A DNA stretch of 51,903 bases from Candidatus Anderseniibacteriota bacterium. GTDB lineage: Bacteria; Patescibacteriota; Andersenbacteria; UBA10190. Shown here piece by piece: positions 1 through 51,903 of the stretch. Under the pieces are notes generated by a model. The model saw nothing but the letters and a program-made list of their open reading frames with translations, did not search any database and was not told the DNA's origin. Each line of letters opens with the position of its first letter. Position 1 is the first letter of the stretch. The translations under genes were made by a program, and so were the position numbers. The stretch is taken from contig JBBDOX010000017.1 of NCBI GenBank assembly GCA_040876835.1, positions 1 through 51,903 of the forward strand, in the 5' to 3' direction.

Positions 1-87
1 TCTCAAGACATAGCAAATCCGTTCACCTACACAGTATCGCACTCCCGTGCTGGTGGACAGTACGTGTCTGCCGGGTACTATAATTCC

Positions 88-1881
88 ATGAATCACACTG
101 ACACAATTCAAGCTGCAGTAGCAGAGAACAAGCTTTCTAAAGCTGCGGTCGCTAATATCACCCAATGGCTAAAGGAAGAAAAATACCGCGAATATCATAC
201 GGAGCTTCAAGCTCTCATTGAACGCCAGGACTGGAAAACACTGGAGGACAGTTTCTTTCAGGTGATTCCATTTGGCACCGGTGGACGCCGTGGTACCGTC
301 GGCGTCGGATCCAACCGAATTAACAAGATTACCATTGGAGAATCCGCCCAGGGATTATGTGATTACGCGGCAACTCAGGGAGAGGCAGTAAAGCAGCAGG
401 GAATCGTCATCGCGTATGACACACGCACGACGTCCGAAGAGTTCGCGCAATACACTGCCAGGATCTGCGCGGCGAATGGATTCAAGACGTACCTGTTTGA
501 CGGATTTCGCACCACCCCACAGTTGTCCTTTGCAGTGCGTCATCTGGGAACTGCGGCCGGAATTGTCATCAGTGCCAGTCATAATCCTCCATCCGACAAT
601 GGTTTCAAAGCCTACTGGAGCGATGGCGGCCAGGTAGTCCCACCTCACGACAAGGGGATTATGGATCACGTCGCCACCGTGCAAAGCATCAACATTACTG
701 ACTTTGATCAGGCTGTAGACAGCGGCAATATTATCGTCGTCGGCAAAGACGTTGATGATGCGTATATATCCGCCATCGTCAAGCAATCTGTCACTCCTGG
801 CCGTTCTGTACATATCGTGTATTCCCCCCTCCACGGCACGGGGATTCGCTCCGTGATACCTACGCTGGAGCATGCAGGATTCACTCAAGTATCAGTCGTG
901 AAATCCCAGACCACCCCCGACGGAACATTTCCGACCGTTGAAGGGCAGGTCCCTAACCCCGAGGTTCAGGCAGCAAACAACCTGGCGGTCGCTCAAGCAA
1001 AAAATGAAGGAGCCGATTTGGCTATAACGACAGACCCGGACGCTGATCGACTAGGAGTTATTGTTCGAGATACAAAAGGTGAATACCAGTTTCTGACAGG
1101 CAACAAGATAGCCACTCTTATTTGTCACCACGTACTGCACAACTTACACGAGCAGAATAAACTCAAGTCCAACCAGTTTGTGGTGAAAACAATTGTGACC
1201 ACTGATGCTATTGACGCTCTGGCAAAGCAGTACGGCGTCACGTCATACAACAACATCCTGATCGGATTTAAATATGTCGCCGAACTCATTGCCCTCAAAC
1301 AGGACCAGGGGAAAGAAGAATTTCTCTTCGGCGGAGAGGAAAGTCACGGCATTCTGCAGGGATCGTACACGCGCGATAAAGATGCAGCGGTAGCTGCTTT
1401 ATTAATTGCTGAACTGGCCTCGAACTTAAAAGACCAGGGGGAAACTCTCGTAGATCAACTGTATGATATCTACCGTCAGCACGGGCTATATTTCGAGGAC
1501 CTGGCCAGCAAGTACTATCATGGGGCCAGCGGATTTGAGCAGATGAATGCCATTATGGAGAGCTTACGCAATAATCCCCCGCAGGAGCTGGCCGGACAAA
1601 GAGTAGTGCGCATGATCGACCGTAAGACCGGACAGGAGATAGATCCAGCCACAAAGAAAAACATCGGCCATAACGACGGAACACCCGGCAATGTCCTTAT
1701 CTTCTGGCTATCCGAAGACGGTCGTAGTCGCGTAACTATTCGTCCCTCGGGCACTGAACCGAAAATAAAGGCGTATGTTCAGCTGCATATTCCCGTAGCT
1801 GCTGCTACGAATGAGGAGCTCGTCCAACAAGAAAAAGAAGCTGCAGCCCGTGCTCAGGAACTAGCAGCTCTTCTTCTGTAA
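88..1881 (+). CDS. Phospho-sugar mutase (phosphoglucomutase/phosphomannomutase family)
   Basis: FGTGGRRG, catalytic ISASHNP, metal loop DPDADR, GGEESHG and IRPSGTEPKIK motifs. ATG at 88 preferred over GTG at 64. Confidence 0.93.
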   Translation: MNHTDTIQAAVAENKLSKAAVANITQWLKEEKYREYHTELQALIERQDWKTLEDSFFQVIPFGTGGRRGTVGVGSNRINKITIGESAQGLCDYAATQGEAVKQQGIVIAYDTRTTSEEFAQYTARICAANGFKTYLFDGFRTTPQLSFAVRHLGTAAGIVISASHNPPSDNGFKAYWSDGGQVVPPHDKGIMDHVATVQSINITDFDQAVDSGNIIVVGKDVDDAYISAIVKQSVTPGRSVHIVYSPLHGTGIRSVIPTLEHAGFTQVSVVKSQTTPDGTFPTVEGQVPNPEVQAANNLAVAQAKNEGADLAITTDPDADRLGVIVRDTKGEYQFLTGNKIATLICHHVLHNLHEQNKLKSNQFVVKTIVTTDAIDALAKQYGVTSYNNILIGFKYVAELIALKQDQGKEEFLFGGEESHGILQGSYTRDKDAAVAALLIAELASNLKDQGETLVDQLYDIYRQHGLYFEDLASKYYHGASGFEQMNAIMESLRNNPPQELAGQRVVRMIDRKTGQEIDPATKKNIGHNDGTPGNVLIFWLSEDGRSRVTIRPSGTEPKIKAYVQLHIPVAAATNEELVQQEKEAAARAQELAALLL

Positions 1882-1890
1882 CTACCTCTT

Positions 1891-2643
1891 CTATCTTAGC
1901 TGGTAGGTAATATTTACAATTACAACTGTATCTTCTGTTCCTGGGGAGATGGGTAGTGACTCCGCTCCACCCCGGGCATCAGCAGCAAAGGGAAGGTACG
2001 GCGGAACCTTGCCCTGCGTTGAACTGGAAAATGTCTTAACCGCCCCTATTTGCACCCCTAGCTCTTTAGCCAAACGTTCCGCACGCTGCTTAGCATCTTT
2101 GATAGCTTCGGCTTCCGCCTGAGCGATAAGATCTGCATCATCTTCAAAAGTAAACTGAATGTTGCCAACCTGATTGGCTCCAGCTTCAGTAGCGCGAGAG
2201 ACAATGGCCCCAGCTCTATCAGTGTTTCGCACTGTCACTTCTATCTGCTCGGAAGCGGTATATCCCCGCAGTCGCTGACTACCATCTGTAAAATCATATG
2301 CCGGCTGAGTGGAGATGCCTGTCGTCTGTATATCTTCCTGCGCTATACCCAGCTGAGCCAGCGCGGCCATAACCGCCTCGAGCTGGTCGGCCAACTGTTG
2401 CGTGGCAGCTTCAGCTGTTGTTTGAGGCTCTATATTTACACCAAGTGTTACTTTGGCAATAGTGGGAGCAGCAGTTATCTTGCCTGTTCCCTGCACATCT
2501 ATCTGCCGGTTAGCATCAATAACCTGCTGCTGACGCAGGGGTTCGGTCGCCACAAACTGGCCACCAATATATAACAAACCTCCAATCAGAGCGGCAAAGA
2601 TTACCGGATGATGAAGGGGGTAAGAAGAAGTTTTTGTAGACAT
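1891..2643 (-). CDS. SIMPL (DUF541/BP26-like) domain protein
   Basis: N-terminal TM; IDVQGTGKITAAP, GYTASEQIEVTVR, GANQVGNIQF, AIKDAKQRAERLA, ISPG...VNITY. Confidence 0.88.
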   Translation of the reverse strand: MSTKTSSYPLHHPVIFAALIGGLLYIGGQFVATEPLRQQQVIDANRQIDVQGTGKITAAPTIAKVTLGVNIEPQTTAEAATQQLADQLEAVMAALAQLGIAQEDIQTTGISTQPAYDFTDGSQRLRGYTASEQIEVTVRNTDRAGAIVSRATEAGANQVGNIQFTFEDDADLIAQAEAEAIKDAKQRAERLAKELGVQIGAVKTFSSSTQGKVPPYLPFAADARGGAESLPISPGTEDTVVIVNITYQLR

Positions 2644-2706
2644 GCTCTAATAGTAACATGACGGTTTTCCCCACACCAAAAAAGGTGGCACTCGTCACGT
2701 ACCTGC

Positions 2707-3150
2707 CTACTCTTCGTCTCTCGCAACGTCTGCCCGCAGTCGGTCAAGAACACTATCAAGTGCAGTCAGCGCATCCGCGCTTTCCTCTCGTAGCTGTGCT
2801 TCCAGCTGTTCTAGCTCAGGCTCTATCTCCTGCCACTGCTGTCGAGCTTCCACGGAAGCATTTGCATAGGCAACTTCGAGATCAGATCGAACCTCTAGGG
2901 CTTCTTCCCGCACTTCTTCATACCCTTCTCCTGCGGCAACCCTGGCCCGCAGGGCCGCCAGTTGAGTCTCGGCCCGTATCCGTGCCGCATTCAGTTCGAT
3001 ATCTTCACTTGTTTCCTGTGCCTGCTCTTCCACTACCACTGGTACATCTCTTCCAGAACGATTGAAAGCCACCACTCCAAAGATTAAGGCAACAACGGCC
3101 ACTAAAAGAGCCAGCCACGCGATCGTAGAATTTGTTTGTACGTCTGCCAT
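2707..3150 (-). CDS. Membrane-anchored acidic coiled-coil hypothetical protein
   Basis: N-terminal TM then E/A/L-rich helical region; GGAGG RBS upstream; third gene of a tight minus-strand run. Confidence 0.7.
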   Translation of the reverse strand: MADVQTNSTIAWLALLVAVVALIFGVVAFNRSGRDVPVVVEEQAQETSEDIELNAARIRAETQLAALRARVAAGEGYEEVREEALEVRSDLEVAYANASVEARQQWQEIEPELEQLEAQLREESADALTALDSVLDRLRADVARDEE

Positions 3151-3156
3151 ACGAAA

Positions 3157-3465
3157 TCACCTCCCTAGCTTAGCCTTCATGCGACGCACGCCTTCCCACA
3201 ACAGCAACAGCGCCAGAGCAAAGGCAAGCAGGGCTGCGAGAACGGCCGGACGGATAAAGGTATCCAGGTCGGCCAGACCGAAAAAGATTGCCGCCAGCAC
3301 CCCGGCAAATCCCAGAAAACCGATTAAGCCTGCCAGCAAAAGCAATACAATTCCCAAAACAACATTCTTAATCCGGTACTCCTGCGTTTTACCTTTCAGC
3401 AAAAATTCAGAGATACCCAGATAAATACCAGCCTTCATTAAGGTTTTCAGTAACGCGCTGGTCAT
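3157..3465 (-). CDS. Small 2-TM protein, YqjE/phage-holin-like family
   Basis: Two hydrophobic helices; lies directly downstream of a DUF883-like gene, as in yqjD-yqjE clusters. Confidence 0.6.
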   Translation of the reverse strand: MTSALLKTLMKAGIYLGISEFLLKGKTQEYRIKNVVLGIVLLLLAGLIGFLGFAGVLAAIFFGLADLDTFIRPAVLAALLAFALALLLLWEGVRRMKAKLGR

Positions 3466-3474
3466 AGCAAGGCG

Positions 3475-3771
3475 TTAGCGTCGGTGACGGAAGATTATTG
3501 AACCAATTACTGCCCCTATAGCTGCTGAAATAGCGGCAGTTTTCCAGACATGCTCATGCGCTAAATCATCTATCTCAAAAACCTTCTCTTCTACTGTGTC
3601 TTTAGTTCGATCGTACATGTGTCGTGCCTGGGCTTTTACATGTTCAAGTTTTTCTTTTCCTACTTCTCCTAGCTCCTCACCCTCCTCCCGCATAACACGA
3701 GAGATACTTTCGGCTAAATGACGCGCGTCGCGCTCCAGCTGCGCATATCTTGTGCGTTCTGAATCAAACAT
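3475..3771 (-). CDS. DUF883/ElaB/YqjD-like tail-anchored protein
   Basis: Coiled-coil N-terminus, HEHVWKTAAISAAIGAVIGSII C-terminal TM and basic end; AGGAGG RBS. Confidence 0.78.
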   Translation of the reverse strand: MFDSERTRYAQLERDARHLAESISRVMREEGEELGEVGKEKLEHVKAQARHMYDRTKDTVEEKVFEIDDLAHEHVWKTAAISAAIGAVIGSIIFRHRR

Positions 3772-4382
3772 AGTGTTTTGCCTCCTTATGCTTACGGTTT
3801 AAATATACTGCAGTAGTCCTACCGTACAGAGGTAAAATTTTGGCGCAAGGTCCATCCTGTCAAAAGCCCTGACAACAAAGCTGTGGAATGACATTGAATG
3901 CAAAATAGGAGACGGCAGGGTAAATAGTACGGGGGATAAAAAGAAAGAAGCCCGACGTTCGCTTCGTGCGTCTGTCGGGTCGTGGTTTGCTGTCACATCA
4001 TCCTGATGTGAGGTTTTGTTGGTGCTGGGGTTTTAGCACCCGCCGCTGTTGCGGCATCCCCCAGAGTTCAGACGGTACATGTGTACCTCTTTCGTCTTGC
4101 CCCGCTTCACCTGTGGCATTAAGTTCAGAACCAAGAGGACAAGCCTCTTGCTGCGCTCTTCATCCTGGGGAAGGATAAAACCGCAGGAGAGACGCAGAAA
4201 GCGTCCGAAGTCCTAGACCTAATACATAAGAACAGGTGCCGACTCTGTTCCGCAGTTGCTTGAACCACATACATCTCTCACTCACAGGAACTCTTGATGT
4301 CCCGCTGAGACGTCTTTCGTGACGAGAGATGCACAGGAATAACTACGGAAGCCGGTACTGTTATTATAGTATAAGAAAATCA

Positions 4383-5152
4383 CTATTCAAGGTTATTCCA
4401 CGCCATCTCAAACAGCTCGGCCATCATTTTTGCCGCCGCTTCGCTTTCTACAAGCATTCCCCCGACCTTATCAGAGTAGGTGGAAATAACGATCCGATCA
4501 GACATGATCGTCATGTTTGCATCACTAGTGTATTGCTTCTGGGGCGATACAAACTTACGTTCTGCCCACCTCTTCTCAGCCGTTGCCTCCAGTTCTTTAC
4601 GTAATTCCGGGGAACGCACAGCCACTATGGCTCGAGATTCAATCCTCTTAGCCCGCCGCTGCTTTTTGTAAGTTGCCTGGTCCATATTTCCGAAGGCAGC
4701 CTTCATGGCATCAGCCGCTGCCATCTGATACCAGATATCCCCAGGCTTGCTGAGCATTATCATTTCGTTGCGCATCGTTTGAATCCCGTCTAAGCCGGCA
4801 TAATACCGCACAACCGGCCGCTCATCACTTGACTTCATATATGCCTGCAGCTTGGGGAGAAGCTCATTCAGTTCTTTACGGTTGTTATCCAGGTCTTTCT
4901 CTCGTTTATCAAGAAGGCGAACAAGCTGATTTGGCGATTCAGCAACAAACACCGTCTTATCCCCTTCTGTATATTTACTGATAAGTCCCATTCCCATGAG
5001 GGAATCAAGGACAAGATAGGTGGTTGCTCGAGCTACTTTGGCCTTACGAGCTATGGGCTGAACAGGACTAGCCCCTAGTCCTATTGCTGCCAGGTATACC
5101 GCCGCCTCTTTATCTGAAAGCCCGAGTTTTTTAAATCCTTTTCGAACGCCAT
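4383..5152 (-). pseudogene. TrmB-family transcriptional regulator with a 1-nt frameshift in an A6 tract near the start
   Basis: ATG at 5152 reads MAFEKDLK. The TrmB-type HTH (LGLSDKEAAVYLAAIGLGASPVQPIARKAKVARATTYLVLDSL) is in the -1 frame and continuous with ORF 4383-4997. One more A at 5127-5132 would give a 256-aa protein. Confidence 0.8.
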
Positions 5153-5323
5153 GTAAAGCATATAAGTAGGATTATTACCTTAACGACACCCAAATCGTGG
5201 CATACTTCCCCTCCGTCAGCAAGACAGACGTCTCGTAAAAGACGGCTTGACAAACACCCTGTATATGTATGATAAAAACACCATCTCCCCTGTCCTCTTC
5301 GCAAACTCACAGTGAGGTCCTGC

Positions 5324-5962
5324 ATGTCCACCCCACCTATCCTAATACTGGCAGAGGGCGAATTGCTACAACGAGTCATCGTCCGATTTCTGGTCGGTGA
5401 GCAATTTGCCCGCAACCAGCTGCTCGTTGCCTCAACTTCTGCGGAGGCAACACGGATGCTCGCGGCCAGGACGTTCTCCTTAGTACTCATCAGTGCCTGC
5501 TCCATTGACCAGCACTCATGGGTCAAGAAGATTCGCTCCGTCTCCCGTAGCACCCCCATCTTCGCCCTTCATCTTACCAAGTCGCTGGGAGTGCAGGAAC
5601 AGATGGTTGCGGCGGGGGCTCAGGGTGTTTTCAGCTGGCGATGCAGCTGGGAAGAAATCCTGGAGGGAGTGCACGAGGTTCTGGCAGAAAGGGTCTGTCT
5701 GCCAGAGCAACTCCTTCACTACAGCAATGACCAGAAAAGGAATTCTGTCTCCGCAGACCCCATTACCAGGCTCTCTCCTCGAGAACAGGAGGTCTTCGGA
5801 CTGATTGGAAAGGGGATCATCAGCAAACAGATCGCCGGACAGCTCCACATCTCCCCCAAGAGCGTGGAAACCTACCGGGCTATGATCAAAAAAAAGTTGA
5901 ACCTTTCTTCGGGAGCGCAGCTGATCACAGCGGCGGTATCCCACGCCCTCGAAAACACCTAG
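5324..5962 (+). CDS. LuxR/NarL-type HTH regulator with a degenerate receiver domain
   Basis: C-terminal LSPREQEVFGLIGKG..SKQIAGQLHISPKSVETYRAMIKKKL. The N-terminal REC-like region lacks the acidic pocket. Confidence 0.85.
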   Translation: MSTPPILILAEGELLQRVIVRFLVGEQFARNQLLVASTSAEATRMLAARTFSLVLISACSIDQHSWVKKIRSVSRSTPIFALHLTKSLGVQEQMVAAGAQGVFSWRCSWEEILEGVHEVLAERVCLPEQLLHYSNDQKRNSVSADPITRLSPREQEVFGLIGKGIISKQIAGQLHISPKSVETYRAMIKKKLNLSSGAQLITAAVSHALENT

Positions 5963-5985
5963 CCCAACGTCTCGTGGGCTTTTTT
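5961..5985 (+). terminator. Intrinsic terminator between convergent genes
   Basis: AGCCCA...TGGGCT stem followed by a T run. Confidence 0.6.
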
Positions 5986-5990
5986 CTTAC

Positions 5991-6341
5991 CTACATCGCT
6001 GCCTTTGGCACCAGGATATGAAGGGTATCGTGTAATTTCTCTACTATCGCCCGATGTCCATCAACAGGATGATTCAGTTTAATAGTGCGGATAAAAGACT
6101 GGTGGTGATTACCTTGGGACTCCTTGCGCGTGTGTCCAAGAACCAATATGTGGCGTCGCTTCACCCACACATATAACCGCCCAGGATCTACTCCCTGCGT
6201 ATCTATTTCCAGCGATAAGCTGGCATCGTCTTCCTGAAGATTAACTTTTTTGTTTTCTTCGGTGTGTATCGTTCTACGACGACAGCGTGAAGACGTCGTC
6301 ATAAATAAAGGGCGCGTTGCTTGAATAGTTGTTTCTTTCAT
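5991..6341 (-). CDS. Hsp20/alpha-crystallin-like small protein (divergent)
   Basis: LEIDTQGVDPGRLYVWV...SFIRTIKLNHPVD...LHILVPK fits the alpha-crystallin domain pattern. Confidence 0.62.
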   Translation of the reverse strand: MKETTIQATRPLFMTTSSRCRRRTIHTEENKKVNLQEDDASLSLEIDTQGVDPGRLYVWVKRRHILVLGHTRKESQGNHHQSFIRTIKLNHPVDGHRAIVEKLHDTLHILVPKAAM

Positions 6342-6567
6342 GTCCCAACCCTGCCAGAACTATTTTCTACTGCAAGCAGGACGTGTCATCGAATGTAAAC
6401 AACTGAGATGCAAAGCAGGAGAACAGTTATGTGGCAGGAGGGATAGCTTTTCTGGTGTACGTAGCGGATATCCTAAAAAACATAAGTTCTTCAGCATTCA
6501 CTTTGAGCTGTCAGCGCCCCTGACATGAGCAGGTTGAAAAAATACTCCCACGCTACACACTATGTGT

Positions 6568-7434
6568 ATGGCTAGGAAAAAACCGAAGCCCCCCTTTCCG
6601 GCTCAGCACCAGAAAAAACCGGGGGCCAAATATAAGTTGTTACCGCGTCCGCGGTATAAGGCGCGTGAGTACGTAGGATCAGGCAAGCTAGAGGATAAGA
6701 TAACTCTCATTACCGGAGGCGATTCCGAAATTGGACGAGCTGTCGCCACCTTCTTTGCTCGTGAAGGATCACACATCGCCATCACACATATGCCGCCAGA
6801 GAAAAAAGGGGCTGAAGCAACGCAAGCTGCGGTTAAAAAGGAGCGGAAGAAAATTTCCTTAATTGAAGGCGACATTACTGACCCCGGATTTTGTGAATAT
6901 GCTATTGAGCGTGTCATCGATGATTACGGCCGGCTAGATATTGTTATCAACAGCGCAGTCTATCAGCACCATCAAGATAACATTGAAAATCTGACCTTGG
7001 AACAATGGGGCCACACCTTTAAAATGAATATTGATAGCTATTTCTACATCATTAAATATGCCTTGCCGTATCTTAAGGAAGGCAGCACCATTATTAACAC
7101 TGGATCTGTCGCGGGCATTCACGGCAACGCGAAGCTACTTGATTACTCTGCCGCGAAGGGCGCAATCCATGCTTTCACCAAGTCTCTAGCGCAACACCTG
7201 CTGTATAAAGGAATTAGGGTAAACTGTGTTGCTCTAGGTCCTATACGAACTTCTTCTTACCCTACGAAGCGTAAAGCAAAAGATACCACTCGCCTCAAAG
7301 AGCTTTCCCTGATGGGCCGCCCAGCTGAGCCGGAAGAAATTGCTCCCGCCTTTGTTTTTTTTGCGTCCAATACTGACTCCGGATATATCACCGGCGAAAT
7401 CCTGACTCTTCCGGGGAATAGGAATAGTAATTAA
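6568..7434 (+). CDS. SDR oxidoreductase (YghA/YdaD general-stress type)
   Basis: PPFPAQHQ leader, YVGSGKL, TGGDSEIG, catalytic YSAAK, GRPAEPEEIAP. Confidence 0.9.
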   Translation: MARKKPKPPFPAQHQKKPGAKYKLLPRPRYKAREYVGSGKLEDKITLITGGDSEIGRAVATFFAREGSHIAITHMPPEKKGAEATQAAVKKERKKISLIEGDITDPGFCEYAIERVIDDYGRLDIVINSAVYQHHQDNIENLTLEQWGHTFKMNIDSYFYIIKYALPYLKEGSTIINTGSVAGIHGNAKLLDYSAAKGAIHAFTKSLAQHLLYKGIRVNCVALGPIRTSSYPTKRKAKDTTRLKELSLMGRPAEPEEIAPAFVFFASNTDSGYITGEILTLPGNRNSN

Positions 7435-7702
7435 AAAGCACTGCTCGCACTACAGTGCCTGGTACATCCTCCAGGGTATCAACTGTTTCTTGGTGAAAAG
7501 TCTTCCAGACCGTCTCTCCGGTTACCGAATCTGATGCTACTGTACACACCACAGCATCATGAGGAGCCGCGCCAAGCGCCCACATGTATGAGTGAGGGCA
7601 GCTGCGCATAACAGAACGTGGCAAGGATATTGAGCGACTTGGAATCATATATTCTTGATATTCTCCCTGCCCACAACGGATAGTTGCGGGCGGGAAAATC
7701 AT
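7388..7702 (-). CDS. Hypothetical protein (doubtful)
   Basis: ORF only; overlaps the SDR 3' end and has no recognisable motif. Confidence 0.2.
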   Translation of the reverse strand: MIFPPATIRCGQGEYQEYMIPSRSISLPRSVMRSCPHSYMWALGAAPHDAVVCTVASDSVTGETVWKTFHQETVDTLEDVPGTVVRAVLFNYYSYSPEESGFRR

Positions 7703-8077
7703 AAATGTCTTACACGATACATCCCTTTAGGATGGCTTCTTTCGTCGGCGTCCCCCACCATGAGAGGCTTTGCCGCCTTTCGCAGCAATCTTTCGCTGCT
7801 TTTCCGGATCCATTGACGCAAACCCTCGATCACTTGTAGCCATATGTGTTCACCTCCTTTTACATTGACGGGTCCTTCTACCCTGCCGACATATCCCGAC
7901 AAGCTCAACGGCCGTTTGTCAGACGTGACGGCATAGGCACTTCAAGTTTGAAAATACCAAAAAGATATACCCCTTTACACGCCTGTAACTTGTGCCACCG
8001 TCACTCATCTATAAATGTGTCAGAGTATCAGAACACGAACACCTTGAGAGGATGCTGCAAAACTGCATAATTAAGAC

Positions 8078-8569
8078 ATGCAACAATTAGCGCCCCACAT
8101 GTCAAAAAAAGATCAGATCACTTCTCTTTTTCAGCTGGGCATTAGCGGAATTGAAGAATTATCGACATTAACCAAATCCTCCCCCAGCTATGTCTCCAAT
8201 GTGCTGCGGGATTCTCGTCTGCTCTCGGGATACTTCGACCTATACACTTCAACTGAGCGGCCCATGAATGTATATTCCAAGTACTTTACTAAAAGACTTG
8301 GATTCAAAAATCCGACCACGGCCAGGCAAAGCGTTGAATACCTTAATGCACTATATAACCAGTTCGCCAGAATTGAAGATCGGGCCGGCCAGCACCACGC
8401 CCTAATACTGGCATTAACCATGCGCAACCGGGCTTTGTGGAGCAATAAAGCAGAGGAAGCCCACATCTACGGACAGTGGCTGGTAAAACAGCTGTCCACC
8501 TTCGACACACCTTCTCCCACCGCACGGATGCATAAACTCATAAAACAAAAACAGCGATCGCGTTCATAA
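8078..8569 (+). CDS. Hypothetical protein with HTH-like N-terminus
   Basis: Natural composition; KKDQI...IEELSTLTKSSPSYVSNVL HTH-like segment, then GYFDLYTS..PMNVYSK and DRAGQHHAL blocks; followed by a hairpin. Confidence 0.72.
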   Translation: MQQLAPHMSKKDQITSLFQLGISGIEELSTLTKSSPSYVSNVLRDSRLLSGYFDLYTSTERPMNVYSKYFTKRLGFKNPTTARQSVEYLNALYNQFARIEDRAGQHHALILALTMRNRALWSNKAEEAHIYGQWLVKQLSTFDTPSPTARMHKLIKQKQRSRS

Positions 8570-8609
8570 AAAAGCCCCGCGGAGCACACGAGTGTATGCT
8601 GCACGGGGG
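8568..8609. terminator. Hairpin terminator between convergent genes
   Basis: CCCCG..AGCA...TGCT..CGGGG stem with an A run on the left, which is a U tract for the minus strand. Confidence 0.5.
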
Positions 8610-8625
8610 TTGACCCTGGGGAGGG

Positions 8626-8967
8626 TCAGACAACAACCAGGAGTTGCTCCTGGCAGAGATTCCGAAGCTCGGTGCGCAACTCTTCGGGAGTGCTCACCAA
8701 AGTCACGTCGAAATTGAGCTGCTGAAGCTGCCACGGACAGTCATGTTTGGGAACCATGAAAGCCCGCTTGACTTCGAAGGGGTCAGGGCGGCCGAAGGCA
8801 TCGAGATGTCCGGCAGCCTCGGCCTCCCATCGCAGCTCCCGTTCACGCTCGGCAGCGGTGTGGCCACTGAGGAATGGGAGGTAAATCCATCCCAGCTCCT
8901 GCAACGCCTCGATCTCGACTCGCATCTGATGAGGATGGAGACGTCCGTCAATCAACAGCGCCTTCAT
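8626..8967 (-). CDS. Small hypothetical protein (receiver-like N-terminus)
   Basis: GGAGGAG RBS upstream of ATG; MKALLIDG...ALQELGW. Confidence 0.62.
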   Translation of the reverse strand: MKALLIDGRLHPHQMRVEIEALQELGWIYLPFLSGHTAAERERELRWEAEAAGHLDAFGRPDPFEVKRAFMVPKHDCPWQLQQLNFDVTLVSTPEELRTELRNLCQEQLLVVV

Positions 8968-9000
8968 TGTTCTCTCCTCCGTGTGAGATCAGATCCGAAA

Positions 9001-9306
9001 CTACGCGGACTCCTCAGTAGCGAGGGCGGGCAGCAAACATTCTGTTGCCACCATCATGGCCCGCTCGTCGAACGCGTGCCTGATCGTGCACCCGAGGTCC
9101 CTGAAGGCCTGGGCGCGAGGATGACAACTGCGAAGGACAGCAACTTTATGGGTTGCCGCCTGGACGCACTTGATCATCCGCCCCTCTGCCTTCTCGTCGA
9201 GGCTGGGAATGAGAAACACCTCCCAGCCACTCTCCTGCAGTAGTTGGATCCGGCTTTGCGCATCGCCGGATTCAGCAACTGTCGCATCCACGATGACCAT
9301 CTTCAT
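9001..9306 (-). CDS. Small hypothetical protein (receiver-like N-terminus)
   Basis: AAGGAG RBS upstream of ATG; MKMVIVDA...LLQESGWEV. Confidence 0.62.
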   Translation of the reverse strand: MKMVIVDATVAESGDAQSRIQLLQESGWEVFLIPSLDEKAEGRMIKCVQAATHKVAVLRSCHPRAQAFRDLGCTIRHAFDERAMMVATECLLPALATEESA

Positions 9307-9412
9307 CTGCTTTGCTCCTTGCGAAAGATCCTACCGTCACCATCGTGCCCATACGCTATCATACTTCATCATACTTTTTCCAGTCCATTTTCCACAGGCT
9401 AAATTCCTGCCT

Positions 9413-10840
9413 TTATCTAGTCTTTTTTTGCAGCATTTTTTCTAACACTACCATCCAGACCAGCGGCAGAAGCCAAATGAAATATTGGTTGAAAATAACG
9501 GTGTTGAATCCAAGAAAAATGATAAAAATGAGACAGGCTGCCGTCACTACCGAAATAAGACGGCGCCCTACCAAGACATACACTCCAATAAAGAGCAGGC
9601 CCATGAATACTGCTCCCGGCCAGCCGGTTAGCGTCAGCACAGCATCGATGGAAGGAGCTCCAAAGTTTGCCTCTGAACTGCGAGTTACAGAAAATGTTAA
9701 GGCGTGAATAAAAGCTTTCAGATGATCAACCATGAAAGGAAGTGAGACAGCCAGCGGAATAAGTAATATCCCTACCGAATCCCGTAACAGTAGTTTCCAG
9801 TCACCCTTCGCTTGATACCAGCCATATATCAGGTAGACAGGCAGTAAGAATACAGCAACTTGCTTAACAGCCAGTGACAGCCCGAAGAGAACCATCGCCA
9901 CTGCCCGACGACGCGGCAAAAGTAGTAAGGAAAGCAGAAGAAAAAACAGAGCAATGAAGTCAATTTGTCCTACGTGCAGTACATACAGAGACCAGCGATT
10001 AAAGAGCCAGAAGGATGCTCCAGCCCAGGCCAAGAGCGGGCTAACAGGATACAAAGATACAAGCAACAGCACAGCGATACCTAAATATGCAGCCACTAAC
10101 ACGGGCAGCCAAAAAGCCATCCACTGATCAAACTCTTCGAAACCTACCTGACGCGCTCCGGCGGATAGCCAGTAGAAAAGGGGTAAATGCCCGGGGTTTT
10201 TGCGGTGAATACAGGTGTTATCCAGAGCACAGATGTATGGATTATCCCCCGCCGCTACTTGCCCGCCCCGCTGCCAGTAGTAATAAATATCTTCGCCTTC
10301 CCGGTCAGAGTTGAGGACATAATATGTAAGAGCACCCACAACTGGGCGCGTTACCAGCGTTTGGAAAACAATCGGCTCGTCAGTTGATTCTTTTTCCCGC
10401 AAAGCCTCCGGTTGCAGTAACAAAACAGGCTGCTCCGGATCGACGTGTGGAGCTGTCAGCTTAATCTGGTAACGAGTATATGGGGTGCCGCTAATCGGCT
10501 TGAACGTAAACCGCACTGCTCCCGAATCAGCCACGTATGCCCGGCCGATGGTCGTCTCAATACTACGAAGCTGGTTGCCGCTATCATCCCGAACCGTTAA
10601 ATGCATCAGCGTATCTTCCGGTGCTACAGGCGCGCGCTGGGCCTGAAAAACAATGCCCGAAAATTTACTGCTGCTGGGTTCCAGAGAAAATTCCACTGCA
10701 TGTTCGCGATCTAATACCAGCGACTGCGCAGTTGCCTGCTCAGCATAGCGGTCAACAGGATAGTGAACGGGAATTATCAGAATCACCACCAGGATAAAGG
10801 GTGGCACAATGTCTTTCCAGTGTCGGCGGATATCCAACAT
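9413..10840 (-). CDS. GT-C fold membrane glycosyltransferase (GT87/DUF2029-like) with N-terminal extracytoplasmic domain
   Basis: EDIYYY...G.NPY, HLPLFYW, GQIDF, LAVKQ, FNQYFIW; many TM helices. Confidence 0.72.
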   Translation of the reverse strand: MLDIRRHWKDIVPPFILVVILIIPVHYPVDRYAEQATAQSLVLDREHAVEFSLEPSSSKFSGIVFQAQRAPVAPEDTLMHLTVRDDSGNQLRSIETTIGRAYVADSGAVRFTFKPISGTPYTRYQIKLTAPHVDPEQPVLLLQPEALREKESTDEPIVFQTLVTRPVVGALTYYVLNSDREGEDIYYYWQRGGQVAAGDNPYICALDNTCIHRKNPGHLPLFYWLSAGARQVGFEEFDQWMAFWLPVLVAAYLGIAVLLLVSLYPVSPLLAWAGASFWLFNRWSLYVLHVGQIDFIALFFLLLSLLLLPRRRAVAMVLFGLSLAVKQVAVFLLPVYLIYGWYQAKGDWKLLLRDSVGILLIPLAVSLPFMVDHLKAFIHALTFSVTRSSEANFGAPSIDAVLTLTGWPGAVFMGLLFIGVYVLVGRRLISVVTAACLIFIIFLGFNTVIFNQYFIWLLPLVWMVVLEKMLQKKTR

Positions 10841-10961
10841 ACAGCGATAATATCATATTTTCCTGTCACAAAAACTGACACTCTCGCATTGCAGACGCTA
10901 TTAATCCCGGTACGGTTGAAGCACGAAACAGCAGTAATTTTTATTAAGGAGGTGGTACACA

Positions 10962-11222
10962 ATGATTGAACTCATATTCTTCCTCATCATCGGCGGTATT
11001 GCTGGCTGGATTGCCAGCACCATGATGAAAGGTCATGGAATGGGCCTACTCGCTAATATTGTTATCGGCATTATCGGAGCCGTTATTGGCGGATATGTGC
11101 TTGGTCTGTTCGGCATCGATTTGGGAGGACTAATAGGATCTCTTGTTACCGCAGTAATTGGAGCTGTTATCCTTCTCTTCATCGTCGGCCTTTTCCGGTC
11201 CAACACTGCTCGCCCAGTATAG
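10962..11222 (+). CDS. GlsB/YeaQ/YmgE transglycosylase-associated stress membrane protein
   Basis: IIGGIAGWIAS..M...GMGLLANIVIGIIGAVIGG...AVIGAVILL; AAGGAGGT RBS. Confidence 0.9.
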   Translation: MIELIFFLIIGGIAGWIASTMMKGHGMGLLANIVIGIIGAVIGGYVLGLFGIDLGGLIGSLVTAVIGAVILLFIVGLFRSNTARPV

Positions 11223-11247
11223 CTTTAACTCGTAATATCTAAATCCT

Positions 11248-11490
11248 ATGGCAGAACAAATCAATGTTACCCAGCCAAGTGGACCCGAAAAAGAATCCAG
11301 TTCTTCTATGGGTATTGTACTGGGTATAATCCTGCTGGCAGTTGTGGTCGTTCTCTTCCTGATGTTCCGCGGCAACTTTGGCGGCGGAGAAGCAGTACCA
11401 GAGAGCGGCACAGATACCGGCACCGGTGCTTCGTCTGAGCTGAACGTCGATGTAGGAACGGACGACCTGGGCACAGAACCTGCGCCGTAA
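11248..11490 (+). CDS. Small single-TM hypothetical protein
   Basis: One TM with an acidic low-complexity tail; co-oriented with the yeaQ-like gene. Confidence 0.7.
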   Translation: MAEQINVTQPSGPEKESSSSMGIVLGIILLAVVVVLFLMFRGNFGGGEAVPESGTDTGTGASSELNVDVGTDDLGTEPAP

Positions 11491-11520
11491 TACGTAGTAT
11501 TTGAGTATATAAAAGATAAC

Positions 11521-11551
11521 AGGCCCCGAGCACACTTTGTGCTGGGGGCCT
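11521..11551. terminator. GC-rich hairpin, probably a bidirectional terminator
   Basis: AGGCCCC.AGCACA-ctt-TGTGCT.GGGGCCT. Confidence 0.6.
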
Positions 11552-11691
11552 GGTGATTGACTCCTCCTAGCGCTCGCTCCTTCAAACGAACTGGGAAGAG
11601 TGGGGAATATTTACCACGCTGAAGGAAAAAGGGGGGAACAACTTTAACCGATTACTTTTATAGGTACATCCTTATACCAGACAACTAGACC

Positions 11692-11720
11692 ATTATATAC
11701 TAATCCTTGACAATTGTCAA
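11692..11720 (-). promoter_or_regulatory. Perfect sigma70 promoter TTGACA-17-TATAAT
   Basis: Minus strand: TTGACA attgtcaaggattagta TATAAT. The -35 lies in the palindrome CCTTGACAATTGTCAAGG. Confidence 0.7.
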
Positions 11721-11977
11721 GGGTATTTGTTTGATTTCCTATAACCACCGGAAAGCTGCAAGACAGGCGAGGAATTTCATAGTCTTTGAGTTTTGACACT
11801 CGCGTAAGAGAGAATACGCCTCTTGCGAGGAAGACTACCAAATTCCCCTATTGCACTGACTTACAGCTTTCCGACGGCTATCCTTCTCACTCGCGGCATA
11901 CATGACGAGCACGCATGTCGCGAGAGAGAAGGTGCGGACAATACGTAGATTGTCCGCGACCTCCGAAACCCTTGGTC

Positions 11978-12160
11978 CTAGCGACTCATCGTCTTCTGAT
12001 CCCGAGCCTGGACCAGCAGGTCATCCCTGAGGAGACCTTGCTTGATCAGCTCGCCGACCAAGCGGGCGATCCCGTTCTGGTTGGCCTGGCGACGGGGCAA
12101 GTGAGCTCCCAACGAGCGCACTCGAGAAGACACTCCGATCACTCGATTGTGACAGCGCAT
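11978..12160 (-). CDS. Small basic hypothetical protein (60 aa)
   Basis: AAGGA RBS upstream of ATG at 12160; no motif recognised. Confidence 0.4.
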   Translation of the reverse strand: MRCHNRVIGVSSRVRSLGAHLPRRQANQNGIARLVGELIKQGLLRDDLLVQARDQKTMSR

Positions 12161-12633
12161 TTCTGTTTCCTTTCGAAAATGCGCCATGGCTGCTGTTGCC
12201 TAAGCAGCCGAAGATTGTTTTCCAGCGGGCAACTCGCTGGTTTTTTCTTAGGTTTCGGATGTGCCGGTGATAAACACCGGCAAAGTACATCACTCCATCA
12301 CTGTGTCGTTATCGCGTTCGATCCAAGTCTAGAATGTAGTTTGATCAGCTATATATACGGCACAGAGATGGAAGGATGTTTATATATACTCCTTCTCTCA
12401 GCACACTACGACATAAGCCGTGATGCGCTGGGAGAAGTGGGGGACAGGTCGAAGTCGACGTTGTTCCCCATTTATATAATCCGGCGTTGTGTGCCGGGAA
12501 TGCGAGGTTGATTGCCTCGCGGAATGAACAGGTGCTCCGAAAAGTTTCGGAGCGGCAATCCCCTGGTTTTTACAGTAGCGATGGGGCATCACTACCAACC
12601 TTCCTGTTTTACATCTGGAAGGAGATGCAGACC

Positions 12634-12858
12634 TCACGAGCCATGGGGACGGGGATACCCCATCTCGATGGCAGCCAAGGTTGCCTCTCGATCCTCCTCT
12701 GGAATCATCCGGAGGAGAACGTCGAAGACGAGAAACGCTGCCGACACCATATCAACCGTGACGGCTTCAAACTCGGGGTCTATGCAGCCCCTGGGAGTAG
12801 CCACCCGAAAATGCGCAGCGGCAGCCGTCAAGAATTGGAGCTGCTGGGGATTCGCCAT
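12634..12858 (-). CDS. Small hypothetical protein (74 aa)
   Basis: GAGGAG RBS 8 nt before ATG; helical natural-looking composition. Confidence 0.55.
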   Translation of the reverse strand: MANPQQLQFLTAAAAHFRVATPRGCIDPEFEAVTVDMVSAAFLVFDVLLRMIPEEDREATLAAIEMGYPRPHGS

Positions 12859-13185
12859 GGGGTTTTCTCCTCAAGAAGCACTCTCACGCAAGGCGTCACG
12901 CGTCTGCGTGAACTTAATAACCTTGAGAAGAAAGTATCTCCCGCCACTGTGTCTTTGAAAAACGCTAAGCCGAACAGAGTATGTGGGCTGCGCATGTAAA
13001 GACACATGGGCGGAAGGCCGTGATATATGATCACAGCATCTTTCGCGGTACAGACATCTCTTACGTACTACTGCGTGAGTGGCAGGTCGCCGTCTCGTAA
13101 GAGTTTGTACTATTTATTTGTAAGAGGTCGTACCAGCTAGAAGTCGCAGTTCTAAAGATATGTATCTTCAGTCAGCGGCTTCTAA

Positions 13186-13325
13186 CAAAAGAAGCGGACA
13201 GATGATATATAAAGAGAGATATCAGCTATCCGCTTCCGTGTGATTAGATTTCTTGCCTGGCTCTAATCAGCCAGTCTCTCTTAGGCAATCTGTTATGGGC
13301 TTTGTGGGGAAAGAACTTACTGTAA
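13186..13325 (-). ncRNA. Candidate structured small RNA
   Basis: Lies between the promoter at 13332-13360 and a long terminator hairpin (GAAGCGGA...TCCGCTTC-TTTT); contains nested stems and no ORF in the track. Confidence 0.4.
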
Positions 13326-13331
13326 CGAGGA

Positions 13332-13360
13332 ATACTAGCATGGATATACATATTTGTCAA
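13332..13360 (-). promoter_or_regulatory. sigma70 promoter TTGACA-17-TAGTAT with extended TG
   Basis: Minus strand: TTGACA aatatgtatatccaTGc TAGTAT. Confidence 0.6.
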
Positions 13361-13416
13361 TACCAATGCCAAAGAAGCCATGTATAATGGCTTAATATAG
13401 AAAAAATATTGCTCCC

Positions 13417-14364
13417 TTATTTCGGTTGATTGTGGAGCTCCGGGTCTATTTCGCGATCAAAACAGGTGCGTCCAGCATCATGCTGCCAGTTCTCTTCAGC
13501 AATACCGCCGATGGGTTTACCATCTGGTGAAACTGGCAATGGCTGTACTGCGGATGTGTTAGAAGAGATACTTTCTTGGGTAAAGGTGGCACAGAGCTCA
13601 AATGACAGGTCGCTAGTCAATACATACTCGTACGACTGACTCGTTAGCGGGTCAACAGGGACGGAAAACCCGGAAATACTATCCTGGAGCTCCGACAACT
13701 CCTGCGGCAGATGATCCTTCTGGGACCAGAAGTATACGAGCTGGCTTTGAATAGATTGCAGATCCTGGACTCGTCGTTCGTCAAACCGGACATCTCGCTG
13801 ATACGTAGGAGAGCCACCGATAAAGAAGCCGGCAATTACAGCGGCCAGTACGACGACACCACTGCCCAAGGCAGCTTGCTTGGGAAGAGCAGAGACCATC
13901 TGCGTGCGACGTAAGTCCCAGAGGTAGTAACCAAATACAGCTGCGGCTGCGGCCAGCACAACAATAATTTTCAGAAAGAACTGTGCCGTCAGCTCCCCGC
14001 CGTAGAAGTTGTAGATCAGGATGATAAGATCAACGATAATGACGATGGCGGTAACAAAGAGCGTAAGGTACACCAGCCACTTGCGGATTTTCAGTTCATG
14101 TTTGGCAGGGTCCTTCCGCACTTCTCTTTCCAGCACCCACGCCAGCCACAGGAAGACCGGGAAAGAAACAATCAGAACCGAGCTGCCCCAGCGAATACTA
14201 TTAAATACCGCCTGGGCATAAAATGTTAAAGGGTCAGGAAACAGAACATTCACATACTGGAAGCACAGCACGATGAAACTGATCACGCTCATGTAGAGCG
14301 TGACGATCAGCAGGCCATGAAGAAAAACGTCCCGGGGAGAAGATTTTGTTACTGGTGCATCCAT
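13417..14364 (-). CDS. DUF5671-type membrane protein
   Basis: SPRDVFLH, FPVFLW, IRKWLVYLTLF, GSP..QR..RFDERRVQDL, FELCATF, WQH.AGRTCF. Confidence 0.8.
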   Translation of the reverse strand: MDAPVTKSSPRDVFLHGLLIVTLYMSVISFIVLCFQYVNVLFPDPLTFYAQAVFNSIRWGSSVLIVSFPVFLWLAWVLEREVRKDPAKHELKIRKWLVYLTLFVTAIVIIVDLIILIYNFYGGELTAQFFLKIIVVLAAAAAVFGYYLWDLRRTQMVSALPKQAALGSGVVVLAAVIAGFFIGGSPTYQRDVRFDERRVQDLQSIQSQLVYFWSQKDHLPQELSELQDSISGFSVPVDPLTSQSYEYVLTSDLSFELCATFTQESISSNTSAVQPLPVSPDGKPIGGIAEENWQHDAGRTCFDREIDPELHNQPK

Positions 14365-14432
14365 AGTGATGCTTACATACTAGCACCACGAGTCTAATTG
14401 CGCTATAGGCCTCAATACATTAAGCTCGCAGG

Positions 14433-15161
14433 GTGCGGATCCGCTTTCTCTCTCTTTTTCTTCTTGTATTACTGACCGCAAGCCTTATGGCGCGATCTCG
14501 ACAGGCCGAAGCGCCTGTTCTAATAGAGGAGCCTGCATCCCACGCCACTCCCACAGTAACTCCGCTTCTACAATCCCCTCAGCCCGCAGCAGTCCCCCTG
14601 TTAACCGCCCCTATCACCAGCCCCGAACAACGAGTTTCCAAAAAACCCTTTGGCATCCACATCACTCCCGCAACATCTCCCGTATTATTCGATATCTTCA
14701 ACGGATATCACACCGGAGTAGATTTTGAAGTGTTTGAAAACGAACTTCCACTCGACGTTGAGATATCGGCAGTCTGCTCCGGCCCTCTAATATTCAAAGG
14801 TTGGATTACAGGATATGGCGGAGTGGCCGTACAGCAGTGTCAGCTGGAAGAGCAGACAGTCACTATCGTCTACGGGCATTTGAATCTTGCCACTATTATT
14901 GTAAGCAAGGGGGATATGATCGCCCCCGGTGAACGCATTGGTGCTCTCGGCCAAGGATTTAGTTCTGAAACCGACGGTCAGCGTAAACACCTTCATCTTG
15001 GTATTCACAAAGGAGCTGTTGTGAATGTTCAGGGATATGTAGATACCAAATCTGCTCTGGAAGAATGGGTAAATATTCTGGACTATGCCCTCTCGTCTCT
15101 GGGATTCGTTAAATCTAAAAGATTGCTGTTAATAAGTCAGCAAGTCCTCCCGCTACAGTAG
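14433..15161 (+). CDS. M23 family metallopeptidase, secreted
   Basis: Signal peptide; HTGVD, YGHL and HLHLGI zinc motifs. Confidence 0.88.
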   Translation: MRIRFLSLFLLVLLTASLMARSRQAEAPVLIEEPASHATPTVTPLLQSPQPAAVPLLTAPITSPEQRVSKKPFGIHITPATSPVLFDIFNGYHTGVDFEVFENELPLDVEISAVCSGPLIFKGWITGYGGVAVQQCQLEEQTVTIVYGHLNLATIIVSKGDMIAPGERIGALGQGFSSETDGQRKHLHLGIHKGAVVNVQGYVDTKSALEEWVNILDYALSSLGFVKSKRLLLISQQVLPLQ

Positions 15162-15239
15162 TAGAACACCAGCTCACTCAAACTTGCCTACAAATACTTT
15201 CTGTAGCACAGCCCTCCCATTAACGCCCAACAAAGAGGA

Positions 15240-15268
15240 TTGCAAACGACAAGAATTACCAATATTAT
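15240..15268 (+). promoter_or_regulatory. Probable original ychF promoter, now separated from ychF
   Basis: TTGCAA-17-TATTAT upstream of AGGA RBS and ATG AAA ATA GGA (MKIG) at 15302. Confidence 0.5.
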
Positions 15269-15291
15269 CACTATCACAAGAGTTAAGGATA

Positions 15292-15314
15292 GGATCAAAA
15301 AATGAAAATAGGAA
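15292..15314 (+). repeat. attL, containing a displaced copy of the ychF 5' end
   Basis: GGATCAAAAAATGAAAATAGGAA, 21/23 identical to 29208-29230. Confidence 0.85.
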
Positions 15315-15444
15315 CTTGCAGTTTACTGCACCATGTTTTGAGTTCCACTTCTCCTTCCCAACACCAAAGCCACGACGAGACCGCAAGATTACACAAAGAA
15401 ATAAGGCTGGACAGATAGTTCACAGCCAGCCGCCAGCCATTTAA
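15315..15444 (+). other. Detached 3' end (42 codons plus stop) of the serine recombinase gene
   Basis: Frame reads KNENRN-LQFTAPCFEFHFSFPTPKPRRDRKITQRNKAGQIVHSQPPAI*; KNENRN is in the same frame as the recombinase C-terminus across the att repeat. Confidence 0.7.
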
Positions 15445-15637
15445 TCAGCGGCGCTATTACTTTTTTGGGCGCGCCGGAGCACCATTTGGAATTCCGAGCC
15501 CCAAGAATGGCGGGGCGGCTTTTATATGAGGTAAATAATCAAAAAAGGATCCCCACCTGCGCGAGCCAATAAGTTACAAAATTGCCCCATAAAGTCATTT
15601 ACAGTACAATGAAACGTCGCATCAGCAATCTTTATGG

Positions 15638-17683
15638 ATGAATGCGAGCCTAAAAACTATGCCTACAACCATACCCTATTTACAAACCGCCTTACGAGAA
15701 CTTGACCTGCCACAGAATGAAGCAGAGCAAGCAGAAAGAAATGCGAAGAGTATCATGGAAGCAGTTGCCAGTGTGAGAAATACTGCTCCAGAAAATCGCT
15801 TCGGTCTTATTTATGGTCGCATTCAGAGCGGAAAAACGAGAGCGATGATCGTAAGCACCGCCATTGCATTTGATGAGGGGTTTAAAATTGCAATTGTACT
15901 CACCAGCAACATCAATGATTTAGTAGCTCAAACTCACCTGAACTTTGCTGCCGGATTCCCTGATGTGATTATCCGCACTAAAGATGATGAGCTAACAAGC
16001 GAAGTAGAAAGCACTAAGATTGCTCTTGAGTACGGCGAGGGACGCCTGTTAGTAGTATGTTCCAAAGGAAGCGCTAGCCTGGAAAACGTCATTGAATTCA
16101 TGAAGGGTATTGGCGCAAAAAATCATGACACTATCATCTTTGACGATGAAGGAGATCAAGCTTCTTTAGATACTCAAACTCGCAGACGTTCACAAGGCAA
16201 ACCAAACTCTGAGCCTAGTAAAATCCATTATCTAATAAATGATCTTCGAAAGGTGTGCAAATCAAATGTTTACGTTAGCGTTACCGGCACCCCTCAAGCC
16301 GTACTACTGCAAAGCCTGCAGGCACGCCCATCGTTTATTCAACTTCTCCCGCCTGGGGATCCGTACGTGGGGGGAGAGCAATTCTTCAATACTTCTACGC
16401 CTGATGACAATGAAAGCCATTTGATCCGCACCATACCTGATGACGAGCGTGAGCAATTACTTGATGAGGATTCCCCTATTCCATCTGGTCTTCGACAAGC
16501 TTTGTTGTTTTTCTTAGTAGCAGCTGCAGCGGCACACGACAAGCTTGGTCAGCCTAAAGAAAATAAAGGCTATCAGTTCTTGTGCCATCCAAGTCTAAAA
16601 AACAAGGAACAGAGCATAGTCGAAGACCAGATGCGGACATTTGTTGATGACATATATAAAAAACTGTTGACTGACGCTAGTAAAATAGAAGAAGAACTAA
16701 AAGTCGCGTACAACGAACTTAAAAAAACCGCTACGGATGTTCCTGCATTACCGCAGCTTAAGCAAACCATGATTCGACAACTTGGCGCGAAAAAAATCTT
16801 GGTAATTAATGCCGCTACAAAAAGACAAGGCATTTCCTATGGTAATAGCATCAACTTTCTTATTGGTGGCAATACATTAGGCAGAGGTATAGCAATCCCG
16901 AAATTACTCGTAACGTACTACACCCGAGGAGGAAGAATTTCACAGATGGATACAATGCACCAACACGCTCGTATGTTTGGATACCGCAAAGAGGAGCTTC
17001 CTTATACACGCCTGTTTGTGCCACGCATGCTATATGACCGATTCCGTGAAATATATCTGTCCGATGAGAGCTTACGTAGCTTCATAGAAGCACACAAGGA
17101 TTCGCCTGCATCTTTCCCCATTGAGCAACTGCAAGAATTGCGCCCAACAAGACCAGCTGTACTGGACGTAAACACAATAGAAATTCTTCGCCCAGGAATG
17201 CAGATTTTCCCAAGCCCGATAAAGTTACCCCAACCTCAAAGGTCATACCAAAAGGTAGCTAATGAGATCATGGAAATCTTTGATGTTAAAGATCTGCAGA
17301 GCGCAATCGGAAAAGAAGCACAGATCAACAAGGAAAAGGCAACTGCATTACTTTCCATGATCAAGACAGGCTCAGGGAATACGTGGAGAGATAAGACAAT
17401 TGGTGTATTGCTCAAGAAGATTGATCAGCATCTAGGAGGCATAGTCAACATACGCTTTCGAGAAGCAGAGAGGCGCATTGATAGCAATAGAGAGCTTGGT
17501 AGCGGTATGCTTTCCGGAGCAGAGCATGCTGAGTCCCGCGAGAAGGATTCACCTACGTTGTGGCTCATAAGCGCAACGGCATCGGATGAAAGTGTTATTG
17601 AATATCAGGGTGAGCTGTTTATATATCCAACTCTCGTTGTACCAAACTCATTGCCCAAGCTGTTTATCTTCAGCAACAAGTAG
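15638..17683 (+). CDS. Z1-domain SF2 helicase-like ATPase (R-M associated)
   Basis: GRIQSGKT, IFDDEGD, VTGTP, IGGNTLGRG...YYTR...DTMHQHARMFGYR. Confidence 0.85.
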   Translation: MNASLKTMPTTIPYLQTALRELDLPQNEAEQAERNAKSIMEAVASVRNTAPENRFGLIYGRIQSGKTRAMIVSTAIAFDEGFKIAIVLTSNINDLVAQTHLNFAAGFPDVIIRTKDDELTSEVESTKIALEYGEGRLLVVCSKGSASLENVIEFMKGIGAKNHDTIIFDDEGDQASLDTQTRRRSQGKPNSEPSKIHYLINDLRKVCKSNVYVSVTGTPQAVLLQSLQARPSFIQLLPPGDPYVGGEQFFNTSTPDDNESHLIRTIPDDEREQLLDEDSPIPSGLRQALLFFLVAAAAAHDKLGQPKENKGYQFLCHPSLKNKEQSIVEDQMRTFVDDIYKKLLTDASKIEEELKVAYNELKKTATDVPALPQLKQTMIRQLGAKKILVINAATKRQGISYGNSINFLIGGNTLGRGIAIPKLLVTYYTRGGRISQMDTMHQHARMFGYRKEELPYTRLFVPRMLYDRFREIYLSDESLRSFIEAHKDSPASFPIEQLQELRPTRPAVLDVNTIEILRPGMQIFPSPIKLPQPQRSYQKVANEIMEIFDVKDLQSAIGKEAQINKEKATALLSMIKTGSGNTWRDKTIGVLLKKIDQHLGGIVNIRFREAERRIDSNRELGSGMLSGAEHAESREKDSPTLWLISATASDESVIEYQGELFIYPTLVVPNSLPKLFIFSNK

Positions 17684-17749
17684 CTGTCAGCGCACTCGAG
17701 TTTTTCCGCAAAAGTCCATATACTAGAAGTGGCTGTGGAAAAACTTACA

Positions 17750-18838
17750 ATGGCTAACAAAAAGGACACAATACGAATCAGCGACGCCAAGGTGATCGAT
17801 CTCTTCTGCGGGATCGGCGGCATGACGCATGGCTTTATACAATCCGGATTTGATGTAGTGGCAGGTATTGATAACGACCAGTCGTGCAGTTATGCATTTG
17901 AAACTAACAACAACGCTGCATTCATACATAAAGACATAGCCGATGTCTCAGCGGATGAACTGAATGCAGCCTTTGGCAAAACCACAATAAGAGTTTTAAT
18001 TGGTTGCGCTCCATGCCAACCATTCTCTTCTATGAATTCAAAAAAGATTCGCTACAAAAATAACCATGTGAAGTGGCAACCACTCGACGAATTTGCAAGA
18101 CTAATTCAGAAGGTGAAGCCGGAAATAGTATCAATGGAAAATGTGCGCGACCTTCAATACACAAAAAAGTATCCGGTATTTGAACGCTTTCTTAATACAC
18201 TCAATAAGTGCGGCTATCATGTCACCTTTAAAATTGTTAATACCGCTCGCTATGGCATTCCTCAAAAGCGTCATCGATTGGTTTTACTCGCCTCCCGTCT
18301 AGGTAGTATCAGCTTAATTCCTGAAACACATCCGGCAGGAAAAGAAATAACAGTGAGAAAAGCAATTTCTAGGCTACGACCAATTCAAGATGGAGAAGTA
18401 GACGCTAAGGATCCGCTCCACCGAGCAAGTAAATTAAACGACATAAATAAGAAAAGGATCATCGCCACTCCTCATAACGGTGGCAGTGCATCCGATTGGT
18501 CAAAAGAGTTACTCCCTCAGTGCTACCAGAAAGAGAGTGGTAAATCATATATGGCTTCAGTTTATGGAAGAATGCGCTGGGATGATGCTGCACCCACAAT
18601 GACAACTCACTGCATTACACTGGGAGCTGGCAGATTCGGGCATCCCGAACAAGACAGAGCTTTATCCCTACGCGAAGCCGCACTTATTCAGACTTTTCCA
18701 AGGAGATATAAATTCTTCACTAACAACAAAATGTCTATCAATCAAATTGCGAAGCATATTGGCAACGCTGTTCCGGTAAAACTAGGAGAAGTAATTGCGA
18801 CAAGCATCAAGCAACACCTACAACAACACTCTAACTAA
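17750..18838 (+). CDS. DNA (cytosine-5)-methyltransferase
   Basis: DLFCGIGG, GCAPCQPFS, ENV, PQKRHR, R.LSLREAA.IQTFP, IGNAVP. Confidence 0.95.
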   Translation: MANKKDTIRISDAKVIDLFCGIGGMTHGFIQSGFDVVAGIDNDQSCSYAFETNNNAAFIHKDIADVSADELNAAFGKTTIRVLIGCAPCQPFSSMNSKKIRYKNNHVKWQPLDEFARLIQKVKPEIVSMENVRDLQYTKKYPVFERFLNTLNKCGYHVTFKIVNTARYGIPQKRHRLVLLASRLGSISLIPETHPAGKEITVRKAISRLRPIQDGEVDAKDPLHRASKLNDINKKRIIATPHNGGSASDWSKELLPQCYQKESGKSYMASVYGRMRWDDAAPTMTTHCITLGAGRFGHPEQDRALSLREAALIQTFPRRYKFFTNNKMSINQIAKHIGNAVPVKLGEVIATSIKQHLQQHSN

Positions 18839-21389
18839 ACATCCTGTTCACTTCGCTCTGCCATTCTGATTGGGTAATTAGTTCGAACTGAACTTTCTTA
18901 GGAGTTTTTGGCAATCCTTCAACCTGCCCCCACGGTTGCTTAATTTTATCTACAAAAGCATTGTATATCTCAATTAGCTGGCGCTTATATGCCGTGTCTT
19001 CTGTACGCGCCAATTGTACACCTTTGGTTTCAACTACGTACACCTTCTGAAATTCATCTGGGTTTTCATTCGAAGTGGTAAAGATAAAATCAGGAAAGAA
19101 CTTTCCGCGTCGCCAGCCAATAAGCTTATAACCCTTCTTAGGTTTATTCCTGTACCACCAGTATGTACGATCCTTTTTATCTTCTAAATAATGCGCAAAT
19201 TCTGCTTCAAAGTCATTCATGCTTCCCTTCACAATCGGTTCAAACAAGCTCTTTTGATATGATTCTCTACCCTGTCCATCGTAATAGCTTTCTTTTTCTA
19301 ACACGGCATCTGCATTGAATCGCAATACGAACCGTATTTCATCTGCCTCAAGCTTCGCTAAAAAAACTTCCCTAGCCAAGCGGTTGATCTCACCAATCGA
19401 TTCATTATCCCCCGCAAGCAACCTGCGTAGCGCATCAAGGAAAAGAATTTGGTTCTCTTTAATCTCATCTTCACTAAACCGATTCTTTAGTACATCGATT
19501 GCCCTTCCTACTACTCGCTGCCCAATCCAAGGGTTGGGAATAAGATCAAGAATATTTCGAACAAAGAATGATTTATGAAATTCCGTATTTCGTAATGGGT
19601 TCTCCTGCAGCTCCTTTATCTCCAAAAATTCCTCTTGATCAGTCGCTGTGGAGGCAGTAAAGCTAAACGCTGTAATGGTTTGAAGTGACTGCTTTTTTGG
19701 ATCTATATGCACCTTCTCCAAACCCGAATAGTCTATTTTTTCATAATCAACAAAAGGCAATATATCGTAAGAAAAATCTAGTTCCCGCGTTTCGCCCTGT
19801 GAATCCTTTGTAACAAATGAGGGTAGGATGAAATCATGGAGACTCTTCTGGAATGCGTCAGTGCGAATATCTTGCTTCTTTCGCTCTCCAAGATCCGTAT
19901 TCTTGGTATTAGTTTTCACCCGATCAAAGAGATCACCCATCCCATCATGTTCAAATCCTTTCTGAATAACTGAAATGAGCTTTTTTGAAGTATCGCGCAA
20001 GCAAAGAACATAGCTTTCATCCAGTAATTTATTGCCCGTTTTGCGAGCGTACGGTTGCCGCAGCACTCGACCTACTAATTGTGTTAAAGCGCTTGAGGAT
20101 TTTGAACTGCTTAACACGGTGAGTACATACGCAAATGAGCAATCCCACCCTTCCTGTAGTGCCTGCTTGGTAATGATAAAACGAATAGGGGAAGAGGAAG
20201 ATAAGAGATCAATCCCTTCAATATCATTCTGGCTACTCGTTTTAATCGCAATCTGTTCTTCAGGAATCCCCCGATCAATTAAGTATTCTTTAACGTCATC
20301 GGCATGGATTGCATCAGCGCCCCGCTGATCCTTTCCGGTTTTTTCTACTTGAATAAGATTGATCGGACGAATATATACTCCTGTCTGGCTTTTATACTTC
20401 TCCGCTTCTGCCTGTAATTTATCAAGATGCTCAACAGAAAAATCTACAAGTCGCTGCCATTCCTGCACCTCTTCTTCGATGAGGTTAAGATCCAGTTTAA
20501 TCATGGCTTCTTCCTCAAGCTCACGTCCGGCAACTGAGAACAACACATTAGCATCTTCGATTGGTGTCGCAGTCAATTCACAAACACACGAGGGATTACA
20601 CTCATTAATTGCACTTAGAGCCAATTCACTCTTCGCCTTATGCCCTTCATCAAGAACAACCAATGGTTCAAGAATCTTTACCACATTGCCTAATGAAGTT
20701 TTGATCGCCCCTCCGTATAGGCTGTCGAAACTCTGGCTCAAATCAAGATTCGGAAACATTTCGTATAAAGCCTTTTGTTTGGGCTGATCAGTCTCAAGTG
20801 GAAAGAAATCAGGGAAACGACCATTATCTTGAAAGAATTTCAGATCATCTTTCTTCAACTTATCTCGACCAAAAGACTGCAGCATCAACACTAATACAAC
20901 TAACCCATTTTGAACGTCAGAAGGGGAAAAAGAATCCTTCTTTGTTATGATTTTGACCCGTCCACTTGTAACATCATCAAGCTTTTCACGATAGGGATGG
21001 GATCGGTCTTTTAAAGCTTCAATGGTTTGCGCAAAAATCTGTTCACTGGGCACAACCCACAACACCAGTCCCGTTTTCTTTTTCTTAACGTGCTGTAAGA
21101 ACAAATCAATAGCATACGTTGCCATGAGTGTTTTACCTCCACCAGTAGGGAGCTTCAAGCAAAATGTAGGACAATATTTACCATGACCCGTTTTACGAGC
21201 GGTATATGAATGATTGACATGCCCTTCTGGAAAAACTTGCTGCCAAGCATCCTCGGCATAATCCCCTACCTTCTCTTTAAACTTTTCAGGTACTTCTTCA
21301 TATTCATGCATTGCTTTTTCAAGCTCACGAAAATACGAGTCCATTGCCTCGACAGTATGCCGCTGAAAGTTTTTCAGTAAAAAAGGCAT
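18831..21389 (-). CDS. res: Type III restriction endonuclease Res subunit
   Basis: PTGGGKT, LDEGH, TATP, ALQEGWDC, QLVGRVLR; C-terminal PDFIF...VETKG nuclease motif. Confidence 0.9.
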   Translation of the reverse strand: MPFLLKNFQRHTVEAMDSYFRELEKAMHEYEEVPEKFKEKVGDYAEDAWQQVFPEGHVNHSYTARKTGHGKYCPTFCLKLPTGGGKTLMATYAIDLFLQHVKKKKTGLVLWVVPSEQIFAQTIEALKDRSHPYREKLDDVTSGRVKIITKKDSFSPSDVQNGLVVLVLMLQSFGRDKLKKDDLKFFQDNGRFPDFFPLETDQPKQKALYEMFPNLDLSQSFDSLYGGAIKTSLGNVVKILEPLVVLDEGHKAKSELALSAINECNPSCVCELTATPIEDANVLFSVAGRELEEEAMIKLDLNLIEEEVQEWQRLVDFSVEHLDKLQAEAEKYKSQTGVYIRPINLIQVEKTGKDQRGADAIHADDVKEYLIDRGIPEEQIAIKTSSQNDIEGIDLLSSSSPIRFIITKQALQEGWDCSFAYVLTVLSSSKSSSALTQLVGRVLRQPYARKTGNKLLDESYVLCLRDTSKKLISVIQKGFEHDGMGDLFDRVKTNTKNTDLGERKKQDIRTDAFQKSLHDFILPSFVTKDSQGETRELDFSYDILPFVDYEKIDYSGLEKVHIDPKKQSLQTITAFSFTASTATDQEEFLEIKELQENPLRNTEFHKSFFVRNILDLIPNPWIGQRVVGRAIDVLKNRFSEDEIKENQILFLDALRRLLAGDNESIGEINRLAREVFLAKLEADEIRFVLRFNADAVLEKESYYDGQGRESYQKSLFEPIVKGSMNDFEAEFAHYLEDKKDRTYWWYRNKPKKGYKLIGWRRGKFFPDFIFTTSNENPDEFQKVYVVETKGVQLARTEDTAYKRQLIEIYNAFVDKIKQPWGQVEGLPKTPKKVQFELITQSEWQSEVNRMFS

Positions 21390-22999
21390 TACTCAGCCAA
21401 CCTATATATCTCAAAAGGCAACTGAGCGAAACGGATATTCCGATCCCGTAGATCAAACTCTTCTAAGAAACATGCTGGAGCAAACACAAGCTTCGCCTCT
21501 TCCGGAAATTGCTTTTCAATTTCCTCTGCAAAATCCAGATTCAGTGCCATCTCTCGAAGCTTATCTGCATCTGGCTCATACATCATAAACACCTGATATG
21601 TTGCAGATTTTCCAAGATAGTATTTGCTCTTGTCTAAAGCCTTCGGCTTAAAAACTTCACCAGTTGCTGTATAGAACGTGTATTGTGCTAAATCTTCATA
21701 GGAAGGCAATTTCTTGCCTTCAAGAATATCATCCACATCAACTGGATCACCAAGCTTGTAAAAACTAAACGATCCACCAAACCCTTCTTTTAGGTTTCCG
21801 TCCTTCGCTTCTGGAATACCCTTTATTACCCGCCTCACTCGCTCAGCTGTAATTTTATCTGCATAATCTTCCATCTCCACTAGGATAAATTTCCGATTAC
21901 CACCATCCTCTTTATTTTGAGCTAACACAGCATGGGCAGTTGTGCCTGAACCAGCAAAGGAATCGAGCACAATGTCATTCTTACTTGTGGCAACATCTAA
22001 TATCTTCTTGATAAATTTTGTTGGCTTTGGCGTCTTGAATAAATCAGCAGTCTCTTTCTCTGGAAAGATTTTCTTTAGCTCATACTTTGCATTGCGATTA
22101 TGTCCCGTTTCCTCAATATCTGCCCATAAGGTTGAAGGTGCCAGACCTTTCTGATCTACTAGGTAAGTTTTTTTGATAAGACGCTTCCCATCCTCACTAA
22201 AGATTACTTCTCTTTCCTCTATTTTCTCTAATAAAACTTCCTCAGACCATCTCCATCCATTCGCAGGCGAGCTAATCTCATGACCTTGTGGAGAAGTTAT
22301 TTTGTACTTTAAGTTTTCTCTCGGATTTGGTGAGGAAAGATTACCTGGAAACCAAGCCCCTCTTGGGTCATCATCAGGGTTTGTATAATGAGCGTTATCT
22401 TCATCTGTACGATCTAATAAATTGGTTTTCCATCCTGGGTTTTTAGAGAAAACAATCGTCTCATTATGATCAAGTGAAAATTGCTTCGCATCATTATTAG
22501 AAGAATCAGCTGACCGCCAAATAATAGTTGCGACATAACGATCCTCTCCAAAGATTTCTTCCATCATTGAACGTAAGTTATGAGCTTCGTTATCGTCTAT
22601 TGATACAAAAATAACTCCCTCATCGCTTAAAAGTTCTCGAAGCAGTTTTAACCTCGGATACATCATGCAGCACCATTTGTCGTGTCTCGCCAAATCGTCT
22701 CTTCCTACCTCCTCTTTCAACCATTTCTGAATCATGGGGGAGTTAACATTGTCATTATAAGCCCACCCCTCATTGCCCGTGTTATAAGGCGGATCAATAT
22801 AGATACATTTCACCTTGCCAGCGTAGGTTGGCAGCAATGCTTTGAGTGCTTTTAGATTGTCGCCGTGCACTATAAGGTTGTCATCCAGCGATGGTTCGTC
22901 TGATAGGCTTTTCTTTTTGTCCGGTAACAGCTCATGAAATTTAACCGTATGGTGATGGTTTTGAATGACTGGCTTACCTTTGAAGTGCAAAATTGGCAT
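21389..22999 (-). CDS. mod: Type III R-M Mod subunit (amino-methyltransferase)
   Basis: GDNLKALK, IYIDPPYNTG, TPKP, DSFAGSGTTAHAV; stop overlaps the res start codon. Confidence 0.92.
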   Translation of the reverse strand: MPILHFKGKPVIQNHHHTVKFHELLPDKKKSLSDEPSLDDNLIVHGDNLKALKALLPTYAGKVKCIYIDPPYNTGNEGWAYNDNVNSPMIQKWLKEEVGRDDLARHDKWCCMMYPRLKLLRELLSDEGVIFVSIDDNEAHNLRSMMEEIFGEDRYVATIIWRSADSSNNDAKQFSLDHNETIVFSKNPGWKTNLLDRTDEDNAHYTNPDDDPRGAWFPGNLSSPNPRENLKYKITSPQGHEISSPANGWRWSEEVLLEKIEEREVIFSEDGKRLIKKTYLVDQKGLAPSTLWADIEETGHNRNAKYELKKIFPEKETADLFKTPKPTKFIKKILDVATSKNDIVLDSFAGSGTTAHAVLAQNKEDGGNRKFILVEMEDYADKITAERVRRVIKGIPEAKDGNLKEGFGGSFSFYKLGDPVDVDDILEGKKLPSYEDLAQYTFYTATGEVFKPKALDKSKYYLGKSATYQVFMMYEPDADKLREMALNLDFAEEIEKQFPEEAKLVFAPACFLEEFDLRDRNIRFAQLPFEIYRLAE

Positions 23000-23061
23000 A
23001 TTTATACTTTAACAGATCGACGGCTTATAGTCCCAAAAAGTAACTAATTAATCAATAAAGA

Positions 23062-24150
23062 TTACTTTTTGCGCTTCTTTATAAGCTCAAGTAAATCAGC
23101 TTCGCTCTCAAATCCCTTCAATCTTCCTGTTAACACGCCAAGCCTTGAAGTAATTCCATCGCTCATCAGCCGCCAGTTGGTATTCTCAAGTTTCCCTTTA
23201 ACCAATCGTTGCAGATCATATTTGCTGGCAGCGTCGCTCCGGTCTCCCTTTGTATCTTGCGCTGTAAAACTAACAACAACATGCCGCTGTATCTCTGGCT
23301 GCAAAAATTCAAGTCGTTGATAGCCACCCTCTTTTAACTCTGCTTTAAGCAGGCTTTCTAATTGCGCCACTGACACTTTTTCCAATCGCTTCAGTTGATC
23401 GTAAAGATGTTTGTTCTTTTCCTTCTCCTTGAAGCTATCAACCAAGTCTTTCATTCCAGCAAATTTAACTTTGTAGTGTCGCCATTTTTCACCTTCTTCA
23501 ATTGAAAGACAAAAACGAGCACGATCATTTATGTACTCCGGATCCTCTTCAATAGGGGGCTTATCAGAAAGATCCGTGATGTCCTTATCGCGATACTCAC
23601 AGCGCGGACAGTTGTAGTATCGAATGATAGCCTTCTTAGTACGCCGCACTTTCTCGATCACTTCAACATTACATTTTGGGCAAAGCGTCGGCTCAACAGT
23701 AAATTCATCACCGTTATCAAAAATTCCTCTACCAGGCTTGCAGCCACTGCTGCAAAACAAGAAGAACAACACTCTCTCCTGATCATGTAAATCATAGTAG
23801 TCTCGCATATCGCAGACCATTTCATCACCACAGTTGCGGCAGTTTATATTACTAGGCGGTTGTTTGCTTGCCACAAATTCATCTATTTGCTCATCGCGTG
23901 TCATCCATTTCTGTATCGTCTCTTCCTTTTCTATATACATGTCCGCCTTAGCAAAAGAGAGATATAACCCCATTGTCATATCACGAACCACCTCCTGCAT
24001 TTTTTTAGTTGGGTTAGGAATATCCTTCGTACCCTTAGAGTAGTCAGTTTCGATAAATCTTTTCTCTATTTCGCGGCATCTATCGACAGTTATTCGATCA
24101 TATAGGTCGTTATAGTCCTGTTTTGATTGAAGATGGTTGTGTGTTTTCAC
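23062..24150 (-). CDS. Hypothetical protein with four Cys pairs (two putative Zn ribbons)
   Basis: CRNC, CSSGC, CPKC, CPRC; C-terminal TNWRLMSDGITSRLGVLTGRL. Confidence 0.8.
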   Translation of the reverse strand: MKTHNHLQSKQDYNDLYDRITVDRCREIEKRFIETDYSKGTKDIPNPTKKMQEVVRDMTMGLYLSFAKADMYIEKEETIQKWMTRDEQIDEFVASKQPPSNINCRNCGDEMVCDMRDYYDLHDQERVLFFLFCSSGCKPGRGIFDNGDEFTVEPTLCPKCNVEVIEKVRRTKKAIIRYYNCPRCEYRDKDITDLSDKPPIEEDPEYINDRARFCLSIEEGEKWRHYKVKFAGMKDLVDSFKEKEKNKHLYDQLKRLEKVSVAQLESLLKAELKEGGYQRLEFLQPEIQRHVVVSFTAQDTKGDRSDAASKYDLQRLVKGKLENTNWRLMSDGITSRLGVLTGRLKGFESEADLLELIKKRKK

Positions 24151-24244
24151 TGGCGACTATTCTGGTTTAGATTGCATGCATTCAAGCTACTTCATTGAAC
24201 ATACATTGATTGTCTAGTACACGCGTATATAGCCAATAAATGGC

Positions 24245-24685
24245 TTAATTAATGCTGGTTTTTACCGTGTGTCCCTTCTTGCGTAACGTATCTACTGCTC
24301 CATGGAAAGTATTAATCATACCCTTGGAGACTGAGATACCCTCTTTGCCTCTCAAATTCATTACGTCCTCTTGAAACCCATATTCCTTTGCCATCCTGAA
24401 TAACCCATCAAGATCCGTCTGCTTACCATCGACTGTAACTTTTGTAGCTAATAGCGACTCTTCAACAAGCTTCCGGCTCGATTCTTCAAACTTTATATCT
24501 TTAGCAAACTTTGTCTTCTTTTGTTGGTCATTCCAGCCGATCCAAGCGAAGAGAATTATCGTTAATATTAGAGCTCCTGAACCAATAGATTTGTTCTCTA
24601 GCGAGAACAACCAATAAAAAGCCAGCAACAGCAGAATGCCGCCAAAGAACAGTAATCCTCCTTGGCTATCCTCCTGTATTCGCAT
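24245..24685 (-). CDS. Hypothetical 2-TM membrane protein
   Basis: Two N-terminal TM helices and a ~95-aa soluble C-terminus. Confidence 0.7.
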   Translation of the reverse strand: MRIQEDSQGGLLFFGGILLLLAFYWLFSLENKSIGSGALILTIILFAWIGWNDQQKKTKFAKDIKFEESSRKLVEESLLATKVTVDGKQTDLDGLFRMAKEYGFQEDVMNLRGKEGISVSKGMINTFHGAVDTLRKKGHTVKTSIN

Positions 24686-24789
24686 AGGTACTGCTATCTA
24701 TTGCCATCATTACTTTATACGCCTCATCACCCATAAATGCTAGTTATTGACTGTAGATCCATTGACTGCAACCAGCGGATCATAAAGGA

Positions 24790-25005
24790 ATGGCACGGGA
24801 TATACGTTATTACTTTGGGCAACGAGTCAGAGCACTACGGGAGCAGCGTGGTTATTCCCAAGAAGATCTGGGTATGAAGGCAAAGATCCACCGCACTTAT
24901 ATTGGTTCCGTCGAGCGCGGCGAGCAAAATGTTTCGATTATCAATATTGAGAAAATTGCCCGCGCCCTTGGCATTCCTTTAGGTGAGCTATTCCGGAAGC
25001 TATAA
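24790..25005 (+). CDS. XRE-family HTH regulator (R-M controller C-protein-like)
   Basis: FGQRVRALR...SQEDLG...IHRTYIGSVERGEQNVSIINIEKIARAL; AAGGA RBS. Confidence 0.9.
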   Translation: MARDIRYYFGQRVRALREQRGYSQEDLGMKAKIHRTYIGSVERGEQNVSIINIEKIARALGIPLGELFRKL

Positions 25006-25012
25006 AGTCCAG

Positions 25013-25040
25013 TTGACGCTCTCGTAACAGAGAGTAAAAT
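25013..25040 (+). promoter_or_regulatory. sigma70 promoter with a palindromic spacer
   Basis: TTGACG-16-TAAAAT; spacer CTCTC-gtaaca-GAGAG. Confidence 0.55.
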
Positions 25041-25047
25041 AAAGACA

Positions 25048-25184
25048 GTTCATTACAGGAATTGAATATCGGTCGAAAGACCACTCTTGAAAGGAGAAGT
25101 TGATCCCTATGCGATTTGTTATCATTGCGTGGGATTTTTGATTTTAAGATGAACAAAAACCGACGCAATCACGTCGGTTTTTTT
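25048..25184 (+). ncRNA. Candidate multi-stem structured RNA followed by an intrinsic terminator
   Basis: Closing stem GTTCAT/ATGAAC, GGTC-GAAA-GACC, CTCT-TGAAA-GGAG, ATCCC..GCGAT/ATTGC..GGGAT, then AAAAACCGACG/CGTCGGTTTTTTT. Confidence 0.55.
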
Positions 25185-25195
25185 GTTGGCGAATA

Positions 25196-25279
25196 GCATT
25201 GGGTATCAGAGCTCGTTAGCGAGCTTGCGAGGTTGCCATATACCCAATGCGCCTCGCTAGTTCACTAATGAGCTTTTTT
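25196..25279 (+). promoter_or_regulatory. Candidate attenuator with interleaved inverted repeats upstream of the primase gene
   Basis: A 25196-25206 pairs with A' 25240-25250; B 25208-25232 pairs with B' 25252-25276; T6 tract at 25274-25279. Confidence 0.5.
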
Positions 25280-25283
25280 ATTC

Positions 25284-27179
25284 ATGGATTCAGATCCAAA
25301 ACAAAATTCTTCAACTTCTCCTTCAGAGCTACTGAACGCTGCCTTGTCGTATAGACGACAAGGTTTCTGCCCTATTCCCGTCCATCCCAACCATAAAGGG
25401 GCATTAATCGAGTGGAAAAATTTTCAAAATGAACTACCGACCGAGAAGCAAATTAAAGAATGGTGGACAAAATTCCCAAACGCAAACATTGCCTTAATTT
25501 CCGGACACAACGGTTTAGTCATTCTTGATATAGACGTAAAGAGTAATCTCGAAAATAAACCAATTGCGGAAAAGATCGCTACTGCAATGCACGGAAAAGC
25601 GCCAGTTGTCAGAACACCATCTGGCGGTATCCATATTCACCTACGGGAGACGGACACAAAAAGCCAATTTGTGAAATTTGGCGACCTTGGGGAATTTCGC
25701 GCTGACGGTAAATACACCCTAGTGCCACCATCAAAAGGATATGCATTTGAAGGAGATTTAACCGAACCGCTTGAAGTACCTGACGCGTGGGAAGTAGTGA
25801 CGGGATTCCTTCGATCATTTGGTATTGATACCGAACAGTACAAGAAGACCGGAATGCCACAGGATGTTCTTTCGCAACCTATAACAAAAAACTATAGAAA
25901 CGACACCTTAGCAAGTATTGCAGGATCATTGCGCAAAAGGGGAGCAACTCCCGACATTTTACGAGCAACGCTCAAAGCGATTAACCAAGAAAACTGTGAT
26001 CCACCGTTACCCGATAGTGAAGTTGAATCAATAGCTAATAGCATCAATCGCTATCCAGCAGGACAACAAAGCTTCCCTTCCAACCTTAAAGAACAGCCAT
26101 TGGAGGAGGTTCTGGCGCTGAAGACCATTAGCGCCGGTGAATTACAGAAAAGAGCATTGGAATTTTTAAAACCGGTTGAATCCCTACCCGTTCTTGGTCG
26201 TAGCGGATTTCTCCCCGAGGGTTGGTGCATTTTAGTTGCTGGTGCTCCTAAAGCGGGAAAAACGGAGCTAATCGTTGCTGCCTTGCAGGATTGGAGAAAA
26301 CCAATTTTGTTTATTTCCGAAGAGCCAGAAGTGGTATGGGCAAGAAGATTATCAGAAGGAGAAAAAAATTGGGAGGAAATAAAATTAGATATTGCTTTCT
26401 ACATAGGAATAGGGAGTCACTCAGTAGCAAAGTTTATAACCGAAACCTCTGCCGAAGTAGTTATCATCGATACTGTCAGAAATGTCATAGGAGGTTATGA
26501 CGAAAACGACAATTCGCAAGTCGCCGCAGCTATTAATCCCGTAATTAAAGCGGCTAGAGCCAATAATAAAACCTTGATTCTTCTCCACCACATGAGAAAA
26601 GGTGGCGGAGATAATGGTGAGGGCATCTCGGGCGGACATGCTTTATTTGGCGCAGTAGATGTTGGTCTTGAAATTACTAGGAATGGGACAGCAAAAAATC
26701 AAAGAATTCTTAAAGGATGGGGTCGCATATTTGAAATCCCTGAACTTTTATACGAAAGAACCGAAGAAGGCAATCTGATTGCGCTTGGTGCCCCACAAGA
26801 AGTTAGCCTTAATAGCGTTAAGAAAAGAGCTTGCGAAGCACTCTATCATGACGAATGGCAATCAGTTAAGGAAATTTTAAATCGCCTTGGAGATCCAAAA
26901 CCAAGCGACGAGCAACTTCGAGTAGCTCTGAAGGAGCTTGCTTTGGCAGGGGAAGTACTAAGAGATCCAGATATCAGCGTAGGTAAAAAGCAGGGAAAGG
27001 GACAAAAGTGGAAACTTCCCGCTGACCCTACTTCCAATGATCAAGGTCTTAGGTTGGAAGAAAAGAGCAGCCACCAAAAGGTCTTTAATGCCGACGACAT
27101 CAATATTTCGGAATTGATAAGTTTGAAACCAGAGGACGAAGAGGCACAAGTACCACTCTTAAAGGAAGAAAATGAATAG
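25284..27179 (+). CDS. Bifunctional primase-polymerase + PriCT + AAA_25/RepA-like helicase
   Basis: ILDID and RTPSGGIHIH (Prim-Pol); RNDTLASIAG...CDPPLPDSEV (PriCT); GAPKAGKT, VIIDT and LLHHMRK (helicase). Confidence 0.88.
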   Translation: MDSDPKQNSSTSPSELLNAALSYRRQGFCPIPVHPNHKGALIEWKNFQNELPTEKQIKEWWTKFPNANIALISGHNGLVILDIDVKSNLENKPIAEKIATAMHGKAPVVRTPSGGIHIHLRETDTKSQFVKFGDLGEFRADGKYTLVPPSKGYAFEGDLTEPLEVPDAWEVVTGFLRSFGIDTEQYKKTGMPQDVLSQPITKNYRNDTLASIAGSLRKRGATPDILRATLKAINQENCDPPLPDSEVESIANSINRYPAGQQSFPSNLKEQPLEEVLALKTISAGELQKRALEFLKPVESLPVLGRSGFLPEGWCILVAGAPKAGKTELIVAALQDWRKPILFISEEPEVVWARRLSEGEKNWEEIKLDIAFYIGIGSHSVAKFITETSAEVVIIDTVRNVIGGYDENDNSQVAAAINPVIKAARANNKTLILLHHMRKGGGDNGEGISGGHALFGAVDVGLEITRNGTAKNQRILKGWGRIFEIPELLYERTEEGNLIALGAPQEVSLNSVKKRACEALYHDEWQSVKEILNRLGDPKPSDEQLRVALKELALAGEVLRDPDISVGKKQGKGQKWKLPADPTSNDQGLRLEEKSSHQKVFNADDINISELISLKPEDEEAQVPLLKEENE

Positions 27180-27351
27180 GAGAAAGCCAATTAAGATTAA
27201 CCTCATTGGCTTAGATTCTCCTGAGAATAAGCCGAACTTACAGCGAGCGTACAATCGCCTTTTTGCATGGGCAGAGGAAGAAATTCGTACAGAACAAAGA
27301 GGGTTGGGGAAAACTAGGGGTGTTAATAATAGTACAAATAGTTACAATTAA
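27172..27351 (+). CDS. 59-aa hypothetical protein, absent from the ORF track
   Basis: MNRRKPIKINLIGLDSPENKPNLQRAYNRLFAWAEEEIRTEQRGLGKTRGVNNSTNSYN*; AAGGA RBS; overlaps the primase stop. Confidence 0.6.
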   Translation: MNRRKPIKINLIGLDSPENKPNLQRAYNRLFAWAEEEIRTEQRGLGKTRGVNNSTNSYN

Positions 27352-27361
27352 TAGTGTAAAT

Positions 27362-27544
27362 ATGTCTGAATTAGATTCAAAAGAAGAATTTCTCACCGTC
27401 CAAGAAGCAGCTAAAAAGCTGCGGGTAAAACCCATCACAATTTACCGGATGGCTCGAGCCGGAAAACTCCCTGCCATTAAATTTGGTAAGTCTTGGCGAA
27501 TAAGTAGCCGCCGATTATCAGAAATGTTTAATTCTAAGCCTTAA
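27362..27544 (+). CDS. Excisionase-like helix-turn-helix protein (HTH_17)
   Basis: FLTVQEAAKKLRVKPITIYRMARAGKLPAIKFGKSWRI. Confidence 0.88.
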   Translation: MSELDSKEEFLTVQEAAKKLRVKPITIYRMARAGKLPAIKFGKSWRISSRRLSEMFNSKP

Positions 27545-27593
27545 ATAAAACCAGAGGCTCAGATTGGAACCCGAAGCCTCTGGCAGATGACAC

Positions 27594-29246
27594 ATGAAGC
27601 CACCTAGCCACAATTCTACGGAAGACACTGTACAACAGCAACCACGCATTGCTGCTCTCTATGCGCGTGTTTCAACCGAGCGACAAGAAGATGAGCAGAC
27701 CATTCAGGTACAAATTGCCGAATTGAAAGAAAGAATTGCGGCTGACGGCAATGTGCTCTCTGATAAAAATATTTTTACAGACGATGGTTGGAGCGGTGCA
27801 ATGCTGCAGCGTCCTGCCCTTGATAACATGCGCGCAGCCGCCGCCAATGGAAGCTTTGAAGTATTGTATGTATTTGATAGAGGCAGACTAGCTCGCAAGT
27901 ATCATTATCAAGCTATCGTCATTGAGCAACTTGAAGATCGCGGCATAGTTTTCATTTCATTGAAGGATAAATCAGTTGTGACGGATGACGACAGGGTTTG
28001 GCAGGGTTTCCAGGGGTTATTCGCAGAATGGGAACGAGCAAAGATTGCCGAGAGATTCCGTATTGGCAGAATTCAGCGAGCCAAAGCCGGTCGTCTAATC
28101 AATGGGCAATCACTCTATGGATATACCCGCATAAAGCGTGGCGAAAAACAACCTGCTTATATTATTATTAATGAGGAAGAGGCACGGGTAGTGCGAATGA
28201 TCTTTGAGTGGTATGGCAGCGAGAAGTGCTCGCTTCGTGAAATTATTCAACGCCTCTATAGGCTTGGTATCCCACCTCGTAAAGAGAAAAGTGACAGATG
28301 GACAAAGGGACCACTGATTAGAATCCTAAAGTGCGAAAGTTATTTTACCGGTGAGATCTACTACAACAAATCAGAGGCAGTTGTGCCAAAAAACCCTATC
28401 AGTAAAGAAAAGTATAAGAGGGTAAAAAAGAGTAGCCGCAAAGAACGTCCACGAGAAGAATGGCTCCCCTACTCTGTTCCCAAACTCATTGAAGACACCA
28501 CAATTTATGCCAAGGTTCAAAAGCGACTAGAGTACAACAAGCGATATGCCACTAAAAATAAAAAACATGATTACCTTCTAAGTGGCTTTGTCTGGTGTGA
28601 ATGCGGTCATCGCCGTGCTGGTGATGGGTACAGCAAAGGCAATAACCACTATTACCGCTGCGCTCAACGCATCTACAAGCATCCTAAGCCCAGTGAATGC
28701 ACGTCGCCTGGCATTAACGCCGTTGTGGTAGATAAGGCATTCTGGCATAAGTTTTCCGAATTCCTGAAAGATCCAAAATTATCCAGAGAAGCAGCCGAAA
28801 ATTACTTAAAGGAAACGAACGTGGATTCAGTAACAAAACAGCAGCAGCTACGACTTCAGCAAATACTAGACAATCTTGGTGAGGAAGAAAAAAGATACCT
28901 TAAAGCTTACGGTACTGGCACTATGAGCGAGCAACAATTTCAAGAAATGGCAGAGGACGTAAGCCGTCGAAGACTACCCCACCAACGACAACTTAATGCT
29001 CTGCGTATTCAAGAGCGCCAGCGGCAAGTTGATCCGATAAGTGTTGAAAAACTAATGGAAAAGGTCGCTCTAAAGCTTAAGAAGATTGACCCCTCAGAGA
29101 AACGAGAAGTGATCGAGGATGTTATATCAAAGGTCTGTATTGGTCGAAATACAGTTGATGTATATGGCAAAGTCGAGATACCATCATCTTCATTATGTTT
29201 AAACATGGGATTAAAAAATGAGAATAGGAATCGTCGGCCTGCCTAA
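27594..29246 (+). CDS. Large serine recombinase (integrase)
   Basis: YARVST catalytic Ser, DDGWSG, QRPAL, DRGRLAR, YLLSGFVWCECG...YYRC zinc ribbon, coiled coil. Confidence 0.95.
   Translation: MKPPSHNSTEDTVQQQPRIAALYARVSTERQEDEQTIQVQIAELKERIAADGNVLSDKNIFTDDGWSGAMLQRPALDNMRAAAANGSFEVLYVFDRGRLARKYHYQAIVIEQLEDRGIVFISLKDKSVVTDDDRVWQGFQGLFAEWERAKIAERFRIGRIQRAKAGRLINGQSLYGYTRIKRGEKQPAYIIINEEEARVVRMIFEWYGSEKCSLREIIQRLYRLGIPPRKEKSDRWTKGPLIRILKCESYFTGEIYYNKSEAVVPKNPISKEKYKRVKKSSRKERPREEWLPYSVPKLIEDTTIYAKVQKRLEYNKRYATKNKKHDYLLSGFVWCECGHRRAGDGYSKGNNHYYRCAQRIYKHPKPSECTSPGINAVVVDKAFWHKFSEFLKDPKLSREAAENYLKETNVDSVTKQQQLRLQQILDNLGEEEKRYLKAYGTGTMSEQQFQEMAEDVSRRRLPHQRQLNALRIQERQRQVDPISVEKLMEKVALKLKKIDPSEKREVIEDVISKVCIGRNTVDVYGKVEIPSSSLCLNMGLKNENRNRRPA
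29208..29230 (+). repeat. attR, overlapping the recombinase 3' end and the ychF start codon
   Basis: GGATTAAAAAATGAGAATAGGAA; identical core AATAGGAA shared with 15307-15314. Confidence 0.85.
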
Positions 29247-30294
29247 CGTAGGCAAATCAACTCTCTTTAACGCCTTAACCAAACAGGCGGCCTTAGCGCG
29301 CAACGTGCCGTTTACCACTATCGAACCGAATGTAGGCGTTGTACCCGTACCAGATGAACGACTCGATGTCCTCTCTAAAATATCCAGCTCTGCCAAAATC
29401 GTACCTACCACGATTGAATTCGTGGACATTGCCGGCTTGGTTCGTGACGCCCATAAAGGAGAAGGTCTGGGGAACAAGTTTTTGGCAAACATCCGAGAAG
29501 TGGACGCTATCATTCACGTCGTCCGCTTCTTTGAAGCCTCCGACATTATTCACGTCGACAACAAGGTGGATCCGATCAGCGATGCGGAAACAATCAACAC
29601 GGAGTTAGCCCTGGCGGATCTAACCAGCGTCGAAAAAGCCCTGGAACGTAACGAGAAGTTGGCTAAAGGAAACGACAAAGAAGCCGTGGCAAAAGTCGCC
29701 ATCTATAAACGCCTGCAGGCACAGCTGGCGCAGGGCAATCCGGCTCGCGATCTTACTTTCGAAGAAAAAGAGCAGCCCTATGTTCGTGAACTCTTTCTGC
29801 TCACCATTAAACCCATCCTGTATATTGCCAATGTTGACGAAGCGCAGATAGGCAGCGCTGAAGAAGTAACGAAGGTATTTACGAATATTCATAAAAACGT
29901 CCTGCCAATCAGCATTAAGATCGAACAGGAACTTGTCGAACTTTCCGACGAAGAGCGCCTGACTTTTCTGCAGGAATACGGTCTGTCCGCCACCGGACTT
30001 GATCGCTTAATTAACGCCAGCTACAAGCTGCTTCACCTAATCACGTTCTTTACCAGTGGAGAAAAGGAAACCCGAGCCTGGACTGTCAGAGCGGGCAGTA
30101 CCGCCCCCCAGGCCGCCGGTGAAATCCACAGCGACTTTGAACGAGGGTTCATCCGGGCGGAAACGGTTGCCTACGATGATCTGACTACTGCCGGCTCCTA
30201 TGCTGCCGCCCGGGCAGTCGGGAAAGTAAGGGATGAAGGGAAGGGATATATCGTCAAAGACGGCGATATCATGCTATTTAAGTTTAGTGTATAA
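29218..30294 (+). CDS. ychF: Ribosome-binding ATPase YchF
   Basis: GIVGLPNVGKSTLFNALT, DIAGLV, GEGLGNKFL, IHSDFERGFIRAE, YIVKDGDI. Confidence 0.97.
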   Translation: MRIGIVGLPNVGKSTLFNALTKQAALARNVPFTTIEPNVGVVPVPDERLDVLSKISSSAKIVPTTIEFVDIAGLVRDAHKGEGLGNKFLANIREVDAIIHVVRFFEASDIIHVDNKVDPISDAETINTELALADLTSVEKALERNEKLAKGNDKEAVAKVAIYKRLQAQLAQGNPARDLTFEEKEQPYVRELFLLTIKPILYIANVDEAQIGSAEEVTKVFTNIHKNVLPISIKIEQELVELSDEERLTFLQEYGLSATGLDRLINASYKLLHLITFFTSGEKETRAWTVRAGSTAPQAAGEIHSDFERGFIRAETVAYDDLTTAGSYAAARAVGKVRDEGKGYIVKDGDIMLFKFSV

Positions 30295-30393
30295 AACAAT
30301 ATAATGTTCAGGTGTCAATAGAAAGATTTTCTGCCTGTTAAATCCTTGTGTTTTTTGGCCTTTTACGCTACTGTAGACGAACAATTTCTTGAT

Positions 30394-30822
30394 ATGAACC
30401 AATACGAAATCACCTATCTCATTGATCCCCAGGTAAACGAAGAGGCTCGCACCGAGCTGAATTCTGCCGTGGATAGCAAAGTGAGTGAACTAAAAGGAAA
30501 GGTAGGGCACTCCTCTCCCACTCTGCGTCGCAAGCTTGCTTACGAAATCGACAAAAAGCAGTCAGTATTTATGCGCAATATGCACATTGATCTGTCCCCA
30601 GCTGAAGTGGCTACCCTTCATGACTTCTTCAAACGTACCCCCACTATTCTACGCTTTTCACTAATCAATACCCCCTACCGTGAAGGATCTGCCCCCGACA
30701 CCCTCAAGCAGAAAGAGGAAGAAAGCCGTAAAAAGCCAAAAGTGACAGCTGAAAAGAAAAAGGTCACGATGAAAGATGTTGAAAAAGGCATTGAAGAAGC
30801 CTTAACTGAGGAAGTAAAGTAG
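30394..30822 (+). CDS. rpsF: 30S ribosomal protein S6 with C-terminal extension
   Basis: [22 protein letters not shown]; rpsF-ssb-rpsR synteny. Confidence 0.88.
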
Positions 30823-30829
30823 TCTTGGT

Positions 30830-31291
30830 ATGGATTTAAATAAAGTTATGATTATCGGGCGACTGACACGGGATCCTGAAGCCCGCACCACCCCCCAGGG
30901 ACAAGCTGTAACCAACTTTTCAGTGGCTACTAGCCGGGTATGGAAAGACCAGCAGGGCGCCCAGCAGCAAAGCACAGAATACCATAACGTTGTTGCCTGG
31001 AGACGGCTAGCTGAGATCTGTGCTCAATACCTAGCTAAGGGACGTCAGGTATATATCGAAGGACACCTCCAAACCCGCAGCTGGGAAGGGCAGGATGGTA
31101 AGAAAAATTATCGTACGGAAATTGTGGCCGACAATATGATCATGCTTGGCAGCGGAGGCGGACAGACGGGACAGCAAGGCGCTCCGAAGTTCCAGCCAGC
31201 TTCCCAGCAACAAGCACAGGCAGAGCCAGTAATGGCTACCGCAGCAGCAGTTTCTGACGAAGAAATTCGCATCGAAGATATTCCCTTTTAA
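30830..31291 (+). CDS. ssb: Single-stranded DNA-binding protein
   Basis: [25 protein letters not shown]-terminal EDIPF. Confidence 0.97.
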
Positions 31292-31305
31292 TACATTTTG
31301 TAGCT

Positions 31306-31545
31306 ATGCCAATACGCAGAGGACGTAAGTCACGACAAAGAAAAACAATCGATACCTTGGAATTCGAAGATCTCGATAAGGTAACCTTTCGCGATACCGA
31401 AATACTGGACCTGTTCTTAAGCAGCCAGAACAAGATTCTGCCTCGCCGCAAAACCGGCATTACTGCCCGTCACCAACGTAAGATTGCTCGCGAAATCAAA
31501 CGGGCCCGAGAACTTGGACTGCTCGGCTACCGCGGCCAGCACTAA
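31306..31545 (+). CDS. rpsR: 30S ribosomal protein S18
   Basis: KILPRRKTG...QRKIAREIKRARELGLL. Confidence 0.93.
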   Translation: MPIRRGRKSRQRKTIDTLEFEDLDKVTFRDTEILDLFLSSQNKILPRRKTGITARHQRKIAREIKRARELGLLGYRGQH

Positions 31546-31862
31546 TGGATAAACGCACAAACTTCATTCCTCGGAATGAAGGCTTTGTTTGTGACCAATG
31601 CGGAGCAGATGTACCACCAGCGCGTGGTACGTTTCGCAATCACTGCCCACAGTGCTTAGCCAGCAAACATGTCGATAGAGATGTGCCGGGTGATCGACTG
31701 AACGAGTGTCAGGGGTTGATGCCGGCAGCACAGATAGAAGGTGTTGATCCGGATACCCTTGATATCATCCATATCTGTAACCAGTGCGGTTATCAAAAGC
31801 GCAACCGCATCGCCCCCGATGATAATCGCCAGGTAATGTTTGACATCATGGAAAATACGTGA
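31545..31862 (+). CDS. RNHCP domain protein
   Basis: FVCDQCG, RNHCPQCLASKHVD, PGDR, HICNQCG, DDN. Confidence 0.9.
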   Translation: MDKRTNFIPRNEGFVCDQCGADVPPARGTFRNHCPQCLASKHVDRDVPGDRLNECQGLMPAAQIEGVDPDTLDIIHICNQCGYQKRNRIAPDDNRQVMFDIMENT

Positions 31863-31904
31863 TATACAAGCAGGGTTCTTTCCCCTTCCCGACTGGAGCA
31901 TTCG

Positions 31905-32075
31905 ATGAAACGTCTCGTGTGTCAACAGTCAGGGTGCGTCGATCCGGCCACCCGAAGATTTTTCGTGCGCGGTAAGGTAACGACCCGCTGCATGCACCAC
32001 GGACATCTCTTCGAGTGCCTTCTCCGTCGGGAAAAGACTCGATTCGACGTCGAACAAATCACCACCGTCCGGTGA
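31905..32075 (+). CDS. 56-aa putative metal-binding small protein, absent from the ORF track
   Basis: GGAG RBS; MKRLVCQQSGCVDPATRRFFVRGKVTTRCMHHGHLFECLLRREKTRFDVEQITTVR*; hairpin and T tract follow. Confidence 0.55.
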   Translation: MKRLVCQQSGCVDPATRRFFVRGKVTTRCMHHGHLFECLLRREKTRFDVEQITTVR

Positions 32076-32186
32076 TCCCCTCCTTTCGGCCCTATCCGAC
32101 AGGATTTTTTTATTTACACCGAGCAGTTTCTCCTTCTTCCACGACTTTTAAGAGACAGGAATATGGATGAATGGAACAAGGCTCAA

Positions 32187-33785
32187 TCACCGCAAACTAG
32201 ACAGCAGGCTTTGCGATGTCATCTCAGATGGTGTCTTGAGCCCCAGAACATCCAATATAGTTGGCGCTACATCAGCCAATATACCAACCGGGACAACAGC
32301 AAGTTGCTCTAACTCGGACTCACTTCGAGCTTTGCGACGGCGATTCTTAGGCGTTATATATATCAGCGGCACGGGGTTGGTTGTGTGATCAGTTGTCGAC
32401 TCGCCTGTCAGGCGATTCATCATGTCTTCCGCATTCCCGTGATCGCCGGTGATTAAGATCGTTCCTTGAGCTGCCAAAACACTTTCCACAACCCGGCCAA
32501 TCTGATCATCTAAGAACTCAAGCGCATTTACCGTAGCCGGAAAGTTACTCGTATGGGCAATCATGTCCGGATTGGCATAGTTGGCAACAATGAGGTCGTG
32601 CTTACCAGCTTGTATAGATTGAATAACCGCTTCGGAGATTTTCTCGGCACTCATGTGCGGTTTTTTGCTGTAATCCTTCACATTAGCCGAAGGAATAGCC
32701 AACCACTTTTCTCCCGGAAACGGTTTTTCCCGGCCTCCATTCATAAAGTATGTGACATGAGCAAACTTTTCACTCTCCGCTATACGCAACTGTTTTAAGC
32801 CTTTATCACTAACAACCTTACCAAATGGTGCAGTAATAGTCTCCGCAGGAAAGGCAACCTCTGCTTGAACGCCATGCCCATAATCCGTCATCGTAACAAA
32901 AAACAGATCCTGCCATTTTTCGACGGGAAAACGGGAAAAACTGGGCTTAGTCAACGCTAGGGCCAGCTGAACACTGCGATCTTCCCGAAAGTTATACACC
33001 ACAACCGCATCACCATCTTTAATAGGGCGAGGTGGAGTATCCTCATCGGAAAAAATAATTGGTTGTGCCGTCTCGTAACTCTGTCTTTTTTCCTCATGAC
33101 GGAAAACACTCTTTAGTGCTTCCTGCCAGGATGACATTTGTTCACCTTCGCCTCTGACCAGAAGATCATATGCTATCCGAGTTCTATCCCAGTTTTTGTT
33201 ACGATCCATGGCGTAATATCTGCCCACCATTGAGGCGAGACGGCCCGCTTTCAACTCTTTTATCTGCTGCACAAGCTGGTTAATAAAGTTACCGGCGCTA
33301 TCCGGTGGCGAGTCACGACCATCAAGAAATGCATGAACGAACGTCCGGTCTCCTAAACCCGCATCGGCAGCAAGTTTCAGAAGCGCAATCTGGTGGTCAA
33401 TATGGCTATGCACTCCCCCATCGCTGACCATTCCCATAGTATGCAGAACGGCATCCGGCCGCTTCCGTACATGCTTTACCGCAGCTACAAGAGCTGGGTT
33501 AGAGAAAAACGACTCATCCTCTATAGCCAAAGAGATACGCGGCAGCGGCTGGTATAGGACTCGGCCCGAACCAATATTTTGATGCCCGGTTTCAGAATTG
33601 CCCATCTCCCCTCGAGGAAGGCCAACTTCAATGCCCGCAGCAGCTAAGCCTACCCATGGATAGTACTGAAAGTATTCCTCCATGTGGGGCTGCTTGGCAC
33701 TTGCGACAGCATTGCCTTCAGATACGGGTGAGAGCCCGTACCCATCGAGCACAAGTACTACTACGGGTCGCGATGTATGTTTCAT
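32187..33785 (-). CDS. gpmI: 2,3-bisphosphoglycerate-independent phosphoglycerate mutase
   Basis: VLDGYG, MGNSETGH, SDGGVHSH, GRYYAMDR, NPDMIAH, GDHGNAE, LADVAPT. Confidence 0.95.
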   Translation of the reverse strand: MKHTSRPVVVLVLDGYGLSPVSEGNAVASAKQPHMEEYFQYYPWVGLAAAGIEVGLPRGEMGNSETGHQNIGSGRVLYQPLPRISLAIEDESFFSNPALVAAVKHVRKRPDAVLHTMGMVSDGGVHSHIDHQIALLKLAADAGLGDRTFVHAFLDGRDSPPDSAGNFINQLVQQIKELKAGRLASMVGRYYAMDRNKNWDRTRIAYDLLVRGEGEQMSSWQEALKSVFRHEEKRQSYETAQPIIFSDEDTPPRPIKDGDAVVVYNFREDRSVQLALALTKPSFSRFPVEKWQDLFFVTMTDYGHGVQAEVAFPAETITAPFGKVVSDKGLKQLRIAESEKFAHVTYFMNGGREKPFPGEKWLAIPSANVKDYSKKPHMSAEKISEAVIQSIQAGKHDLIVANYANPDMIAHTSNFPATVNALEFLDDQIGRVVESVLAAQGTILITGDHGNAEDMMNRLTGESTTDHTTNPVPLIYITPKNRRRKARSESELEQLAVVPVGILADVAPTILDVLGLKTPSEMTSQSLLSSLR

Positions 33786-33791
33786 ATATCC

Positions 33792-36700
33792 TTACTCTAC
33801 CGTATTTTCTGGCTGTTGTTGGGACACAGATTGCATAGCAAAGGAAAGCGCCACCGGTGACTTGCCCTCCGAACGCATCACGATATGGGATTCCGTATAC
33901 TGCTGATACCCTTCACGAGCAACTGTCACCGTATATACACCCGGCGGAACCAGCAGGAAGAAAGAACCATTCTTGCCACTTGTCACCCTCGTTCCTACTA
34001 AAGTGCCAGTTGTAGCGTCAATGATACGAACTATTGCTCGCCCTAACGGCTTGTGGGTGGTCGCATCAGTCACTAGTCCACTTGCCTTAAAGAACCTGCG
34101 AGCGACTAAAATTTTCATGGTGATAAGGAGAATGTAAAATACTTCCACTCCAATGTTTAACAGAGAGGGGGATCCAAATAGAACGATGCTGTTAACAAGG
34201 AACCCAATCACCAGTAGCGGCCAGGACAGACGAACTAAAATATAGGAAGCACCATGCAATACTCGCTTGCGCAAGGATATTCTACCCTGATATTTTCCGT
34301 ACCGGCGCATTGCTACTACGACCGGTATAAGCTTTTCCTGCACCACCGCAATTGCTCGACCATCATACACTTTCTCACCACCAACAATGCGCAGGAAGGG
34401 AGCTTCAGGTGTCATCGTCCATCCTGATTTAACTACCCGTAGATTATACGACCCAGGAGCTAAGTAAGAGGAGAAGGCACCGTTATCATCAGTCACCGTT
34501 GCATCCACAACCCGTTCGGTCTGGTGATTTACAATTTGAACCTTTGCACCAGCCAAAGTCTCTCCAGAATATGCATCAACAACTCTTCCCCAAGGCCGCC
34601 GCCTACTTTTAAGTCCTGCTAATCCCAACATGCCCTGCCATACGCGCTCTAAGATTCCGAAGAGCTGCGATGCGAAATTGCTAGCCGTGGCAGCCAGGGC
34701 CGGCTGCGACGCAATTGTTGCCACGGCGGCTGATGTCGCTACAGTTGTTGTAGTTACCTGAGCCGCTGGTGATTCAGCAATCGGTTTTAATTCCTGACGG
34801 ATTTCCCGAATAGCCTCAGCAGGTTCTTCCGGAAACTTTTTGACAGCCGCGGCAATATTGCGCGCCGTCTCGGGTAATTGTTGAATTACTTCCCGGAAAC
34901 TTTCTACAACCTCCTGAACTACCTCAATAGAAGTCTCTACAATTTCTTGTACTGTGTCACTCACAAATTCAATAACCGTTTCTGCGACTTCGATGACTGT
35001 CGTTACCAAGTCTTGAATAACCTCTTGAACCTGTTCAACCACAATCTCGGCATTCCCAATCAAGCCCCCAGTGTCACTTTCGTCAACTAGAGGAGTAGGC
35101 CCAGGAACGGGCGTTGGGGTTGGCGTAGGAGATGGAGCTACGGAGGGAGTGGGGATAGGTGTTGGAGCCGGGGTAGGAGACGGGACTGGAGTTGGGACAG
35201 GCGTAGGAGCCACACACGTCCCATTAATACTTACTTCACCTTCCCGACAGGTAACAGTACTCGCAAGATTAGATACAATCTTGTCTTCCTCACTATCAAA
35301 AACACGTACCGTGAAGTAGTACAGGGTTTGTTCTAGTAACCCCGACACTGTAGCGGAAGTAGTATTTGAATTAGTAAACGCAACCTTTGTAGCTTGGTTA
35401 TGACAGTTACTCCCCTGAGCGTGTTGCTGATTGATGGAGTAGCACAACTCATACCGTACAAACGTCGGACTGGTAACTTTGTCCCAGATGAGCTTAATGG
35501 TAGTGCCAATAACATCAGTAATCGTTACATTAATCGGTGGAAGGTCATTGGTGACAACCTGATCTAGTTCAAGCTTTGTAGAGTTTCCACGACTGTCAGC
35601 AGCCGTTAATGTAATAAAGTAGTTCTTGTTTCGCTGTAGCCCCGTCAGTGTAGTGCTCGATGTGTTGTTATCAGTAATTGTCACATTACTAGAAGTCCGA
35701 TCACACGTGTCCACGTGGGTATCGTTCAGCCCATAACAAATGGTGTATTGAGCGAAATTTGATTCGTCCTCGTCAACGTCCCAGCTAATCGTCAGAGATC
35801 TGGTACTACGATCAGTTAATCGTAGATTATCAACCTGGGGTGGACGGTTATCAAGGAAAAACGCTGACGATGTTTTGGGCGTACCGTCAGTATCAATATC
35901 ATTGGGAGTTACCCGCAGATATACCGTAAGCGCCTGGTCAGAAAAATGTTCCTGGGAATCCCAGGTAATAGTGAGTTGTACGGATTCAGTATTGGTGTCA
36001 ATAGACCCGACCTGGTAGCTGTCGCCATTGCTGAGCGTCACACTGCCGGTTGAAGTGCTAACAGAAGCAAGGCTCGCTTTGTGCCAGTCTGTTTCATTCG
36101 TAGAATATTCTATTTTCAAACGAGTAACATCAGCATCTGCATCAGAAACCGTGGTCACGAAAGTGACGTGACCATTTCCATTAGTCTCCTGAGAAATACT
36201 TGTGGGGGTCGTAGCGAAAGGCGCTGCATTTGAATCAGAACTGAGCGTCGTCGCCCCCGCCTCATCAGACGGATCACTAGTACCGATAACGTTGATGGCA
36301 GATACGCGGTAGGTATGCAGAGTGTCAGAGTCTAAACTAGTATCCTCGTAGGTAGTGTTAGTACTTTCAGTATCGGCTACCAGAGTAGCAAAGGATCCAA
36401 CACCGATTTTACGCTCAATCTTGTAGCCGGTAATAGCAGAGCCTCCGTCGTCAGCTGGAGCATCCCAGGAAAGATCAATCTGGGAGGAGGAGATAGCTGT
36501 GGCGTCGAGGTTGGTGGGAGGGTCGGGGGCTGTTTCTGGATCCGGCTCCTTTATCTCTAAAGCAATACCTTGAGGCGAAGTCAGGCCAGTCACAACATCT
36601 TCTACGCTGGAGCCGTCAAAATTAGCGCTCTGAATTTTACCGGCAGAAGTATTAGCCCAATACATCTTACTTTCATCAATATCAAGAGCAATGCCTCCAA

Positions 36701-39700
36701 GAGTGCCGAGTGCTGTTGCAAGCTCTTCTACGCTGGAGCCGTCAAGATTCGCACGTAATATCGCACCTCCACTATCGGTCCAATACATTTTGCCACCAGC
36801 AATATCGAGAGCGATACCATTTGGTGACTCATGTACACTGGATACTATTTGTTCTGCATTTGACCCATCCAGATTAGCTCGGTACACAGGGCCTCCATAA
36901 TCCGTCCAATACATCTTGCTCGCCGAAGTATCCAGGGCAATAGCTGTAACAAAGTTTAGACTTTCCACGAGAGTTTCTGTACCTGACCCATCGAGATTAG
37001 AACGCCGTATAGAACTATTGGCATAGTCGAACCAATACATCTTACCGGCAGAAAGATGCAAAGCGACACCGCTGACCCAGTCCGCTGCGGAAATGAGCTC
37101 CTCTGCATTTAAGCCGGTCAGATCGGCACGATGAATAGTGCCTTCCCACCCGCTTCCCCAGTAGATTTTCTCACCCGACAGGTCAAGAGAGATGCTCCAT
37201 ACTTGTAGGCTCGCTGTCAGTAAGTCATCCACACTGGATCCATCTAGGTTGGATCTTTGGATCTTTGCAGGATCGGTCTCTGGCTCGACCTCGTTACCCC
37301 AATAGATTTTATGAGCAATAGTAGTACTTGCCTCCTCCGAGGGATCGCTGGTACCCGTAGCATTGATGGCACTAATCCGGTAAGTGTACTGGGTGCCAAA
37401 ATCCAGGCCGATATCTTCGTACGTAGTATCTGTACTTTCAGTATCGGCTACCAGAGTAGCAAAGGATCCAACACCGATTTTACGCTCAATCTTATAGCCG
37501 GTAATAGCTGATCCACCGCTACTGACCGGAGCGTCCCAGGAAAGATCAATTTTAGACATTGAAACATCCCTGACCAAAAGATTAACAGGCGGGGAGGGGG
37601 AATAAGCGGTGGCTCCTTGTATATCCAGGGTAATACTCTTAGGAAGAACCAAGTCAGTTAAGATATCTACTACGCTTGATCCATCCAGATTAGCCTGCTG
37701 AATTTTCCCGCCCCCCGAGAAAGAAACCCAATACATCTTACTGGCAGCAACATGGAGAACGACGTCAAAAGGGTTCTCCAATCCAGTGACAAGCTCTTCT
37801 GCACTGGAGCCATCCAGGTTAGCTCGGTGCACTTTGCCATTATCAGGGTCAGTCCAGTACATCTTACCAGCGGAAGTGTTCAGGTCGACACTCCAAGTAG
37901 ATCCGGTAGTAACCAAATCTTCTACGTTAGAGCCGTCCAGGTTAGCTCGTTGGACCTTACCGTTGCTGTAATCAGCCCAATACATTTTGCCGCTGGCGAT
38001 ATCGAGGGCCACGCCTGTGACAAACCCCAAACCGGAAACTAGCTCCTCTACACTGGAGCCATCCAGGTTAGCTCGCCTCATCCTGGTATTGTCCGCAAAA
38101 TACATTTTATCGTTGGCAAGATCGAGGGCGATATCCCATGATGATTCAAGTCCGGTCACAAGGTCCTCTGCGTTAGAGCCATCAAGATCAGCTCGCCTAA
38201 CCTTACTGGTATCGGTGAAGTACATCTTGCCGCCCGCCACATCAAGAGCGATACCAGGCACCTGACTCGCGGGTTCCATCAGCTCCTCTGCGTTAGAGCC
38301 ATCAATATTCACCCGCTGAATTTTCCCGGATCCCCCATCTCCCTCACTGCCCCAGTATATTCTTGGACCTGCACTTGCTTCGTTTGAAGGAATACTCGTA
38401 CCAACTGCGTTAATCGCACTGACCCGGTAGGTATACATGACCGGATCAAGCCCCGTATCTTCATACGTGGTGCTCGTCGTGCCAGTGTCGGCCACGATAG
38501 TGGAAAAAGATCCTCCGCCAGTTTTACGTTCAATTTTGTAGCCGGTAATAGCACTGCCCCCATCGCTAGTTGGGGCATTCCAAGAGAGATTAATTTGCGA
38601 GGTGGATACGGTAGTTACAGCACTAGCAGTAAGGCTAAGCGGAGGCGCTGGGGCATAGCCAAACCCCAGTAGAAATGGATACGTATTATTAATGCCAGTC
38701 GCAATATCCCAATAATCGTTGTTACCCGCATCATCGTTTGGGTTGTTGATAAAGTCCCACGCACTGGACAGACCGGCCGTAGCGGTATCTGTGAACGTAG
38801 CCACGTTTTTCATTTGCACAAGCCTCTTCCCCGTGCCTCCGTCGCTCGTAAACGCTCCGGAACGCTGCACATCCCAGAAAGAGTTGGTTACAGTTCCACC
38901 ATCGTTTGACCAGATAAGGCCTTTGCCAAATGCGCCAAGATTCGCCGCTATTGTTATGGGGCCAAGTTCCATCGGCAGATCAACCGTTCCCCCTCCGCCC
39001 CAGGTGCGGATACCATGCTCTGTTTCTGTGTTGTTGAAGGAGGTTGTTGTTTCTATTGTCACATAGTCACCACTATCTTCCTCGACAGTAAAGGTTATGG
39101 TATCCCCACTAGCAACAAGGGTGAGTTCATATTCTTCTGCCTGAGTAATAGTGACAGTGCCACTGGAAGCTATGACATCATCAACAGCATTTGCTATAGA
39201 CGTGAATCCATCTTCAGATGTCGCAATACAGACGCCGCAGTCTTCGGCAATTACACCAGCGACCCAGCTTGATGTGCCAGTGTTGATACGCACAGCAATA
39301 CCAGAATGACCACCACCATTACTGCTATCTCCTCCGTGGAGAACACGAGCTGCAACAGTAACATCTGTCTCATTAGTTTCAATTGCGGCTACGTTAAGTT
39401 CTGAACCCGTTAATTCCAGTGTCTCATTGTTACGCGTGAGCGTACCATCAACCACGGTCCATGTTTCACTGACAGGACCAATATCAGGAGACGTTCCACT
39501 AAGGTTGCCCGTACCACTCCAGTAATCCTGGGCTAACAAGAGAGATAGCAGCCTCCCCGAAAAATATGACTTATCAATATTTCCACTGCCGAACGCCACC
39601 AGCCCCCCGTGATCGCCTGATACAGTAATATCTCCATTGGCGTAAGAGTTAGCAATTGAACCATCATTGATAGCAACCAACCCCGCGGAGAAACCGCTTG

Positions 39701-40283
39701 TACTCGTTACACCTGCCTCAGAGTATGAACGATCAATTGTTACATCGGCTCCAGTGGTTCCCACTAGGCCGGCAATATAATCTCCTGATGAAGAAATGCT
39801 TCCCGTGACATAAGAATCTATAATAGAGCTTGCGCCATACACCTGGCCAGCCAACCCGCCCACCTTCTGATTGGTGGTTGTTACTTCAATATCAACCAAA
39901 CGCGCATCCGTAATATCCGCCCCATCAACATCACCGAACAACCCATAGCTTCCATCAATAGACAGGGTGGATATAGTATATCCACTCCCGTCAAAAGAAC
40001 CGGTAAACGGAGTAACGGAATCCCCAACCGACTCAAATCCTACAAAAGCTGAACAGTCGATGTCGTTGATAAGGATAAAGGAAGAAGCGAGCTCCTCCTG
40101 CATATTCTGCAGTTGCTGACAGCTGGCAATTTGATAAGGATCGCCTACCGAGCCATCACCATCGGCAAACAGGTGGTTGTCCGCCCAGGCGGAGTGAAAA
40201 AACACAGCCAAAAACGTGGCAAACACTGCCACGATAAGAAGGATGAGCACTATAGCTCCAGTGCTGCGCTGAGCAGATGACAT
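33792..40283 (-). CDS. Giant surface protein (GLUG-like, FN3, YWTD beta-propellers, PT linker, carboxypeptidase-regulatory-like domains)
   Basis: Signal/TM; [11 protein letters not shown]; [20 protein letters not shown]3 units; repeated KMYWTD/RANLDGS; (PT)n linker; C-terminal TMs. Confidence 0.88.
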
Positions 40284-40369
40284 ATACTATCAAGTGTATC
40301 ATGGGCCTTACCACCCCAATCCCCATATAGAGAGATTCTCGCCCTCTATTGAACCACCTCAATTATTGC

Positions 40370-41440
40370 CTATACTTGAGCCGCTTCTTCCGACTCCACG
40401 GCTTTCCAGATTGCCTTCTCGAGCTCTTTGGCTAATTTAGGTTCATCCCTCAAAATTTGCTTTGTTGCCTCACGTCCTTGTCCAAGCTTGCGGTCGCCAT
40501 AGGAAATCCAGCTACCGGCCTTCTGAAGAATCTTGTATTCAATCCCCTTATCAACCACATCCCCTTCATAGCTAATCCCTTCGTTATACATAATATCGAA
40601 TTCTGCCACTCTGAACGGCGGAGCTACCTTGTTCTTAACTACCTTGGCATGTACCCGGTTACCGATGATTTTCTCCCCCATTTTAATCTGAGCTCGACGG
40701 CGCAGGTCAATTCGAACAGAGGAGTAGAACTTCAGCGCCTTCCCACCGGTAGTCTCTTCAGGATTGCCAAACATAACCCCGATCTTCATACGAATCTGGT
40801 TAATGAAGATAATAGTGGTGTTTGTCTTATGAGATATACCTGTCAATTTGCGCAATGCCTGACTCATAAGACGGGCCTGCAGTCCCATGTGCGAGTCTCC
40901 CATCTCTCCTTCAATTTCAGCCCGAGGCGTTAAAGCGGCAACTGAGTCCACAACGATCAGATCAACAGCTGCTGATTTTACTAATGTCTCAACAATATCG
41001 AGCGCCTGCTCTCCTGTATCAGGCTGGCTGATAAGGAGATCGTTGAGGTTGACTCCCAGCCGCTTGGCATATTGCGGATCAAGAGCATGTTCCGCATCGA
41101 CATACGCGACTGTCCCACCGGCGTTTTGACAACTAGCCGCCACGTGCAAAGCCAAAGTCGACTTACCGCTGCTTTCCGGACCATAAATTTCAATAATGCG
41201 TCCACGTGGTACACCGCCAATACCCAATGCCAGATCGAGAGAAATAGAGCCGGTAGAAATTGATTCAATATCTTTCTTTTTTACCTCCCCCAAGCGCATA
41301 ATCGCGCCCTCACCAAAGCGCTCTTTGATACTGTCGAGGGCCGAGGCAACGGCGATCTGCCTGTCATCTAATACTTTCTCATTAACCTGTTCTGTCTGAG
41401 GCTTTTCCTTCTCTTTTGTTGCTTCAGCTTGTTTGGCCAT
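40370..41440 (-). CDS. recA: Recombinase RecA
   Basis: [39 protein letters not shown]. Confidence 0.98.
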
Positions 41441-41535
41441 ATCACATCTTGTCATTATTCAATTAGCAACAGCCTTTTTGAGCCGTCATTTAAGGATACG
41501 GTCTGGACGCGCCTGCCGCAACCTGACCTTTTTGA

Positions 41536-42213
41536 CTATAAATACCCCTGCGGACGAGGCCGCAGGTAGTGCCGCTCAACGACTCGCTTGCGTCCGGCGG
41601 CATTGGTACCCTCCAGCTGGATGACGTTTACCCCGGGATGCAGGTCAATATCCAGCTCGAATGTATTATCTTCCTTCAGTAAAAATGATTCTCCATTTAC
41701 AAATAGTTTAATACCTTTCTCTGATGTCCCGCGGACCACTATATGATCAGCATCGATGACAGATTCCTGCGGAGAGGTTACAGCCAGAGCTGGCAACTGC
41801 CAGAATAACCGCAACTGCCAGACGATGTACCCTCCCACCAGTAACGAGGCACACAGTCCAAGTCCTATAATAAAAAACCGAGGGTGCTGAATACGTTCGA
41901 ACCAACGTGCGGGAGTGTAGACCTTAAGCGGAGCAATAACTCGAACTGAAGATAGCGACCGCAATATCGCCCGCTGAGCAAGCTGGGAATCAATCCCCAG
42001 ATAAATCGCGTACTGCGTATATGCCCCTCGAGCATATACTTCAGCGGCAAAAGAGGATACATCCCCCTGCTCTAAGGCTTCCAATTGTTCAATCGGAATA
42101 TGCAGATCTTTCGCTGCTTGCTCTAATGATATTTGCTGAGAATAACGAGCTTCTCGCACCAGATTTGCTGCATACTCCAAATGCTCCTTGTCATTCTTGC
42201 CATTCGTTACCAT
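41536..42213 (-). CDS. RodZ-like HTH protein with TM and C-terminal Ig-like domain
   Basis: ISLEQAAKDLHIP..QLEALEQG...VYARGAYTQYAIYLG; one TM; LHPGVNVIQL; downstream of ftsK. Confidence 0.78.
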   Translation of the reverse strand: MVTNGKNDKEHLEYAANLVREARYSQQISLEQAAKDLHIPIEQLEALEQGDVSSFAAEVYARGAYTQYAIYLGIDSQLAQRAILRSLSSVRVIAPLKVYTPARWFERIQHPRFFIIGLGLCASLLVGGYIVWQLRLFWQLPALAVTSPQESVIDADHIVVRGTSEKGIKLFVNGESFLLKEDNTFELDIDLHPGVNVIQLEGTNAAGRKRVVERHYLRPRPQGYL

Positions 42214-44465
42214 GCGGGGCGCTTGTCTTCTTTGTCGTCTTCTTCATCTTCCGTGTACCCTTCATCATCAACCGTAACTTCTTTTGCTTTGTACTCCTCA
42301 GCATACTCTTCTTCCGGACCATATTCCTCTTCTGCCGAAACGAGGATTTCACGCGGCTTGTTTCCTTCAGCGGTGCTAATGATTCCCTGTTCCTCAAGCA
42401 TATCAATCAAGCGTGCCGCTCGAGCATACCCGACCCGCAACCGGCGCTGTAACAGGGAAGCACTAGCTTTGTCAGATTCAATCACAACTTGCTTGGCATC
42501 TTCATACATACTGTCATCAATACCTTCTCCGCTGCCACTGCCTCCAAAGTCCCGCTGAGGAGAGACAATCGCATCATCATGTTCAATCCCCAACTCGTTA
42601 TTATCCTGAATATCCTCCACTACTTGACGCACTTCTTCTTCAGACACAAAGCCACCCTGCAACCGAATGGGCTTACCTTGATCACCCGGCAAATACAACA
42701 TATCTCCGCTACCCAGCAATTTTTCAGCTCCCGCACCGTCAAGAATGGTGCGTGAATCTACCTGGGAGGCAACGTTAAAGGCAATACGAGCCGGGACGTT
42801 GGCTTTAATTAATCCGGTAATGACATTTACAGAGGGGCGCTGAGTGGCCAAAACCAAGTGAATACCAATCGCCCGAGCCATCTGGGACAGACGCACGATC
42901 ATCCCTTCCACGTCTCGCGCATTGGTGGACATTAGGTCTGCTAATTCATCAATCACAATGACAATGAACGGCATCGCCTGATCCGGGTTATTTGAGTTAT
43001 ATGACAGCAGATTCCGCGCTCCTACCTCTGACAGCAGCCGGTACCGTCGATCCATTTCCTTAACGGCCCACTTGAGGGCGTTAATCGTTTTATCAGCCTC
43101 GGTAATAACAGGGGTAAGCAGGTGCGGAATACCGTTAAAGAGCGACAGCTCCACTCGTTTGGGATCAACCAGAATCATTCGCACCAGCGCTGGAGAGTTA
43201 CGATACAGCAAAGACAAGATCAGCGTGTTGATGAAGATAGATTTTCCCGAACCGGTTGCCCCAGCCACCAGCAAATGCGGCATCTTTTCGATGCTGGCCA
43301 CCTTGGGCATCCCGGACACGTCCTTGCCCATCGCAATTGTCAGCGGAGACTGGGAGTTACGAAAATCTTTTGAGGTAATAATATCGCGCAGGCGTACGAG
43401 AGATACATCCTTGTTCGGAATTTCAATTCCCACAAAGTTTGTTCCCGGAATTGGAGCTTCAATACGAATCGGGTGCGCAGCCAGAGCCAGGGCCAAATCA
43501 TTCTGCAGACCGGTAATACGGGCCAGCTTCACGCCCTCCTCCGGACGCAAAGTATACTGCGCTACGGTTGGACCAACGCTAACTTTACCCATCGTAACTG
43601 CAATTCCAAACTTCTCGAGAGTTGACTGGATTTTTTTCTTGTTGGCCTCAACGTTGCCACTGTCTGGCTTACCAATAGAGGAATGTAAAATATCAATGCT
43701 GGGAGGCTTGTATTTTTTGTTAGCCGATCGCAGCTGGGCCCGCTCGCGCTCGCGCTGTTCCTCTTCGCGCTGCTGCTGCTGTTCCTGTAGCTTAAGCTGA
43801 TTGGGATCAACTTTCTCTGAAGCCCGGCGCATTCGACTAATTCGGAAAGTGGGGAGCGGTGCTTCCTGCTCTTCGTTTCCTACAGCTTCAGTTCCAATAT
43901 CCGTTTCTTCGTCAGCAATTTCTTCCCGACTGGGAATAAATGACTGCAGATAGCCCCACAGCCCACTGGGAGAAATATCAAAAGCTAAAAATATTCCCGT
44001 TAAAAAGGCAGCAATAAACAAGAGAATTGCAGCGATAGGAGAAAACGCTTTACTTAACGGAAAAGAAAATAGAAACCCGAGCAGTCCGCCGCCGCTACCT
44101 TCCAGGGCTGTCTGATAGGCATCTTCGCTGGGAACTCCAATTAAATGAAATAACCCGAGCAGTCCGATCAAAGCTAGGGCGATACCAATAATCCGCAAGC
44201 GCGGCATGCCCTCTTCCCGAGGACGAATCAGATATACCCCCAGCCATATCAGGCCGACCGGTAGAGCATACGCGAGCAGCCCGGCAATACGCTGCATACC
44301 AACCAGCAGCAGACGACCTGTAGGTCCAGCTGCTGAAAAGAAACTTAGAATCAAAATCAACGAGAAGATAATAAGCAGAACACCAATAATGGCCTGCTTG
44401 GTTTCCGGTCGCAGGAATGATTGTTTCTCCCGACCACGTGAACGGCTGAAGGGATTTAAGCGCAT
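42207..44465 (-). CDS. ftsK: DNA translocase FtsK/SpoIIIE
   Basis: N-terminal TMs; PHLLVAGATGSGKS, IDELADLM, ATQRPS; gamma domain ASLLQRRLRVGYARAARL. Confidence 0.96.
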   Translation of the reverse strand: MRLNPFSRSRGREKQSFLRPETKQAIIGVLLIIFSLILILSFFSAAGPTGRLLLVGMQRIAGLLAYALPVGLIWLGVYLIRPREEGMPRLRIIGIALALIGLLGLFHLIGVPSEDAYQTALEGSGGGLLGFLFSFPLSKAFSPIAAILLFIAAFLTGIFLAFDISPSGLWGYLQSFIPSREEIADEETDIGTEAVGNEEQEAPLPTFRISRMRRASEKVDPNQLKLQEQQQQREEEQRERERAQLRSANKKYKPPSIDILHSSIGKPDSGNVEANKKKIQSTLEKFGIAVTMGKVSVGPTVAQYTLRPEEGVKLARITGLQNDLALALAAHPIRIEAPIPGTNFVGIEIPNKDVSLVRLRDIITSKDFRNSQSPLTIAMGKDVSGMPKVASIEKMPHLLVAGATGSGKSIFINTLILSLLYRNSPALVRMILVDPKRVELSLFNGIPHLLTPVITEADKTINALKWAVKEMDRRYRLLSEVGARNLLSYNSNNPDQAMPFIVIVIDELADLMSTNARDVEGMIVRLSQMARAIGIHLVLATQRPSVNVITGLIKANVPARIAFNVASQVDSRTILDGAGAEKLLGSGDMLYLPGDQGKPIRLQGGFVSEEEVRQVVEDIQDNNELGIEHDDAIVSPQRDFGGSGSGEGIDDSMYEDAKQVVIESDKASASLLQRRLRVGYARAARLIDMLEEQGIISTAEGNKPREILVSAEEEYGPEEEYAEEYKAKEVTVDDEGYTEDEEDDKEDKRPAW

Positions 44466-44524
44466 GGAATATCTCGATACATTACGATTGATGTTTGTAT
44501 ATTATGCCACATGTCAGACATAAC

Positions 44525-44561
44525 GAAAACCGCCTCAAGGGCGTACCTAAAGGCGGTTTTC
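44525..44561 (-). terminator. rpoC terminator
   Basis: GAAAACCGCCT...AGGCGGTTTTC inverted repeat just after the rpoC stop. Confidence 0.65.
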
Positions 44562-44582
44562 CGTTTTTACTACAACGCGACC

Positions 44583-47500
44583 TTACGCAACTTTTCTGGT
44601 TTCCACCTTGGCAGGAGCAGGGGCAGAAGGCTGGTCTGGCTTGAATTTCTCTCCCGGCTTTCGGTATCCGGTTCCAGCAGGAATCAGACGACCAATGATG
44701 ACGTTTTCTTTAAGTCCCTTCAACTCATCATCCTTACCAGAAATCGCCGCATCAATTAACACTCGAGCTGTTTCCATGAAGGAAGCTGCCGCCAGGAAGC
44801 TGTGGGTGGACAACGATACCTTTGTGATTCCAAGCAGCAGACGCTCTCCGGTTGCTTCCTTCTTGTCCGCTTCTTTAACCGCCCGATTGGCCCGGCGGAA
44901 CTCGGTCAGCTCAACAATGCGGCCAGTAATAAGTTCAGTATCTCCAGGTTCCTGAATCCGAATGCGAGATAACATCTGGCGCACAATAATCTCCAAGTGC
45001 TTGTCATTGATTGTTTCACCCTGAATGGCATACACCTGTTGTACTTCTTTGAGGATGTAGCGCTGCACGGCACGCACTCCGGCGACCGCATACAGATCCT
45101 GCACATTCATATGTCCTTCTGTCAGCTGCTGTCCGGCAATCACTACATCACCATCCTTCACATTCAGCGTGACATTCCCCGGTACTGCATACTCTTTTGT
45201 CTCTTTCGCTCCTTTTACTGTTACGACAGTCTCTTCTTTTGATTCCTTAAGTTTTACCTTTCCATCAATTTCAGTCATAACAGCTTCTCCTTTTGGAATC
45301 CGAGCCTCAAATAATTCTTCAACACGAGGCAGACCCTGGGTAATATCGTCACCGGAAGCACCTCCAGCGTGGAAGGTACGCATGGTCAGCTGAGTACCCG
45401 GCTCACCGATAGACTGGGCGGCCACAACACCAACTGCCTCACCGATTCGAACGAGCTGGTTTTTGCCTAAGTCCCATCCGTAACACATCTTACATACTCC
45501 AAAGTCCGCTTTGCAGGTTACCACCGAGCGGATAACGGCTTCAGAAATTTCCAGCTTATCAATCTGTTCGGCCAGCTCTTCATCAATTAAGGTACCGCGG
45601 TTAATTACAGTTTTGCCGGTCTTGTCATCTTTGATTCCTTCGGCCAGTACCCGGCCGCGAACGCGTCGGCCAAGAGTTGTACCAACTTCTTCACTGTCAG
45701 AGCGTGTCATGATTCCACCTTCTTTATCACCACAATCTTCTTCGTGGACAACCAGATCCTGGGCTACGTTTACCAGACGACGAGTCAGGTATCCGGCTGT
45801 AGCTGTACGCAGAGCGGTATCGGCCATACCCTTACGAGTACCGTGAGTAGACAGGAAGTATTCCAGAGCATTAAATCCTTCTTTAAAGCTGCTTTTGATC
45901 GGCAACTCTACCGCTCGTCCGGTTGGCCCGGCCACAGTACCTTTCATACCTACCATCTGCAGAGTCTGAGTCCAGGAGCCTCGAGCGCCGGAAACTACCA
46001 TCGTGTGAACACTGCCACGGGGATCCAAGGCCTTCTGGGTAACAACCGACATCTCTTCACGAGCCTTTTCCCAGACACCTACAACCATACGGTAACGCTC
46101 TTCTTCAGTGAGCAAACCATCTTCAAACTGTTCCCGGATCTTCGCCACCTTTTCTTCAGCTGCCCGGACAATTTCTTCCTTCTCGGGCGGAGCAATAAGG
46201 TCAGTCATACCCCATGACAGACCGCTGTGGGTAGCGTGTGAAAACCCGAGGAGCTTCATGTCATCCAGGAACTGCGCGGTGCGCTCCTGGCCATGAACTG
46301 ACAGGCTGCGACCGATGATCTTCTTCAATACCGACTTATCAAGCGTATCGTTAATGAATCGTCCTGGATCAGGATTAATATCGTGGAAGAGCAGTCGGCC
46401 GATTGTTGTTTCTACATATTCTCCGGCCGCAACAGGATCCGGCACGGTAATCTTGGCGTTGATGGCTACCTGATTTAACTGATGAGCCATTAGCGCTTCA
46501 TTCTTGCTGCCGAACTTGCGGCCTTCACCCTGGGCGCCCTCTTCAATGCAGGTAATGTAATACATTCCCAGTACGATATCCTGAGAAGCGGAAGTGGCGG
46601 GCTGACCGTCAGCCGGTTTAAGCAGGTTATGGGAAGACAACATAATTTCATCAGCTTCATGACGGGCTTCGTCAGACAACGGTACGTGCACAGCCATCTG
46701 ATCACCATCAAAGTCAGCGTTAAACGGTACGGTAACCATTGGATGAATCTGGATCGCCTTACCTTCAATCAATACCGGCTGGAAGGCCTGGATACCCAGA
46801 CGATGCAAGGTCGGAGCGCGATTGAGTAATACTTTATGAGTCTTGGTTACTTCTTCCAGGGAATCCCACACTTCGGGAATACCCTGTTCAATCAAACGGC
46901 TGGCAGAACGGATGTTATGAGCCAGTTCACGTTCAATCAGTTCGTGAATAACGAAGGGTTTGAATAGTTCCAGCGCCATGGATTTCGGCAGACCGCACTG
47001 GTGCAGTTTCAGTTCAGGACCAACGACGATAACGGAGCGTCCGGAATAGTCCACACGCTTACCTAACAGGTTTTGACGGAAACGACCCTGTTTACCCTTC
47101 AACATGTCAGCTAAAGATTTCAGCTGACGGCGCTGACCTGTTGAGCTGATGGTTGTCGAACCTCGACGGGCGGAATTGTCGATCAAAGCATCAACTGCTT
47201 CCTGAAGCATGCGCTTTTCATTGCGGGTAATAATTTCTGGAGCTCCCAGCTCAAGCAGACGCTTCAAACGATTGTTACGGTTGATAACGCGACGGTAGAG
47301 ATCGTTTAGGTCAGAGGCGGCAAAGCGTCCTCCATCTAATTGCACCATCGGCCGCAAATCGGGCGGGATCACTGGCAGTTGGGTTAAGAACATCCACTCT
47401 GGACGAATATTAACTTCCATCATTCCGCGTACTAGCGATAGTCGTCGCGTCACCCGCTTTTTCTTAGCAGCTGAAGCTTCCTCAGACTCCTTTTCAAGAT

Positions 47501-48290
47501 CAGCAGCCATTTGCTTGAAGTCCATGTGTTCGAAAAGATTGCGGATAGCTTCCGCTCCAATACTGGCTTTGAAAATATGCCCATACTTAAGGGATAGATC
47601 CCGGTACTCGACTTCGGAAATAATCTTGTGAGGCACGAGGGTCTTTACCTGCTCTTCGGCGTTATCAATCGCCTCTTCCAGCTTGGTCAGCTCCTGTTCC
47701 TCCTGCTTCTTTAAATCTTCTTTCTTTTTGTCACGGTTCTTCTCATCCTTCGGCAGCGCACTGCGCAGTTGCTTGTAGCCCTGCTTAATAGCATCGCGCT
47801 TGCTTTGTGATTCGCTGTGCAGACGATCCAGAACTTCCTTTTTCGCCGTTTCATCCACTTCTGTAATGATATAGGAAGCGAAGTAGATGACTTTCTCCAG
47901 TTGATTAACGTTAATATCCAGCAGCAGTCCCATCTTGGATGGCACACCACGTAAGAACCAGATATGGGAGACGGGAGTAGCTAAACTGATGTGTGCCATG
48001 CGTTCACGGCGAACAATTGACCGTGTTACTTCCACACCGCATTTATCACAGACAATACCCTTGTAACGGATCCGACGGTATTTTCCACAGTAACACTCCC
48101 AATCCTTGGTTGGACCAAAAATACGTTCGTCAAACAATCCATCCTTCTCCGGTTTTTGAGTCCGATAGTTAATAGTTTCCGGTTTCGTGATTTCTCCAAA
48201 TGACCAGTCCAGAATTTTCTGGGGCGAAGCTAAGGTCAGTTTAATTGAGGAAAAATCAGGTACTCGCTGTTCGTGATGATCGTATGCCAT
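44583..48290 (-). CDS. rpoC: RNA polymerase beta' subunit
   Basis: NADFDGDQMAVH, CYCGKY, GKRVDYSGRS, QSIGEPGTQLTMRTFH. Start at ATG 48290, after the rpoB stop. Confidence 0.98.
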   Translation of the reverse strand: MAYDHHEQRVPDFSSIKLTLASPQKILDWSFGEITKPETINYRTQKPEKDGLFDERIFGPTKDWECYCGKYRRIRYKGIVCDKCGVEVTRSIVRRERMAHISLATPVSHIWFLRGVPSKMGLLLDINVNQLEKVIYFASYIITEVDETAKKEVLDRLHSESQSKRDAIKQGYKQLRSALPKDEKNRDKKKEDLKKQEEQELTKLEEAIDNAEEQVKTLVPHKIISEVEYRDLSLKYGHIFKASIGAEAIRNLFEHMDFKQMAADLEKESEEASAAKKKRVTRRLSLVRGMMEVNIRPEWMFLTQLPVIPPDLRPMVQLDGGRFAASDLNDLYRRVINRNNRLKRLLELGAPEIITRNEKRMLQEAVDALIDNSARRGSTTISSTGQRRQLKSLADMLKGKQGRFRQNLLGKRVDYSGRSVIVVGPELKLHQCGLPKSMALELFKPFVIHELIERELAHNIRSASRLIEQGIPEVWDSLEEVTKTHKVLLNRAPTLHRLGIQAFQPVLIEGKAIQIHPMVTVPFNADFDGDQMAVHVPLSDEARHEADEIMLSSHNLLKPADGQPATSASQDIVLGMYYITCIEEGAQGEGRKFGSKNEALMAHQLNQVAINAKITVPDPVAAGEYVETTIGRLLFHDINPDPGRFINDTLDKSVLKKIIGRSLSVHGQERTAQFLDDMKLLGFSHATHSGLSWGMTDLIAPPEKEEIVRAAEEKVAKIREQFEDGLLTEEERYRMVVGVWEKAREEMSVVTQKALDPRGSVHTMVVSGARGSWTQTLQMVGMKGTVAGPTGRAVELPIKSSFKEGFNALEYFLSTHGTRKGMADTALRTATAGYLTRRLVNVAQDLVVHEEDCGDKEGGIMTRSDSEEVGTTLGRRVRGRVLAEGIKDDKTGKTVINRGTLIDEELAEQIDKLEISEAVIRSVVTCKADFGVCKMCYGWDLGKNQLVRIGEAVGVVAAQSIGEPGTQLTMRTFHAGGASGDDITQGLPRVEELFEARIPKGEAVMTEIDGKVKLKESKEETVVTVKGAKETKEYAVPGNVTLNVKDGDVVIAGQQLTEGHMNVQDLYAVAGVRAVQRYILKEVQQVYAIQGETINDKHLEIIVRQMLSRIRIQEPGDTELITGRIVELTEFRRANRAVKEADKKEATGERLLLGITKVSLSTHSFLAAASFMETARVLIDAAISGKDDELKGLKENVIIGRLIPAGTGYRKPGEKFKPDQPSAPAPAKVETRKVA

Positions 48291-48300
48291 ATGTGTAGCC

Positions 48301-51300
48301 TTAGCGGATATTAGCTTCTTTTTGAGTTGCTGGCTGTTCAGCCTTTGTCTCTGCTTGGTCCCCTTCAGAAGGCTCCGGTGTCTGGCCAATCAGCTCAACG
48401 TCAAGCGCCAGTCCTTTCATCTCTTTCATTAATACATCAAAGGCAGCGGGTGTATGTGGAGGCTGGATCTTGCCACCCTTCACAATCGTCTCGTACGTCT
48501 TGCTACGTCCGGCAACATCATCTGACTTCACGGTCAGGATTTCCTGCAAACTGTACGCCGCACCGTAAGCTTCCAAAGCCCACACTTCCATCTCTCCAAA
48601 ACGCTGCCCGCCGAACTGAGCTTTTCCACCGAGCGGCTGCTGGGTTACAAGAGAGTAGGGCCCGGTTGAACGCATGTGGATCTTATCTTCTACCAGATGG
48701 TGGAGTTTCAAGATATACATCACACCAACAGTCACCGGCTTATCAAATTTCTGACCTGACAAACCATCATACAACTCCACTTTTCCGTTTTCTGGCAGCC
48801 CGGCGGCTTTTAACTCTGCTTTAATCTCTTCCTCGGTTACTCCGGCAAAAGCAGAAGAAGCAGCGTGGTAATCCAGCGTTTCTGCCGCCCAGCCCAAGTG
48901 GGTTTCCAGAATCTGTCCAATATTCATACGTGAGGCTACGCCCAGCGGGTTCAGAACTACTTCTACCGGTGTTCCGTCAGCCAGGTATGGCATATCTTCT
49001 TCACGAACGATCTTGGCGATTACACCCTTGTTACCGTGACGACCAGCCAGCTTATCACCCACCTGTAGTTTGCGGAACTGGGCGATACTGACCTGAACCT
49101 GTTTGATAACGCCGGAAGGCAGCTTGTCGCCTTCTTCACGAGAGAATGTCTTTACATCAACAACCTTACCCATCTCTCCATGCTGCAGATACAAAGAGGT
49201 GTCTTTTACGTCTTTGGCTTTTTCTCCAAAGATAGCTCGTAGTAGTCGCTCTTCAGGGGTCAGATCGGTTTCACCTTTGTTCGTCACCTTACCAACCAGA
49301 ATATCACCGGAACGTACTTCCGCACCGACGCGAACCACACCTTCTTCATCCAGATTGCGCAGCTTTTCTTCGCTAACGTTTGGAATATCGCGAGTTACCA
49401 CTTCCGGACCCAGCTTTGTGTCGCGGACATCGATGATAAAGTCTTCAATATGGATTGAGCTAAAGCGATCATCTTTAACTACCCGCTCAGAGATAACAAT
49501 CGCGTCTTCAAAGTTTCCGCCATACCAGGGCACGAAGGCTACTTTCAGATTCTGCCCCAGTGACAGATCTCCTTTGTCGGTCGCGGCTCCATCAGCCAGC
49601 AGCTGATCCTTCTTTACTTTCTGTCCTACTTCCACTACCGGGTGTTGAGTCATAGCTGTCGATTGATTGGAACGCTGGAAGTTCTGTAAGCGGTAAATAC
49701 GTTTTTCGCCCTTGGCGTCCACCAGGGTGATGTGCTGACCGTCCACTTCCGTTACTTCTCCTTCTACATCACTTAAAATAACCTGTCCGGAGTTAACGGC
49801 GGCGACAGATTCCATTCCTGTCCCAACCCGCGGAGCATCGGCGCGTACGGAAGGTACCGCCTGACGTTGCATGTTCGATCCCATCAGAGCGCGCTGAGCA
49901 TCATCGTGTTCAATAAAGGGAATCATACCAGCTGCCAGTGACAATGCCTGGCTGGGATACACATCCATATAATTCACATCCTTGGGAGCAACTTCTTCAA
50001 ATTGTCCTTCCATGCCTCGCACTTCAACCAGATCATTTGCGAACGATCCATTCGCTGTTAGGGGTTCGGTGGCATGAGCAATAATCGCCTTATCTTCCTC
50101 ATAGGCATCCAGATACACAATCTCTTCTGTAACTTTTCCGTCTACAACTTTGCGATATGGAGTTTCAATAAATCCATACTGATTCAGACGAGCAAACAAT
50201 GCCAGGTGACCGACCAGTCCAATGTTTGGTCCTTCCGGACTTTGCACCGGACAAATACGGCCGTAGTGAGACTTGTGAACGTCACGAACTTCAAAGCCAG
50301 CCCGGTTTCGGTCTAACCCTCCCGGACCCATCGCGCTGACGCGGCGCTTATGCTCCACTTCAGACAGGGGATTGGTCTGATCCATGAACTGTGACAGCTG
50401 GGAACTCGTAAAGAATTCCTTGATTGCCGCGATAATTGGTCGGGCATTGATTAGCTGCGAAGGCGTCATCTGTTCAATATCCAGAGTGCTCATACGATCC
50501 TTGGCAATACGCTCCATGCGCATTAGACCAACGCGGAATTTGTTTTGCAGCAACTCACCCACGGCTCGGACGCGGCGGTTTCCAAGATGATCAATATCAT
50601 CGGCAGGCTCCTGGGTGTTGTTCAGGCGAATAACTTCAGTAATAACTGCAGTGAGATCTTCCACGCGCAAAGTGCGGTGTTCGCTTTCCTCAGACACATC
50701 CATATTAAGCCGCTGGTTCATGCGGTGTCGTCCTACCCGACCGAAATCGTAGCGGTCAAAGCGGAAGAACATGTCATGAATCATCTGCTTGGCATTATCA
50801 ACGGTAGCTAAGTCTCCCGGACGCAGGCGTTTGTAGACCTCTTTTAAGCCTTCGGCCTGATCCTTGGCTGAATCCTTAGCCAGTGTTGCATCTATGTATG
50901 ACAACTCTTTATTGGTGTCGACTGCGGCAAAGAGTTTCTTGATTTCAGCATCGCTGGCCACGCCCATCGCCCGTAACAGAGCTGTTACAGCCACCTTACG
51001 CTTGCGATCAATTTTCACATACAGGGCTCCATCGGCTGCGGTTTCAATTTCCAGCCAGGCTCCGCGGTTTGGAATGATCTTCGCTCCATACCAGCTTCGT
51101 CCTTTATTAATAGTCGAAGATAAAAATACACCGGGAGAGCGGATTAGCTGGGAGACAATAACTCGTTCAACACCGTTGATAATAAAGGTGCCGCGTGGAG
51201 TCATGACAGGAAACTCACCCAGGTAGACTTCCTGCTCTTTTGTTTCTCCAGTTTTCTTGTTCAATAATCGAACAGCGCAACGTAATGGGGCTTCATACGT

Positions 51301-51570
51301 TGCGTTGCGTTCGCGGGCAGTTTCTTCAGTGTGCTTGGGAGCATCAAGATAGTGATCAACAAAGTGGAGCTCCAGATTACCAGCATAATCATGAATCGGA
51401 GAAATCTCTTCGAAAAGCTCTCCTAATCCTTTTTCAAAAAACCAAGCATAGGAATCCAGTTGAGATTCCAGCAGGTTCGATACATCCGCTAATTGTGCCG
51501 GGGCTAAAGAAAACGTTTTTCTTTCTCGTAGTGTGTTTATGTTACCGCTCGCGGATGATTGCTTGGGCAT
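48301..51570 (-). CDS. rpoB: RNA polymerase beta subunit
   Basis: [42 protein letters not shown]. Confidence 0.98.
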
Positions 51571-51805
51571 GTGGAGATTTTATTTAATGTATATAAATGA
51601 TGTATACAAACGCACAAAGGCCACAGAATACCTATGCTTATCTAGCGTAGCTGTGAAAAACGCGGAGAAGGAGAGCCACAAACAGTGCGAGGTATAAAAC
51701 CTGTTAGCAGAGAATAGAGAATGCTCTGCGCACGTGCTTGCGCCCCTATATTAGATTGTTTTTGATGCACACAGTCCTTGCTGATCGTCAAAGACGATAG
51801 GGGAA

Positions 51806-51834
51806 ATTGTATCAGGGTGTTATATAAGTGTCAA
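51806..51834 (-). promoter_or_regulatory. Probable rpoBC promoter
   Basis: Minus strand: TTGACA cttatataacaccctga TACAAT (17-bp spacer). Confidence 0.7.
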
Positions 51835-51903
51835 GAAAAGTCAACAAAATGTCACTTAAAAATTAAAACTGCACACTTTTAGCCGCCTTTAAACTTTAAA
51901 ACT

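What the first reader, a model, noticed from the sequence alone, without database searches (positions are those of the whole stretch)
15292..29246. Serine integrase whose C-terminus is rewritten by its own recombination
Seen: a 23-bp repeat (21/23) at 15292-15314 and 29208-29230. The right copy lies inside the recombinase ORF, which ends KNENRN-RRPA* (550 aa) by reading ychF out of frame. The left copy encodes KNENRN in the same frame, followed by 42 open codons. Joining the ends gives a 13,916-bp circle encoding a 588-aa integrase with an aromatic then basic tail (LQFTAPCFEFHFSFPTPKPRRDRKITQRNKAGQIVHSQPPAI), and restores ychF on the chromosome. Known: attP inside the integrase gene is described for tyrosine integrases (SSV1, Myxococcus phage Mx8), and serine integrase directionality normally depends on the C-terminal region plus a separate RDF. 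Inference: integrated and episomal isoforms differ in activity, stability or directionality, forming a built-in switch. I am not aware of this being characterised for ychF-targeting serine integrases.
Basis: partly seen in the sequence, partly recalled or inferred. Interest (0 to 1): 0.88.

Follow-up and report, generated by a model that had tools for sequence, protein, structure and literature searches.

The report
Serine integrase that rewrites its tail
A 13.9-kb mobile element sits in the start of the ychF gene of a tiny (Patescibacteria-type) bacterium, and because its recombination site lies inside its own integrase gene, every insertion cuts off a conserved 42-residue end of that enzyme and every excision would put it back.

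Summary
The 21/23 repeat sits at 15292-15314 and 29208-29230. The recombinase ORF (27594-29246) ends by reading ychF out of frame. The left copy continues in the same frame for 42 codons. In silico the ends join into a 13,916-bp circle with a 588-aa integrase and an intact ychF.

The tail is real coding sequence:
- Four database homologues carry a homologous tail fused to the integrase.
- One of them has a 72%-identical integrated counterpart that departs from it directly after the shared ...ISRD.
- The tail occurs upstream of ychF in 28 of 401 genomes of the phylum and in 47 metagenome loci.
- It evolves with pN/pS of about 0.22.

Structure prediction places the tail's aromatic strand on the last beta-hairpin of the zinc-ribbon domain, beside the helices leading into the coiled coil. 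Published work places directionality factors in this region (PMC12286644).

So the C-terminal rewriting is well supported. The proposed directionality switch is plausible but untested. My paper searches found no serine-integrase precedent. Known analogues are tyrosine integrases (Mx8, SSV). I rate it a new variant of a known kind.

The parts
15240..15268 (+). Promoter-like site (TTGCAA-17-TATTAT) upstream of the displaced ychF start. It may be the native ychF promoter, which now reads into the element.
   Evidence: This is a consensus match only: 2 sites found against 1.2 expected in shuffles, so it is a hint and not a finding.
15262..15314 (+). attL, chromosomal (B) arm with the shared core. 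It holds the original ychF ribosome-binding region, the ATG at 15302 and the first four codons (MKIG).
   Evidence: 53-nt similarity (72%) to 29178-29230, with a 21/23 core at 15292-15314.
15316..15444 (+). Detached integrase tail: 42 codons (LQFTAPCFEFHFSFPTPKPRRDRKITQRNKAGQIVHSQPPAI) plus TAA. It is in frame with the integrase across the repeat. Its first codons also form the P' arm of attP.
   Evidence: It is 34-50% identical to the tails of the fused homologues P0010, P0044 and P0097. The profile match has E = 2e-30.
15638..17683 (+). Cargo: Z1-domain ATPase (681 aa).
   Evidence: PF10593, E = 6e-33.
17729..18838 (+). Cargo: C-5 cytosine DNA methyltransferase (369 aa).
   Evidence: PF00145, E = 2e-64.
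18831..21389 (-). Cargo: type III restriction Res-like helicase/nuclease subunit (852 aa).
   Evidence: PF04851, E = 2e-13.
21389..22999 (-). Cargo: N6/N4 DNA methyltransferase (Mod-like, 536 aa).
   Evidence: PF01555, E = 4e-37.
23062..24150 (-). 362-aa protein with no family assignment.
   Evidence: no Pfam match at E <= 0.01, only sub-threshold zinc-ribbon hits.
24245..24685 (-). 146-aa protein with only weak, sub-threshold matches to membrane-protein families.
   Evidence: sub-threshold hits only.
24790..25005 (+). Cro/C1-type HTH_3 regulator (71 aa).
   Evidence: PF01381, E = 9e-17.
25284..27179 (+). Replication protein with Prim-Pol, PriCT_1 and AAA_25 domains (631 aa). It suggests that the excised circle can replicate.
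   Evidence: PF09250, PF08708 and PF13481.
27172..27351 (+). 59-aa ORF that overlaps the replication gene's stop codon. No family found.
27362..27544 (+). HTH_17 (excisionase-type) 60-aa ORF directly upstream of the integrase. It is the candidate directionality factor or regulator.
   Evidence: PF12728, E = 1e-14. An HTH_17 ORF holds the same position in L043 (15890-16066) and L081 (7096-7278), so 3 of 3 elements inspected have one.
27594..29246 (+). Large serine recombinase in its integrated, tail-less form (550 aa). Its last four residues (RRPA) and its stop codon come from ychF read out of frame.
   Evidence: The fold of homologue P0010 matches the SPbeta, PhiC31, Bxb1 and LI integrases.
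29178..29230 (+). attR, element (P) arm with the shared core. It lies inside the integrase ORF and supplies ychF with a new ribosome-binding region, ATG and first four codons (MRIG).
29218..30294 (+). ychF (358 aa), intact. Its first 13 nt derive from the element and it overlaps the integrase stop by 29 nt.

Best explanation
The region 15315-29230 is a 13.9-kb integrative element. It probably replicates when excised, and it carries two restriction-modification-type modules. It is inserted in codons 4-5 of ychF in a roughly 1-Mb Patescibacteria-type genome.

Its large serine recombinase gene runs across attP. In the excised circle the gene encodes a 588-aa enzyme whose last 42 residues are a conserved tail. 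The tail has an aromatic beta-strand (CFEFHFSF) followed by a basic PKPR...G(R/Q)IVHS motif.

Integration cuts the gene within the AATAGGAA block, just after the R-N codons. This leaves the tail 13.9 kb away at attL. The enzyme is then capped with four residues from out-of-frame ychF. The element's own sequence gives ychF a new start codon.

All of that is shown by the sequence and by comparison, except that the circle itself has not been observed.

The following is inferred. The tail strand docks as an extra strand on the last beta-hairpin of the zinc-ribbon domain (DBD2) and against the helices leading into the coiled coil. Published work places recombination directionality factors in that region. 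The long (episomal) form and the short (integrated) form would therefore respond differently to the directionality factor, for which the HTH_17 protein encoded just upstream is the candidate. The most likely logic is that the tail occupies or shields that site so the episomal enzyme integrates, and that losing the tail exposes the site so the integrated enzyme can be turned towards excision.

The confidence of 0.55 is a blend: about 0.9 for the structural part (gene spans attP, conserved tail swapped on integration) and about 0.3-0.4 for the functional part (different directionality of the two forms).
For: Anatomy.

The tail is a genuine part of the protein.
- 3 of the 120 best integrase homologues (P0010, P0044, P0097) and a fourth (P0123) carry the tail fused in frame. 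They are 34-50% identical to the window's tail, close to the 45-49% identity of the whole proteins.
- P0123 (fused) and the integrase in L082 (72% identical, abutting ychF) share their last 29 residues up to ...ISRD. They then diverge: tail in one, CGVS* in the other.

The tail is conserved.
- It matches in 28 of 401 genomes of the phylum, in 47 metagenome loci and in 289 protein clusters at E <= 0.001.
- In 80 unique 31-codon cores, pooled pN/pS is 0.22 and median dN/dS is 0.14, over 77 and 61 pairs respectively. These pairs are not independent.
- The other two reading frames contain stops in 77 and 73 of the 80 cores.

The layout recurs.
- Tail, then element, then integrase, then ychF on one strand in G353 (about 19.4 kb), G194 (about 8.9 kb), G040 (about 7 kb), L043, L068 and L081.

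Docking of the tail.
- The AlphaFold2 model of P0010 has mean pLDDT 81.1. The tail strand 542-549 (YLEFEFEF) is assigned as a beta-strand, and its 10-residue block has mean pLDDT 83.
- The complex prediction of window DBD2 (318-546) with the tail scored 0.64, against 0.01 for the best of 3 controls. That mark was reached by 58 of 80 solved complexes and by 2 of 110 mismatched pairs. The runs agree in at least 73% of contacts and the partner pLDDT is at least 57. The interface is tail residues 13-25 and 27-28 with integrase residues 516-529 and 372-404.

Literature (PMC12286644, passages read).
- Most add a beta-strand to DBD2.
- C-terminal beta-strand extensions of the SCCmec recombinases could block that site.
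Against: - No circle junction and no empty attB were seen. Only assembled contigs of 4 runs could be laid, so this carries no weight either way.
- None of the 44 genomic and 47 metagenomic tail copies is fused to an integrase, although one runs off its contig. I could not inspect the contigs of the four fused proteins, so their episomal state is inferred. P0123 is listed on a 57-kb contig, which is larger than any element seen here.
- Of 8 genomes in the 401-genome sample whose family integrase abuts ychF, 5 have a clear tail, 1 has a weak match (E = 0.006) and 2 (G368, G393) have none. Those two also lack a recognisable repeat within 20 kb upstream.
- The most conserved part of the tail (PKPR...GRIVHS) is not in the confident predicted interface and has low pLDDT. 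Its partner is unknown, so the docking strand may not be the functionally important part.
- The complex score is the model's own confidence. My own alignments were used, and solved integrase-factor complexes that add a strand to DBD2 exist, so the model may partly reflect memory of them.
- A tail bound at the factor site could equally mimic a factor, which would predict the opposite polarity.
- 23 of the 28 tail-bearing genomes have no family integrase at E <= 1e-60. Many insertions therefore end as dead remnants.
Confidence: 0.55

Rival explanations
1. One-way ('suicidal') integration. The tail is needed for any activity or for stability, so the tail-less integrated enzyme is dead. The element cannot excise and slowly decays in place, as proposed for the SSV-type tyrosine integrases that split their own gene.
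For: - 23 of 28 tail-bearing genomes lack a family integrase at E <= 1e-60.
- 16 of 47 metagenome loci have the tail 0.7-4.8 kb upstream of ychF with no integrase between them.
- Two to three tails lie in a row upstream of ychF in many loci. This looks like a graveyard of insertions that never left.
- 'Pervasive Suicidal Integrases in Deep-Sea Archaea' (PMC7253208; only the search listing and the start of the abstract were seen) describes this logic for tyrosine integrases.
Against: - Only 42 of 588 residues are lost. The catalytic, recombinase and zinc-ribbon/coiled-coil domains stay intact.
- Integrated integrase ORFs are uninterrupted in 8 of the 10 genomes that have one.
- An excisionase-type HTH_17 gene is kept next to the integrase in 3 of 3 elements inspected.
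- Fused forms exist in databases, so circles or attP forms do occur. These could, however, be pre-integration molecules.
Confidence: 0.22
2. The tail serves the episomal form in a way unrelated to directionality. Examples are extra DNA contacts beside attP, autoregulation of the integrase gene (which contains attP), protein stability, or coupling to the Prim-Pol replication protein. Its loss on integration would be tolerated and would not act as a switch.
For: - The best-conserved segment (PKPRKxRII..RD..GRIVHS) is basic. It lies outside the confident DBD2 interface and is modelled with low confidence, as expected for a segment that needs another partner such as DNA.
- The element carries its own replication gene.
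Against: - The aromatic strand is predicted with good confidence to sit on DBD2 next to the helices leading into the coiled coil. This is the region where published work places directionality factors (PMC12286644).
- No evidence for a DNA or replication partner was obtained.
Confidence: 0.18
3. Coincidence or artefact. The 42 open codons are chance, or the tail is a separate small gene at the element's left end, and the fused database proteins are assembly chimeras across the short repeat.
For: - Forty-two open codons alone are not improbable.
- No fused copy was seen in DNA that I could read.
Against: - There are four independent fused proteins whose tails differ from each other (34-65% identity).
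- The shared core is only 8-23 bp (shown for the window only), which is too short to produce repeated identical chimeras.
- The tail frame runs without a stop through the R/W/G-D/N codons at the junction in most attL copies.
- Selection is purifying.
- No conserved start codon or upstream signal for a stand-alone gene was seen. The ORFs called at attL start at varied places.
Confidence: 0.03

Closest known systems
Myxococcus phage Mx8 IntP/IntX, and SSV-type archaeal integrases (tyrosine recombinases whose genes span attP)
   Same: attP lies inside the integrase ORF. Integration therefore changes the C-terminus of the enzyme (Mx8) or splits it (SSV), and the prophage encodes a different protein from the free element. 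The Islander paper states that the integrases of Mx8 and SSV extend across attP, and its reference list cites Tojo et al. 1996 (PMC4383910, passages read).
   Different: Those enzymes are tyrosine recombinases with a different fold and chemistry. Here the enzyme is a large serine recombinase. In that family, directionality is set through the coiled coil and a factor bound to DBD2, and the exchanged piece is predicted to sit in that region. Reduced activity of Mx8 IntX is my recollection and comes from no call.
Large serine recombinases with C-terminal beta-strand extensions on DBD2 (SCCmec Ccr recombinases), and engineered integrase-RDF fusions
   Same: An extra C-terminal segment adds strands to DBD2 where directionality factors bind. 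PMC12286644 suggests that such extensions may block the factor site. Engineered fusions of a factor to the integrase C-terminus are used to fix directionality (same paper, methods passage; PMC5737554, title and start of the abstract seen).
   Different: In those cases the extension is permanent. Here it is attached or detached by the enzyme's own reaction, so it depends on the state of the DNA. No sequence similarity to those extensions was tested.
Tn4451/Tn4453 TnpX (a large serine recombinase whose promoter is assembled only in the circular form)
   Same: The excised and integrated states give different expression of the same large serine recombinase, because a functional unit is split across the element's ends.
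   Different: There the split unit is a promoter, not the protein. This comparison is recalled (Lyras and Rood 2000). My search and the passages read returned only reference-list entries on TnpX, not this claim.
ychF-targeting large serine recombinases of pipolins
   Same: ychF is reported as an integration site for elements that encode large serine recombinases (bioRxiv 10.1101/2024.05.22.595293, passages read).
   Different: Those elements are defined by a piPolB polymerase, whereas this one has a Prim-Pol/AAA_25 protein. The passages read say nothing about attP inside the integrase gene. I did not test whether the recombinases are related.
Wolbachia phage WO large serine recombinase (nearest match among deposited phages)
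   Same: It is the best tblastn match of P0010 among 50,697 phage records: 32.5% identity over residues 10-500.
   Different: The match stops at residue 500 of 579, so it covers neither the end of DBD2 nor the tail.

Membership tests
Large serine recombinase (serine integrase) | N-terminal resolvase-type catalytic domain with the nucleophilic serine | tested here: met
   PF00239, E = 7e-26, residues 20-167. R25 and S27 of the YARVSTERQ motif are invariant in 81 aligned homologues.
Large serine recombinase (serine integrase) | Recombinase domain (DBD1), followed by a zinc-ribbon domain (DBD2) with an inserted coiled coil | tested here: met
   PF07508 and PF13408. Cysteines 335 and 369 are invariant and cysteines 337 and 356 nearly invariant. 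The AlphaFold2 model of homologue P0010 has long helices at 404-433 and 438-468. Foldseek matches the SPbeta (9dxd, E = 7e-20), PhiC31, Bxb1 and LI integrases.
Large serine recombinase (serine integrase) | Short att sites with only a few shared central bases and a 2-bp crossover at a dyad centre | tested here: inconclusive
   The uninterrupted shared block is 8 bp. The best dyad centre of the in-silico attP is the GG inside it, with 13 of 24 positions paired, but 77 of 500 shuffles do as well.
Large serine recombinase (serine integrase) | Catalyses attP x attB integration, and excision with a directionality factor | not testable with these tools
   This needs an assay. Contigs of 4 public runs showed no junction.
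Integrases whose gene spans attP (Mx8 / SSV type) | attP lies inside the integrase ORF, so the integrated and free forms encode different proteins | tested here: met
   for the window. Fused homologues, and the matched pair P0123 / L082.
Integrases whose gene spans attP (Mx8 / SSV type) | Tyrosine recombinase fold and chemistry | tested here: not met
   The enzyme has serine recombinase domains and fold. It works like that class in gene topology but is not a member.
DBD2 C-terminal extension that occupies the RDF site | An extra beta-strand added to the DBD2 sheet next to the base of the coiled coil | tested here: met
   This is a prediction only. P0010 has a strand at 542-549 whose 10-residue block has mean pLDDT 83. 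The complex score was 0.64 against a best control of 0.01 (mark reached by 58 of 80 solved and 2 of 110 mismatched pairs; contact agreement at least 73%; partner pLDDT at least 57). Contacts fall on residues 516-529 and 372-404.
DBD2 C-terminal extension that occupies the RDF site | Altered response to the directionality factor | not testable with these tools

The most novel reading that the evidence does not exclude
This would be a self-rewriting recombinase in which the DNA state is written into the enzyme. The circle encodes an integrase whose own tail occupies the directionality-factor site on DBD2, so it can only integrate. The act of integration cuts the tail off, which exposes the site so that the co-transcribed HTH_17 protein can turn the same enzyme towards excision. 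Directionality would then be set by gene topology rather than by regulated supply of a separate factor. That would make a complete two-state toggle, common across Patescibacteria.
Probability: 0.3. Interest if true: 0.9.

Novelty: new variant of a known kind. Interest (0 to 1): 0.75.

Why it matters
How serine integrases choose between integration and excision is the central question for this enzyme family. It is also the main obstacle to using them as reversible genome-engineering tools. Known control relies on a separate, unpredictable directionality factor.

Here a whole family of natural integrases attaches or removes a conserved 42-residue peptide through their own reaction. That peptide is predicted to bind in the region where published work places such factors.

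Even if the polarity I propose is wrong, the two natural isoforms give a ready-made experiment on what that surface does. They might also yield a compact, factor-independent way to bias direction.

The finding also bears on annotation. Most database entries for this family appear to be integrated, tail-less forms with junk C-termini. At least 289 clusters of small 'hypothetical proteins' upstream of ychF contain detached integrase tails, which could serve as markers of past insertions in Patescibacteria genomes.

Tried and rejected
- **Empty site in relatives.** A DNA search with the left flank in 30 relatives found only a 46-nt match in G008. The relatives are too diverged, so no empty attB was recovered.
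- **Viral contigs.** The tail profile found no relative.
- **Sequencing runs.** There was no RNA holder, and only Logan contigs of 4 DNA runs were available. Laying them on 14300-30400 showed one contig of the probable source sample spanning the whole integrated element. It showed no attP or attB joint. Contigs drop rare forms, so this is not evidence either way.
- **Counting fused forms.**
  - The 'longer' search returned 6 proteins, 3 of them fused.
  - A region search with the end of P0010 found only P0010 itself.
  - The representative library lists short ORFs only, because fused proteins presumably cluster with tail-less integrases at 50% identity.
  - The true frequency of fused forms therefore stays unknown.
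- **Locus of P0123.** The genome-contig scan did not contain it.
- **Deposited phages and plasmids.** Only distant recombinases (at most 34% identity) were found, and none matched the tail.
- **Pfam.** There was no match for the tail, alone or within the four fused proteins.
- **Atlas feature search.** It gave DUF4368 clusters at a score of 0.80, which is noise level by the tool's own calibration, and hmmscan did not confirm them. I rejected this lead.
- **Dyad symmetry of the in-silico attP.** It was not above shuffles.
- **Promoter and terminator scans.** The results were at chance level.
- **Frame check by best 23-nt window.** It worked for the window. It was unreliable for L043, L068 and L081, whose repeats are weaker (12-15 of 23), so I relied on the peptide continuity at the junction instead.
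- **G368 and G393.** No repeat or tail lies within 20 kb upstream of their ychF-abutting integrases.
- **Literature.** Eight full-text searches found no description of a serine integrase gene that spans attP, and none of these Patescibacteria elements. The library lacks most subscription journals, and supplements were closed, so a precedent may exist. In particular, the att-site tables of large recombinase surveys could not be seen.

Full report
**1. The observation**

GGATCAAAAAATGAAAATAGGAA lies at 15292-15314 and GGATTAAAAAATGAGAATAGGAA at 29208-29230, 21 of 23 identical. The similarity extends leftwards to 53 nt at 72% identity, and the copies are 13,916 bp apart.

The right copy lies inside a 550-aa ORF (27594-29246) that has Resolvase, Recombinase and Zn_ribbon_recom domains. 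This ORF ends ...MGLKNENRNRRPA*. Its last 29 nt overlap ychF (29218-30294, MRIGIVGLPNVGKS...) in another frame.

The left copy reads GSKNENRN in the equivalent frame and runs on for 42 codons to TAA at 15442-15444.

A script that sliced the window gave a 588-aa ORF for the joined form, a 13,916-bp circle, and a restored 358-aa ychF that starts MKIG instead of MRIG. The island has 42.6% G+C against 49-50% on both sides.

Both mismatches lie left of an uninterrupted AATAGGAA block, and identity ends at that block's right edge. The crossover must therefore lie within those 8 bp.

**2. What surrounds it**

The host genome is 1.02 Mb in 18 contigs and is rated complete. The nearest integrase homologues are named by their sources as Patescibacteria-group lineages: Andersenbacteria, Daviesbacteria, Roizmanbacteria and Woesebacteria.

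Between the repeats lie the following genes:
- a Z1-domain ATPase with a C-5 methyltransferase;
- a type III-like Res/Mod pair;
- two proteins of unknown function;
- an HTH_3 regulator;
- a Prim-Pol/PriCT/AAA_25 replication protein;
- a 59-aa ORF;
- the integrase.

An HTH_17 ORF holds the same position directly upstream of the integrase in the two other intact elements whose ORFs I listed, L043 and L081.

**3. The tail is real coding sequence**

The integrase belongs to a large family: 743 proteins at E <= 0.001 among 8,000 scored candidates, of which the best 120 were listed.

- Of those 120, 117 stop being alike after a conserved ...KLGYEPxSR(D/N) end. Where I had the DNA (the window, L043, L081, L082, L086, L087), the remainder is ychF read out of frame.
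- The other three (P0010 at 579 aa, P0044 at 573 aa, P0097 at 580 aa) continue instead with a tail that aligns to the window's detached tail at 50, 46 and 34% identity. Invariant residues include P14, F18, F20, P25, K26, R31, I33, R36, G40 and I42.
- A fourth fused protein, P0123 (577 aa), is named by NCBI as from a Woesebacteria genome.
- P0123 has an integrated counterpart. The integrase in L082 is 72% identical and shares its last 29 residues up to ...ISRD. It then reads CGVS* and overlaps ychF, whereas P0123 continues SLFAVPQFDFYF.... This pair shows the two states of one lineage diverging right after the position that corresponds to the window's crossover region.

**4. Spread and selection**

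- A 4-sequence tail profile matched in 28 of 401 genomes sampled across the phylum, giving 44 matches. All were in open frames of at most 131 aa, so none was fused.
- The same profile found 47 loci in JGI metagenome contigs. None was fused to an integrase, and one runs off its contig end.
- A 56-sequence profile found 289 protein clusters at E <= 0.001 in the 1.84-billion-protein representative library. The best 150 are ORFs of 39-302 aa, and most have the match ending within a few residues of the protein's end, so the stop position appears conserved.
- In 80 unique 31-codon cores, 77 pairs at 70-97% nucleotide identity gave a pooled pN/pS of 0.22. Median dN/dS was 0.14 over the 61 pairs that gave a ratio. 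These pairs share ancestry, so the figures are descriptive and not a test.
- The other two frames of the same cores contain stops in 77 and 73 of 80.
- The best-conserved block, PKPRKxRII..RD..GRIVHS, lies 45-120 nt from the crossover. That is beyond any plausible att site, so the conservation is not that of a DNA site.

**5. The layout recurs, and so do remnants**

The order tail, element, integrase, ychF on one strand is seen in:
- G353, about 19.4 kb;
- G194, about 8.9 kb, and G040, about 7 kb;
- L043, L068 and L081.

In the unbiased 401-genome sample, 10 genomes have a family integrase at E <= 1e-60, and in 8 of them it abuts ychF. Of those 8:
- 5 have a clear tail (in G136 it lies on another contig);
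- 1 has a weak match (G299, E = 0.006);
- 2 have none (G368, G393), and these also lack a recognisable repeat within 20 kb upstream.

Conversely, 23 of the 28 tail-bearing genomes have no such integrase. In 16 of the 47 metagenome loci the tail lies 0.7-4.8 kb upstream of ychF with no integrase between them. Many loci hold two or three tails in a row: 94 copies were found in the loci I held. These look like leftovers of successive insertions at one site.

**6. How it may work**

An AlphaFold2 model of P0010, built from an 81-sequence alignment, has mean pLDDT 81.1 and pTM 0.46. It is a typical large serine recombinase, and Foldseek matches the SPbeta, PhiC31, Bxb1 and LI integrases. After the last DBD2 hairpin (strands 503-508 and 514-521), the tail forms one confident strand, YLEFEFEF at 542-549, whose 10-residue block has mean pLDDT 83. 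The rest of the tail has low confidence.

The complex prediction used the window's DBD2 (residues 318-546) with its detached tail.
- It scored 0.64, against 0.01 for the best of three controls.
- That mark was reached by 58 of 80 solved complexes and 2 of 110 mismatched pairs.
- The runs agree in at least 73% of contacts, and the partner pLDDT is at least 57.
- My own alignments were used, so these calibration counts hold only roughly.
- The interface joins tail residues 13-25 and 27-28 (APCFEFHFSFPTP, then P and R) to the last hairpin strand (516-529, IGRNTVDVYGKVEI) and to residues 372-404. Those are the helices that follow the zinc ribbon and lead into the coiled coil.

PMC12286644 (passages read) reports three relevant points:
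- most add a beta-strand to DBD2;
- C-terminal beta-strand extensions of the SCCmec recombinases could block that site.

From this I infer, without having shown it, that the tail sits at the directionality-control surface. I favour a shield model. In that model the long episomal form is insensitive to the factor and integrates, and the short integrated form is open to the factor, for which the HTH_17 protein is the candidate. A factor-mimic model with the opposite polarity, a one-way 'suicidal' model and a role unrelated to directionality all remain open. The strongly conserved basic half of the tail has no predicted partner.

**7. Consequence for ychF**

The element arm inside the integrase gene copies the ychF ribosome-binding region, ATG and first four codons. 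ychF therefore stays intact after insertion. It overlaps the integrase stop, which suggests co-transcription. That is an inference, because the promoter scan found nothing above chance.

**8. Comparison with what is known**

- Genes that span attP are documented for tyrosine integrases (Mx8, SSV; PMC4383910).
- ychF is a reported target of large serine recombinases in pipolins.
- A state-dependent promoter for the large serine recombinase TnpX is something I recall, but my searches did not retrieve it.
- None of eight searches found a serine integrase whose own reaction changes its C-terminus. Supplements and subscription journals could not be seen.

**9. Verdict**

- C-terminal rewriting by the element's own recombination is well supported, at about 0.9.
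- A functional difference in directionality is plausible but untested, at about 0.3-0.4.
- I class the finding as a new variant of a known kind, with interest 0.75.

**10. Limits**

- No reads were available, so excision is not shown.
- Structure predictions are models, not measurements.

Noticed in passing
window 15638-22999: The cargo consists of two restriction-modification-type modules back to back. One is a Z1-domain ATPase with a C-5 cytosine methyltransferase. The other is a type III-like Res helicase/nuclease with an N6/N4 methyltransferase. The element therefore acts as a small defence island.
   Followed up: partly
window 27362-27544: A 60-aa HTH_17 (excisionase-type) ORF lies hidden inside a 93-aa TTG-started ORF, directly upstream of the integrase. 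ORFs of the same family and position occur in L043 (15890-16066) and L081 (7096-7278). It is the best candidate for the directionality factor.
   Followed up: partly
L079, L066, L064, L038, L039, L041, L042, L046, L057, L061, L067, L069 and L036; also G353:C1, G010:C4, G019:C17 and G011:C35: Two to four integrase-tail remnants lie in a row upstream of ychF, often with one or a few cargo genes between them and no integrase. This looks like repeated insertion at the same site followed by decay. How a new element inserts next to an old attL/attR is unexplained.
   Followed up: partly
L057 7261-7395: A pseudo-copy of the ychF 5' end (MVSVGIIGLPNVGPST...) extends past the usual crossover point. It lies about 100 nt upstream of a tail remnant and 1.6 kb upstream of the real ychF.
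   Followed up: no
L008 2057-2227 and L012 1459-1659, compared with L037 660-830: Some tail remnants carry an insertion of about 20 codons (...APRSF...SEVGFQL...) between the junction and the aromatic strand. The otherwise near-identical tail in L037 lacks it. This may be a small inserted repeat.
   Followed up: no
P0122 compared with P0123: A 201-aa protein shares its last 128 residues, tail included, with the fused integrase P0123 but has an unrelated N-terminus. It looks like a deletion derivative that keeps the end of DBD2 plus the tail.
   Followed up: no
L039 10157-10960: A single 267-aa gene fills the whole space between a tail remnant and ychF. This would be an element reduced to one cargo gene. 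I did not run a family search on it.
   Followed up: no
G000:C18:187446-188234 (locus L002): There is a second, very distant serine-recombinase-like match in the same genome: E = 5e-4, 26% identity, in an open frame of 557 aa.
   Followed up: no
L083 and L084 (record titles): Two contigs with Patescibacteria-type tail remnants are labelled 'uncultured Gammaproteobacteria' by their depositors. These labels may come from binning or naming errors.
   Followed up: no
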